Positions 1-64,000 of a DNA stretch of 64,000 nt are shown piece after piece. This DNA comes from Takakia lepidozioides (taxonomy: Eukaryota; Plantae; Bryophyta). Both the position numbers and the translations under genes were made by a program. Under the pieces are notes generated by a model, which was given only the letters and a program-made list of their open reading frames with translations, searched no databases and was not told the DNA's origin. Positions within the stretch are counted from its first letter, which is position 1; each line of letters opens with the position of its first letter. Location: contig CM060732.1 in the NCBI GenBank assembly GCA_030704615.1, positions 22,134,001 to 22,198,000 on the forward strand, written 5' to 3'.

Positions 1-1715
1 TCGCACTAGCTTATGAAGGAAGGGCTGTAATCTCTGCGTGAGAGCCTTAGCAATAATTTTATAGGTTGAATTGAGCAAGGTGATGGGTCTATAATTGGAA
101 ATAATATCTCTATCGCCCTTCTTGAAAATCAAGGTAATGACTCCTTGAGAAAGTTGGGAAGGCATAATGCCCTTATGAATGATGTCGTTTGCCATGAGGA
201 GAAAATCATCTCCCAAATTGCTCCAAAGGGCTTTGAAAAACTCCACGGGAAGTCCATCAAGGCCCGGCGATTTTAGAGAGGGCAGGGCTTCCATGGCATC
301 ACGCAATTCATCTACCGAGAATGGAGCTGATAGAGATAAGGATTCTTCTAGGGATAAAATTTTGGGAACACAGTCCAGGACTCTATGTCTCGAGTCCACA
401 GTGTCCATAGAAATTGTGGGGCGAGCAAAAAGATTGGAGAAATAGGATGCAACCACCGAAGCCATTGCCTTGGGGCTAGAGTGGGATGTGTACATACGAT
501 CTCCGAGAGAGCATATGGAAACAACCGACTGACGCTGTTTAGCCTTCTGAAAAAAATACTCCGACATTTTTTCACCCTTCAATGACCAGGACACCCCCGC
601 TTTCCTTTTCATGTTGAGCTCTTTTAAGGCGCGGAGCTCAACTAGTTCACGCCTGGCCTGGAATAGCAACTGGAAAGTGACAGGGCCCACCAGGTTAGAC
701 TCAACCAACCATTGACAGTGGGCAATTGTTTTCAGAAGGACTTTCTCCTTTCTAGCCCTATCTTCCGCCATCTGTCTAGACAAGTATTGAGCTCTGGATC
801 TGGTAGCAGCGAGCTTAGAAAGAAATATGATTGAAGGAGAGGCAAAAGAATTACCCGCCTCTTGCCATACCCTTCCTAGGTCCTGCACCATAGGAATGGA
901 TTTAAGAAGAGAAGGGTTTAGCTTGAAGAAACCTCTACCCCTGCGGTGGAGCCCAGGCACTTTTAACTGAACTGAGACCAGCGCATGATCGAAGTCAGGT
1001 AAGATAGGGGGAAGGGGGAGTGGAGAGATCCAAGAGGAGGCTGTGGGAGAAGAATAAAACCTGTCCAGCTTGGCCATGCCTAAATCAGGAGGGCGTCTAT
1101 TAATAGACCAAGTGAATCTAAGAGAAGAACGCACAAAACGGAAGGAATCGGAGAGGCCAACTGAAAAGCAAAGACGATCCCAGGCTGCTTGTTCTTCAGT
1201 AGATAAGGACTGAGAGGATGGCCCCAGCCTGTCAGAGAGACATTCTACCATATTAAAATCACCTCCTAGGATCCAGTTATCTACCTCCGGTGCTTTAGAA
1301 TTGATTCATGAATTGAGGCCCAGAAATCTATTCGCTCAGAAGTGGAGTTAGGAGCATATATGTTTATGAAAGCTGAAGCCCCAAAAACAGAGGAGCTAAC
1401 TGTGAAAGCACATTGAGCCCTACCTGGCATCCAAATGTCTATTTTTGAAAAGCAATTACCCAACGAAGGCGAGACAAGGATGGCAGTACCACCTCTAGAG
1501 TCTACTAAAGTCGGGTTCCACCATGCCAGGGTGGAGGGCCAGATTGACTGTCCTAAGGAAACAATTTTCCTTGCAGAAAGCTTATGCTCTTGCAGGAACA
1601 AAATGTTATTAAGAGGTAAAAGAGAGGAGGCCCAATTCCGGATTCTACTTCGTTTGGGCACAGACCCCTCGGAGCCGATTCCTCTAATGTTCCAAGAGTA
1701 TAGATTCCAACTCAT
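1..1715 (-). pseudogene. LINE ORF2 (APE endonuclease plus start of reverse transcriptase) with one frameshift at ~1285-1300
   Basis: First frame gives SWNIRG, LFLQEHK, NIYAPN. After a 1-nt shift the frame reads WILGGDFNMV, KLDRFY, DHALV, FFKLN, KSPGLDGLPVEFF, YRPITLLNSTYKIIAK and stays open to base 1 (hand translation). Confidence 0.93.
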
Positions 1716-3907
1716 GTAGGCTGAACTGCGAAGCCCGTGACTGATTCACGATTTGATGGCTGTAGGGGAGTAACCTCGAACGTCAGTCGGGGGTCGGTAG
1801 GAAGAAGAGAAGGCACCCATTTGTAACCCGATGGAGCCGAGACTTTCAAGGATCCCACAAACGAGATTGTAACACTGTTAGGGCACAAAGAAACGGAGAT
1901 GGAGCAAGGCCAGACAATTCTCTTAAGGACTGAGCTAGATAGCAGAGAATGCATGGAGACCTTCAGAAATTTTGATATAAAAAACAATCCTTCATGCGAG
2001 GTCGCACTATCCGAGCATCTCAAGGCTGGCAGGGAAACTGACCGAGTAACCGTATCAGCAACCAGAACGCAAGCAGAGGAGGGGGAATCTTTACAATAAA
2101 TGAAAAGGGGGATGAGCAAGAGGGGAGGGAATGAGCTCACCGCCGGGGGGGAAGGGATGGCCATATCCAGGGGCACCAAATAGAATGAAGAATTGTCCGA
2201 ATCGGGGATTGGGCCTATGGCCAAATCGTTGGATCCAACATTGTTATCCAAGTTGCGCGAATATTTCTGTGAGGAGCGCAGGGCCTCTACCAAGAGCTTC
2301 CCCGCTTCGTAAGTAGCAGATAAGTAGGGGCGGCTGGCCGCGCTTCCCAATTCGACTGGGACCGAACTACCAGAAATCCACTTTAGCGTTGAGTCGCCAG
2401 CCTGTAGGGAAGAAACGTCAGATAGCTTGATGACTGGCAAAACTTGAACGAAGAATAGATTGCTGTTAGAGGCAGATTGATGCACTCTGGAGCCAAAAAA
2501 CACAGCAGTTTCCGAAGACAACTGAAAAGTGGGAAGAGAAGATGAGAAAATCTCCCTTATTTTGGCAAGAATGAGCTCCAGCTCTTTTCCTTGAGAAAGG
2601 GTGAAAACGTCCTTCTTGGTGATCCAGGCAGAGGCGAACTTGTTGCCTCCCAAGAAGAGCACCGATGGGATCCCGTCCGGGAAGCCGTAGATAATGGGGG
2701 CTATAGTGATTGCCACCGAATGAGCCCCCGCCAGCTGAGAAGCATCAGGCAGATGCACATCTGCAAAAGACTTCAAATGAAGGCAATACGTTGCCAAGCT
2801 CTGAGTCCCGTCCTTGGGGTTGAGCGGAAAGATAGCCGGAATATCATCCGCTGCATAAGGAGTTCCCTGGGACGAAGAAGAGAGCAGGTAAACACGAGGG
2901 TTGATTGTAGCCGGAGAAGCCACGATATTAGGCCGCAATCTTTTGGACGGAGGAGGCAGAGGTGGCGTGACATCCAATCTTTTCCTGGAAGGCCCTGCCA
3001 TAGCATCCTGGGAAGCCAACTGTGCAACATCTGAGGGCTTGGGAGTCATCTGCCTACCATGAAGCTTGGGGCAATCCGCCTTGATGTGCCCCTCTGCGTT
3101 GCAATGAAAGCAAATCACCGGAATATAGACCTCTTTGACTGCCACTGTGACGAAGGAGTTGTCCAATGTCGGCAACTTGAGTGTGGGGATGATGGAGGCC
3201 TCCACTGGCATCATGACCACAATTTGGGGAGCTCCTCCTTCTCTCTGGGCATCAAAGGATAACACTTCATTGTCAATACTTTGAGCGTCAAGATGAATCT
3301 GATCAATAACATTCATTAAGCCAATATACACCCCAAAATGAGCTCCTATCTCAGATCTGAGGTAGTTTCCAGGGAGGTAAGGGAGTGCCAAGACTCTAGG
3401 TCTGCATGTGATACCACCTCTATGTCCCCAGTCAGCTGACCAAGGGAAGATGTGCACACGGCACTTGGAGAGGCAAACGTTGAAGGCAAGTGCAGGAGAG
3501 CTGAACATGAGCGAGTAGAAGTTTCTCCCCAACGCCATACAGAAATGATTAGTTAGACCCGCTTCAGGGCCAAAATGCTCCGTGGCCCAGTTCCTGGCGA
3601 ACAATCTGTTGCGGACCCTGCCAGGGAAGTATAAGAGGACACCTTGCTCAGCAAGCAGCTGGGAATGTTCCTTGATAATTTCCATGTTGAGTTGGAGAAT
3701 GGGTTGAGCCTCTTCCACAGGGGCCACTTCTTTGCTCCAACAAAAGGAAGAACTGATCGGGGAGGCTGGTCGCCTGGGGCCAGCTCCCAACACTCCAGGA
3801 CCATTGGAGGAGGGCCTTCTGCCAATAGAGTTGTTTCTAGCTCTAGGGTGCCTGCGAGCTTCCCCCTTGTGATTGTTGGCACCGAAAGCAGCAGGGACGT
3901 ACGCCAT
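1712..3907 (-). CDS. LINE ORF1 protein (~731 aa from the first ATG at 3907) with CCHC zinc knuckle and long C-terminal extension
   Basis: Uninterrupted ORF (the ORF track starts it at GTG 4066); CFHCNAEGHIKADC matches CX2CX4HX4C; its stop overlaps the ORF2 ATG (ATGA). Confidence 0.88.
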   Translation of the reverse strand: MAYVPAAFGANNHKGEARRHPRARNNSIGRRPSSNGPGVLGAGPRRPASPISSSFCWSKEVAPVEEAQPILQLNMEIIKEHSQLLAEQGVLLYFPGRVRNRLFARNWATEHFGPEAGLTNHFCMALGRNFYSLMFSSPALAFNVCLSKCRVHIFPWSADWGHRGGITCRPRVLALPYLPGNYLRSEIGAHFGVYIGLMNVIDQIHLDAQSIDNEVLSFDAQREGGAPQIVVMMPVEASIIPTLKLPTLDNSFVTVAVKEVYIPVICFHCNAEGHIKADCPKLHGRQMTPKPSDVAQLASQDAMAGPSRKRLDVTPPLPPPSKRLRPNIVASPATINPRVYLLSSSSQGTPYAADDIPAIFPLNPKDGTQSLATYCLHLKSFADVHLPDASQLAGAHSVAITIAPIIYGFPDGIPSVLFLGGNKFASAWITKKDVFTLSQGKELELILAKIREIFSSSLPTFQLSSETAVFFGSRVHQSASNSNLFFVQVLPVIKLSDVSSLQAGDSTLKWISGSSVPVELGSAASRPYLSATYEAGKLLVEALRSSQKYSRNLDNNVGSNDLAIGPIPDSDNSSFYLVPLDMAIPSPPAVSSFPPLLLIPLFIYCKDSPSSACVLVADTVTRSVSLPALRCSDSATSHEGLFFISKFLKVSMHSLLSSSVLKRIVWPCSISVSLCPNSVTISFVGSLKVSAPSGYKWVPSLLPTDPRLTFEVTPLQPSNRESVTGFAVQPT

Positions 3908-4487
3908 GGCAACGAGAGCGAAAGCTGGGGAGATTAACAGGGAAGCCTCGTCAGACTGGGGGATGCACTTGAAAATAAGAAGACCAAAAGAAGGGGACTT
4001 TAGCAAACGACGAAGTGAAACTGGAGCGCAGCAGATAGGAGAAGAGGAAGATGGGCGGGAAGCCACTATTAGGGCTTGGTGAGGAGCTGCGCGGGAGCCC
4101 GATTGGAATTAAGGTGGAGCGTGGGGAATGAAGAGCGCCGGGAAAAGGTGGGGCTTTCCCAGAGAAATAACATTGCTCACTGAGCTGTCAAGACATCAAG
4201 TCCGAGGAGCTGACCAGGGCTGATAAGAATTCATGTTGATGTAAGAAACTGAGGGAAGGAGAATCGGCGAGCATAGAGAAGAGATAGTTCCTAGTGAACG
4301 AACGAGAGAAGGGAGCTGTGAGGGGAGCTTGAAACAGCCAAGTCCAAGCCACAGAGACCGCAAGTTGCGGAGCTCCCCATCGCCGACTCGCCATTTTCAA
4401 GTCGGCCTTTTCATTCTTAATATGATTTAAAGGGCCTCCATCTTTTCTTATTTTTATTTTTTTTAAACGAGTTAGAAAGAACTGCAC

Positions 4488-4683
4488 TAGTGCAGCTGGT
4501 ACCAGACCCTGGCACATACCAGGCTGGTATGACTTTTAAAATTTTGTTTTGTACCATACCAGGCTGTCAAATTTACACATCATTTGATACCAGTACCATA
4601 CTAAGGTAGTTTGAATAATTCAACTAAACCCCAATACCTTTACCCTAGTGGTATCAAAAAACCATGATAGCAGTCCAACACTG
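4488..4683 (-). mobile_element. hAT-like DNA transposon terminus with ATACC/GGTAT subterminal repeats, directly upstream of the LINE
   Basis: Minus strand starts CAGTGTTGGACTGCTATCA at 4683; dense ATACC/GGTAT motifs; 8-nt flank GTGTCTAC fits the hAT nTnnnnAn target consensus; homologous to 53977 onward. No clear partner TIR in the window. Confidence 0.6.
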
Positions 4684-4893
4684 GTAGACACATCTAAAGA
4701 TGAGAAGCCATCTTCAGAGCCCGAGTTTCTCGGGCCCTCGTTTGGGACCTCAGAGTGCGTGGCTCTCTCTTTCTCTCTTCTTCTCTCAGTGTTGCAGCGC
4801 CTGTGAAGGCGGAGATGGGAAGAAGATCCTTGTGACCCTGTTTTAAGTTGTATTTTTAGTTTGTTTTTTCTCTTGTTGTTTCTCTTTGCGCCG

Positions 4894-7377
4894 ATGGAAG
4901 ATGAGGGCACAGGAGGGAGCAACCATCGTCTTCTCTTCTCTGCTGTCTTCGGAGATTCTGAGTCGGATTGCGATGAAGCCGAGGACAATGCTTATGAATA
5001 TCCAACTCGGGTACGTTCAAACAGATAGCTGAATCATTGCGTCTTGATTTGGGCTTAATCCCTTTCTGTGCGCTCATGGTATGCGTGTAAGAAACAAAGC
5101 CGGGGACGGAGGAGAGGCGCCTGTTTGAGCTCCAGATCTTCCTGGGAGGTGTGGTACATACTGAACGAGCGGTTAAGTTCTAAGACTTTTTCTAGAGGAC
5201 CAGACTGCCTATTCAACCAAAACTTTAGAACCTTCAGACATAACAAGGGTCAGTAAATGGATTGATCTTCAGCTTGGCCTGGTGATCATTGTGGCCGAGC
5301 TGTCAGTTCGCATGAGAAAAAAGTAGGTTTGCTAATCAAAGGGGGTCGAAGCAGATGGTGGGAGACGTAATTCAGCTATGGGAGAGTGTGGAGGAGGTGG
5401 AGGGACTATGGCGGTGCAGTCCGTTCCTTACTTCCCAGCAACAGCAGCTGCTGTTGAAGGCCATCGATTCGGGTACTTTTTATGGTCCCCAGTCGTTCAG
5501 CCACAGGAAAGGATGAGTCCTGGCGGGTCCTTTTACAATTTTGGGCTCCTTTGCAGGTTACAGCAGTCAATGGTTTGAAAATGGATGCTCGATGCTTTGC
5601 TGCAGGGGTCTACCTGCAGTTAACCTTTGGACTTCAGCACAGATGGCAATAACGAAAAAAGTGATGTAGACCAACCCAGAACTCCAGGCCATTGGTTTAC
5701 TAGTAAAAAATTTGCTGGATTTTTGGATGTGCAGAGGGATGGTTTTCTGAACCTCTGCACAATCAGGTGCGCAATCCTGATGTTTCTCTGCCCATGAACA
5801 ACTGGAGAGACAAAAAAAGAGAGAGCACGAGAGAGACACTTGAAATATCTTTGCCCCCAAGACTTAAATAGGGTGTAGAGACCATAACAAAAGATTTGTG
5901 ATGACTTTTGGTGTGGTTCTATGGCTTGTTCTTATCAGAGACACTCAATTATCCAAGTGTAGCTATGTCAACTGACCTAAATCGAATCCACCATCAAATA
6001 CCACACACTTGTCAAAGTATCTTGGAACTATTCTAGTCCCATGTAGACTGATAGTATGCTGTAATTTGTCAGAAGAACTGCACTGTCCATACTGTCCAGA
6101 AGATTTATCTAAGTCCCAAATGTATGATAAGAATTTGCAATCATCATACTAATCAGTTGTGATCAAATGCAGGCAATGAGGTTTGGTGAACTTCCCGACT
6201 GGGCCCTCGACCTCTCCTCCCTCATTCACACTGGTATTGTTAACTTCAAGCCACATTGCAATACTTCCTCCATGGGTGACAATTCAAAGAAAGGGGCGGA
6301 TGGTAGGAGCAGGCCTGACTGTCCGTTGCCGTATGAGCTCCTGAGGCGGAAGCCTTTGTTTGACCAGATGATTGTGAACTCTTATCAGCCTGGCGAGGTC
6401 ACATTCTGCAATTTTACACCCTGAATGCATGTGCGTCCCTTTGGTGACTGATGCAAGAAATGGTTTGGAGTGAGCCTGTGTGACCCTGATTGTGCAATTC
6501 TGCTATGCTATTTGTGGGTGGTTAACTCCTGTAGCACGTTTACCCTTCTTGTGATCTACAGGTTTCATGTAGGTCGGGATAAGTAAAGATGTGGATTGTG
6601 ACTTCGAGTGCAGGGAATTGCAGCTCACGTGGACCTACATCGATTTGAAGATGGCATTGCCATCATCTCTTTGGCCTCAGCATGTGTCATGTGCTTCACA
6701 AGCATTCCTGACTCAGGCGGATGTCTGCTATCCAGCAGGGGGAAGAAAGCTGACTCCACCAGTAATGAGGACCTGGACCTAAATCATGGTGATAGGACCT
6801 TGATCGATCAAAATCTGGTACAAGGTGAAGGCAAGCAAGACAACCAGTTTAACAGTCAGTCTCCTCTCCCTGCTGCCAGTAGCCGTCTCTATGAGCACAG
6901 AGGTCCAATCATGTATTAGGAACAATGTTGCAAAAAAAAAGATTATATAGTTGTGTACAGCCTAGCTACCCAGATAGCGTGGATCTGTTGTGTTGGGGAA
7001 GAAAAAGAGGGGGAAGTTGCACTCATATGTTTTTTCCAGTAATTTTGCTGTGAAGCCATGTGTAACAGTGATTTGTGTCAGAGAAGGCAATGATGTGTAC
7101 ATCATAGAGAACTGTTAAGATGGGCAGTGAATGATCTAACCATTTTTACAGGATGATGATGCTAGTCCCTCCATCACTGTGTTGGAATGCAGAAAAGGTG
7201 CCAGTGCTGCTTTTGCCTGGGGACTTGATCGTTATGTCGGGAAAGGCCCGCTACAAGTGGACGCATGAAATCAACCGGGAGGAAAAGCAGCAGATCTGGC
7301 AAGGGCATATGCTCAAGCAAGAGCGTCGCATCTCTGTGACGCTAAGACGCCTCTGCTCACAAGTCGAAGAACATTGA
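4894..7377 (+). CDS. AlkB-family 2OG-Fe(II) dioxygenase (At4g02485-like; named ALKBH7 or ALKBH8B in different schemes)
   Basis: Exons 4894-5010, 5355-5472, 5735-5766, 6173-6397, 6614-6902, 7193-7377 (GT-AG, in phase). Motifs QAMRFGELP, FDQMIVNSYQPGEGIAAHVD (HxD), RYKWTHEI (distal His), RRISVTLR. Confidence 0.92.
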
Positions 7378-7905
7378 CTAAGCAGCTATAGAAGTTGTCT
7401 GTCCTCCAACCACATAAGAAACCCAGGCTGGAAATTTTGTTGAAGTAGTTCTGTAGCTAATGCTAAGGATGATAAGCACACAAAGATGTACAGTCTTTTG
7501 TAGGCATATGCCATTTGTCAAATGACCATGGCCACTTCTGATTCATTGTTCTCCAGTTTTGTGAGTCCCTTAGCAACTGTATCTTTCCATGCTAGAACAG
7601 ATGTCACCATTCTGAGACTGGTTTGATTCTGTACATGTCATGTGGTCATTATATTGGTGTACACAGCTAGATGCCCTTGAGCTCTCCACAACTGTTTACT
7701 GAGAACTGTGCATAGCAAGGATTCCACAGCGGTTTAGTTCACATTTTGAAAACAGCACAGGATGATGAATGGTATTACTGAGTCGTATATGCTACTCACC
7801 AAAAAAGTCAAGAAGGTTATGTGAGTCCATCCCATGATCTCATAGCGTACTTCCCTACTGTGGATCTGTAACAAAAATGTGCATTCTGAGACATTTTTCG
7901 TCAAA

Positions 7906-10595
7906 CTACAGTGTCATTAATGATCTAATAGGGCTACTGGATGATGCCAAGTTCATCTCATCGTTGACCATGGCTACAATGCCTTCAATCCTGACATATC
8001 AAGCAACACGGTTAGTAAAATCGCACAGAAAGTTCATAGAAGGAAACCATCTGGCAGCCAAAAGTCACTTTGCAAGGCAGAGTTGGAGCCTAATTCCTTC
8101 TTCCAGCTGAGCATGCAATCGTGATATATGGAGAAAGTGCTGGGATTGGGAGAAAATACCGTTGCTTGTCAATGTTCACTTCTGATAGCAACGTGGTCAA
8201 ATATACCTGTTCACAGATTGCAAACGAAAGCCCCATTCAGTGCAATACTTATGAATGCCGTACAGAAATCACTCTTTGAGGCTACAATTTGCTGTGACAC
8301 ATGGGAAAGTTGATTCCAACCGTTATGGCGCACCTGCAGTGTTTCGCGCTGGACTTCACCCTTGGATCTCTTCCTTGAAATGTCCTCCACTTCGCTCCAA
8401 TCAAGCTCAAAGAACCCTGACTTTGCCAAAGGGTTTGGCCAACCAGTTGGGAGGCCAGTCCCACCTGCCCTCCCTTCTGCTACAACCTCAGTCGGTCTTG
8501 TCACAGGGTCATCTCCATTCGGTTGCTCCCCTCTTGAGTACATTGGGGCCTTTGGGAAAACAATTGAATGGAATTCTGAAGCTAGGAGCCACTGTACAAG
8601 TAACAACAAGCATTCCTTTAGGACTATAATCTGGCTCTTTCCCCCTCCCGATGGGGATGATACAAAGACCCCAAACATTCCCCTCACCGTAAAGTTTCTC
8701 CCTTTCCTGGACAGTTGACTCACTGGCATTGGTCCAACATACAAAACCTGGGGGTTGCATGCTCTTCACAGGCAAGTTCCAAGTTTTATTCTGAGTGGCT
8801 GTAGTTCATTAGATGCTCTTTTCAAGGTTTAGGCAGTGGGGTAAGGCAGACCAGCACATACCTTGACCTTAAGCTCAGCTTCAAACATGGCCACTACTTC
8901 ATCTGCCAGCAGCTCTGTCCATGTCTCCATATCCACACCATCATGTCAATTGGAAATAAAGAGCACCACATACACACACAGAAAAACACTTTACGACACT
9001 TTACAACATCCAAAGAGCTAATGTCCAAAGAATGCACAACAAACAAGTACTAGAAAACCAATGCCAAGAATGTACTGCCAAAAAACCGACCACCTCTGAA
9101 GGTGAGCTGCCAATACTAGAGTGAAAGAGAGACAGAGAAGTCTACTGAATTTCTACGTGGTAAACCAGTTAAGAAAAGAGGAAACTATGTGTCCCACAGC
9201 TCTGGAGCAGTGTTGAGGTAAGTTGAGCTCACCAAATGCATCAAGAGGAAGAGTTGCAAAGACAGGCACTCCAGCTCCATCCCCTGCATCACCCTGCACT
9301 GAGGGCTCATTGGAGAACTCAATCAAAGGTCCCTCACCAGAGCCTTTCATATACGTTCTCATTGACTTGGTTGCTTGCATCATTATACAGACAGCTTTAA
9401 CCTGCACCAAAAGTAGATGGCCAGGGATTTCAGAGAAGAAAGTAGGAGGTCCAACAGAGACTCCAGTTACTCAATTCCACTAATGACGTCACTTCAACTG
9501 CCATTACAAAAATAGAATATGATGGTAACCTGGACAATGATACATGCCCATGTAGTGTGGTCTGGTATTGTGTGATTCAGTATTTGTGCCCTTCCAAACC
9601 TTACTCTGTCTGCAATGTGGTTAGCGTGGGCAAGAATGGTCCACCAGATTAGAGCTTGCTTACCAAATCACCATAGCCGGAGAGAAGCTGCTCCAAATAC
9701 GCCTTCTACAAGAGATGCAAAATGGCAGAAAGAGCCAATGTTGTGAATCCTCACACAGCCACACACACTTACTGTCTTCAAAGATATATGGATGTGTTGG
9801 AAAAGAAACCAACTGAATACTGAAACAAATGGAGGAACACAGCTAGCACTGGCCCTCCCTGCGACCCCACATCCCTCTATCTTATTCTGCCTCCAGGTGA
9901 GTAGTCCATGGTCACAAGGCTGCAGCAATACTACATCTTTTCTCTCACAGCTGTGATCCCTTTCTCTATCTCACTCTGCCTTAGTGCAAGTGTATTTGCT
10001 CCGCCCAAACCGGGTCTAGGGCCACAAGGCTACAGCAAACATCGTCTTATGAGTACATTCTGTATCAGTGCCAGTAACAACCCAAGGGTCTGACAAAGAG
10101 AGGGCATTGAGCTGCGCACAATTTTGTGAGACTTGGCCCCATAATGACATAGGCAATGAGCACCTGCTGACGTCGCAGCTTGGCCTGTGCCTTATTGCAG
10201 ATGCCCTCCATGTCCTGCAGCACTCCCAGATCCATTGATCCCATGTACCTGCCAGAAATTAGTGACTCAGCTTTCTCCTTGACCCTTTCAGCATCTTCTT
10301 CTTACTCACTACTGTGTGTACAGTGCGCTAAAACCACCAAGGACAACAATTGTGTGCGCGATAACTGAAGAAACCCTAGCAGGTCACACATGATAAGCAT
10401 TGGGAGGTGGGAGAGAAAGAGAGGAGATTAAAAGAACCTGTGAGAGAGAAAAACGTTCACAAGTGACGAGGCGGCCGTAACGGCAGCTGCAGATGCCGCT
10501 GCCCAGGCAGCCCGCTGTGCATGCAGCGCTGCCCATGCATTCCGCACCTGGCGCTGTGCTGCAGGCCGCCACAGCCTTCCAACCCCTCCACTCAT
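7906..10595 (-). CDS. Conserved uncharacterised land-plant protein (8 exons)
   Basis: In-phase exons: MSGGVGRLWRPAAQRQVRNAW...; YMGSMDLGVLQDM...; KAYLEQLLSGYGDL; VKAV...KSMRTYMKG...GDGAGVPVF; ELLADEVVAMFEAELKVK; WLLASEF...RETLQ; VYLTTLLSEVNID; IEGIVAMVNDEM...stop at 7906. Matches a remembered unnamed plant family. Confidence 0.8.
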
Positions 10596-11074
10596 AATCT
10601 TCTCTGCCTATCACCCACGGGCACCAGATCCCTCACCAGTGCAGCTGCTCACCGCAATTCTACGAAGGGTCGTAACAAGCCATCCCCCACACCGCTCAAA
10701 TCACTTCCGGTTGTGTACTCACCACCACAGGCTCCCACTTTGTCACCATAGCAGCTACGCAACCGAATTCTTCAGACTTTTGCAACCCAGCAACAGAAAC
10801 TACTTGTACTTGCTCTCACCAGTACTCCTCCTTTGCAAAATTCCTCAGAAACCCATGCGCTCAAAGCAGCAGCAGCTCAGACCACAGAACGATGCTGCCC
10901 TCTAAGTACATAACTGCTCAGGGATCCCTCCAAGTTTTGGCGATGCTTGGTAACGTTCCAGGGATTCAAACAGGCGGGTTTGAACGTTTGAACTTCGAAC
11001 ACTGTGCGCCAGAAAACGGGGAACATGTTCATTCCAGACCTCCGTGGTAGGGTTGCGAGGAGGGCCTAAGCTGA

Positions 11075-12535
<1,461 letters not shown>

Positions 12536-13201
12536 AGTACGATTCAGTGGGGGGAGGGTGCAGACATCTCCGAGTCATTTTGACTCACCTCCGCAAGTAT
12601 TGTGTAGCCAGCGAGTGGCTGTGCACTATTTCCAAGCACTAGTAAAACGGTTTTGCTTACACAGCTTGTCTCAGCTATTGCTTACGGACCATCTGGTCCC
12701 TGGCCCTTACAAGTACTTTGGTGTGTTTCCTGTCCAGTTGTATCTCAATCTGGAATGGGGTGTTTGGCTGCTACTGTCTCATGATCAGACTTGATTGTCA
12801 TTGCCACAGGCATTCAACAGTGAATGTCACATTCGATGGCATTCCCATGTCTTGGACCTGCACTTTGTCTAACTCTCATGTAGTTGGAAAGAATGACCAA
12901 GGACATGGCTAAATGAGTGGTGTGTGAATGTTGATACAAATGCATGAAGATTTGGTGAAGCAGGCTACTGTGATCTTGCAGTTTAAATGTTGTTTGTGAG
13001 CTTCTCTATGTCCTGCGGGTTGGGGTTTTTGCTTACTGGTTGTTAGGTTTTTTGCTTCAAGAGCACAATGTAAAGCCAGTCCACAGAAGTGATTGAATGG
13101 AATTTTATTAAATTTACAGTGACCCTGTCAATCAATAAGCAGGTTCTTGAAGCCCTCATATAGGCATAAATAGGACAGTAATTGATAACCGATTACTTAT
13201 C

Positions 13202-16200
13202 TTATGTCCCAGTTTTGAAGGGGGTATAGTGCTTGAGATCAATGATAACACCTACCACTGAACCCACCCCTGCAGCTAACGATACAACAAGGCAGATGAT
13301 GCTTAGTGTCTGAAGTGCGCACCACTTCAAACTCCATTTCTTGATCTGCAACTGGACTATATACATCTCCACAGGGAAATACACTGTCAGGGGCCAAAAG
13401 GCTAAAGCTCCAATCAAACCCAGAATGTCGTTGAAAAAGGGGAGGAGCATAGAGACTACAGTGGTTACTATGACAAAGCATGTGCGCCAAATCAGACGAA
13501 AGAGATTGATTTGCAAAGGTCCGCCACATGGGAGGTTCACAAAGTGTTCCTTGTGAACGAAATTGCTTTTGGACCATTTGGCTGAGACCCAGCCCTCAAC
13601 GAAGGCAAACAGTGGCTGCGTGTATACCTGCATGAATTCCAAACACACCAGAATTGTGCTTGGGCATGTAAGTGCATTTTGGCTCTTTGATCAAGGAAGA
13701 TATTCACGAGGGATAGTACTATCAACATCACTTGCAACATGGGTGTAAAAATGAACCATAATAAGCACTGGAGGGACAGTAGTAACTTGTAAGTGAGGAA
13801 GAGAGAGTTGCGGTCATCATGTGCCATAGGAGAGACAGAATACCTGATAGGCACCAACAAGGTGGACCACGATGCACGCATTTGCAAAGTCCACTAGCCA
13901 AAAGGGGTTGTAGAATCCGAAGCCTGTAAGCAGGTTGCCTGGGGCGTTGTTGCCAAAGGCTGCATATCCAGCACAGCCAACTGACACGTAGAACATGGTG
14001 GTGATCAAAACTCCTATTAACGTAGCACGCTTCATTGTTTTGTTCTCTGGAGGGGGAGCTTTGATCGTATCCTGTTCAATAGTCAGAAGGAAGTAGTACA
14101 TGTAAGGAGAGTACGTTTTCATAGAATGACATGCTGCTTTCCATATGTATTGTCCACCAAGATAGGCCAAAGCTGATTGTGTGCGTCTACCAACTGGGAT
14201 GTGTGAAAAACCACTGCAGGGTGATTTGAGTACATATCAGCTAGAAAGCCATGCCAATGCAGCTTGAACTACAGATTTGATAGTATATAAACATGAAACA
14301 CAAACATACACTACACATTTGCGTTCCATGCATGTGTAAACCCATAAGAAAGATAGTCTCTGCGTCATTATTGGATAGGGAAAGGAGAACGTGCCTGAAT
14401 CTCAATGAGAATCATTGAAAAGGAATATGCAAAAGCAATGTTTCCAAGAGCATTACAAATGGCCCATAGCTTCTGAGCATGGGTAACGAAGCCCAAATTG
14501 GGATCGCCAATCAGAACCCCCGTCAAAGTCCCATGTGAATGATCGCTTTCTGTGAACATCAAACGCCCTCCTATGTTAACCTATTTGCAAGCAAATGGTC
14601 TGAGTCCCTGCCGGTAGGTCGAGTGCAAATGATTCAAGGGTATATGGATAAGAAATGTTACTCCATCCATGGAAAGCCTCCTGTCCAACCTGCCATCAAT
14701 CTCTTTCCCTTCCCCAAACTCACCCGAAACTGGCCTTTATCATATGTGCTTGCAAGAAGAAACATGCAAACTGTACATGTAATATATATATATAGCAGTA
14801 CTGAACTGCAACATCTGTGCAGGCATCTGCCCAGTGTATGCAGAAATCCCCAAGACGGCAGAATGAAAATACCTGAGGCTTTCCCCAGACCAAGACCAAG
14901 GCCAATAGTGGAGTATGAGAAGGACATAATGGCAGCAACAATGGAGAGCCACCATATCTGATCAAAATCAGGGATCTGTGACAGTATAATCTGCACTATA
15001 CCAAACATCGACATGTACAAAATGTTCGACACATGGCATGGTGCAGCATCTCCTTCTGTGTGGAAGCAGTCAGACCTCTTGATCGCCCTGCAGACATGAT
15101 ACTCAGATAGATGAGCTGCACTGTTTAAAGAACGTTATTTGGTCTAACTTGAAAAAGGTGCTGCATAACTTCTTGGCCATCTGGAGCTCTTGTTCTTGCA
15201 CAAGATCAACCATCCAGTGGATAACACTAGTTAGTGCCCACTCATTCATGAGCGTTTCGCTACAGCCAAGGGCCCTGGAGTTTTCGGAAATTCATATAAT
15301 TGAAGAGCTCTATGAATTCAATCTTATTCCGTTTGGACTCTTGCAACTGATCCTCCTCATCTCCGGACCTCTTTTTATGGGTGGGTGTGTGTGTGTGAGA
15401 AAGAGAGAGAGAGCTTACACCATGCTGGTGGAGGCAGTGATGGTGTAGCCTATGGAGGTCCCCAAAAGGTTTGTGTATTGCACCAGACCACAGATCAGGA
15501 CTTGCCTTCTCCCTGCCACACATAGAATACATATTATGAATCGACTTCTTCATCTGGAGAACTGAATTTGAGTGCCTTCAACTGACATGTCAAATTTTGA
15601 GAAAGCTCTTGGTATCAAGTAAAATTGCGCTCCATTGGCTGGAAATTCCTGGAGATTCGAAGTTCCGATTGTTGCCCGAGGTCGTCCGGTGCCCAGTACA
15701 GTGTGAGGATACACATACACGCCTGCAGGCAGCTTGCAAACCAGAAGGACAGTTGCGAGAGAGGACGCACCCAAGTTGGCTTTCACGGCGTCCATGTAGG
15801 TATAATTGCGCTTGCCAGTGACACGGTCGGGGTGGCGATAGCAGTCCGCCAGCAGCACAGAGGTATAGTATGTGACCAGGGCAAAGAGAAGGAGGACAAT
15901 TGGTCCTACCACCCACCCCATCTGCGCAATACTCCAGGCCAACGACAGTACCCCCGAGCCTATCACTGCTGTTATAACGTGTGCTGATGCAGTCCAAACA
16001 GTTCCTGCAAATTCCTCCAAATTTCGGATTATTCTCTCCGAGCCATCTCATGTGCAAACAAAAAAAATTCAGTGCTAAAACCTGTGCATATCTATCAAGG
16101 ATTGGAAACTATCCATAGAGCTAGAGCTACCTTAGCCACTGTGGAGCTGACCACCTGGATCACTGAGCACACGGTTTTGCAATTTGAATAATTTCTTCTG

Positions 16201-16593
16201 TGCTATGATTAATCAAGTTCTAACTTACATTGCATACACAATTAATTGTTATCCATGAATCAGCCGCATGGTTATTGCTACTCCTCAGCATATGAATTCC
16301 CTAACTAACCGATCTATGGAAAAAGCAGACCTGTGATCAATGGATATAAGGGTGAACAAGGTCGACCGTAAGAAGAAAGTTGAAAATTTACTGTAGACGT
16401 CCACTGGAGACCCGAGGAAGAGAGAGACAGAGGAGAGAGGAAGGAACATGCCTGTGCGGCGGTTTTTTCCATCGTCGTCTACTTTGTTGCTAGCGTGACC
16501 ATCGGTATGGCCGTAGACCGTGTGCCCAGGCTTCTTATCGGCGCTACCATTTTCAGCCTGTGCAAGCTTATGATCTCCTTCACAGTGCGGCAT
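13202..16593 (-). CDS. AAP: Amino acid permease (AAAP family, AAP subfamily), 7 coding exons
   Basis: DDDGKNRRTGTVWTASAHVITAVIGSGVLSLAW, GKRNYTYMDAV, SQIPDF, LGNIAFAYSFSMILIEIQ-DTIK, GNLLTGFGFYNPFWL, FWPLTVYFPVEMYI. Introns 1 and 5 have GC donors. Confidence 0.97.
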
Positions 16594-18881
16594 CTTGACC
16601 GAGGCCTCTCTTCCACTTGGCTTTTCCCTAAGTGGTTTCCTGTATGCAGGCTTCAAGACAGCTTGAAACCACCTTCACTTTTCCTTAGCATGCCACAAGG
16701 CCTCTCTGTATGTACCGTCCGGCCAGAATGAATATTGTGCGTGCTAGATGCCCATATAGTACGTCTTCAAAAGAAGTGCATACAAGACATGAGGTCCGTT
16801 GAAGGTCCGTTGTCTACAAGTACGTCAAATGTTAATCATCACGTGAAATCAGTTGCTTCAAAAATGCTGCAAAAGTGACCGGGGCTCCAGAGAAGATGAA
16901 GGCCTCCTGCATAGTTTACCTAGGTGATGAGATGATGGAGGCTGGCGTTATCAAAAAGTGAGAGTGATCTCGATTAAGACCAGTTGGTGATTCTGTTCAA
17001 TGTATGTACGTTGTAAATCAAAACCAGGCTGCACTTTTTCCTTGTCACAGGAACTAGAATAATTGTGCAGGTAATGGAGCTCGCCCTGACACTCAGAGTG
17101 ATTGCTGAGCTCAGCTCCCTTCCACGGTTTGGCCTGGCCGCAGTATGATTTGAAACACAGAAGATTCATCAAGTCCAGCACTAACTACTTAGATACTGAT
17201 CTGGTATCACACAGTGAGAGATAGAGATCTACAGAGGTGTCCTCCAACTTGCTTGCAATTGGTCGCATGCAGGAGAAAGAGAGATTTTAAATCGTTCAAA
17301 ACACGTGTTAGGTCCCGACTAAGTAGGGACAACTAGTATAATACAGAAAGAAAGAGAGATATATCACGACTTTACTTTTCTGCAATTGTGCGCACAGAAA
17401 AGAGAGGGGAGAGTATGTGGAGTTTATTAACAAAATAACTGTGTCATCTGAGTAACACAGTTACCGCTGTTTATATACAGAAAGAGAGCGGGCTCAGACA
17501 GACAAAGGGACTCGGGAAACGTTACATTCATGCAGTCGGTCGCATGCGTGCGTGTACACTGCAAAATCCTCAAGTGTAGTTTGTCCACCAGTTGCATCTA
17601 GATGAACGCGGTGGCTCAAAGCTGCCTGTGTGGTTGGCAACTGACGTGGTCTGATCGCTCGAAACTAGATCTGTCACGTTCACTTCCAAACGCTAGAGAG
17701 ACGCCGGGACGGTCACAAATCTCAGGACGCACAGCTGCACAGATCTGCACAAGTACAAGGAGCACAACCCGTTCCCGAGCAGACTCCTTCAAGATGGTGC
17801 ACTGAGAGCTGGTCGCGTGAGTCCAAGCCCCTACTGCACACTTCCCTCTCCAGTGAGCGGTAGAGAGCAGACTATGAAGGGGCTATGAAGTCGTAATAGG
17901 TAGAGCACTTTAAACCACAGACACCGCGACCATGCAAGAGATGAGAACCAGCGGGCCAAGCGCAAAGATTCAGTCTCCACAACCTGCAGCCTCCCTCCAT
18001 CACTACAGACTTCCGAATACAATACTCTCACAAAACAATCCAATTGCGGAGCGATGGCGACAAGATAGAGATCGTGGCGACAGGGTGACTGAGACGCAGA
18101 GACAGAGACAGAGAGAGGTGGGGGCCCGCGATGGATGCTCACAGCTGCAACACCATCGCCATTGCGATCGTGCACAGTACCTTCTTTGCTTTCTTTGTTT
18201 CCAAAACGCAACACGCTCTCTCACTACCTGCACTAGCTTCCGCCTCGCACTTGCCGTCCATGTACTTTGTTCATCTGATACCACAGAATTCATCCACCGT
18301 CCAAGCGGTACACATCCACTCTCCTTGATGCAGAAGTACATCCGTCGCCGGTGTCGGTTGCTATATATTCATCCACCATCCTTCTTGTGTTCGTTTCAGG
18401 GCACAGTTCATCCATGGTCCACCCGGAGTACAGTATTCGATATCGTAGTTTCACCGTATTCATTCACCATCATTCGTCGCAGAGCACCATATTCATCGTT
18501 ATGAGGTACAGTATTTCATCTCGGATGTATCATTTTCATCTATTAAGAACTTTGGTGCCGCTCATCTACTGTTGGAAGATGAGTAACGGATGAATGTACC
18601 GTCCTCTGTTCATTAATTGAGGATACTGATGGATGTTTCGGCCAAATATTTGTCACTTTTGATGTGACTCAGTCCCGGCTTTATGGATGGCAATCTACGG
18701 ATGGAGTCCATTCTTCATCTGCCTTCTTTTGATTTTCCCAAAATGTTTTTTGAGATCTACAATGGATAAAGTATCATACCGTCGTTGATTTTTTATTTTC
18801 ATATATTTTTTTCTTGGGAAAAGGGGACGGTGAAATAGACTCATACCAGATTCCATTTCTGGAATTGCTATTAACTTTCTA

Positions 18882-19574
18882 CCGTAGTGGGAAGGCTGAT
18901 CCGGCACTAAATAGTTAGAAATGAATCTGCCTAATAATTAAGTGAAAATTTAGGAAAAACTGCCGAAATTCCAGAAACTTTATAAAAAAATGCCTAAAAT
19001 CTCAAACAAACTCCAAATATCAAATCTCCAAATGCATGTTTCAAGTTTCAAGGCATAAAGCTCTAGGAAAGTATTTTCCTTGGCTATGAGAAATCCTAGA
19101 ATAATTGGCTGAACAATCACTGCATTTGATGATTGACCAGATGCTCTCATGGCTCCCCACATAATTTGTTTTTTTTTTGTTTTTTTTTTGAAAAAAGGGA
19201 AACACCTGGGAGCGACAGCTCACAAATCAGGCCCCTTAGTAGTGAGAGAAGAAAATAACCTCTTTCATTTATGCACCATGGAGGCGAATGAGTGGGACAC
19301 TGCCCAGGAACCATACCACACCCGTCGGTAGCAAGATTTGACCCCAGAATCATCTGGGTGGCACTCAGTGCACTTAACCATCTGAGCTACTGACTGTTGG
19401 TATATAATTCTTTTATCACATTTGGTACAGGAGATAGAGCAAGTTCATGCAGGTAAAATCTCCTTGTTGCAATGCCCTAAAATCTAGAAATTTCCTTAAG
19501 TTGTGCCCAAGTGTTTTGTTGTAAAGAAAAACAAAATTCGGCACTTCACTGCCGGATCAGCCTTCCCACTGCGG
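18882..19574. mobile_element. Tc1/mariner-type MITE (693 bp) with 25-bp TIRs and TA target duplication
   Basis: Left TA-CCGTAGTGGGAAGGCTGATCCGGCA; right TGCCGGATCAGCCTTCCCACTGCGG-TA (24/25 match); non-coding interior. Confidence 0.88.
19167..19403 (-). mobile_element. tRNA-derived SINE nested in the MITE
   Basis: A box TAGCTCAGATGG (19389-19378), B-box-like GGGTCAAATC (19344-19335), TTTTTT (19196-19191), A-rich tail (~19189-19167), flanking ATAATT direct repeats at 19161 and 19404. Confidence 0.72.
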
Positions 19575-20078
19575 TATAGTGCAGAATCTGCAGATATGAT
19601 CTCCAGTGTAAAAGGAAGTAGGTAGATAGGTAATTATCCATTCACTTATTATATTTTCTGTATGTTGGAATGTGTATCTCAGTGTTTTGTTTTTCATTTT
19701 TCCAAAATCGCCAGAGGGGCCACATGTAAATTCCACCCAGCGCCCATGTGGCAAGAATAACTATCGGAAAGGTGACTATATAACAGGTGGCAAGTTCTAA
19801 CAGGTCCACGTAGGCAATCTTAGGCTCCTGATATTCAACTACTGGCCCTTTCTCCCTTGCACAAGTAGCTGACTCATTTTCACATATATACCGGAAGCAC
19901 AAAGGCTAGTGGGCAAGCCGAACCCTTTCATATATGCATAAAGAAAACCTAGGGACCGGACGGACGGTCACTTATGAAATTTTTGAAATGGGTTGCATAT
20001 GCGGAGGGGTACCATGCACCAATTTGATGAAGGTGGTAAGGTAGGTAGGGGGCTTTAAATTGGAGGAGCCAAGTACCC

Positions 20079-20460
20079 CGTTAAAAGCAGGTGTGGCAGA
20101 TTCTGCCACTTTTTCGGCCTAATTCTCAGGCCGAATCGGCCACCCAGGGCAGAATCGGCAGGGATGGCCGATTATGCACAGAGGACGGCAGACCTACCAC
20201 CAAGGCCCATGTCGTCAGCCATCAACCCACCCACATTCCCTTGAGGCTCGCCCCGTTTTTATCCTCTCCTCTGGGCAATCGATATGGGATAATCGAACCG
20301 CAATCATATTGCGCCATGTAATGGCGAGAATCCGCCACACCTGCTTTTAACGCCAGCCAACGGGCCCTGTTTGGCCGACTCTGCCATGTGCGCGGCCATA
20401 GGGCTCGCCCAAAGGCCGCTTACAGGGCAGAATCGGCCAAACACGGCCCGTTCTCTAGTA
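20079..20460. repeat. ~30-bp inverted repeat with a cluster of GGC(A/C)GAATCGGC-like motifs; probable DNA-transposon end or MITE
   Basis: CGTTAAAAGCAGGTGTGGCAGATTCT at 20079 matches the reverse complement of 20327-20352; about six motif copies in both orientations. Confidence 0.6.
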
Positions 20461-22631
20461 CGGATCGGACACCAATTACCACTCGACATATTTCACCAAT
20501 TTTCCACCAGACTCCACCCCCTTTTTGTGATTGCCTTTCAAACACAAAGTACCGCACAACCCTTCTCAATCCGATCCCACCCTCCCATAACCGGCAGGCT
20601 TGGGTTCGTTGTGGATGAGCTCGTTTGTAGTAATCTGTTCCTATGCAGCTTGGTTATGTCCGGTGATTGGTGTGAGCCCATGGATGACTCATGGTCGATG
20701 GATGTCTCGTCGTAAGTAAGATACGGGGAGTCACCCCGCACAGGTTACCTATAGTCCAATATCCTACATCTGAATAATTGGAAATAAATTGCCATTTCCT
20801 CTAATCTATTGCACATTGTGCCAGCTGTAGGTCTTGGGTTCAATCCTCCAGTGGTTCATTGGCCTTGGGGAGGTTCAGTCTCTTGTATGCTTCATAACTC
20901 TTATATTAAACGGGGTTATTTTTTCCCTCCTCAGGAAAGGACCTCAATTGTGAGCTCTACAGAGCCCACCCCTCAAAGGGGGCAGTACTCGCATGGGGAG
21001 GCGGCTCGTATTTACTGTAACTCCGGTTTGCGTCGTCATTCATCCCTTTCCAAAAAACCTTTCAAAAAAAAAAAAAAAAAGAAGCCCAGGGAATACAAAG
21101 AGGAAAAATAACCTTCGTAAAAAGTGCCATAGAGGCTGATCCAGGAAGACATTGCTGGGTAACCAAATGTAGCGAAGAACAGGAGTGAGACAAATGAAGA
21201 GAGGGAAAGGCAACAAGAACTAATAGCTACCCCTCTTCCGCCTTTGCGATTTGAAAGATAAATGGGCTTTCGATTTTCCCTTTCTAAAAGACCTGCGGTG
21301 CCTTCAGGCCCTCGCTCTCCAAAGGAGGTTTTAGCTTACAAATCAACCAAAATGGAAATTTGCTTAAAATTAAACAAAGTCCAGAAAGAGGGCTGATGTG
21401 CCCACGGTCTTGTTCCCCATGAAAGAGACAGAGAAGAGAAGAGAGATTTATGGCAGGTGTGTTGGTTGGATGGAGAGAGAGAGAGAGGGGTTACTGATGG
21501 TGCAGATCCTTGGTGTGCGAATGGAAACTCTCTCATGGGCCAGAAGCCTATCTACTCACTGCTTACCAATACTATTCTCGATTTCACACCAGTAGATCCA
21601 TGTTATGATCCAAAGACAAACAACACAGATCGTCATCAGCAGTACAGATCGAGAGTCACTGCGCTCACCAACAGATCCTTGCCCTAAACTTGTTGGAGCA
21701 GAAAACAACCGAACCCCCAATTCCTGTCTTCCGCCGCACACTTGTGTGGGGTTACAATGTGAAACAAACGACCTGGCTCACGAAATTGGATGCCTATAAC
21801 TCTAGGAAGAAGTTCACGAAGTCCTTGAAAATGCAGGCCAGGCCTATACAAATGTCACCCAGGGAACATGACGATCCACAATGTCCTGCATACAATTTCT
21901 AGCAAGTAATGCTTGTTTCTACACTAGAGGGCGGTGCTTGTGGATATCTTCCCTTCCGTGTCACTCTGCCTGCTCTGTCCTCTCTGTTAATCCCCTCCTT
22001 CTATTGGACTTGCTCTCCCATACTAGTTGTAAGGCAGTGACAAAAGAGGCACACACATACACATATCGGTCCAGATGTGCACGCTAAGATCAAATTCGTA
22101 TATTACGCATGACGACTTCCAATTGCACTGGTTGAAAATGGGAAAGAATAAGGCCTGGGAGCTCAAGTTGTACACAAAGTTCGGCCAGAAATATGGTGGG
22201 GACCGTAGGCTTTTCGACCATAGGTGTGAAGTGCGAACCCCCGGAAAACCAAACCTTCAGAGATGAGAAGGAATGCTATGAATTCAAAAGCAGATGATGT
22301 GTGCACCTATGCTGCTACTGAACAAATGCAACTGGAGTGACTTGGCAACTGGTATATATCGTGCTCTCCCTTTTCCAATCTCCAACTCCCAAGCACCTTC
22401 ACATGATACTCACCGAATTTCATTTCCAGATTGGAGGCACTGTGCACATGTAGAAAACCTAAGGTCCCAGCTGTTTCTTGTTCTGGTTTTTTGCTTGTGC
22501 CTTGGCATCTTCAGGTGGCAAATAATACTCCGGCAGAGTCAATCTGATAAGAAGATGAGCTAAAAAAGACTCCATTACCTCCCTCTGAGCTTTTAGAGTT
22601 GGACACTGTCCCAGTTGCTCATAGCAAAAGT

Positions 22632-23122
22632 CCACCATCTTCAATGCTATTTTCCTCCGCTCCCGATCGTTGAAAGTGTCTGCAAGCCCATCATTTTGAC
22701 CAGAAGAGGCTGTTGCAGCAATGGTGGCCTCGCCACTCATTTGTGCAGCTTTCATGCGTTCTCTCGACTTCCTTTTTCGTAGGTTTTGTGCCACCCTGCG
22801 AGCAGTTTCTTTGGCCAAAACATCGGCATTACTTGCAGCCATCACAGCAGCCTTCGCTCTTTGTCGGGGCCCAGGCCTTACCACCATCTTCAATGCGACT
22901 TTCCTCCACTCCGGATCATTGGAAGTGTCTGCAATCCCATCATTTTGACCAGGAGAGGCTGTTGCAGCAATGGTGGCCTCGCCACCCATTTGTGCAGCTT
23001 TCATGCGTTCTCTCGACTTCCTTTTCCGTAGGTTTTGTGCCACCCTGCGAGCAGTTTCTTTGGCCAAAGCATCGGCATTGCTTGCAGCCATCAAAGCAGC
23101 CTTCGCTCTTTGTCGGGCCCAG
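22632..23122. repeat. Tandem duplication with 249-bp period, in frame within minus-strand ORF 22459-23094
   Basis: Units start at 22632 and 22881; the protein repeats MAASNADxLAKETARRVAQNLRKRKSRERMKAAQM...KxALKMV. Confidence 0.92.
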
Positions 23123-25504
23123 ACCTTCCCACCCCGTTCACCCTAAGTCGGTTTTTTTTCGTTTCCCATCGATTACAACAAATCAACAAGACGTGCACAA
23201 ATTGTAACATGCGTAGAGGCCCTCATATTATAGCTCCAGCTTTAGAGCAATGTGCGCCTTCGGCTTAAGCGCATTCATCACCTGCGCCCAACAATCCCAC
23301 AGACAGAACATTCATAATTATCGTTCAGCAGAAAGGAAGAAAAGCTTCAACAATGAGATACACGCAGAACTAGAAACAAGACATCCCTAAGACACGGTGA
23401 TCAAGTAATACACAGAGATATACCCGTCGCACCAAAGCTGTGAGCTCGATGCAATGATCCACCACCGTGTCGAGCTTCTACACGTTTCACACAGAGCTTG
23501 GTCCAGCTTTAAACCTAGAGTCTTTCATGTGTGCCACAATCATGCATGAACCTTCAGAGGTACTTTATAAATAAGCAGATCTTTGAAGTTTGGAGAATCA
23601 ACCAGGCAAAGGTCAAATGTTCAAAAACAGGAAGAGCATGAAATGGTGGGGTTTGCTGGTCAGTTTGGGACCCTTCAACACACAAGCCAGCTAGGTGAGC
23701 AGTCACGCTCCCAGAAGCCGCCTCCGCCTCCGCAATCCTAACCTAACAGATATGTACCCTTCTTATCAAAGAAAAGAGAAATTGCTACTCCACCATGGCT
23801 GCCTCAAATCTGAGTCAAAACTTACACAGTGCCCCTTACTCCTAACAACCCTTTTGAGATCAGAGACCTCATTGTACAAATGGAAGGTCTCCCTGATCTT
23901 TGGCCACCATCTCCTAATTTTTCTTTGGACTTGGGAGAAACTTTGGTGTGTTGTTCGAAACAGGGGACTGCCCAATGTTGTCCATCGACTTAGGAGGGCC
24001 TACTATAAGTTTCGTATTGACGGAAACCCCTCAGATCTGAGGGGGTTTTCCCCTTTGTTTCATAGGGTGTATCCAACGGGCCACCCCTCTGAAGGTGGGG
24101 TCGCCCCCACCTGCACGCCCCGGGCAGCGGGACCGCCACATTCCCCGACCCGGAGAGCACACCCGTGCTAAAGATTCGGGCAGCGGGCAAGGCATATACA
24201 GGGCCGATCTTCCCGCATGTGTCGATGGTGGCCGCGCAAATCGCCATAGCTTGCTGTCATCTGGACCACTTGTACTCGGGCAACTTCCATTGGAAAGCCC
24301 TTGCGCCCGTACAAGCCCTCTGTTTACTGCACGTCAATCGGATTGGAACTCCGCATGCTACAGCGTCTTGCGTGTAGCCATGCAGATCACGGTCGGGATC
24401 ATAAAACGGTTTTTGCAGATGTGCGCTGACCCTTGAGTTTATTCAAACCACTGACTCTCTCGTTGTGGGCACAGGAACCGGGCGCCCAACAGCATGAGAC
24501 CTACATAACTTACTATTCCTCTTTGAATGCTCATAAAAGATTTACACAATCTTCACAGAATCTGCTATTCATGGCCACCCCCCTGAACCCAAATCTGATT
24601 GAGCTAAATTAGTTCAACTTTTCAAGCATCGAGATCATGGTCTACATGCCCCTTTGCAAGCCCCGTAATTTAAAATTAGAAGCAGTGTTGAACATGTTTC
24701 AAAACTAAGATTCACACAACTCAGGTGGTTCTGTGTAATGTGACACAAACTCAGTCAACTCAACTTGAATGTAATCCGACACTGATACTCCTGGACTCTG
24801 ATCACGCACATTCCTGTTGTTGTATTCATGAAGCATGTGTAAGTTAAAGCAAGGAGTCCGTCGCGACTCGCTACAACTCGTTCACCTTCTCTGACTTCTA
24901 CAACTTGGAATTCATGTCTTTGACATATGGAGCTTACTATCTCTCGACCTCTTCTTCCTTACTCTCTCTCCTTTGCATAGGATTTGCATAGTTTGCGTAG
25001 GATTTGTTTTTTAAATTTGAAAAATAGCACGAGGGGCTATTAAGTTTTACAAGAAATAGCTATATATTCTGTCCATCCATTGAAATTTGGATAGAATCAT
25101 CCTCCTGCGTACTTTCATCCATTTATATCATCCGTATTTGGAGAATTCATCCATTATTATTATTATTTCCTTGTAGAAGTTTGGCGATTTCATCCATGAA
25201 AATTTACGACAGAATATTTCATTTTACTTTTTTGAGGTCGTCATTTGGCGATTTTTCGCCAAAACAAAAACACTTATTATACGTAGGAACGGATGAGAAA
25301 CGACCTCATCCATGGACGGAATATAAAGTCGTGGCCATGAGCCCGTAAGACAGCGCCGGAAAATTCGTGGGCAACACGGTGGCGGCGTCGTTGCCGTCGA
25401 CTCCCACCCGACCCGCTCAGTAATCACGTCATCCACAACAGTGGACACGCGGCGAACGGCGGCAAGGTTCTGATGACTCCCGCCCAACGGGAGGGCGTCC
25501 CAAA

Positions 25505-25613
25505 CCTCCACCGAACCTGTGACGAACCAGTATTACTGCGCGAACCTCTGCTGTGGGCCCGGTCGGACGGTGCGAACCGGGTTTGAACCTGTCCCGAACC
25601 TGTTCCAGACCTG
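25505..25613. repeat. GAACC-rich cluster; probable hAT-like subterminal remnant
   Basis: Repeated CGAACC/GAACC motifs ending in CCAGACCTG (CAGGTCTGG on the minus strand); no partner end found. Confidence 0.35.
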
Positions 25614-26548
25614 GGTAGATGGTATGGGCGTGGAAAAGTTCCCTCCGCTTCCCTCGTTCTGCTCTCTTTCCGCAGAGAGGAATGTCGGGTCCTGGTTGTG
25701 CGGATTGCTTGGCCTTCCTGAACAATCTGTACAAAGTAGAAGGCGCTCGTCGGGGGAATTTATGGAAGATAGTTTGCAGTTAGATTTTCGGGAGAAGCTG
25801 AGGTCGATGTGGAGGAGCTTGCACGGTCCCTTACTTGCGGTTTGAGGCACAGATGTGAGGCATTTGGTGACAATCTTGGTTTGCAGGTAGGTTTTCTGCA
25901 GGAGCTGCACTGCTGGCTTTGTCTGACGTTTTCTGCTTCAATGTCACTTCTTGGCATCTGCGGAGGTTATTTTTTATAGCTAGATTTTTGTCAATTCTCA
26001 GCAAAGCGAGTGACCTTCTACGACCGTGCCTGGTTCCCTATTTTCCGTCCTGCTCGATTGGTGCCCTCTTCTCTCCCCGCCATTGCTGATGTATGCGGGG
26101 TGTTTTTCTTTCCTTTTCCCCCCTCCATGTTGAGTGGTACCTCTTTATTTGGGTTCTGTACGAGAACTCAGGCAACTCGCCTTGGCGTCTTCTATTTCTG
26201 TCACTAGTTTCGTCTTTCGAATCTGGCGAGAGAGTAGGCCTTCGGACGAGAGAGAACTGATCTCCACGTTTGGGCTCAGAAGGAGACAGACGGGGGACAA
26301 AGACAGGGGAATTGTAAAGGTGCAGAGAGTCTGGCAAATTTTCACAGATATTGACATGACAGATGATGGAGACGATGAGCGTATGAGATGCAGATTACTC
26401 GGCATCCGTGGTGGCAGAAAAAATAGAGGGATTGTACGATAAGGAGTACTCAATTTGAAAGTATTATCTACAGGGAGAAGAGATAAAGGGTTTTGTGATC
26501 GCACAAAGGCGGAGCAGGTGTCATAGGGTTTTCGGGGGAGAAACCTCG

Positions 26549-29500
26549 ATGCCTTCGACTTATTGGAGGAACTGTCAGAGGCCAGAAAGACCCCAGGATT
26601 GGGTCCTCCTCTCTCTAGCGATTCTCGCTGTGATTCCCTTCCTATTCGCAAATGCGGTCATTTTCATATATAGGAAGCGGAAGTATTTTCGGGCGGAAGG
26701 TGTGGATCTCATTCTTGGGAGTTCAACTGCGGGCCTTGTATGGATAGCTTCATCGTTCGTTGTAAACCAGCATTTCAAAAGAGAGAGACACAGCCTCCTC
26801 AGCATCTGTTCGCTATGGACATTTTGGCTTCAGATGTCACTCGGTTTCTGCTTATGGCTGTCCTGCCTGGCTGTGAGATTACATCGTTTGTATATTCTTG
26901 GCGCCACTGATGAACCTCCGAGTACTGTGCGGGGATGGATCTTCATCCCTCTCCTGTTGGTCCCCTCATTTGTCTTTTCCCTGGTTGCAACCGTTTACCG
27001 CGTCAGTCACTACGTGGAGTAAGTTCCCACCCCCAGACTCTCTCTCTCTCTCACTTCTCACTAACGCACATACCCGCATATATAAATGGGCAATTCTGGA
27101 TCCTCTTCCTGCTTGTGTGGGAGCTCCGTACTACTCAAAGGCAAGAGTTTCCCCCATTGTTTGACAATGTGACAATCACTCCTATTTGTAACTCCCACAC
27201 AGTTGTGGGGCTTGTCAGACAATTATCACTGATTAGTCTTGATAAAATCCTAATATGACTTCAGAAGATACCTCATGCACAATTCTTTCGTCAAAACGGT
27301 TTCGGTGACGACCTTCAATCTGTGGTCATCAGTGGGGGAATAGTGACCTGTTCACCACACAACAGTCTTGAAGGAAAAATTGATCAATCTGTGCTATCTG
27401 ATCAAAGGGTCAATCTGGAAACTTAGATACAGTTCTGTTGGAATAGTGGCTAAAACAGGCTCATAAGGAGACAATCAATAAGAGAATCAACATGAGGAAT
27501 AAACATGAAGCTTCTTGCATAGAATGATGAGCAGAAAGATCTTGACATGATAGACTTAACAGCTTATGCTCCTGCAGAAGCACTGAGGTGCATTCAACTA
27601 ACCAGCCCTCTAAGGCAGCGGTGGAATCGTTAGTGGTTCCAAGGGAAGACTCCTTTCAGGGGTCAACAGCTTCCGGGATACAGCCTCTCCCTACCAGGGC
27701 CTTTCTCTCTCTCCCTCATTCCGCCCAAACTGGGTGTGGGGTCTATGGCCGGCAAAGGTCTTATGAGTACAGTCTCTCTCTCTACTTCCCCCTCCCTTGC
27801 ATATCATAGCATATTTGCAGGGAATGGCCAATGAGCTCTCTCTCTCTACAGAACCTGAACATTGTAAATTTTAGTTCTTTCATTACCCAACCATTTTTGT
27901 GTCGACTTCTTGTCTTCTTGCTGTGCTTTCTGTATGTATATATGTGCAATTTTGCACATGCCAAGCCAGATTCCTGTGAGGGTAGGATCATCTGCGTTTT
28001 CCTGAGATGCTGTCTTGTATGTGCAGGAAAGACGATATCTTCAAGTGTGAAGTGCACAAGAAGAATTGGAAAGTTGCGTGTTACCTGCTCATACCACCCC
28101 TGTACTTCTCTGCTATCCTCATCCTAGGTCTCCGTTTGCGAGGGCAACGGGATCTGTTGCTGGGCAATGAGTACCGTCACACAAGCGAGTATGCATCTAT
28201 GGCATTTGTCATCTATCTGTTGACTGGAGCTATTTACTGGTCGGCAAGGGAGGACAATGTCTATGGACGCTGCTTTCTAACATTTTGTGTGTGTAGTCTC
28301 GTCTTTTTCCACTTTTGGGTCCGCATGGGGTGGCCTGTGTATCTATGCCTTTTTAAGCCCAAATCGCAAATGGATAGATATGAAGAGTGCTTACGGAGGA
28401 AGGGGGCAAATTGTTTGGATAAATTACAAAAAATTGCTTCATTACGTAGTCATGGCTCTCCTGGTCCAGCAACATCATATCACTTTTCCGTAGAAGATGG
28501 ATTTCAAGGCATCAGCGAGGCAATTTCAACTGCAGAAGCTGACATAGCACATTACAAGGTGAAGGTCTTTTTAATGTCTTGGTCTGTCTTTGAAGGTGTC
28601 TAGAATATGAAAGTGAGATTCAGCATGTATGTGGAGTGCATGCAAGGTGTTCATTTGCTGCAATATGTAAGAGAGATTCCAGTTGGTTTTCTTTCTCTTG
28701 GTGTTTATTAGCAGCATAGCGTCATGCAGGTATAATCACTTGCAGCTTGATGTTCTGGTAGATCACATACAGGACTTTCGGGTCCTCCCTGCAACCGGGA
28801 TTATCTGCCCACATCAGGCGATTCTTCTCCATGTAAATAACCCAAACAGGGCCAGGGCTTTAGGCTCAGCCTCGAGATCTTCAAAGTTAGCGAACAGAGG
28901 TGCAGAAACAATGTTCTTGATGTTCCTGAAGAGGTTCCCTCTCTGGTGAGAATACCCGGGACATGGTGTCAGAAAATAGATATTGTCTTCAGGCTGCCCG
29001 CACATCGGGCAATTACAGTCTCCTTTTTACTCTCTGCATCTGTTTTGTTCAAAGGTAGCCTGCTCCCTGACCCGAGGGTAGGTAGCCCCTTCAGATCATC
29101 CTTCAGGTCTTCGTTCATAGAGAGAGAAATAAAGAGAGAAATTTATCATGTCCACAAGAGGGCCGAATGGGCCAATAGAACAACAAAGAGAAAGAGAGAG
29201 TGAGAGAGGGAGGGAGATATTTGGCTGACATCCTCTGTTTTGTTATTTTGGGGGGAGCACAGACGCAGGTACAGCATTTGGAGCAGCAGAAAGAAAGCAT
29301 TACAGGCAGGATTAAACATCTGAAGGACCAGCTTCTCTGCCCCTCCCATTCCTCTCCAAACAGGCTTTCAAACACCGTAAGTTTTTCTCTTTTGAAAAAG
29401 CACTTACTTCCTTTATAGGGAGATGGTTCACAGTGGTTTTTTAGAGTTGTAACTAGCCTCTAACATCACTAAACAGCATTGGGCGACCATTAGAGCTGCA

Positions 29501-29891
29501 GTCAAGGATGCTACTCAGAGTTGTCTACTCTGTGAACACATGACTGGTCTAATAGTTGTCCAACATGAGGTCCATGAAGTCAACTATTGCACATTCCTCG
29601 ACTTGGCACCTCTGAGAGGAACATAGGAGCAACTTGGGTTGAATGACGAGTACCCCATTGGCAGCATTATGTTGAAAATAATGTGCAATGGCTCATGTGG
29701 TGCTCATCACATTTAGTTTCTCGAGTGGATTTGTCCAATCAAGTAACAGAAGGTTGATGCTCAAATACGGTATTGAATTTTGTTGAGGGCACATGCGCAT
29801 ACCTTCTTGTTCTGGTGTGCAGGGTGAAGAAATGGGTGTTGAAATGCACAGATCTACCAATCAGTTCATAGCAGAGATCAAGTGCTCATGA
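26549..29891 (+). CDS. Seven-transmembrane protein homologous to the 7TM region of plant RGS1, lacking the RGS box, with a coiled-coil C-tail (~394 aa)
   Basis: Exons 26549-27018, 28027-28558, 29263-29376, 29823-29891 total 1185 nt, GT-AG, in phase. Seven hydrophobic segments; colinear matches to remembered AtRGS1 motifs. The last two exons are less certain. Confidence 0.8.
28720..29110 (-). mobile_element. Truncated LINE 3'-end remnant in intron 2 of the 7TM gene
   Basis: Minus-strand DCNCPMCGQPEDNIYFLTPCP...ALFGL resembles the C-terminal Cys-rich finger of LINE ORF2; boundaries approximate. Confidence 0.4.
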
Positions 29892-30484
29892 GACCAGTCT
29901 GCGGTTGTAAAGCCTGAACAGATTACTTTGGGCCGCAACACAAGAAAGGTTGCCACCCACATTTTAGTTAAGTAGAGACATCAGTTGAATAGTTAGAAAT
30001 GCCAGTGAAAATCTTCCACAAGGATACGTGCAAGCCCATCATGAAGCCAGGGCCTTGTAATTTAGGAGGTGCGTCATGAACATTCATCATATTTGCTTAT
30101 AATTCATGACGAGCACTTTTTTGCAGTAACCAAGTGTACCTTGTGGGTCACAATCCCAAGAGGGTTGCGTTTTCTTTCTTATGGTACTGTCATTCATTCA
30201 TTATGGCTATCCCTTAATGCAACCTTCCTTAGTACAACATAATCAGTAGCATCACTGATCTTATTTGGTTGTCAAAACCATTGTCATATTGGAAAATTTG
30301 TCTTTTGACTTTTACATCATGCCCAGCTTGCAAAAACACTTGAGAGGGTGTCTCTCTTCAGGTTCAGGTTTTTTCCTTTTCTGGCCCAACATGCTCATCT
30401 TTTTTAGCTTCAATTCTCTCCAGATCTGTGTTCTAGGCAATGTTCAAAGAGGAAGGATAACCTGCCTAGTGATGAAGGCTCTCG

Positions 30485-30828
30485 TTTTCTCCCAATCTTG
30501 CTTTCTTTCGTGCTTAAGATCCTTTTCTCCCAATCTTGGTTTCTTTCATGCTTCAGGTCCTGTTCTCCCAATCTTGGTTGCTTTCATGCTTAAGATCCTT
30601 TTCTCCCAATCTTGGTTTCTTTCATGCTTCAGATCCTTTTCTCCCAATCTTGGTTTCTTTCATGCTTCAGATCCTTTTCTCCCAATCTTGGTTTCTTTCA
30701 TGCTTCAGATCCTTTTCTCCAATCTTGGTTTCTTTCATGCTTAAGATCCTTTTCTCCCAGTCTTGGTTTCTTTCATGCTTCAGATCCTTTTCTCCCAATC
30801 TTGGTTTCTTTTATGCTTCAGATCCTTT
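30485..30828. repeat. Minisatellite, 9 copies of a 38-bp unit
   Basis: Unit TTTTCTCCCAATCTTGGTTTCTTTCATGCTTCAGATCC; core motif at 30489, 30527, 30565, 30603, 30641, 30679, 30717, 30754, 30792 (one unit is 37 bp). Confidence 0.97.
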
Positions 30829-31199
30829 GAGCCCCTGTGAACTGAAAGTGTATGAAAGAGAGGCTGCAGCACCCACCTCATTCCACATTGAGAAGAAGTG
30901 GCTGTCCAAATTGAAATCAAGCCCTGCTTGCTACCATGCTTCAAAGGACAATTGAGAGCAACATGCAACAGGATGTTCCATGACAAACCCAAGCATTGCA
31001 GAGACGCAGAGCACTTGCCCAGCAACTAAAGGGTATATCATGACAAATCTTGCGCCCTTTATTAAACCACAGAGCACTGCACAACTCTTGGTTTTGTTAA
31101 ATAAGGGCGCCCACACAGAGCCTCCGATTTTGTATACCAGATCAGCAAGAAACTCTAATTCGAAACACTTGTTATCATCACAGCGTTAGGGCCATCTGG

Positions 31200-32900
31200 G
31201 AAGCCAAGAGTGGCACACTCACCCCAAGAGCTCGAGTCTTTCAGTGTCCACACTTTGCAAGGGCATGACTGTGAGGAAATGGTAGAAGACACCCTTCGAG
31301 ACCCGAGCAAAAACACTCACAAAATGCCTGACGCAACCAACACCCTCAGCAGGCATCACCTTCCAAGAAAGGTGAATCCAGATCCCACATTGAGAGAGGT
31401 ATGGTTGAGAACAGACACTGACTTGAAGCGTCATACTTGTCATCCTTGGGTTTCTCACTGCGGACCCTTTAGCCCGGAAGGAAGTCATTCGAGAGAGACA
31501 ACACACCAATGTGCAACAAGTGATACGAGAGCTTCTTTGATAAATGTAGATTGAAATATGCTCAGCCTGGGAAGAGGGGGTGAAGGCGGATGCTATGCTA
31601 CGACTCACGGCAGGTTGACAGACATGCATCCGGAGTGAAGAGGACTGAATCAAAGAACAGACAACAACGATTCATATCCTTTCTCTTATTATATCCTTCC
31701 TTCTCATAAGAGAGAAGCCTCAGCTGAACAAAGAGTGGCATACCCTCAGCGGGTGACTCCATCAAAGTGAGTCTTCTGCTGAGAAGTAGGAACAAATGTG
31801 GTCACAATACATGCAAACCCATAGATGCCGCCAGAGGAATTTCAGAGTAACAAACACTACATGACTGGTTGATAGGTCTCCAACAGAGCTTCAGCGACCA
31901 TGATCTGTGCGAACTTCTCTACTACCGATACACACAGCCTCACATGCCCGGACAGTACTGACACGAAGAGTCAAACACATGGCAAAATGTAACCCAAGCT
32001 GCACCAAACGAGAGTCACCCAGAGATACTAAAATGCTGGATAGCAGAAGCAACACCAACTTCACCCACCTCGAGACTTCAATGCAGATGACGGAAGCCAT
32101 GGACAGCGTGAAAGACTGTAAAGTAGATGCGGGGGAAGGGCCAACCTCTAGAAAAGCCCTCGGAGTTACACGCACTACTTACGTCATCGGAGTGTCATGC
32201 AAGCGCAGAATCCGGGTAGGGAATGCATACATTGAAAGATTTCAAAGACATGCAATGTCCCGGGGTTTTGTTAGTGGATTGAACTGTAGGGACCTTTCTA
32301 GAAGTTGGTGGGGGAGTAAGACAGCAGTGGCGGCGCAAAGCAAACCCTAGAATATAGTAAGACTCGTCACGCTGCACGGTTGGCTTTTTCTTACATGCAA
32401 GAGGTTCCAGGTGAGCAGCTCGCAAATGGCAAACACGGAAATGCAGCAAAGGTGTTTCCTGATGTTGAATGCCTTGAATATCGGCGGGGGCCCATGTGCT
32501 GGTGTGGGATGATGGCAACGCAGAGAAACATTGAGGTGGGTGAGGTGGGGCTAAAATGCAATGAGGAAATGAGCACTGGGGATTGCGTGTGGAGAAGGAA
32601 GTCGCTCACCACGAATGGTGAGAAGCTGGTCTGAACCGACAATAAAGACCTTTGGTGGTTGGATTACTGGAGGAACGGGGGAGAGGGAGACCCCAGCTGA
32701 AAACATCGAGTTTCCTTGGCATTATCGATCACCACCGGTTGGAAGGTCAGAGATGAAAGTTGGAGTAGCGGGTGAACACAGCCGACGTGGAGAAACCCAA
32801 GTTGAACTTTGAGTGCATGACACAAGATTAGTCTTGTTTCCTCATCCAGATATTCCATACTTTCGTCATTCCTCTCTCACCTAACTGTGTTAATACCGAA
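31200..32900 (-). mobile_element. Possible heavily degraded LINE 3' region
   Basis: Stop-interrupted minus-strand peptide ...LSFGAAWVTFCHVFDSSCQYCPG (~32020-31940) resembles zf-RVT; no long ORF; boundaries are guesses. Confidence 0.3.
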
Positions 32901-33979
32901 GTAAAGTCACGCAGGGGGGAGAGCCCCTTGGAAAGAGTTTAGAAGTAAATGCTACATTGATGTGTTACAGGCTTGTTCAGACCTCAGACACAATTGAATC
33001 TTTGAGGGATACAATATTGTACTGTTGTGTACAGATACAACATACAGTGTATATTTCCAGCCGGGCAGTCCTTTTGAGTGCTGCATTCTCACATCTGTAT
33101 AGAGATTTGGACCGCTTGCTTTAGAGCGTTGAAAATTTCAGCGCTCTCCTCTTTGCTCAGGAGTGAGACCTCCTGTACCACAATTTGCACAACCCACGAG
33201 CCCAAAACCTTGACAATCATAGCATCTGCCAAAGAATTTCCCAGACAAACAACCTTAGAGCACGTTTATCAGCATCAAAAGCTCAATGAAATATGAATAG
33301 ACTGGCAACCCACCCCTGCGTCGTTTCTATTAGGCTCTCTCCGTTCCTCACCTCGCTCCCATTTTCCTATCTAATCCCTTTACAACTGAAGCTACAGTGA
33401 GAAAAGTCTAATGATTGTTGTCAGTAGGAACTTTTATTTCATTTCTCACAGCTTGTTGCTCTGGCTATCGGTCACTATGCCGAGATGACAATTAAAGTAT
33501 CAGGCCCCTCTAAAGGAATCCCACTTCATAATAATGCAAGAGAGCAGTTTGCACAAAAACCTTGATAAAGGACTCGTCCCCCTGAAGTTTATAGTTGCCC
33601 TTAAAATTTGGAAGATCCTTAAGTAGTGACGATTGGATACCACAAGCTACAAACTGAAAGGATTCCAGGTTATTGAAAACAGGAATTGGCCACATTTCAT
33701 GGTGCAACCTCAGCATTTGACATTTTCTGGTTTAGGCACCACATGCCTGTGACTAGTGCTGTCTTCGTTAAACCCTTTCATAAGTCACAAACTACGTGGC
33801 TTAACGGTGATCTCCCACACTGATGACACAGCAATGTCTCTTTCCAAGAGTCCAAATGCTGAACCAAATACAGCAGGAAATTGAAAGCAAAAAGAACAAA
33901 ACAACTTTGCTTCAAGTGTTCTGGCTTTTGGTTTTCTAGGTTACTCCTATCTGAGGCACAAAGGCCCACAGAGACTTAC

Positions 33980-35196
33980 TTCCAACGTTCGAATATATTT
34001 CCATTCTTCTTATTCTTCCCTGTGCCCTGTGGATCAGAATCCCAAACCCACTGTCATGTCGAAGATTTCCTATCCTTAGAAGGTTTGACTTGAAGAAGTT
34101 CAACATAGCCTGTCAAAAACCTTCAGTGCTGTCAGATTTATAGCAACTAGAACACATATGAGCATCATTGAATTTGAATCTCTCTCCTTTATCTCATTTC
34201 ATGTGTAGACTAGTCTGAGGATAGGGGAAGGGGGACACGCAGAGAAAGAAAGGAACTTTATCATCATCACACAGAGAGATCCAGTGTTGCAGCATATTGC
34301 AAATCTTTGAAAGGAAAAGGTGGCACACACCCAACTCTCTCCCTCACATGTGAACCTACCTGGCAGCCCTTACATTCAATGGCGCCCTTTCCCTTGCACT
34401 TGAAGCAGCCTTTTCCACTCTGTCATCAAACCACAGACAACATCAATGCTCTGGGGTCTTACTACAGAATGTGACCCATGCCATTTCTCTCTCTTCTTCT
34501 CCGGATAAGCCCCCTTCCAAGATCCAAAAGAAAACTCTGAAAAGAATATGTGATTAGCACATATCACTGCTAATTCCATCCCGCCCTGGAAAAATCTCAA
34601 AGGAGAGATGCTTCCAGATGATCATTTCAAGTTTGGCATCCGTGCAAGTAAATGTCAAGCTAGATAAATTCCAGATTCCAAAGCGCATGTTTGTCTGCTC
34701 AAGCGCAAAGCAGAGAGCCATTCCTGATCTCTGCATCTCATAAAAGTGTCTTTGCACCAGAGATTCCCAATTCCATGGTACAACCTTCACAATTGACAAA
34801 TGCTGTTACTGTTCATATGACGAGACAAAGCTATAAATTCATGCTGCCGATGGAAATTCAAACATTCAATATGCACTCAGGACTGTGAGATTTACATCTG
34901 TATAAGGTGCTTGTGAAATATGGAGACAAATCACAATGAGAAAGAATCAATCTTCTGGTAGGGACTAGAAATAGCGCTGGAGCCAGCAAACGAGAATAAG
35001 AACGAAGGCGAAGGCAGAATCATCTTACCGCTGTTGGTTTGTTTCCTCCAAAGAGCGCCGTCACAGTGACAAAAGGTCGACGCGCTCCATTAAGCACCAA
35101 CGGGCTACCTCTGTTCGGCGTTCTCAAGCGGCCATAGCCATCCGCGCCAGACGATGTATAACAGGGAAGTGGCCTGGTAATGCAGACTGTCTGCAT
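33980..35196 (-). other. Partial tandem duplicate of CCB1 exons 1-2 (transit-peptide region); pseudogene or small-protein gene
   Basis: Exon 35196-35029 (56 codons, MQTVCI...YGRLRTPNRG...VTALFGGNKPTA, donor GTAAG) and exon 34026-33980 (47 nt, GTGKNKKNGNIFERW, donor GTAAG) parallel CCB1 exons 39537-39376 and 39001-38955. No copy of the CCB1 core follows. Confidence 0.85.
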
Positions 35197-36353
35197 CGTC
35201 CCCAGTCTCCGGAAATCCCCTTTCTCTACACTATCTCACCCAAATTATCAATCTCTCTTTCTCTTTCTCTATCTCCAGCGCGACAACCAGCTCTATCTTT
35301 CAAGTTGCCTCTTTCGTACAGACAAACAAATCACAATCTCTCTCTCCCTCTTGAAACAGCTCCAACTTTCTGTCTCTTCAAGTTCTTACCACAAACACTG
35401 TCAAGTCTTACAAGCCTAGTTCAAATTCTGTCTTCTCTCCCTGGCTAACCCACCAACCCACCTTCTCAAGCTCCCCGTCTCAGAAACACACAGTCAAGGT
35501 CTCACACTCCTGCCAGCTCTGGCCTATCTTCCGCCGTTCCAGAATTCCATTGAAATTTGGACTTAAGGTGGCCATTTTGGTCCACATCATAGGTATGGAT
35601 TTGACGTGGCAATCCTCTCTAAAATCTTGTTAGCTAAAACTTCTCTTTTCTTCTAATGTCGCATTCACAGCGAACTATGGTAGGGCAACTTCACATCAGC
35701 GATACTGGATTGTGTGGTCCACCCACTTGGGTACCCTTCAAGTTGGCGCAGAGCAAAATGCGGATATTAGAAAGTGCCCACACAGGATTCCATTCTCTTA
35801 AATTGTCCTTCGTTGATGTCATGAAGCTTCAATCTACAATCTCGTGAACATATCTGGTCTCAAGACCTCGACTCTGGACGAACAGCATAATGCAGACGAT
35901 AGCCTCAGCAGAAATCTACAGAGGTTCGCCCACACACTGTTCGGATCATAGTAAACGAAGAGTGGATATGGTTACAACGTTTATGCATGTGGTTTGAATC
36001 AAGATGTAATGCTTCAGTGTGATGGATTGCACGCATGATTTAGTTTAGATCAAGATCACATTACAATCATGTTGAATGTTTCTAGAGTGTCTAGTCTTAA
36101 CAACTGTGACCAGTTGACTGCTATTGCTACCTACCAAAACTTCATTTCCTTCAGGTTTAGTAGCAGGAATCTGATCTTCTACTTCTGTTCAGTGTTTACA
36201 CAATGCAAAGTGAGGATATGCAGTCATCGCTGTAATGTGAAATAGATCATTGCAACACCCATCTTTGCTCCTAATCGAACATAAGAAACATGTATTTACT
36301 TTTACTGGTGTGGTTAGTGGTGGTGTGAAGCAATGATGCTAAGAAACGGGAGA

Positions 36354-39300
36354 TCATTGCTCAAAGAGACCTTTCACATAGACCATGCCTTTCTCCATAA
36401 GCCCAAGTTCTCTACGCAATCGGTCAATTTGTTCATCGTCACCTTGCACAATAACATCAGTAGAGGCTTCATCATCTGCCACAACAAGCTTCACCTGGAT
36501 CTGCTCCTTTCGTGATGCCCTTGTCCAATAGTACACGCCTCTGTAGTCCAACATGCTACTTTCAGTTACAACCCACCTGGGCACTTCTACCTAAATGGCT
36601 TTCTTTCAATGCATTACAGGCCCTGGCCCATGTGAGAGGGAGAAAAGACAGTAACTAATGTTAAATGTCCATATGACCCCCAAAGAGCTTCTGGGACAAG
36701 AATATGTAACAACCACTCCTGTCTGTCTTGCAAAAAATGTGACACACAGACACTGCCAGTTACCTGTTGTGTTAAAAGGGAAGGGAAAGAAGACGAAGAA
36801 ACACATTACATATGTAGGCCCAGACAGCCTATGGGACAAGTAGAGAAGGAGAGAGAGGTCACGTACGCGAGGGGGCTGAGGACTGTCAGCAAGTACCACT
36901 TGTCACCAATGTCTGGCACAGCAATGGAGAGCACAAGACCCGCACTGCCTAGGCTCACCAATGTGCAGAAGGTCAAAAAGGCTGCCTGCCCTCGGCTTGG
37001 TGTCATAGCTCCCTCAAACCTGCACTCAAAAAGGACCACCTTGAAAGTTTGTTCAAACCTTTCGTGCCTTCCTTGCCCTACATTGTTTGCAACTGACTAT
37101 TAAGGCCGTTGCAGTGTAGACCAGCAAGTCTTGCATGGTTAGACCTTCCTATCTACTGCAAATCAAAGAGTATTCCATAACCTAGATCAGCAAACAATCA
37201 AACAACACGTCTCCATATAATTGAGTCACAAGTGTGAGATAATTCTAAACCACCTCCATCACACACACAGTCCACTCATCACACACACACATCACGTGAA
37301 GCTTGATATGTGTATGTCAGTATACTTTTGTCACTTCAAAGCACCCTCCTCCCTATGAAGTATACGTACGTAACAGTATCACCTCTGCTCGCCACTATGA
37401 AATTGCTGCGCGTGAAGAATGAAGTAATCTCTCCAGCTATTCGCTTTGCAGGTTTTCCTTGTTCACTTGTTGTGCCTGGCATGATGAATGTCTTCTTCAC
37501 AATCTGCAAACAAAAGTTTACACATCAGTTACCAAAACAGGTTACCACTCATCTATTGATGATACATTTATACATTCGTCCTGGAATACTAATGTTTTCT
37601 TTCTCCACTGACCACTAAATATCACATTCCTGTTTGAGACCAGCTGCAGTAGACCTCAAACTGCCAAATGGGATGTCCTTGGCTGTGTAAACGCGATGTG
37701 AAATTCATATATTTCACCAATGTGGGGATATGTCCCATATGGTCAAGGCGTGCAATCCTTCAACATCTATACTTTTCAATTTCCATTCTCTAAATCAACT
37801 ACATTTCCTTTTTTGGAGAATATTTAACTGCAAGTATCAGTACACTAGTAGCAATTATCTGACAACAGGGAGAAGAGGTACCTTAGACTTGGTAGAACGC
37901 TTGACAAGGGACCATACACCAGGCAAGGAAATCAAAAAGAGGCCCAGGGAAGTGTAGTAACTGGCTTGTGAATATCCGGCACTCTCCGCAATAGCTGGAT
38001 AAATCAGAGGAGCAACACTGTACAGCACTAAAGGCACCCCACCTGACCCTTTCTCTTCTTCTGCCTGAAAATGCATATTTTTAGACATCAGATTGGATTT
38101 TACACATGCCATTCACCAACCTGCAGCTGACACTCTACTGCCATTGGAATGTGAGAAATATTCACAAACCCTCCTGGCGACCTCCTGTACAAAAAAGTGG
38201 TTGCTTTCATCTAGAGCACTTCAACATAAGCTTTCAGTCCCATAACTCAGACCTTGACGCAAATCCCCATGACAAACAATCTTAAAAGACAGCTAGGCAT
38301 TTCTGTCCCTCATTTCTCTTGCCAACTTTTGCTATGTGCAAATTTCTCTACAACAAAGTATGTAAAGTGCAAAGTCGAATCAGTATTATCGCGAAACACA
38401 GGAGAACTCTTTCAATCTATTTGCAAGAGATTGTTCCTCTGGATGTTGGGTTGCGCGCCAAAAGAATCACTGCCCTTTGATACGATTTGATAGTTTTGAT
38501 ACCCCTACGATGCCTGGGAATAGGCAAGAATTCTGCTCATACTGGAAGACCTTTACGAAGATCCGTGACCCTTCCTGGTTAAGTTCCCCTGTTTTGCTTG
38601 TCTCTAAACATGGCTTGCCCTGAGGGTTACATAAAGATCCATTTTCCCGAGTTTTGTCAGGAACAGGAATCAGCTGACTTTGACATTGTGACTTTTATCT
38701 TTGATATTGCATACTGTAGGGTCTGAAACCAGTTACTAGTACTACATTCATTCTCAGTATACCCTTGTGAATGTACATGCTTGAATCTGGAACTCCTATG
38801 GAAGTCTATACATTCAGATAGTTGTATATAGTAATCCCTCGTTGTGCTCACAGAGCCATTTTCTCTTGCAAAGAAGGAGGGAGCTACTGCAACAGTCGAG
38901 ATTTAACTAAGGACAGCAGATTAGTGTTTCCAAGCAAGGCCCAAAGAGACTTACTTCCAGCTTTCAAATACACTACCATTCTTCTTATTCTTCCCTGTTG
39001 CCTGTGGATTAGCATCCCAACCACACTGTCCTGTCAGAGATTGGGCATATAAGGTTTGAGTTGGGAAGTGATTTTGGCTAATCTTCAATTTTTTCGGATT
39101 TATCGCTACAACACTACCAGCAAGCATTGTGGAATGTGAATATCTTCCAGCTCTTCCCTCATTTCCTTTGCACAGTTTAACTGAGCACACGGGGGGGGGG
39201 AGGAGCGCGCAGAGAGAGTTGCAGAATATTCATATCTTGCCTGGCTACATGCTTCACAATGCACAAATTCAGTTCCCAATCCTTCAAAACTCCAGCTACA

Positions 39301-39537
39301 ATAATCCATTGCGCGAATTAGCGATGGCGGAGAATCTCACACTATGTGAGAACAAGAAGGCAAGAATTGTCGTACCGCTTTTGATTTGTTTCCTCCAAAG
39401 TGTGCCGTCACAGCGACTAAAGGCCGATGCACTACCAACTGCCTGCCTCTGCTTGGCATTCTCAGGCGGCCATAGCTATTCACTCGAAAAGGTACAGGAC
39501 ATGAAAGTGGCGCGGCAATACAGATTGTCTCCATCAT
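36354..39537 (-). CDS. CCB1: Cofactor assembly of complex C subunit B CCB1, chloroplastic (cytochrome b6 heme ci maturation)
   Basis: Seven exons; GYSQASYYTSLGLFLISLPGVWSLVKRSTKSK-IVKKTF, AGEITSFF, FEGAMTPSRGQAAFLTFCT, YYWTRASRKEQI, VQGDDEQIDRLRRELGLMEKGMVYVKGLFE. Confidence 0.95.
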
Positions 39538-39936
39538 CTCCAGCTGCCACAGCGTTGAGAACGTCACCCAGATCCCTACACTCTCCCTCCCACGAACAAT
39601 CAATCTCTCTCCCTACTGGAACTTCCTTCCTTCCTCCCAACCACCACCCAACCTCTATCTTACTGCTGTCATGTCTAGAGAAGAAAAACCCAACACCCAA
39701 CTGAGATATTGGACTGGAAATAAAATCCCCAACATCAGTCGGGGTTCTCATCGGCATTGAAAAAAGCCTCTTTCAATTCAGTTGATCTCACTTGGGTCGT
39801 TCTCCGTCCACGCACCCACTTTCTCTTTCGTCCGTCAGGATCTCGCAAATAACTTCGTTTTGTTCTCGACCGACATATTTTCGCGGGGCTGCTGTGATCC
39901 TGCAGCAAACGTTCTCGTGTTGTCCTCAAGCTCACC

Positions 39937-42029
39937 ATGGCCGCAGCTTCGGCATTCCCGCCGCCTCCACCCTACTACAAGCTGTACAAGGATTTTCTGG
40001 ATGATCCAGATACTGCCCCATCTCCTCCTCCTCCGGTTGTTGGCACGTACACCATGTTCGGTTCAACCTACACTGTGAGTCGAACGTAGTTTTCTTCCCT
40101 CAATTTGAAATTTCTCAGGTGAGAGCGTTGCAGGTGCGTTGGCTTGATTTCACTTCATCAACTAAGTACTCTGTATGGCTCCCACCGCACCGTGCTTTTG
40201 GGAAGTAGGGAACTTCCAAATCCAGTTAGAGTATCTCTTATGTGGCCGCATGAAGAGTCCTAGTTCATTGTTAAATGAGGCTGTAGGTGTATCTAGAGAG
40301 AATGCAATCACCGAAGACATCCATGGGAGACCATCTGATGCTCCAAGGCAGTGCCCTATTTTCGCTCCATAGTGGACCTGTGATCTTATCTGGACCCAAT
40401 TTTCTGACCCATCTAGTGTTGCAATTGAGGCTCTTACTTAGGTCTAAGATCTTGAAACGGCAGGGTTTATTGATCAGAAGATCCCTCTGCATGTGTTTTT
40501 GGTGGGGAGAATCAGACGAACGATATGCTGCCGGGTCTAGAAGACGAAGGCCTGCGCCAGCTCTACCCCAAAGGCCCCAACGTTGGTATGCATTCGCTCC
40601 TGAGAATAGTCTCATCCGGTTCTCACAGAGAATGTTTTGGAATCATCTTCAGCAAGCAACACAAAGTGACTGGAAAGCATTTGATTTACAATCAAAATTG
40701 TTGGCTTCCTTTCTTATCTTTGTCTTGATGGGGAGTTTGTTTGTGCACGTGGACCCCTTCTTTCTCTGTCTATTGTGGATGCTGCAATATAGTCATGTTG
40801 TTTCTTAGAAAGAAGCATGATGTATTTTGCAACTCGGGGTTCAGACTACAAGAAGGAGCTGCGGGCATTGAACAGAGAACTTTTGCTGCAATTTTTGGAG
40901 CTGAGTGATGCGCTCGTTGAGAGGCCCTCGCACTCTGCGCGCCGAGTGGAAGACATGACCTTGATTCTCCGCAATATGCACCACCTTCTCAACTCCCTCC
41001 GCCCTCACCAGGTTCTCCTCCATTTATCTGGGTGAATCTTGATTGGCCTGTGCTCATCTCTCAAGGATAACAGATTGTACTCATAAGACGTTTTTTGCCG
41101 TAGCCTTGTGGCCATTGACCCCACGCCCAGTTTGAGCGGGAATCTCAAGGATAACAGAGACAGAGAGAGAGGTCCAGTAATTTGCATGATACCTAGTGAA
41201 CAATGCTCTCAATCCTAAGATTTTCTGTCCTTATTTTTGCAGGTCCTTAAGTATTTTTTGTAAATGGTAGGAGATAGAGTGGGATTGAGTTCCATGTCTG
41301 AATAATGGGGCCTGATGGAAATGGCAGGCAAGAGCAACAGTTATACACATGCTAGAGTCACAGATACAACGGCGCAAGCAAGCTGTATCAGATATTCGCC
41401 AGTAAGGATTGTCGCTCAGTATTCTTGAATTTGTGCACAATACTCTTCTCTGAATCTCTATGGTCCTCTTGCCTCTCTAGTTTTGAAATGGTTAGGCCTG
41501 CACGATGCAGGAAGCTCCTTTGAGGACTTCGTTGCGGTTGCAGTTCAAGCCTCTTTGGTAGGCTCTGCCCTAGAATTTGTAGAGGTCAGGTTGTAAGTTT
41601 TTATCCAAAGTGGATGATATGTATAGTGTAGAAGGATCTTGGAAGGGGCTGTACAAGAGAAGTTTACTTATCAGAGATGATTGCTGAGCCTATCACTCCA
41701 ATTCAAAGCCCAGTCTGTGCAGAGGCGAGAGGGGCCGGAGAAGGATATGAAGAATGGATAAGGGCTCCTCAGCTATTGCAGGGAAAGAGAGAGACATCAT
41801 GATCAGAGTAGAGGCAGATAGACATATCCTTCTTTCTGTAGCCGTGACTGTATGAAGATGGCCCGTAAGCTTGCATTTTGTGGGCAGGAAAAGGGAGGAG
41901 GCACGTATACTGCTTCAGAAATCTCTTTCCTTCACTGAAGACTACTTTCATGACACTGGGTTAGCTGCTCCTCCAACCTTGCCAGTTCCTATGGAGATCC
42001 AATTCAATCCACAAAGAAGTATGTCGTAG
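39937..42029 (+). CDS. MED7: Mediator of RNA polymerase II transcription subunit 7
   Basis: Exons 39937-40074, 40516-40585, 40845-41011, ~41328-41401, 41888-42029; SAFPPPPPYYKLY, LPGLEDEGLRQLYPKG, DYKKELRALN, NMHHLLNSLRPHQARAT. Confidence 0.95.
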
Positions 42030-42865
42030 CATCGGATATGGCCATGTGAAGCATTTGGTGAGCTTCCATTGTATTATACCAGCAATTTAATTCGAATCAT
42101 CCACACTCCACACCAGAAGCCATAGCTACTTGGTGAATGATGTTTCAACTCATTACTTGTCAATATGGATCTCTCACTACTATGCTAGAGACAGCCAGTT
42201 CTATTTGTAACATCAATTGTCCTCCAAGCATGTGTGGCCAGTTTACTGTGTGGACTTGCTCATAGCCCCCACTCCAGGAGACACCCTAGGGGTTTGAGTT
42301 CAAAATAGTGAGTACACTTGGCAGAGAAGGTTTTAAATGTAATTAATTACATGGTCTCCCAAGCCCTCAATCATCAAGGCTGCCTTGACTGCCTCCTATT
42401 TATCGTATTCAAGATAGACTGTAAAGTTCTTGTTGTAGGCTGGAGGAAAGCCATGCTGGTCTTCTTTTGTTTATCAGAGTAGGAGCCTTGATTCCAACTA
42501 CATGGAGAAACTCAGTTAACGAGAACAGCTGAACTGCATTTCATTTGAAGTTGACCTAAAGTTGGTCATTTTGCTGGGGGCATAGTCTGTGACCCTTTTG
42601 GCAATCAGTACACTTCTGATGCACAAATACTTTGCCATCATCACCTCATTTTTGTGGTCAACTGACTATTAGATGAGTAAAAGACTTTCCTTTCCATTTT
42701 AATCAAAGCTATGACAAGAAAGTGTCGAAGAAGTAAACAACTGCGCCGAAATAAGGCTCAACTTGCCAATTTCCCATCCGAGTTTGGGAGAAGAGGGAGG
42801 ACGACTGTGTCCAGTAAAGAGCCCAGGCAAAAAGGGACACATCATGAAGAGGTAGGCCTCCTATG

Positions 42866-45800
42866 TTATGGTGCCAAAAGCCTGGCCAATTCGGCAATTC
42901 CTAGCAATCCTACTTGTTCCTGCCTGGGCAGATCTTGTTTGGCTTGTTTCTCTAACCAAGCTTGCCTTTCAATCTGCGCACTATTCCTTGCTGATTGGAT
43001 CTGTGACATGTCACCCCTATTTGCTATGGAAGAGTCAATTGCCCTTGCCTTCTGAGGCTCGCTGTCTTTGCCCAATTGAGGTCTATCCAATGACACAGCA
43101 GCCCCTGACTCAGTGCCTTCAACTTTGTTTGAATTGAAGTCCATTGTAGAAGCGCTCTGACTTTCTTCTCGCATCCCACTTTCTGTTGCACCTTCAGAAT
43201 GTCGTATCCCACCTTCTGTTGCATCTTCAGAATGTGTATCAAGTACAGCTTCAGTCAAAACCTCTGTGCATGTTGCTGTGGAAACATTCCAATCAGCTGC
43301 CACTTCAGATGGTCTAGCCACATCAGAATTTGTTGCAATGTTGACTCGATTAGCTAAATCTTCACCGAAAAATCCATCCTTTGGATGCTCTCCCTCGTCT
43401 TGGCTGGTTTTGATTTCTGAGAGAACATTGAGAGTAGTTTCTCTGCAAGAAATTGAAGAGACATTCCTGTCATGCATAGCTGCCTGGCCCTCATCACAAG
43501 TATCCAACTCATTTGCTGCCAGCTCACTAAGGTGATGAGCTGGCTCTTCATCCAAGAATCCATCCTCAGCAGGCTCCTCCTCTCCTTGGCTGCCTTCGTA
43601 TTCGGAGAGACCATTGAAAGTAGTTTCTCTGGGAAAAATTGCAGAGACATTGCCCTCTCGCTTAACTTCCTTGCCCTCTTCACAGGCATCCAACTCCTTT
43701 GCTGCCATCTCATTCAATGCTGCCTTAACAGCAGCATGGGTAATGTTATCTTGAATGCCATCCGACTTCCAGTCACGCCCTCTCCACATCAAAATACACT
43801 CTCTCTCGAATGAGAGGAGCACACATGGTACCAAGTCCTGACCAACCCCAGCAATAGATGCAGAACACATCAGCACTTGGAACCAGGTCCCTCGGAGGCC
43901 ATCTTGCAATGTGGAGTGCAAGTTGGTTGAATGCCTTCGACAGTCCATAATCTCATGCATCTTCCAGTCAGTGATTCACAATTCCATTATGAGGTTCATG
44001 GAATTACAGTTGCTATCCCTACAGAGTGAACCTGTAGCAAACAGAGTTTATTTCTCATTGGTTTTGGGAGCCAATTTCATATCTCATATCAATGGATGTA
44101 ACATGGGGGCAGAGGAAGACCTTGAGTTTAGCACCAATTTTCTTAAAGTCATGGGGGTTGAGCCCCTTGCAGTCCACTTTGACCAGCTCATCAACCTTGA
44201 ACGCATCCCTCACATCCGTTACCAGTGTTAAGTACACTCCATTCTTTCCTGCAACCCAAACATCCTCATTGTTAGCGTCATAGATATAATAGCATACAAT
44301 GAGCTGTCGGAAATTCAGAATGATTGATGTATGCAATTTTGACAACAAAAGCAGGCAGATGTCTCTCAAACTGTCACACCTAGCAGATTTTAAGTTAGTG
44401 CCGATGGGATGTACCCGTTCACAGTTTACTTATTCAAGCCATACAAAGATCACACCCTTGTGAAAGTGTCTTGCTATCAACAGACTCAATGCCCATAGAC
44501 TATGTAGGACAATTTGGGCCTAGGGAGTAGGTTAGTCAGTCCACGTGTCCCTGTGGTGTCCCCCATAAGCCCATCATTCAAGCCACTCCCATTTATGTGA
44601 TGTAATGTGTATCTCTGAAGAGGGAAGCAACTGGAATAAAAAGTCGCAGAAATCCTAGGTGTGGTCATCTAGAACCAACGAGAGCCATTTTCGTCCCGCC
44701 TGAAAACCCAACCTCTGAAATTCTCAGATTCTGACATATTTCAACCACCTCAAGTCACGAAGACCAGACCGAGACTATCAGAGAACACTCGACTTACCCA
44801 GCCTACAAATGGCCAAAAGCTGTCGTCCAGCAGCACGCATCTTATCAGCTTCTTGAATTGTTAGGCCCTCAGGAGCAGGCTGGATAAGCTTTGGGTAAAT
44901 AGGGGCTGTTGGCTTCCATAGCATAAGCCTGATCTGAGGACGAGTCTTGTAGTTGTAGTTGCGCCCTCGAAACAAATACACCACACCACCCGCTCGGTGA
45001 ATAATCTTTCCCCCTGTCTTCTCCTGACCCACAGAATTGACCTCTCCAAGTTGAGCCATTAAGAGAGTCAGATAACTGCAGAGACTCTCTTTTGTCACCC
45101 TGTCATGCCTATGTGTCCCTCAGACTTTAGACTAGTGTTCCTGCTTTCTCTCACACACAATACGGTCTTTCTCAGTATCCAAGTTCTCATCAGATATCAA
45201 CGATGGTTGTTAAGTTACACATCAGGTGTCACACACCACACCACTGAGTCTATGAAGGGGAGAGTGAGCAGACCTCAAGCTTGTTGCAAACATTGTCCAT
45301 GTCCACAGTGGGGACACCTTTACACTTGATTTTGCAGACAAGCCGCCGCTTCCAGTGCTGGTGCACCACATCCAGCATGTTGTGTGTCAATCCATCCCTA
45401 CCTACACATCATTCCGTACCACCAGAGCCGTGACTCTCCCTCTCCACATCCGGAAACCAGACAAGATGACACCGCCCATGTGCAGAGGTTTGTTTTATTA
45501 CTGAGAGGTGACTAACTGGCAATAGTAGAATCCCACAGCAGCAATCCCATGCTCACCTCACTTCAGCAGCTTCATCATAGCCCTGTTGCTGGCTAATAGT
45601 CTCATATAGCAGTTACAACTCGTTAAAACTGAGCATCTCCAAATTTTGTTCAGGAGGTGCGATTAGAGACAGAAGTGTGTAAGCCCAGATGATTCTGGTT
45701 AAACTCTTCTAACAGTCAAATCTGAGTACATTGCTAGATTTCACAATTCTCAAAATCGTCTTCTGAGGATGACCAGAAGTGGTGTAGAAACTGCAGGCAA

Positions 45801-47582
45801 GGAAGTATCCAAAACCCTCTCCCTCTCTCCTAAATCCTGGACTCTAAAACCCTTCTAGCTCACCACTTGCTACTCTACCATCCCCCCTAAATCCCTTATT
45901 TTGATCCACAAAAAAAAGATTCAAAAGCCCCAAAATATCAACCATAAACAAGAGTACAGACACAAAGAGGAGGTACCCAGATTGAGCTGGCGGTTGCCAT
46001 GATTAGTATCCTCCAGCAACTGCACCACTTCTGCCTTGGAAACAGGTTCTCCCAGTATTTCCTCTCTTGTTTGGCCACGCTTCCGGCTTTGCCCCTGTGG
46101 GGAAGGACCTGGTGCCTGCACAGATTTCACTCCCTTCTTTCCTTGGGGAGGTGGCTTAGGTGAATTGAACTCTGGTAGTTTTTTCTTGCATCCTGGCAGA
46201 GGGGCCTTGCCAGTCCATGGTCTTTCCATTGTCTCAGGGCCAAAAGGAGAGTAAGGTGCTTCCCGATACCCAATCGGCGCTACTTTGGGGGTTTCTGTGT
46301 AACTATATTGATACTCTAAATCAGGCTGTGGCAAAGAGGGAGTTGCTTGGGAAGGAGTGGCCCGCACATCTGTGTTTTCTGGGGATTTTCCCACTTTGGT
46401 GTCACCTGTACCACCCATGAACTCAGACTTCTCAGATTTTGATGACTTCTGTTCCTTTGTATCCTCAAACAAAGGAGATTCTGCACAAGGATAGTTGGAG
46501 GGTGCGAAAGAACTAAATGCAGGGCGAGACGAAGAAGAAGACGAAGAAGAAGTAGGAATGCCTCCAGCACTGGCGAGGTTTCTGGATTTGGCATTCATAG
46601 CTCCAGAATACTTGGACAGGTTCCCAGGATTTGATGGTTTGGATGGGACCGAACGTGATCCTACTGACCTAGGTGAAAACCGGGAAGGTTTCACCTCCTT
46701 CGAACCCCATGAAGCAATTCTGCGTGTTTCTGAATACGAGCTCCGGGTTTGTGATTCCTCGCTCTGTTTCCGAAGCCCTAAACCCTCTCCTCTCTCTGCT
46801 TCAGCCCATGGATGTGGGTCTTCTTCGAGCAACCTTACGCTCTCTCCCCTTTCTTCATTCCTACTTCTCCCTTCCGTTCCTCGTCTCTCCTCTCTTGAAC
46901 CCCGCCTGTCCCCCTCTGTTCCTTGCCTATTTGGCGTTCCTTGCAATTCTTCCACTCCCATACCTCTGAATGCACTATCTGCACTTCCTCCTGCCAACTC
47001 TGCTGCCTCTCTGGCATCCCCAGTATCCCAAAACTTGGTCCTCTCATCATAACCCCGGTGCCCCCCTGCTTCCACTCTCTGTTTCCTGCCCTCCGCGACT
47101 GCCCGTTGCGCTGAGCCGGAAGCCCTGCCACTGTCATATCCCTCATCTATTCGACTTCTTAAAGGCCCCTCCTCAGGAAATTCTTGAGAAAACACGTCGT
47201 CTCTCTCTCGCGTTCTCCAATTTGAGCTCCTCCTGCCAGAATGTTGAAGTCCAGCGGAATCTCTCTCTTGCCCTTCCGATGATAAGGCCTTCCACGGCCC
47301 AGCTGCATCGTCCCTGCTTTCCTCTCGCCCGAGCTCCTCTGTCACATAATTCGAAAATACTCGAAATTTGGACAAGGACGACAGGTGCGTGAAAGATTTA
47401 CTGGTACTTCGAGACCCGGGGGTTGGGAACTTGAACTGCACAGACTTGGAACGGGAGTGTGAGAGATAACGATGATGCCAGAAACATGACGAACGGGGGC
47501 GGTGTAGGGAGGACGCAGGGAGCGCTCGGAAATTAGGCAAAGAAGATGACAAGTATGATGTGATCCCCATTCTGAGTGCCAT
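42866..47582 (-). CDS. CAF1: CRS2-associated factor (two CRM domains), chloroplast group II intron splicing factor
   Basis: Five exons; [44 protein letters not shown]...HWKR...[24 protein letters not shown]...[19 protein letters not shown]...LMWRG, C-terminal ELARLLA. CAF1 versus CAF2 cannot be resolved. Confidence 0.92.
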
Positions 47583-48550
47583 GTCTCTCTCTCTCTCTCT
47601 CTCAAACCCAGTCACCCCTTCTCTTCTCGCCCCATCCTCGATGCCATCTCTCTCCCTCACACGCACACTCTCTCGCTCACTCTCTCTCTCTCAGTGTTGC
47701 TGTTTGGATGAATGTTCGCGACGAAACACACGGACGCTTTGTTTCTTGCTCATATTTTTTGTTCCTCACGTACCCCAACAGTCGAGCATCTTTTCTCTTT
47801 GCAGGAGAGGCAGATGCAGCAGAGTAACACGAGGCTGTGGAGCTGAACTGAGTATCTATTCTGGCAAGTGATGGCGATGACGCCTCCTATGCCTGAGACA
47901 AGAAACTCCTTCGTATTCATTGACAAATTACTTACACTTGAGGCAGGAGATTGCAATGAACAGTCAAAGAACAGTTCCTTCGTTGTGACTACTTTCAAAC
48001 TCGCCTACAGTAGCTCTTCGCATTTGAGCGTCTGCCTGACTCAGCTTGTTGAGATGAAATGTGAGTGGTGCTTATGGTAACCACAGCCACAGTTAAGGTA
48101 GCAGTCTACATGGTTTACTGAGGGCAAGCTGGTGCACAAGTGACACGGCAAGTGACAAGTGACAGGCAAACAATACGAGCGAAAACAAGAGCAGAAAGAA
48201 ACCAGGAGCTTGCTTGGAGGAGAAATACTTCATTAGGCGATTATATTTTATATCTTCCAAACGTCTGGCCTTTCTGAACACATGCAAGCGTCCAAGCGTC
48301 AAAGCAGATTGACCGACCTACTAGCCTTCCAAAATGACCTGGTACGTTCTTCAACCCAATACTCCCAGGTCCGGCTTTCGCACCATCAAATAATCACTAA
48401 ACTCCGTCCTAAAAAGATCTCTGTCAATGACTGCTAGTCTCAGATCTTTGATCAAAGAGCTGATCACGTCTAAAGATTTGAGGCAAGAGAAGCCAGATGG
48501 GTCCTGCCTCCAACGCATAATGAGACCGGCACCCAGTCATTTGTATAAAT

Positions 48551-51500
48551 TCATGAAAAAGCATACTGCACAGGAAGGGGAGAGGCAACTTGGCTACGAA
48601 TGCGGCTGGACCTCCGGACAGGGGTGAGCTTCACTTGCTCCAATCCTGCGCCCTGGGACACCCACAATGCAGCATTCCAAACACTTAGAATCAGGTATGA
48701 CAAAGTATGTGTGTAGACTGTAGATTGTACAGCACTACCCGTCCAACCAGACCTATGACCTGTCCATGCCCTTCACAGGAGGTCTGCAGCATTCGCTCAT
48801 TCATAGAGGAAATAGATGAAACGTGGAGGCAAAATACATGAACTGTTTTCCCCTTTCGCCTAAATATTGCTGTCTCTGCATCACAAAAGAAGGCGATTAT
48901 TCCAGTACATGCAGTATATACCTCATTCACAACAATGGGTTCGTAGGTGGTGAAACTGCCAAGCTGAGAGTCCTCGGGCAACATGGACAGCTCGCTCTCC
49001 GCCACAGACATAGTGTCATTCACACTTCCTGTCGTGGACATACTTGACTCTGTCGGTGCATATGAAACAGTCGGTGTATATGTACTCAAGGGGGTACGAA
49101 ATGACAGCATCTCAGACCTGTAGCTGGGTTGGTTATAACGGCCTGTTGGGGCGCTGATACTTGGCATCTCTTTTCTATGTGATATAGGTGAATGATATAC
49201 TATGGGTGCACTCATGGCAGGTTCTGCTGGTTTTGTGACCCGAAAGGCTGTCAGGGAGTCAGACTCATTCAGTTTACTAGGTGTCGCAACACTATGAGCT
49301 GGTGAAGAGATGGTAGGGGTCTCTCCCTTGTTTGCTGCAGCAGGTGTATGGTTTACAGAAGATACGGTCGGTCCACTGACATCAGGCACAGAGGGCTGAG
49401 GTGCGGAAGGAATGTCTGTGTTGCTGTCTATCACTTTCACAGCCTTCTTATTGGCTGCTCCTCTGCGGCTTCTCCTACGACCTACCCAAGGAGCCTTGTA
49501 ACGTTTCATCAAGAAGGGTACAGCCATAACAACTGCCACCAAAAGTGACCCAAAAGCCACAACCACAGCATGGGAACCAAGCACTCGGAGTCTTGGTAAA
49601 CCCTCTGGGAAAGATGGCATTACTGAGACCCCTTCTTGAAAGTCACTGGAGCTCAACACCCTACCATGCTCAATTTCGTGCTGCATTAATACCCCCTCTA
49701 CTGCGAACTCTTCAGCACCCTCAACGTCCTTTGCAGGGGATCCTTGAGATGTTGTATGCGCTGCAATGGGGAGATCATCAATACCAACAGCAGCTCTCAC
49801 AAAAAGCTCATTTGCCCTCAAATCCCAATCAATTGTAAGCTTGTCATCTGGGAGACCCACATGATTGTTTGATGCCCCCTCTTCTGCTGGAAGCCCAAGG
49901 CCTTCAGAAGTCAATTGCCCCTTCTCCAAAGAAAAATCAGCTGCTGGCAACACTTCTCCAAAAGGGGCATCAGCTACCCCCCCTTCCTCTCGTGGCGGTA
50001 ATGACATGGCTGTATCGCTGTAGCTTAAAGCCTCTTCTTCTATCACCTTTTCTTTTCCACCCTCTTCAACCACTTCGGACAATGAGTGAAAGCTTCCTTC
50101 TCTGGAAACCATGACATTGCTATGAGTATCTGGTTCTGTTACTGCTTGCAAACTTGAGAAGGAAGTGTCTGCCTGCACATCAAGCCAAGTCAGTCCATCG
50201 ACAATCAAATGTTCGAAGACCCTACAGCTACAATATACTGGATCCAACACCAGCAGAGGACCACTGGCAATATACTTTCTTCAATTGAACACCTTGAACT
50301 TCCTTCTGTCAGTTAAAAACATGTGAGTAGGCTTTAAACTTTCCCACAGAATGAAGATGCAGTGCTCACTTGCTTTCCTATTGTCTTAACAGCTAACAAG
50401 TTGCAGCTTGAAAGCACCAACTACTAGATGCTGGTTGCCAAGTGTAGAAAGAACACTTTCAAGTGGTATTCAAAGTTTCTGGTTTGAGTTCATCACAAGA
50501 ATCCACTTCGACTACTCCTAAGATATCCACTGCAGTCAACTATGGTCCCAAACCCATCTACAATATGAGCCTGTAAAAATAGTTTTGATGGAGACTGACA
50601 GATGGAGAGGTCTTACCATAAAGACCAGTGGGGCCGCGCCTTCATGTACGTAGTGAATTTCTCTCTCTGAGATTTCAGCTGAAGGCAGTGTCTCTGCCAA
50701 GGCCTCCGCCATCTTAACTTCCACAGGATGGAGAGCAGCCTCAAATAATTCTGCCAATAGCGAGTTCACTTCATCAGATCCTGTTTTGATAGTGGTCTGT
50801 GGGTATTCAACGCCCTGAACCAAATCGTAGTCTGCAACCCAGTCCCATTCCTCCACATCGTCAAGCAAAATTTCCTCCTTGTTGATTCTTTCATATTGAG
50901 GAACTGATGTATCGGGAAATTTCATGCGGCCCGGTCCAGCCACGTCAACAAACCTGTCTGTCACTTGCAAATGGCTCATGTCCAGCACATGAATGGACTG
51001 GTTCAAGTGGCTAATACAGCCCTGTTCAGTGGCCCCATTCAAGGATGGGTACCGATTGATATACCCTTGTGCGGAAACTCTCAACTCATCAAACTTCGTC
51101 GCAACCGGTCTGAAGTTCATTTCACACAATTCACGCACCGACAGCTCCCTCAGGCGCCGATGAACAGCCTTTAAGTGTCTCGATGCCACTTCGCTTAGAA
51201 CACTCAGGTCTACAACCGGGTGTGGACTCAGGTCCTCGCTTGCTCTCCACAGACCATCAATCCCTTCTGTAAACCTCAAAACGGGCGTTCTGAAGGAGGA
51301 GTTGTGCCAAGTTGCCGCCAAAGCATTGCCATGGAGACAACGGGGAAGAAGACCCGGACTCCCAGATGCGAGAAGAATTGTAGCCGCCACGCACGCCAGC
51401 AAGATCCCGAACAAAATACCCCTCACAAACCTCTCACCCACTGAAGTTGGCACATCTTCCTCGAACTCCGTTTCGTCATTCTCCTCGCCCTCCAGTCCCA

Positions 51501-53545
51501 CGGAAAAATCTAGATTACATCTATCCATAGCAGCCATTACATTGGCTGCTGCTTCCCCCTCTCTGGGTATAGTTAGAACCTCCTCCTTCAGCACATTTGT
51601 TTCCACAGGCACGGCAGGCTTCAGATTCGAGCCTCCAAGGCCTCTATGATCCAGCCCTTCGTCTGTAAAAGTAGCAAGTGTACTTTTTTCTGCGTTGTCC
51701 ACTTTAGTTAAGGGTGATTGACTTGGAACAGGACCAGAGACAGCATTTATCCTACCTGCCACAACCTCAGTGCTCTCCAGCTGCACAGCATCTCTAGAAG
51801 GAGCAGCCTTTTCAGATTCAAGCTCTCCATCGACACTCTCTTCCTCACGAGTGGGATCTGGGCTGTCAGTTAAGCTCTTATTCAGAAGAACCAGACGCCG
51901 GTGGGGCCGATAGCGAAGAAACTGCGGCCTGGGGGATAAAAAATTATTCTTAGGATCATACGGGGGCAGTTCTTCACCTACAATAGTGCCCAACGGAGCA
52001 TCGACTTCGATAGCCCCAGCGAAGGACTCCACTGGCTCACTGTTATTCACTCGCAGGAACTGGGGCCTGGGGGAGAAGGGTGCGTGGACAGGATGGTAGG
52101 GGGACTTTTCACCCTTTGATGGCAATGCCTTCTTAACAGATAATACTTCGGGAAGTTCTGTCCCCTGACTGGCGGGGGGAATGATGTCATCTTGCAAGAA
52201 CTTCTTGATACGTTTCTGCAGCTCAGTTATGGAGACTTGCACCACTGGGCTTTCCTGAGTCCGCTGCTCCATGCTGAGCTCCTCTTTCTTGGAGCCCTCC
52301 GGAGTTGGAGGAGCATTGGAGAGTGCATGCCTTTCAGCGAGAACCTTCTGTTTCGGTGACGTGAGGGAAGCTTTTGAGGAGCTGGTTGGGGGAATGGGTG
52401 CCAGAAAAGGTTTCAGAGTTTTCACAACGCTTCCACCTTTTCCCTTCCCATAGAAAGAGATATCGGGGTCTCTTGGGCGATCATGACGGTCCAACGATCG
52501 ATTCTCTTTGTGATCTTCCAAGGCCTTGCTGGGGGTACCGGAGTCTCTCACATCCAATTGAGTCCTCCTCCTGCCTGTATGAAGGAAAGGACGCATTTCA
52601 GCTACGGCAGCACGAAACCAAAACGTGAATCCATCTCAGAATATAGCAATCACAGGGAGACGGTGTACAATGCCTGTCACTGTGTCCGCTCGAATACAAT
52701 GAAAAGAGCCACCAAGCTAAGCCCAAAGAAAAGGGCAGATAACAGCAACCCATATGAGAAATTGAAAGATCAATTAAAAAAAAACACGAAGTTGCCAGAG
52801 CACAGGTTCTCTGTCACGAGGAGGAAACTCCCCTTGCCTAGTTACGTACACCAGCAGAAAAGACTGCTCGGGCCTTGAAACTTTTGTCAATGTAAATATC
52901 AGACCCAAGGTTGATTGCCTGTGTTTCAAGGTCAAATTCAACATGCTACCGCGGTTCTAACATGCATGCTACCACAGAAGGTCGCTTCTAACCTCATCAC
53001 ATGCTGCAAATTCAAGCAGCTAAGATGTTTTCGTCACTGCTCTCTCAAAGGGTCGGAGACAAGTACAGTTTCTACAGAAATGGCGCAAGACAGACAATTT
53101 AGCTCCAGTACGTTACCCGGTGAACGTTTATCTGGTACCTGCGAGAAATTTAGATGGGATGTTCTGGGCCAGCCCTATAACTCTGTTCTCATCATTGACC
53201 GACAATTACACCTCAATACTTTGGATATGTGGAAGCAAAGACGTAAGAGTCGGGAGCTGTAAGCGTATTGCAGCCAAATGGCTAATGGTACTCAAGAAAT
53301 AACTACAACCCGTCGATCGTAGTTGAGGCACTAAGCATCAAGACGCTAAGTCTTTTACCTGGACTGTCTGTGGGAGAAACCTGGTTGAAGAGTGGGTTCG
53401 TGTGGCTACGCGCCGCTACAGCCTCCGGCCCTCTCTGCCCTCTGGATGCCGCGACATTCGCCGCAAAGCTCCGCTTGGGAGTCGCGGGAGACATCCCAGG
53501 TCTTGATCGCTCGTGGTATGGTGATCTGCTCCCAGCGAACGACAT
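48551..53545 (-). CDS. Large uncharacterised plant protein with two TM segments and PYDPxxNxLSPRPQFL, GSFTTYE and TPVRRSSR motifs
   Basis: Exons 53545-53359, 52574-50617, 50172-48922, 48652-48551 (GT-AG, in phase); TMs GILFGILLACVAATILL and AVVVAFGSLLVAVVMAVPFL; motifs remembered from an unnamed land-plant family. Confidence 0.85.
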
Positions 53546-53976
53546 TCTGACTGACAAGAACTGGATACAGCTTAGGCTGGCATGACCTTCGCTGTAACCA
53601 TCCACACTGAGGAGAGAAGCAGCAGTATTAGGGTATTGAAAAGAAAGTCCAGCTGAGAAACCAAAACAGCGAGCAGAGTTTTATCAAACAAGGAGAGTGT
53701 GGAGCAAATCCAAGGCCAGCAACAAACAGCATCTAGGAAAGATTGTGCAGGTCCGCAGGCAGTGAAGCAGAAGAGCGAGGTCGACAAGGAGAGAGACGAT
53801 GACAGGGAGAACCGTTCCAAAAGCCCGCCCGTTCTAAGTTTGAATCTACTCACATTGGATCGTCGATTCCCTCAACGGTCTTGCCGATCTGACGTCAGGG
53901 AAACGCTGTCCCGCATACGAGTAAAATGGATGATTCACATCCCATGCAATATCCATCCATCCACCCTACTTTAAAC

Positions 53977-54170
53977 CAGTGTTGGTCTGGTATCACGTTT
54001 AGGACATACCAACACGGGTACGAAGTACAAAATGTTCATACCGTCTCGTATGTATAATGGAAAATGTACTTTTTCCTCCATACGGGTATGAATACACACT
54101 ATCATGATATACCAGCTGGTCTCAGGTATTAATACTGGTATCATTCAAACGCCATTTCTAATTAGACATT
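53977..54170 (+). mobile_element. hAT-like terminus with ATACC/GGTAT subterminal repeats, upstream of the second LINE
   Basis: CAGTGTTGGTCTGGTATCA is 17/19 identical to the terminus at 4683 (-); 8-nt flank CTTTAAAC fits nTnnnnAn. Confidence 0.6.
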
Positions 54171-54926
54171 TATCAGATATCAAGTATCTAGAAGAAAAAC
54201 AAATTAAAAAAAACCTTATAAAGTCCAATCCAATGTATATATAATATACACACAATACACATATAATTTGAAAATATGTGTACACTACTAATATCACAAG
54301 TAGAATATATGAAGAATGGAGGACAGAGCGATATAGGAGCTCCGCAGTTTGCGATCAGAGAGAGAGAGACCCCCAACGGTACTCTCTTCGTCTCTCTCGT
54401 TACCCTCAGCGATCGGTTCTGGTTCAACAACTCTCACAGTTCATTTGGTTTGGTATTCCTTCTCTATTCCTTGCCTTCTTTGCATCGACTATAGTTGATT
54501 TTGCATGCTGGAAGGCAATAGCCCTTGTGGTGAAGAGACACCATAATTTACGCTTCCTTCGGGAGGCGTCTATATTTATTTATTTATTTTTGATTTTGCA
54601 CTTGCATTTCATCATTCTTATACTAAATCATCACTTTCACATCTAAGTTCATTGTAAGCCCTTCATCGACCTGGCCCTCTATCTTAACTCAATCTCAAGT
54701 ATGCGGCGCCATTCATCAGCTTCAGGCTTCCCACGCCCCAGCTGTCGCCGTCAACTTCAAGTCCTATAATTTCACCCCTGCCACTTGGTCGTGGGCTCCC
54801 CCAACCACCATCCCCGCCATTAATCTACCTCCACTATCTACATTCGCACTCTCGTCCTCGGCTCATTTGATCTCTTCCTCGCTTTGATCTCATCCTCTCT
54901 TAGCTCGCTCTTCACTCTCCCTCATT

Positions 54927-56790
54927 ATGGGCCTGCTCAGCTCATCCCAGCTCAAGCACAATAGCAAAACGTGGAAGCGCCGCTCCCTCTCAGGACCTTC
55001 TAGAATTCCCCACTCGTACTCTCCCCCCGAGCCTTCTTCAGAAACTAACTTCAATTCTGGCCCATCAGGCTCAATCTAGCCTCCCATTTTGCTCGGAGGT
55101 GATGGAGCCCACTCCTACCAGGTAGCCGCTCCGGCCCGAATTGGGATAGCAACGGAAATCCAGCCCTTCATGGATCTGCCTCCCCAAGTTGATCAGCTGG
55201 ACCACATCACTAATAATGTATTGGAGGAGCAAGAGGCGATGAACGGAAACTTTCCAATGATCTCCATGAATATCGCAGACCTGCACAAACGAGTGACAAA
55301 CGTGGGAGAATGCAATCCTAGTTCACTTCCCTGGAAGAAAGGTCATTCGGGCTTATGTGAGAGGCTGGCCCGCCATTCGTCACCTGGGAGGGTCAGGTGA
55401 ATTGAAACAACACTTTTGCAATGCAAAAGGTAGGGGTTTCTTCTCTATTGTCTTTGAATCCCAGGAGGCTGCTGCTCAGGCTTTGAACTTCAATCCCCAC
55501 CTCAAACGTCAGAGAGAGAGAAGACTCCGGCCAAAGCCGGCGTAACTAAGAGCCACTTCGCCTCCCAGCTATTGCCCGTATCTTTCATTGGTCCTCCAAG
55601 ATGGATAACAAGAATGGTAAGTTATGGGGGCCCATGATAGTTTCTGTTCCTTTCATTCCAGATCAGTACCTGTTTAATCTCCCATATATTGCGAAACATT
55701 TCGGGTTGTATCTTCAAGGCTGCATATCAATTTTTGATCCCTTCATGAGCACAGATAACATCAGGAAGGACCCAGCATGGAAATCAGCAACAATTGCTTC
55801 CAGGATAAATGATTTTGGCAATGTCAAATTTGTTATTATGATGCCCAATGAAGACACTCTCCCGCCCTTCGTAAAGTTGCCCAATTGATGACGAAGGCAA
55901 CTATTACACCATCGGGCTTTTGGAAGATACATCATCTCTAGCTTGCTTCAATTGCGGCAAAATAGGTCACATCAAAGCTGAATGCAAGGAAGGGAAAAGG
56001 AAGAGAGTGGGAGGCAGGACCCGCTCTCCCTCCCCCCCACTTATCATCCACTCGGGAGGTTTTATCCCACCCATGGTGCCAATATCTGCAGGTGTGAATG
56101 GGACACCTATCTCTGCAGGTGACCCTGCAAATCTGCTACAATCAAAAGCCCAAAGATGTTGCAGGATTGGAGCCACAGTACACCAGCCCTATACTTCTAG
56201 TACCTAAAAAGCTTAGAAATGCCCCAGACCCTATGAGATTGGAATCTGCAGAAAAGAAAACAACATGGAACCACTACAACAGATTGCGGCTTTCATGATT
56301 GCCATGGGTGTGCAGTCATGGCAGATTTGTGGCAGAAATGCCATTTGCAGTCGTAAATGCCTTTGAAGTCGTAAAGCAAGTTTGGGGAAGGCGTATATGC
56401 GACTGCATGACTCCGGACTCTACTCAACACAAAGACAAATGGATTCCTAGGGGGAGAGGGGGGGGTTTGCATTCACCCACCCCCTCCCCCTCGCGGACAC
56501 GGGTATCCTCCCCAAGGTGCCCCCACAGCCCTCTAAATCTAGACCTTCCTTCCGCACTACCACCTGGCCGGCACCACTAAAGTTTCTTGGGGATCCTTCT
56601 TGGAGATTTTTCTGGGTCTCAGCTGCAACCCTTCAACACACATTCTGGCATTAATGGAAGAAGCAGATATCTATGGTTCTCATCCACTTCTGGGCGCAAT
56701 ATGGGTAAAGAAAAATGTTCTCTCGGAGCCAAGGGGAGCCACCAAACTAAAGCCCAGATACCATGATACCCATACTAATGTCTTCACCAT
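54927..56790 (+). pseudogene. Decayed LINE ORF1, diverged relative of the ORF1 at 1712-3907; interrupted by CACTA sequence
   Basis: Across stops and frameshifts: ILVHFPGRKVIRAYVRGW, HFCNAKGRGFFSIVF, RIFHWS, VPFIPDQYL, IAKHFGLY, FVIMMP...VKLP, CFNCGKIGHIKAEC, AIWVKKNV, all colinear with the left ORF1. Confidence 0.85.
56272..56420. mobile_element. Orphan CACTA terminus fragment
   Basis: CACTACAACAGAT at 56272 followed by AGTCATG/AGTCGTA/ATGACT repeats; no closing TAGTG. Confidence 0.55.
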
Positions 56791-59700
56791 CACTACAAGA
56801 GATGAGCGTTTTTAGGACTACGGCTTTGGCGGAGTCATAGAAACTGCACTAGGTACATGACTACAGAGCGCTGAAATGCATTACAGTTTTAGTTTTATGA
56901 CTTTGTAGTAATGGATATCACTACATGACTCCGGAAAGTTAGGGAGCATTGGTCAAACATTGTTGACCATGATGACAGGGATGGTTTATATGACTAGTGT
57001 GATATGTTTGACTACACGTGGACGACGTTTCATGGAATCTTCTGACTCCATGACTGAAGATGGTTTCATAGCTCTATTTATACGACTACATCACTACACG
57101 TGTCATTTTGAAGGCACATATAATGCAAATAAGGTTGCCCATTAGGTTTAAAAAAGTTAAAAAATTACTAATAAGGTTGCCCATTAGTGTAATCATGAAC
57201 AGAAAGGAGGGCTGGGACTTGGCGTTTTTTTGTCTCCTGCGCCACACCACATAGCTGAGGGATGGAACGCGATGATAGCATGATATGCAGGGGCATGGGA
57301 TGGAGGCGTTGAGCAAATGATGCACGAAGGAGAAAAGGAGGAGGAGACGAGACGAGGAGAAGCGAGCTCGCCGTTCTTGGGAGAGTCAGCTTGGTCTTAG
57401 CAATCGTGTTTCAATCTCTGACTACTCATCTACGCCGTAGTGGTTCGATCTCACAGACCAATCCGACATTACCTGACTACAGAAACCAGCAGCACACACA
57501 AGAGGTCATCGGTCAAATCCTCCATAGGTCAGGACAGGTCAAGGACAATGTGGTAGGGCACCTTCTTCTTCAACCTATTTCAGCCTGTGTTGCCCTCTCA
57601 TCAGACTCGGCCGCAAGATGCATATTGAATTTTGTAAGTTAGGTCGTTGGGTAGATCTCTGGTGGTTTGGAGTGACTTTGGCAAGTTACTGCCAGTGTGG
57701 CAGCAGGGAAGTATCCAAAAACATATAATAGAGGTGAGGAGAAGCTTTGGGGTGAACACTTTCCGACCCCAATGGTGGGACAATGGAGACAAAAAGGCGA
57801 ATGCTTGTTGGACTACAGAGAGAAGCAGATGCATTTCAGATTGTGATAAGTAGGGTTGGGGTGTTTTGGGGAAGAACTCCACACCAGTATGGTTGGGGTG
57901 TTTGCTGGTAGAATTGTAGGTTGTCAGAGGCATGGATAGCTGAAGGAGCAAGGATAGAGTGTGGGTCCAGATTCATCCAAGAGGGCTGGATTTCAAGCTC
58001 CACATTACCTATGATTCCCTGTGGAATGATAGTTACAAGAAACCTACATGGGTAGATGGTCAACTAGAAGCGGCATGCTGTACTATATGTCATTATTGTA
58101 CTATATGTCATTCCAGAGACTGTCATTGTTGGTCCATGTGTTTTACAACAATGCTATCAATATAAGACTTCTGGTTCGCATTGGAAGCTCAATCCCTGTA
58201 AGTTCATTGTGTGTGAAGCTCAAACTTGTGATTTGAAGGATCTTGTAGCCAAGTTCATTCAACCGGAAAGGAAAAATTCTGAAAGCTCCCAAATTTGATG
58301 TGGGCAAGCTTATGGAGGTAAGACTTAGCTTCCCTTCTCTAATGTAAGTGTTGGATAAGTTTCATTTAGTGTCGACCTTCACTGCATATATTGGCTCTTT
58401 TCTTGGCTGGTTTCATATTTTCTTGGCTGGTATGCTGTTGGTTGGCTTCTTTCATTTCACGTGTGTAGTGGAAGGGGAGAAGTACTTTCCTAAGTTCTGC
58501 TGCAACAATGTCTTTTTCCAGCCTAGATGTTTTCGATGGATACAAATTGAAGTGCTTCGAATGTTGCTGCAATACTATAATAAAGTGGAGGGTGTTGAAT
58601 GCAGTTGGCCTTGCTTCGTGCAGGCATAATCCAGGGAAATGTGGACATAGCTGAAACCCCATGATAGCATTTCCAGAGGACGGTGTGGATGGCCTCACAA
58701 TCCAGCATGCAAAATCCATGACAATGTGGAGATGGTTGAATGGGCAAACAGGTTAAGTGGCGAACAAGCCACATCACTGGTACATAGTTGCATGCTTACA
58801 TAGTACATGAAAGCGTACTATATGTCATTCCCGAAATTGACCATGTTGGTCCATGTATTTTACAACAATGCTATCAATAAAAGACCAATGGTTCGCATTG
58901 GAAACTCTATCCCCGTAAGTGGCTTGTGCGTGATGCTCAAACTTGCGATTTGAAGGATCTTATATCCCAGTTCATTGCAGAGGTGATTGGAAAAGACATT
59001 GAGAAGGCAACAGCCGTTATCTATAATCTACAGATCCCCTTCAATTTGATGTGGGAAAGCCGGCTGGCTGGAGGTCTAGTCTCACTTTCACTCATCTAAT
59101 GTCAGTGTTGTATCCATTGCAATGTGGAGATGTTTGAAACAACATTGGAGCATTTCCAGAGGATGGTCTGGATGGCCTTTCGTGGCGTGTGCCGAATCCA
59201 TGGCAAGAAAACATTGCAGGCAGAACCCATGGCAATGGTACCAGCACACGTTGGTCCAAAGCCAATTGCAACAACAAATGAATAAAAGGGTGTTGAAAGG
59301 AAAACACTCCATAATTGATCATAAAATCCAGTGTCCAAGCATGATATCTTAATGGGAATGCGAAGGGAGTGTTACCACCTTAAACTATCATGCATGGTCT
59401 ATAACTGGAGTGCACAAATCGCGCATATCTAATCTTCATCATCCTCATCTATGTCTGGTCACTACATGTATCACTGTCTTCATCACAGACTTGATCTTGT
59501 CCAAGGGTTGGCTGAACATCATCACCACGTATACAGGGTGCTCGGAGGTACAAGGAGGCCACCTGCTCTGGAGTAACCGGTACCGCTCGGCTGCATGTTG
59601 GGCCATCAGTAACCAGAGTCTCCTCTAGTCTTTGTGGGGCTAACAATCATTCCACTTCCGCCACATCATCATTATCAATTGATATGTCGCAGACCACTCT

Positions 59701-62700
59701 ATGTGCTTGGGGGCTCTTCTCCAGGACGACTTTCCACCCCGGCTCCTTCACACAATCAGAAAAAAAACACTTGATCAACATGGCCAGGAAACACAAAAGG
59801 TTGCTCAGAAGGTGGAAGCATACGGTTAAAATTGACAAGTGTGAAGCCAGCATCATCCTGCTTCATTGACATAGGTTGACGACCCACGTGACTCGCCCGT
59901 ACCCACGAACACAAAAACACTATAGGCTGTGTTTGGCCATAGTCAATTTGCAAAATCTCCCTTATAAGACCCACATATCTTGTAGGTTCCTCCATGTCAT
60001 TGCCTGAATTGTTGGTAATGGGCTGGTGCTGAAAAACAGATGAGACTCCACAATCAAAAGACACCATACTTGTTGTGTTCATGCCGGGGGATGTAACCCT
60101 GTAATGGTTACCATACGTTGTCATACTCTTGAATGACAGGGCAGTAAATGATGGAGGCCTTGAAAGATCCAGTAATTCCTCACGTGTTGTAGGATCAAGC
60201 ACATCTGATTGAATTGAGAGATGATCCCGTACACCTTGAGGGAGCCAAACAGCAAATGGAGGACAAGGATGCAAATCAGGAGGGTACTGAATTGTCGTGG
60301 GATTGCTCATGCCTTCCAGCCCTTGCTCCTCACGAAACAAGCGTCGTCTGGCTTCTATCCGTGTGGACTCTGCTTCATATATCTTGTCACAATCCGAGGG
60401 TCAGCCAGGAGATTGATAGAGGTGGCGTGGGAGATTTGAAAAGACGCCATATGTCAACTAATGATAAATGACTAAAACTTGGAAATCTGAATGTCAATGA
60501 AGTAGATTTCTTACCCCAACATGACTGACAGACGAGGATGGTTCTGAATGATGTACTCATGTACAATATCACACAAGTCATTCAATTTTCGGGCTTTAGA
60601 ATTTCCTTCCACAACTTCACGTTCCACAGATTCTGCCTCATCTGCATCCCACACCCTTCGTACACTTCCATCAAATCCTGCCATATACTCTGTGCAAAAA
60701 CCCAATGCTTCTTCAAATTGGTATCCTTCTGCCATGCTCCCCTCGGGCCTTGTCATGTTTCTTACGTAGCTCTTCATATCTTTCATTGCCCGCTCCATGG
60801 GGTACATCCAACGAGATGCTACGGACCCGCATAAGTACAACTCATCCACTAGGTGAACAACCAGATGTGTCATCACATCAAAAAATGATGGTGGGAACTC
60901 CTTCTCTATAAGACACAGAGTGAGAACTGCTTCAGTTCTCAATTCCTCATACTCTACAGGATTCACCACTTTTGCACACAACTTCTTAAATACACGACAT
61001 ACTCGCAAAATGGCCCTTCGAGGACCACTTGGCATGAGCCCACGGATAGCAAGCGGTATAATTTGCTGCATGAGCACATGATAGTCATGTGATTTCATGC
61101 CAGACAACTTCTTCTTCACCACATGCTTTTTGAAAGCTGATGCGTAGCCTATTGGCACTTTCTAGTTCTGCACAATCTCCAGAAAGACTTGTAACTCAGC
61201 CTCAGTGAGGACATAAGGGGCAGGAGGCATAATTAACGTATCTGCTCTGTCAGGATCACGTTGTAGCCACAATTCCGGGTGCATCCCAAGTAGCTCCAAA
61301 TCACGGCGAACTTTCAATGTGTCTTTCTCACCAAAGATAGTTTTAATAATATTTTCAGCCAAGTTCTTCTCGCAATGCATTGCGTCAAACGTGTGGCGGA
61401 TGAGGAGACCCTACAAAATGAACACATAAGCAATTGAGCATTTACTCATCACAATTTAAACAGAAAACGCAAAAATGTACACAGCCAATTTAAAGGCCAT
61501 GAAGGAATTACCTCCCAATAAGGTAAGACATATAAAATTGACAATCGCTTAACTCCATGAGTTTTTGCTGGGTCTGTCTTGCTATCTGGCGTCCCTCCGT
61601 TTTCCACCCATGGAGTGCGAGTTGTTGCAAGCTCCTTGATTTGTGTTCCAGTCTGCGTTTTTGGAGGAGTTCCATGCTCAGTAGCGCCATTGAACATTCT
61701 TGACCTTCTATATGTATGATTGCGGGCCAAAAATCTTCGGTGGCCTAGGAAAACAATTTTTCCACATGTGTGTAAGTGCTGTGAAGTCACCCCGGGTCCA
61801 CAAGCTGGACAACCAGCATAACCTTTCGTCACTTGATCTGAGAGCAAGCCATATGCAGGGTAGTCATGGATTGACCACATCAACACTGCCCTCAGTGTGA
61901 ATTCGCGTTGACCACGAGGACGGGAAACATCATGAGCTGCAATCCCTCTCCATAGTTCCAGTAGCTCTTCCACTAGGGGCATCAGGTAAACATCTACGTT
62001 GTCCGAGGTAACAGACTCCTTACCAGGAATCAGTAGCGCTAACATGACAAAGAACTTTTTGGTCATTAACCACGGAGGCAGATTGTAATTGACCAAGAGA
62101 ACGGGCCATGTGCTCCAACTTGTGGATTGAGCTCCGTAGGGATTTACACCGTCTAAGGCCAATCCAAACCGCAAAGATCGTGGCTCTGCAGAAAAATCCT
62201 CAAATGTGGTGTCAATGTATCTCCATGCTTTGCTATCAGCTGGATGTCGAACCAACCCATCCTGGCTCTTATGTCTGTCGTGCCATGTCATGAGGTTAGC
62301 GATCGATTTACATCGGTACATACGTTTCAACCTTGGAATGACAGGGAAGTGTCGTAATACTTTCTTAGGCACACTTCCACGACCTGGAATGTAACGGGAA
62401 CTGTGGCACACTGGGAAAATGTCTACATTCTCATACTCCCCACGGAAGAGTACACAACCACGCTCACAGGCATGAATCATGGTGTACTGCAATCCCATCT
62501 TGGCAATCATGGTTTTTGCTTCATAGTGAGTTTTCGGCAATGAATTCTCTTTAGGCAAAAAACTCTTACGCAACAATCCCAGAAGCTCATCCACAAATGC
62601 ATTGGTGCACTTGTGGGTAGTGCATGCGTTCAGCAACGTCAAAGTTGTTTGCAGCCGGCTGATGGAGCACCATTCAAAAAGTGAACATTGCGACTGTCGA

Positions 62701-64000
62701 AAGAGTTTATCATACTCGGGATCAACGTGCAGGTGAGCATTCTCATCAAATTCATTGTCTCCGGAATCATCGAGATCATCGTCATGATCGGCAAATGTGT
62801 GATCGGTTCCACCATGAATGAGGTCCTCTCTGTTTGCATTTGCAAAGAGAAATGCTTCCTGCAATGCACGCTGCATTTCTACCTCTAATCCACCACTCTC
62901 ATCTGCGTTCTCTGTGACATTGGGCTCCCGCTGTGTCGCAGGGCCTTCGTCTTCATCATCTGAATATTCACATCCCTGCATCCCAATAGTCATCTTGTGA
63001 GTGGACCAACAACGATATGACATTTGTTCATATTATGACATAGGAGGCACGGTGACGTTGCAGTGATGCAGTCATATTTACGTATGTATCTTATGAATAT
63101 ACACCCAATCAAAACACGACATTTGTAACCATTGAAGTCATAGTTGCAGTCACTTACTTAGTCATATATGACTACATGACTACACATGACCAATGAAAAC
63201 ACGACATGTGCATTAATTAAAGTGATAACGGAAGTGGCGTAGTCATAGTCACGTCTGTATCTTATGACTTCTTGACTACAATCACCCAACGAAATGTCGA
63301 CATATGGAGAAGAGGATCGTTGCATTCAAAAATTCAAACTAAAGTGCTGAAGGGAAAGTGGCGATCTTACCGGAAGATAACAGCGTTGGAGAAGATGATC
63401 CCTCCCATGTATCATGTAATGATTCCTCACTGTTTCCAACAACAGTACTTTTTCTCCATGACACTCATCGCAGTTGCATAGCATTTTTGTATGCCCATTC
63501 CTTGTGGCATAAACTTCTTCCATTCGCCATAGACGGTCATCTATTCTACGCCTACGCATCTGGTCGCCACCTGCACTGTACATGCTTTGAACGACACCCC
63601 TTCCCTCTTTGCATGCTACGCGCAGTGCTTTGTCTCTAGTTTTGCACCAGCTGCCAATGTGCTATTTCTATATCTATAGTATACTATAAGTATCGTTTCT
63701 GAGTGTCCATGGTGAAGCGGAAGGTCTTCGAAGTGACAGTCCCTCTCACTGAGTACGAGAAGTTCCGAGAGCGCCGGATTGCTGCCATAAAGGAGGTAGA
63801 AGCAACGTTCAAGCAGTTGATAGATGGGTGAGTTTAGTTTCTGACTTTGGATACCCACCCACTAAACTTGCGATTCGCCTTATCCTCTAACCTTCCTACA
63901 ACGATCATAAGCTTCATAGCACAAATGGGGGCGAGTAGCTGCGACTTGTACAAACAGAGAGGCAAACAACATGCAGTGAGTGACGATGAGGTTTGAGGAG
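56791..64000 (-). mobile_element. CACTA (En/Spm) DNA transposon; the other end lies beyond the window
   Basis: TIR CACTACAAGAGAT at 56791 (3-nt flank CAT); ATGACT/AGTCAT subterminal repeats at 56810-57100 and 63060-63280; TnpD-like transposase. Confidence 0.92.
59647..63583 (-). pseudogene. CACTA TnpD-like transposase (transposase-associated, Transposase_21, DUF4218, DUF4216 regions), disrupted
   Basis: CNCDEC...HG; LRHFPVIPRL, HPADSKAW, GLALDGVNP, STWPV...YNLPP, DYPAYG; HxxDAMHCEKN; GMKSHDYHVL, FFDVMTHL...RWMYPMER...EGSM; EQPFVFP...QVFF. In-frame TAG at 61162-61164 and a frameshift in the A-run at ~59760. Confidence 0.93.

Follow-up and report, generated by a model that had tools for sequence, protein, structure and literature searches.

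Takakia lepidozioides DNA analyzed here raises the question of why two homologous hAT-like termini each stand just ahead of a LINE reading frame, as though a plant LINE lineage were paired with a DNA transposon. The window, meaning the whole stretch of 64,000 nucleotides, contained two matches to the terminus, against 0.04 expected by chance, at 4683 on the minus strand and 53977 on the plus strand. Their homology, first noticed from the sequence alone, held at 17/19 identical positions and at 26/35 without gaps. The layout that the first-pass annotation had described for both elements (terminus, repeats, A-rich stretch, motif, and ORF1) was likewise confirmed, the motif being a moderate signal (Table 1).

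Table 1. Features of the two hAT/LINE loci in the window
Feature	Position	Strand	Remarks
Left LINE ORF2	1..1715	-	AP-type endonuclease and start of reverse transcriptase (RT); runs off base 1
Left LINE ORF1	1712..3907	-	731 aa, open; CCHC knuckle at aa 265-281; C-terminal region of ~430 aa without family match
21-nt shared motif, left copy	4356..4376	-	Candidate LINE 5' promoter or target motif
Left A-rich stretch after TTT	4441..4464	-	Candidate LINE endonuclease site and putative hAT/LINE junction
Perfect 14-nt palindrome	4482..4495		At the fading edge of hAT-like sequence
Left hAT subterminal repeats	4496..4664	-	Colinear with short hATs L083/L094/L020, stopping ~30 nt short of their far end
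Left hAT terminal inverted repeat	4665..4683	-	~35 nt (to 4649) common to sibling ends
Left 8-nt target flank GTGTCTAC	4684..4691	-	Matches family consensus GTnnnnAC
Right 8-nt target flank CTTTAAAC	53969..53976	+	8-nt flank of right hAT end
Right hAT terminal inverted repeat	53977..53995	+	Identical to commonest metagenome end
Right hAT subterminal repeats	53996..54165	+	Closest to the L085/L108 end type
Right A-rich stretch	54190..54213	+	Putative junction
21-nt shared motif, right copy	54336..54356	+	Common to left element
Decayed ORF1 homolog, right	54927..56790	+	Several frames, start predicted; CCHC knuckle near 55940-55990; C-terminal domain common to L001
CACTA element interrupting right ORF1	56791..64000		CACTA end at 56791; outside the LINE/hAT pairing

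Arrangement of the two loci

These were the only two hAT ends of the family in the 64 kb, each ahead of an ORF1, with the same polarity and at a similar distance (776 and 950 nt from terminus to ORF1). Dense clusters of ATACC/GGTAT repeats were also confined to these two places, besides a weak cluster near 19.3 kb. Chance adjacency, the objection raised by the first-pass annotation, is very unlikely under uniform placement: a rough model with assumed inputs predicted 0.00002 to 0.015 such windows per genome for 200 to 5000 ends.

For neither terminus was a partner hAT end or a second copy of the 8-bp duplication found within the window. A single 49-kb element bounded by both termini was rejected, as the termini face outward and their flanks agree as a duplication at 4/8 positions only; a complete short hAT with its duplication ahead of either LINE was also rejected, none being found in the window. 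Sibling ends of the left terminus had flanks that differed beyond 4685, and loose contig ends fell at 4685 and 4649. Outer flanks fitting nTnnnnAC were present in both window copies and in two further cases read from loose contig ends. Public contigs broke at 4440-4467, at the left A-rich run.

Each window end scored higher against a different outside hAT end type (57 and 68) than against the other window end (33), a pattern suggesting that the two junctions arose separately. No alignable sequence was shared at the two putative hAT/LINE junctions. The 21-nt motif was identical at 18/21 positions between left and right, and its ungapped score was reached by 4/300 shuffles; in the gapped shuffle test the figure was 35/300, which is not significant, and the motif is therefore taken as a moderate signal. 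It was found in none of the outside hAT loci. The predicted RNA folds around the motif were weak, and the two elements did not have them in common; no Rfam RNA was present in the window. A single bacterial match to the motif was taken as chance.

The termini belong to a hAT family, probably of Ac type

Data from outside the window established that the hAT-like termini are genuine hAT ends. The 19-mer of the termini heads 120 metagenome loci, which have GTnnnnAC as their target consensus and include perfect duplications of 8 bp as well as the remnant of a hAT transposase. Complete outside elements bear the 19-mer at both ends, as the short terminal inverted repeats starting CAG/TAG that define the hAT superfamily. 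Perfect 8-bp target-site duplications surround L020, L034, L050, L094, L108, L115, and L123; the window copies show one side only. Among 64 distinct metagenome flanks, positions 1, 2, 7, and 8 were G in 42, T in 50, A in 52, and C in 48. Members of the Ac family of hAT transposons have the target consensus nTnnnnAn, to which the outside family and both window flanks conform. The remnant, a decayed ZBED1/DAYSLEEPER-like transposase, lies in L050; a fragment of it matched ZBED1/DAYSLEEPER/DUF659 clusters at 0.92-0.93, and its pieces gave no matches in Pfam or PDB. No hAT transposase was found within the 64-kb window.

The moss-associated metagenomes hold hATs, probably of Ac type, and their short derivatives (L004 to L123), with the terminal 19-mer, subterminal repeats, and 8-bp GTnnnnAC duplication seen in the window. 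Unlike the window ends, however, none of the 47 distinct outside ends with at least 2 kb of interior had a LINE behind it.

Contig depth reflects copy number only crudely, and the following values should be read with that in mind. In public contigs, the terminus (4489-4675) reached ~40-50 times single-copy depth. Depth was ~5-6x over the LINE body and 5-7x over its 5' region, and at 4603, in subterminal DNA specific to this copy, it was 6-10x. The left LINE and its own hAT end would accordingly be present in similar numbers, about 5-10 copies; across 4.3 kb the depth showed no gradient of 5' truncation.

Anatomy and relatives of the LINEs

The left element has the organization of an L1-type LINE, a zinc-knuckle ORF1 followed by an ORF2 with AP endonuclease and RT. 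The ORF2 ATG overlaps the ORF1 stop, and there is one frameshift near 1284-1305. The RT match covers the first 38 residues only (E 0.006), most of the RT lying outside the window, as do the 3' junctions of both LINEs; the left 3' end is beyond base 1, and neither a poly-A tail nor a target duplication of a LINE was seen. A single-sequence fold of ORF1 gave a pLDDT of 30, and an Atlas search with its residues 345-560 gave no match. Of the two LINEs originally annotated, the left one stands, with ORF1 and ORF2 both seen. The right one is a frameshifted, decayed ORF1 only and is recognized as a LINE solely through ORF1 homology, because a CACTA element, with a Tnp2 transposase at 61449-63023 on the minus strand, cuts it at 56791; no right-element ORF2 (endonuclease or RT) was found in the window.

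The two ORF1 proteins are homologous yet strongly diverged, as had been stated, with 28-41% identity (E 4.6e-21). Their nearest relative, L001, is 48-62% identical to the right copy. No hAT terminus occurred within 3.5 kb of the L001 ORF1, a 17-nt match 0.9 kb upstream being nonsignificant (E 0.14). A hAT end thus stood 5' of ORF1 in 2/2 copies in the window and in 0/1 outside (L001); in published work, a LINE counts as target-specific when one target, at a fixed position, flanks >20% of its copies (PMC4494074). A search for full-length ORF1 homologs, limited by length, found nothing. Among representative proteins there was one true ORF1 relative, P0009, the other matches being knuckle-only or unrelated, and a profile search added only P0034, from the contig of P0009. 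No ORF1 was found in metagenome contigs, and no distant ORF2 relatives bore the hAT terminus. The pieces of broken ORFs each served as a query of their own, and scripts wrote stops as X.

The pre-RT region of the left ORF2 formed a clade with plant L1s, namely those of seed-free plants (support 98/98, long branch), in a tree without labelled Tx1 elements, a grouping that would argue against membership of the Tx1 clade. The term Tx1-like used at first therefore describes behavior and not a demonstrated ancestry. L1s of seed-free plants (L002 and P0025 and P0031 of Riccia sorocarpa) resemble the left LINE in having an ORF1 CCHC knuckle and an ORF2 with AP endonuclease and RT. In contrast to the left LINE, L002 stands alone, with a poly-A tail and its own duplication, and the left ORF1 differs from those of these L1s in having no DUF4283 match and a long C-terminal part without family match. 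One contig is ~81% identical to the left ORF2 and gap-free over 623 and 253 nt, which suggests selection on the reading frame and thus propagation by retrotransposition. Most differences between the window copy and public contigs occur in the window copy alone and alter the amino acid; they therefore reflect its decay and cannot test selection.

Origin of the pairing

The explanation that we favor, with about as much doubt as confidence, is that a plant L1 lineage inserts into hAT subtermini in Tx1 style and was perhaps later copied along with the hAT. The hAT would have come first, making the nTnnnnAC flank, and the LINE second, using target-primed reverse transcription to enter A-rich DNA a little way inside one hAT end, in sense orientation and ~0.2-0.3 kb from the terminus. 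As the LINE would have split the hAT, what remains of the hAT is expected beyond each LINE's 3' tail together with the other copy of the 8-bp duplication, the remainder ending as CCAACACTG and then GTGTCTAC or CTTTAAAC. Such a site may offer a LINE a landing place that is harmless, near a promoter, and multicopy, and transposase provided in trans may subsequently copy a filled hAT in one piece. Elsewhere most members of the hAT family lie empty, as would be expected of a target; the argument for targeting draws on two elements, one of them with ORF1 only. A strictly co-diverging LINE/hAT pair, as the first-pass annotation envisaged, was not borne out: the outside loci hold no LINE, L001 is without a terminus, and the window ends are closer to different outside end types.

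Ordinary nesting without specific targeting is a serious but rather unlikely alternative. Both elements might favor open, promoter-near DNA, and the L1 endonuclease might favor the A-rich DNA of hAT interiors in a genome of 46% GC; or short hATs might have landed beside LINE 5' ends and lost their far ends, the two cases being a selected coincidence. Both ends do adjoin apparent 5' ends of host genes, the terminus is abundant by contig depth, and the left 190 nt covers almost the full length of a short hAT, ending like the shortened end of L094; L001 and the LINE-free outside ends fit as well. Yet a far end with a matching duplication is seen in neither case, polarity, orientation, and spacing are the same twice for homologous ORF1s, and the loose ends listed do not cluster at the LINE 5' end, though contigs break at the A-run. 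Nesting becomes likely only with strong local enrichment of both elements.

The similar depths of LINE body, 5' region, and copy-specific subterminal DNA and the flat depth profile fit composite copying equally well. A composite DNA transposon, with hAT ends enclosing LINE cargo and the unit spreading mainly by cut-and-paste with transposase in trans, is nevertheless distinctly unlikely. As passive cargo, the LINE would not have retained two ORF1 lineages this far apart, nor ORF2 relatives that are 81% identical and free of gaps; the window ends are of two different types, and contig depth measures copy number poorly. It is quite improbable, too, that the element works in a dual mode, as an L1 lineage confined to hAT ends whose retrotransposition into empty hATs maintains selection on its ORFs, and which is in addition carried along as DNA whenever hAT transposase mobilizes a filled copy, such a system persisting as at least two deep lineages in an early-diverging moss. 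LINEs do acquire new 5' ends, and the similar terminus-to-ORF1 spacing would suit a hAT end turned into the LINE's own 5' leader and copied through RNA. That reading is disfavored and very unlikely: the terminus is exact, both outer flanks and the two from loose ends fit nTnnnnAC, by which hAT transposase is recognized, and the two hAT portions differ in type.

Comparison with known systems

If targeting into hAT subtermini is correct, a plant L1 homing to hAT ends would represent an independent origin of transposon-into-transposon targeting, the first hAT target of such a LINE as far as the literature searched reaches, a candidate plant endonuclease with a natural site preference, and a testable case of retroelement hitchhiking on cut-and-paste transposition; as mere nesting, the pairing would be ordinary. 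No plant L1 with a habit of inserting at hAT ends was found in the literature searched, and most reports of sequence-targeted LINEs with an AP-type endonuclease concern the animal clades Tx1 and R1 (PMC4640811). Targeting of DNA transposons by LINEs is not confined to Xenopus (PMC4494074). In Xenopus laevis, Tx1L is lodged in Tx1D (PMC4494074, PMC1950540, PMC6719617), and there, as in the window, a two-ORF AP-endonuclease LINE lies inside a nonautonomous DNA transposon. However, Tx1D belongs to the piggyBac family and not to hAT, Tx1L has one proven target sequence, and the window LINE groups with plant L1s. In crocodilians, Tx1-Mar inserts in Mariner-N4, and Tx1-9_AMi, for which hitchhiking was considered, prefers a site in Harbinger families that lies ~300 bp in from the 5' end (PMC4494074). 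The geometry of Tx1-9_AMi, ~300 bp inside a transposon end, is that of the window LINEs, but the crocodilian elements are of the animal Tx1 clade, have Harbinger or Mariner targets, and show their preference in many copies, whereas the window holds two copies at two diverged hAT end types.

hAT ends at both LINE loci

The first-pass annotation had placed homologous hAT-like termini just outside two diverged LINEs, and both termini were recovered at those sites, with 17/19 and 26/35 identical positions (chance expectation for terminus matches, 0.04). The common layout that it described behind each end was also seen: ATACC/GGTAT repeats extend for ~170 to 190 nt, A-rich DNA lies at ~215 to 245 nt, and a 21-nt motif comes next. 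Each element also has a pyrimidine-rich leader. The motif was identical at 18/21 positions in the left and right elements, a match equaled in 4/300 shuffles, and the gapped test was not significant. A position-weight scan of the 64 kb, built from outside copies, detected no further end of this hAT family and, inside either element, no partner end whose 8-bp flank matched.

Outside copies established these termini as genuine hAT ends. The exact 19-mer terminus occurred in at least 120 metagenome loci; the JGI metagenome sets carrying it are, we assume, peat-moss samples. Among 64 distinct outside flanks, position 1 was G in 42, position 2 was T in 50, position 7 was A in 52, and position 8 was C in 48. 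Complete outside elements (147 to 813 bp, 3.8 kb, and 5.5 kb) had perfect or near-perfect 8-bp duplications, and the 5.5-kb element contained a decayed transposase matching ZBED1, DAYSLEEPER, and DUF659 clusters. In seven contigs of the organism that supplied the window, similarity to it stops at 4685 and the flanks beyond are mixed; the two readable flanks both fit nTnnnnAC, indicating that the outer junctions were made by transposase.

Features of the window and of two outside loci
Feature	Position	Strand	Observations
Left hAT end	4683	minus	
Right hAT end	53977	plus	
Left ORF1		minus	731 aa, open; CCHC knuckle
Left ORF1, C-terminal part	1715-2870	minus	aa ~345-731; long, no Pfam, Atlas, or fold match
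Left ORF2		minus	ATG overlaps ORF1 stop; AP endonuclease and first RT residues; one frameshift
CACTA element	56791-64000		subterminal repeats; runs off window
Tnp2 transposase of CACTA element	61449-63023	minus	
Inverted-repeat pairs	18880-19576, 20079-20452		arms 32, 26, and 46 nt; resemble small nonautonomous DNA elements
Tandem array	30485-30828		period 38 nt
Tandem array	22632-23133		period 249 nt
Tandem array	43359-43712		period 186 nt
Inverted 52-nt repeat pair	10012-10063, 41070-41121		31 kb apart
Local-duplication pieces	33961-35205, 38936-39543		spacing 4.3-5 kb
Presumed amino-acid permease exon	15550-16057	minus	identified by motifs
Presumed first exon, chloroplast CRM/CAF1-like splicing factor	45921-47666	minus	identified by motifs
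Lone TA-CAGTGAACCCTC terminus	L001:2961-2980		Tc1/pogo look; ~590 nt before sister ORF1, directed into it
731-bp element	L001:5081-5811		30-nt inverted ends (GGG...CCC); inside sister ORF1
Complete stand-alone plant L1	L002:1466-8703		DUF4283 ORF1; poly-A tail; 17-nt target duplication

Diverged L1 elements

The annotation of two LINEs held for the left element, which has both ORFs; the right element, with broken ORFs treated as separate pieces, consists of a frameshifted ORF1 alone, interrupted at 56791 by the CACTA element, and is named a LINE solely by ORF1 homology. As annotated, the two ORF1 proteins are homologous yet strongly diverged (right versus left, 28 to 41% identical; E = 4.6e-21). 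The only outside ORF1 relative, L001, was 48 to 62% identical to the right copy and shared with it a C-terminal domain at the same ORF1 position (94 versus 31; 0/300 shuffles), which resembled the left counterpart weakly (28/300 shuffles). Upstream of ORF1 in L001 there was no CAGTGTTGG end, and a 17-nt match at 2676 to one hAT subterminus was not significant (E = 0.14). No partner of its TA-CAGTGAACCCTC terminus was found nearby; this ORF1 lineage may nest in other DNA transposons too.

In the pre-RT ORF2 tree, which excluded rows aligned over ≤250 residues (proteins P0027, P0028, P0032, and P0041), the left element grouped at 98/98 with L002, two Riccia proteins, and two unlabeled proteins; eight other unlabeled proteins fell outside, and the left-element branch was long. 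The LINE is best called a plant L1 on this evidence. A diverged ORF2 contig (~81% identity) was gap-free over 623 and 253 nt, which suggests that the LINE lineages spread with selection on their reading frames.

Copy number and chance expectation

Summed contig depth, which the tool itself warns is not copy number, was ~5- to 6-fold that of unique flanking DNA over ORF1, 5- to 7-fold over the leader, 6- to 10-fold at 4603, 18- to 20-fold at 4612, 25- to 42-fold at 4628, and 39- to 53-fold over 4489 to 4675. By these values the terminus is common, and the left copy's own subterminal DNA is about as common as the LINE. The depth of the left LINE showed no 5' fall-off, and no loose-end cluster marked the LINE 5' end among the contig loose ends listed, a listing that left out 507. 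Contigs break at the A-run 4440 to 4467, just where the hAT/LINE junction may lie; X1 to X3 in the public contig data are one sample and may be the source of the assembly.

Under uniform placement of 200 to 5,000 ends, in a model assuming two LINE 5' ends in one fifth of windows, 0.00002 to 0.015 such windows are expected genome-wide. Both hAT ends lie within ~0.1 to 0.2 kb of apparent host gene 5' ends facing away from the element (4700 to 5100 and 53560 to 53960), so that a common promoter preference could raise this figure by a large factor.

Origin of the pairing

Genuine hAT ends do stand next to diverged L1 ORF1s, and this arrangement, judged on two copies without 3' junctions, is probably nonrandom. 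Targeted nesting of a plant L1 in hAT ends is the best reading, held with about even confidence. A hAT would insert first, and the L1 would then enter by target-primed reverse transcription in A-rich DNA 0.2 to 0.3 kb inside one end; this would have occurred twice, in two old lineages and two hAT end types, and the filled hAT was possibly copied later as a unit. Beyond the terminal repeat, the left end was nearest to outside loci L083 and L094 (scores 57 and 56) and the right end to L085 (score 68), with a left-versus-right score of 33; shuffled best-of-all scores for left and right had means of 42 and 39 and maxima of 60 and 51, making the right assignment the firmer. The left 190 to 215 nt were colinear with short hAT elements, stopping ~20 to 35 nt short of their far end, and the right 185 nt matched the first part of a 700-bp hAT type. 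The remaining hAT part was found for neither end within the window, as expected if the LINE split the hAT. Outside the window, 47 distinct ends of the family could be followed for 2 kb or more inward, and neither ORF1 nor ORF2 lay behind any of them, the sole match being an RT fragment 3.4 kb away; a LINE behind the end, as far as these interiors indicate, is not normal for the family.

Untargeted nesting, in which a promoter preference common to both elements brought them together, draws on the apparent host gene starts at both sites and is possible, if somewhat unlikely. The composite TIR element offered in the first-pass annotation, a true transposon with the LINE as cargo, is more doubtful. 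That the hAT end is a LINE leader copied through RNA is very improbable, because transposase-made outer junctions count against it.

Comparison with known systems

Target-specific families have been reported mostly in early-branched groups and in the Tx1 and R1 groups (PMC4640811). Tx1L lodges in the piggyBac-type Tx1D, crocodilian Tx1-Mar families favor Mariner-N4_AMi, and the insertion site of Tx1-9_AMi is ~300 bp inside Harbinger ends (PMC4494074). Neither a plant L1 targeting a DNA transposon nor a hAT as target was found in the literature searched (outside subscription papers and Repbase Reports). The moss L1 may work like Tx1-9_AMi, a likeness of behavior that need not imply Tx1 membership, and this would give the hAT/L1 pairing an explanation of a known kind in which the host and the target are new.

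Follow-up and report, generated by a model that had tools for sequence, protein, structure and literature searches.

Most class C receptors bind their ligand through a Venus-flytrap (VFT) or cysteine-rich ectodomain. The human orphan class C receptor GPR156, which is related to the GABA-B receptors, has no such ectodomain and couples to Gi/o as a constitutive homodimer. The GABA-B1 and GABA-B2 subunits carry a coiled coil after the seven-transmembrane (7TM) bundle. In plants, AtRGS1 joins a 7TM bundle to an RGS box, and its 7TM model was reported to be most like that of the class C receptor mGlu1 (Lou et al. 2024, PMC11580166), a likeness restated in a preprint of 2025. The ESM Atlas also holds VFT-less family-3 GPCR-like proteins of ~300-500 aa from zoopagomycete fungi, which have automatic cluster names and are functionally uncharacterised.

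Whether true G-protein-coupled receptors (GPCRs) occur in plants is the subject of a long-running dispute. A 2026 preprint seeded with Arabidopsis sequences recognized GCR1 as the only genuine GPCR of embryophytes. Plant G-alpha self-activates (Urano 2012), and the need for a receptor of GEF type is therefore not obvious. RGS1 is present in Selaginella and in conifers (Urano 2012), and no RGS homologue was found in liverworts or mosses (Urano 2012; Urano 2013).

The gene described here lies on the + strand of a 64,000-nucleotide stretch of Takakia lepidozioides DNA, which we call the window. We consider the best explanation, with a probability of about 0.6, to be that it encodes a class C-type receptor (7tm_3, GABA-B/GPR156-like) that is nearly ectodomain-less, carries helix 8 and a coiled-coil tail of ~40 residues, and belongs to subfamily A of a family that predates the land-plant radiation. 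The ectodomain is absent from both GPR156 and the plant family. However, the two are just 9% identical, GPR156 comes from animals and has a described coupling, any coupling of the plant protein is putative, and the plant tail, unlike that of GPR156, is a defined coiled coil. Identity with GABA-B1 and GABA-B2 is 10-13%; the coiled coil after the bundle is common to these subunits and the plant family, but the plant family lacks the VFT domain. A GABA-B-like heterodimer of subfamilies A and B is weakly supported by structure prediction. AtRGS1 resembles the family in its reported class C-like bundle (PMC11580166), but the family has no RGS box and RGS1 was recovered by no sequence search. Lycophytes and gymnosperms have family members as well as RGS1, and liverworts, in which no RGS homologue was detected (Urano 2012), have them too. 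The zoopagomycete proteins are similar in size and provide the best fold and language-model matches, but they belong to another kingdom and are likened to the family by fold and language model.

The Takakia gene, its transcripts and its protein

The four coding exons total 1185 nt, equivalent to 394 codons plus a TGA stop. The gene features are as follows.

26300..26548, + strand: transcribed 5' leader (transcript contigs, which extend upstream of 26300)
26356 (ATG) to 26442 (stop), + strand: upstream open reading frame of 28 codons in the 5' leader
26549..27018, + strand: coding exon 1, with the ~15-aa N-terminus and TM1-TM4 (contigs, hydropathy, Pfam)
27019..28026, + strand: intron 1, GT..AG, 1008 nt (contigs)
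28027..28558, + strand: coding exon 2, with the ECL2 hairpin, TM5-TM7, helix 8, a further helix and the start of the coiled coil (contigs, hydropathy, orthologue model)
28559..29262, + strand: intron 2, GT..AG, 704 nt (contigs)
29263..29376, + strand: coding exon 3, with the rest of the coiled coil, then a Ser/Pro-rich stretch (contigs, hydropathy)
29377..29822, + strand: intron 3, GT..AG, 446 nt (contigs)
29823..29891, + strand: coding exon 4, with the final 22 codons followed by the TGA stop at 29889-29891 (contigs)
29892..30160, + strand: 3' UTR (contig ends at 30053 in run X2 and 30160 in run X1)

The splice joints 27018>28027, 28558>29263 and 29376>29823 were all found in Logan contigs from two runs of two studies, X1 and X2. 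The second joint is tabulated as 28556>29261, which is the same joint; here it is cut 2 places further right. One X2 contig of 1797 nt reaches from a point upstream of 26300, past the stop codon, to 30053. The two runs are public and are not recorded as RNA, but contigs from which the introns are missing can have arisen only from spliced transcripts. The gene is expressed and spliced. A pseudogene or annotation artefact is ruled out by the spliced transcripts together with the conservation described below. Two X1 contigs lie within intron 3 (29348-29686 and 29662-29818), and this intron is likely to be partly retained in that run. Intron 1 contains a repeat-like piece at about 27679-27875, and intron 2 contains repeat-derived sequence at about 28664-29057.

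A downstream exon encoding an RGS domain was considered and ruled out. The transcript ends at 30053-30160, no X1 or X2 contig covers 30240-31618, and no joint leads there. No RGS domain (PF00615) was identified by Pfam in any of the four exons or in the family members scanned (0/25). When the RGS domain of P0019, a fusion protein described below, was compared with the whole 64 kb by tblastn, the best match had E = 1.1 over 13 residues.

By hydropathy, exon 1 encodes four hydrophobic helices and exon 2 encodes three. Each corresponds to one of the seven helices that AlphaFold predicts for the Sphagnum orthologue. The protein features are as follows.

26591-26668, + strand: TM1 (hydropathy)
26681-26764, + strand: TM2 (hydropathy)
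26807-26905, + strand: TM3, which opens with a conserved Cys (hydropathy)
26924-26995, + strand: TM4 (hydropathy)
28028-28054, + strand: ECL2 hairpin with a conserved Cys
28061-28135, + strand: TM5
28154-28240, + strand: TM6
28259-28354, + strand: TM7
28361-28399, + strand: helix 8, short and amphipathic
28409-28453, + strand: further helix after helix 8
28505-28558 (exon 2) and 29266-29331 (exon 3), + strand: coiled coil

Only about 15 residues precede TM1, and they form neither a VFT nor a cysteine-rich ectodomain. The exon 1/2 junction sits in the TM4-TM5 loop. The Cys at the top of TM3 (26807-26809) and the Cys of ECL2 in the TM4-TM5 loop (28046-28048) are invariant in family alignments of 24 and 25 sequences, and they make up the TM3-ECL2 cysteine pair of class C receptors, a candidate disulfide. 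In the tail, hydrophobic residues recur at a regular spacing of 3-4 from ~28505 to 29331 and stay in register across the exon 2/3 junction. The tail of the orthologue model is one long helix (residues 335-375).

What the first-pass annotation observed of this gene and its protein is confirmed by these results. It had described an intact 4-exon gene of ~394 aa, and all three GT..AG joints were reproduced exactly by the contigs of two studies. Its seven hydrophobic segments agree with both the hydropathy count (4 + 3) and the orthologue model, the two cysteines it had pointed out are invariant across 24-25 family members, and the coiled coil it had placed after TM7 is seen as a heptad pattern in the sequence and as the long helix of the model. 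It had also found no RGS box in the exons, introns or downstream sequence. On this point Pfam, the tblastn search of the whole window and the transcript end agree, and the transcripts join no RGS exon beyond the stop codon.

Class C signature of the helix bundle

The gathering score of Pfam 7tm_3 (PF00003, profile length 251) is 33.5 bits. The Takakia gene was searched exon by exon, and the Sphagnum orthologue, P0029, was used for the full-length model and the fold searches. Exon 1 alone matched 7tm_3 with 26.3 bits (E 7.1e-6, profile positions 6-136), which is under the 33.5-bit cut-off, and exon 2 alone gave no 7tm_3 match. P0008 scored just over the cut-off (33.9 bits). Four subfamily-B proteins, P0043, P0045, P0048 and P0050, scored 36.8-43.9 bits over positions 6-248 of 251. 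Most subfamily-A members fall under the cut-off. 7tm_3 matched 3/25 family members, the best with E 3.3e-14, and it is the only curated family reached by any member.

An AlphaFold2 model of P0029 was built from a 24-sequence family alignment (pLDDT 82.3, pTM 0.72). It shows seven TM helices and helix 8, with a hairpin in ECL2 and a long helix at the C-terminus. In fold comparisons of this predicted model the seven helices take the class C arrangement. Foldseek ranked class A and class C receptors mixed, with E values of about 1e-4 to 1e-3, and re-ranking of these matches with VIA-align favoured class C. The best ESM Atlas fold match, with a TM score of 0.65 over 306 residues, was a cluster of VFT-less zoopagomycete family-3 GPCR-like proteins. 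Of the 30 named clusters that lay closest by language model, 26 were 7tm_3, mostly from zoopagomycete fungi, with best scores of 0.93-0.94. Neither exon 1 nor the family profile matched a PDB sequence at E <= 10; the PDB class C structures were reached by fold comparison only.

By profile matches and predicted structure, the family belongs to the class C 7TM superfamily as a divergent branch in plants, and we are highly confident that the Takakia protein is a genuine member of a class C-type 7TM family. The evidence for the fold comes from the predicted model of the orthologue rather than from the Takakia protein itself. The class C signature of the family is the clearest among the plant 7TM proteins tested in this analysis.

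An ancient family and its relation to RGS1

An exhaustive phmmer search of 1.84 billion representatives with exon 2 generated 22 matches. Profile searches and cluster look-ups then resolved two subfamilies, A, which contains the Takakia gene, and B.

Subfamily A: Sphagnum, Marchantia (Mp6g08470), Riccia, Diphasiastrum, Selaginella, Psilotum, Adiantum, Ceratopteris, Ginkgo and Cryptomeria
Subfamily B: Marchantia (Mp1g05640), Riccia, Diphasiastrum, Ceratopteris, Adiantum, Picea and Taxus

All members that carry a species name are from land plants without flowers, namely mosses, liverworts, lycophytes, ferns and gymnosperms. No flowering-plant or Physcomitrium protein was among the family matches, and both are heavily represented in the sources searched. 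The absence from flowering plants raised the idea of a distribution linked to the sperm flagellum, which is excluded since the conifers Picea, Taxus and Cryptomeria have the family.

The nearest relative of the Takakia gene is P0029 of Sphagnum balticum, with 62% identity on both large exons. Scores against the family HMM were 223.6 bits for exon 1 and 212.2 bits for exon 2. In a maximum-likelihood tree clades A and B have 100% support each and the Takakia gene groups with Sphagnum (97% support), a placement that points to a moss or a near relative of mosses as its source. Each clade follows the plant phylogeny, which argues that the A/B duplication predates the radiation of land plants. Both subfamilies are kept at low copy number in liverworts, lycophytes, ferns and gymnosperms, and Marchantia has one named gene in each.

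Named members are entered in databases as 'hypothetical' or 'uncharacterized'; the only other labels are automatic ones in UniProt, for a 'GPCR family 2 profile 2' domain or a 'family 3 profile' domain. In the literature we found no paper in which the genes of Marchantia or Ginkgo are named or a family of class C type is described for land plants. Some of the proteins are already labelled automatically in databases and are thus not unseen, but as a family they are unstudied. The first-pass proposal of a distinct, possibly undescribed 7TM family therefore stands: A and B form a conserved family that has a coiled-coil tail and no RGS domain, and no describing paper was found.

The conservation pattern bears on whether these proteins are receptors at all. 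The conserved columns are the helix cores, the cytosolic ends of TM3 and TM6, and TM7/helix 8. At these sites class C receptors change state and contact their partners. A 7TM-fold membrane protein with no receptor role, serving as a scaffold or in trafficking or lipid handling, or persisting as a dispensable relic that flowering plants have lost, would fit the missing ectodomain, the lack of a known ligand and the lack of flowering-plant and Physcomitrium proteins among the matches. It would also fit the finding that plants regulate G proteins mainly without GEF-type receptors (Urano 2012; Urano 2013). We consider such a protein very unlikely, because conservation is strong across the ancient A/B split, because it falls on the columns just named, and because both subfamilies were retained at low copy number from liverworts to gymnosperms.

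The exon 2 phmmer search also identified P0019, a protein of 747 aa encoded by a 2.3-kb Logan contig. It has a 7TM bundle of the family type with a Pfam RGS domain immediately behind helix 8 (residues 256-372, E 6.3e-16), and it also carries leucine-rich repeats (LRRs). Against a family HMM built without P0019, its 7TM region scored 173.5 bits from helix 1 to helix 8 (E 7e-46 for a library size of 1.8 billion). In the maximum-likelihood tree P0019 has a long branch that arises basally in clade B. When residues 1-380 were used as the query, only P0019 itself was returned. Judged by its sequence, P0019 is not plant RGS1, as it has LRRs, a long branch and no further matches. One bundle thus occurs with two different cytosolic outputs, with the RGS domain and LRRs in P0019 and with no RGS domain in the family.

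P0019 is one reason to ask whether the bundle is the RGS1 sensor module itself. The 7TM region would then be the closest kin of the plant RGS1 7TM region, with the coiled coil replacing the GAP domain, and it would sense cues of the RGS1 type (sugar or UDP-glucose-type) and report them differently. P0019 does join a family-type bundle to an RGS domain directly after helix 8, but its LRRs are absent from plant RGS1 and its long branch lies at the base of subfamily B. A plant 'RGS1-like' cluster appeared among the 30 nearest named clusters of the language-model search, at rank 30, but its score of 0.79 (158 shared features) is only a lead by the tool's calibration. The RGS1 motif pairs proposed in the first-pass annotation (TM3, the start of TM6 and TM7) fall on the most conserved columns of the family. 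The class C-like model of the AtRGS1 7TM region (PMC11580166) points the same way and makes a shared origin of class C type plausible. On the other side, plant RGS1 was absent from the 22 exon 2 phmmer matches (E <= 0.001, 1.84 billion representatives) and from profile searches with A + B + P0019 and with B + P0019, in which the word filter may hide distant kin. Pfam 7tm_3, as noted, is the sole curated family that any member reaches. The family also coexists with RGS1 in Selaginella and conifers and lives without it elsewhere, which argues for a separate lineage rather than a replacement for RGS1 or a truncated form of it.

We therefore regard a direct RGS1 sensor module as rather unlikely, and a deeper common origin of the family and the RGS1 7TM region, suggested by the models, as plausible. 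The first-pass reading of an RGS1 sensor module with a different output survives in part. A 7TM bundle with alternative outputs does exist, as the P0019 fusion demonstrates, but the nearest definable kin of the family is class C and not RGS1.

Possible mode of action and significance

As a class C-type receptor, the Takakia protein would sit in the membrane with its N-terminus outside, an orientation suggested by the first loop, which is rich in Arg and Lys and hence probably cytosolic. It may dimerise through the coiled coil, either with itself or as an A/B heterodimer like that of GABA-B1/B2; we put a coiled-coil dimer at even odds. The bundle might sense a small ligand or a membrane cue, or it might be constitutively active like GPR156. 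Its state would be passed to a cytosolic partner, most plausibly a heterotrimeric G protein (G-alpha or XLG with G-beta-gamma). Action through G proteins is a tentative proposal, which we hold to be possible but on balance doubtful. Flowering plants have kept G-alpha, yet no flowering-plant protein was among the family matches, which counts against a role in G-protein signalling.

A broader scenario can be drawn in which A and B together form a GABA-B-like heterodimeric class C receptor that acts as an upstream regulator of G proteins in non-flowering land plants. It would be the missing G-alpha regulator of the RGS-less liverworts and mosses and would represent the ancestral 7TM proteins that supplied 7TM-RGS proteins with their sensor half, before becoming redundant and being lost in flowering plants. 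We felt that this scenario as a whole is decidedly unlikely.

Flowering plants appear to be without the family, so it is invisible to surveys seeded with Arabidopsis. The family is a testable candidate receptor in plants that are said to have none. With one named gene per subfamily, Marchantia permits a direct genetic test, and on the strength of sequence comparison the family is a genetically tractable candidate for the G-protein regulator of RGS-less bryophytes. P0019 indicates that the same bundle can bear an RGS output, and so bears on the origin of 7TM-RGS proteins. The two subfamilies are ancient and have been maintained at low copy number from liverworts to conifers.

The pairing of A with B was examined by predicting a complex between the Marchantia A tail and B tail. 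The score was 0.53, against 0.00 for the best control, and is rated as weak support; the same outcome is expected for hetero- or homodimers, and such models tend to pair any amphipathic helices. The 0.53 mark was reached by 51/78 solved complexes and by 2/108 mismatched pairs, and scores of 0.60 or less were given by only 5/78 solved complexes and by all 4 passing mismatches. The runs for the tail pair shared at least 58% of contacts, with a partner pLDDT of at least 62.

Transcribed leader and upstream ORF

The 7TM gene is transcribed with a 5' leader that contains a short upstream ORF. In the contig from X1, one of the two public runs carrying the spliced transcript, this leader continues for more than 500 nt further upstream of position 26300. 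The ORF lies within the transcribed leader as follows.

26356-26442: upstream ORF of 28 codons, ATG at 26356 and stop codon at 26440-26442

The upstream ORF may have a role in controlling translation of the 7TM gene.

Three positions differ between the X1 sequence and the window, 29332 (in exon 3), 29453 and 29969. The first is a C to T change, by which a Leu codon of the coiled coil would become a Phe codon. This change may reflect an allele or strain difference.

Tandem array and repeat-like stretches within and beyond the gene

Two stretches inside introns and one array 3' of the gene have a repetitive character.

27679-27875: repeat-like stretch in intron 1
28664-29057: repeat-like stretch in intron 2
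30485-30828: 38-bp unit repeated 9.1 times in tandem, 94% match

Both intron stretches are covered by numerous additional contigs at a far higher depth, and the loose ends of these contigs run into unrelated sequence. Such coverage is characteristic of introns that carry dispersed repeats or pieces of transposons. The tandem array begins a few hundred bases past the 3' end of the 7TM gene, and no transcript contig among the Logan contigs of the two runs extends over it.

Family members with apparently unusual architectures

Three of the related proteins found in searches for the 7TM family depart from a single uninterrupted domain. P0024 from Selaginella (640 aa) carries the 7TM region in tandem, one copy being partial and the other full. 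P0008 (659 aa) has an unrelated insert of approximately 270 residues within the TM4-TM5 loop. These architectures are probably gene-model or assembly artefacts, as is that of P0010 (1327 aa), in which an exhaustive phmmer search with exon 2 as the query identified nine matches to the TM7/helix-8 piece.
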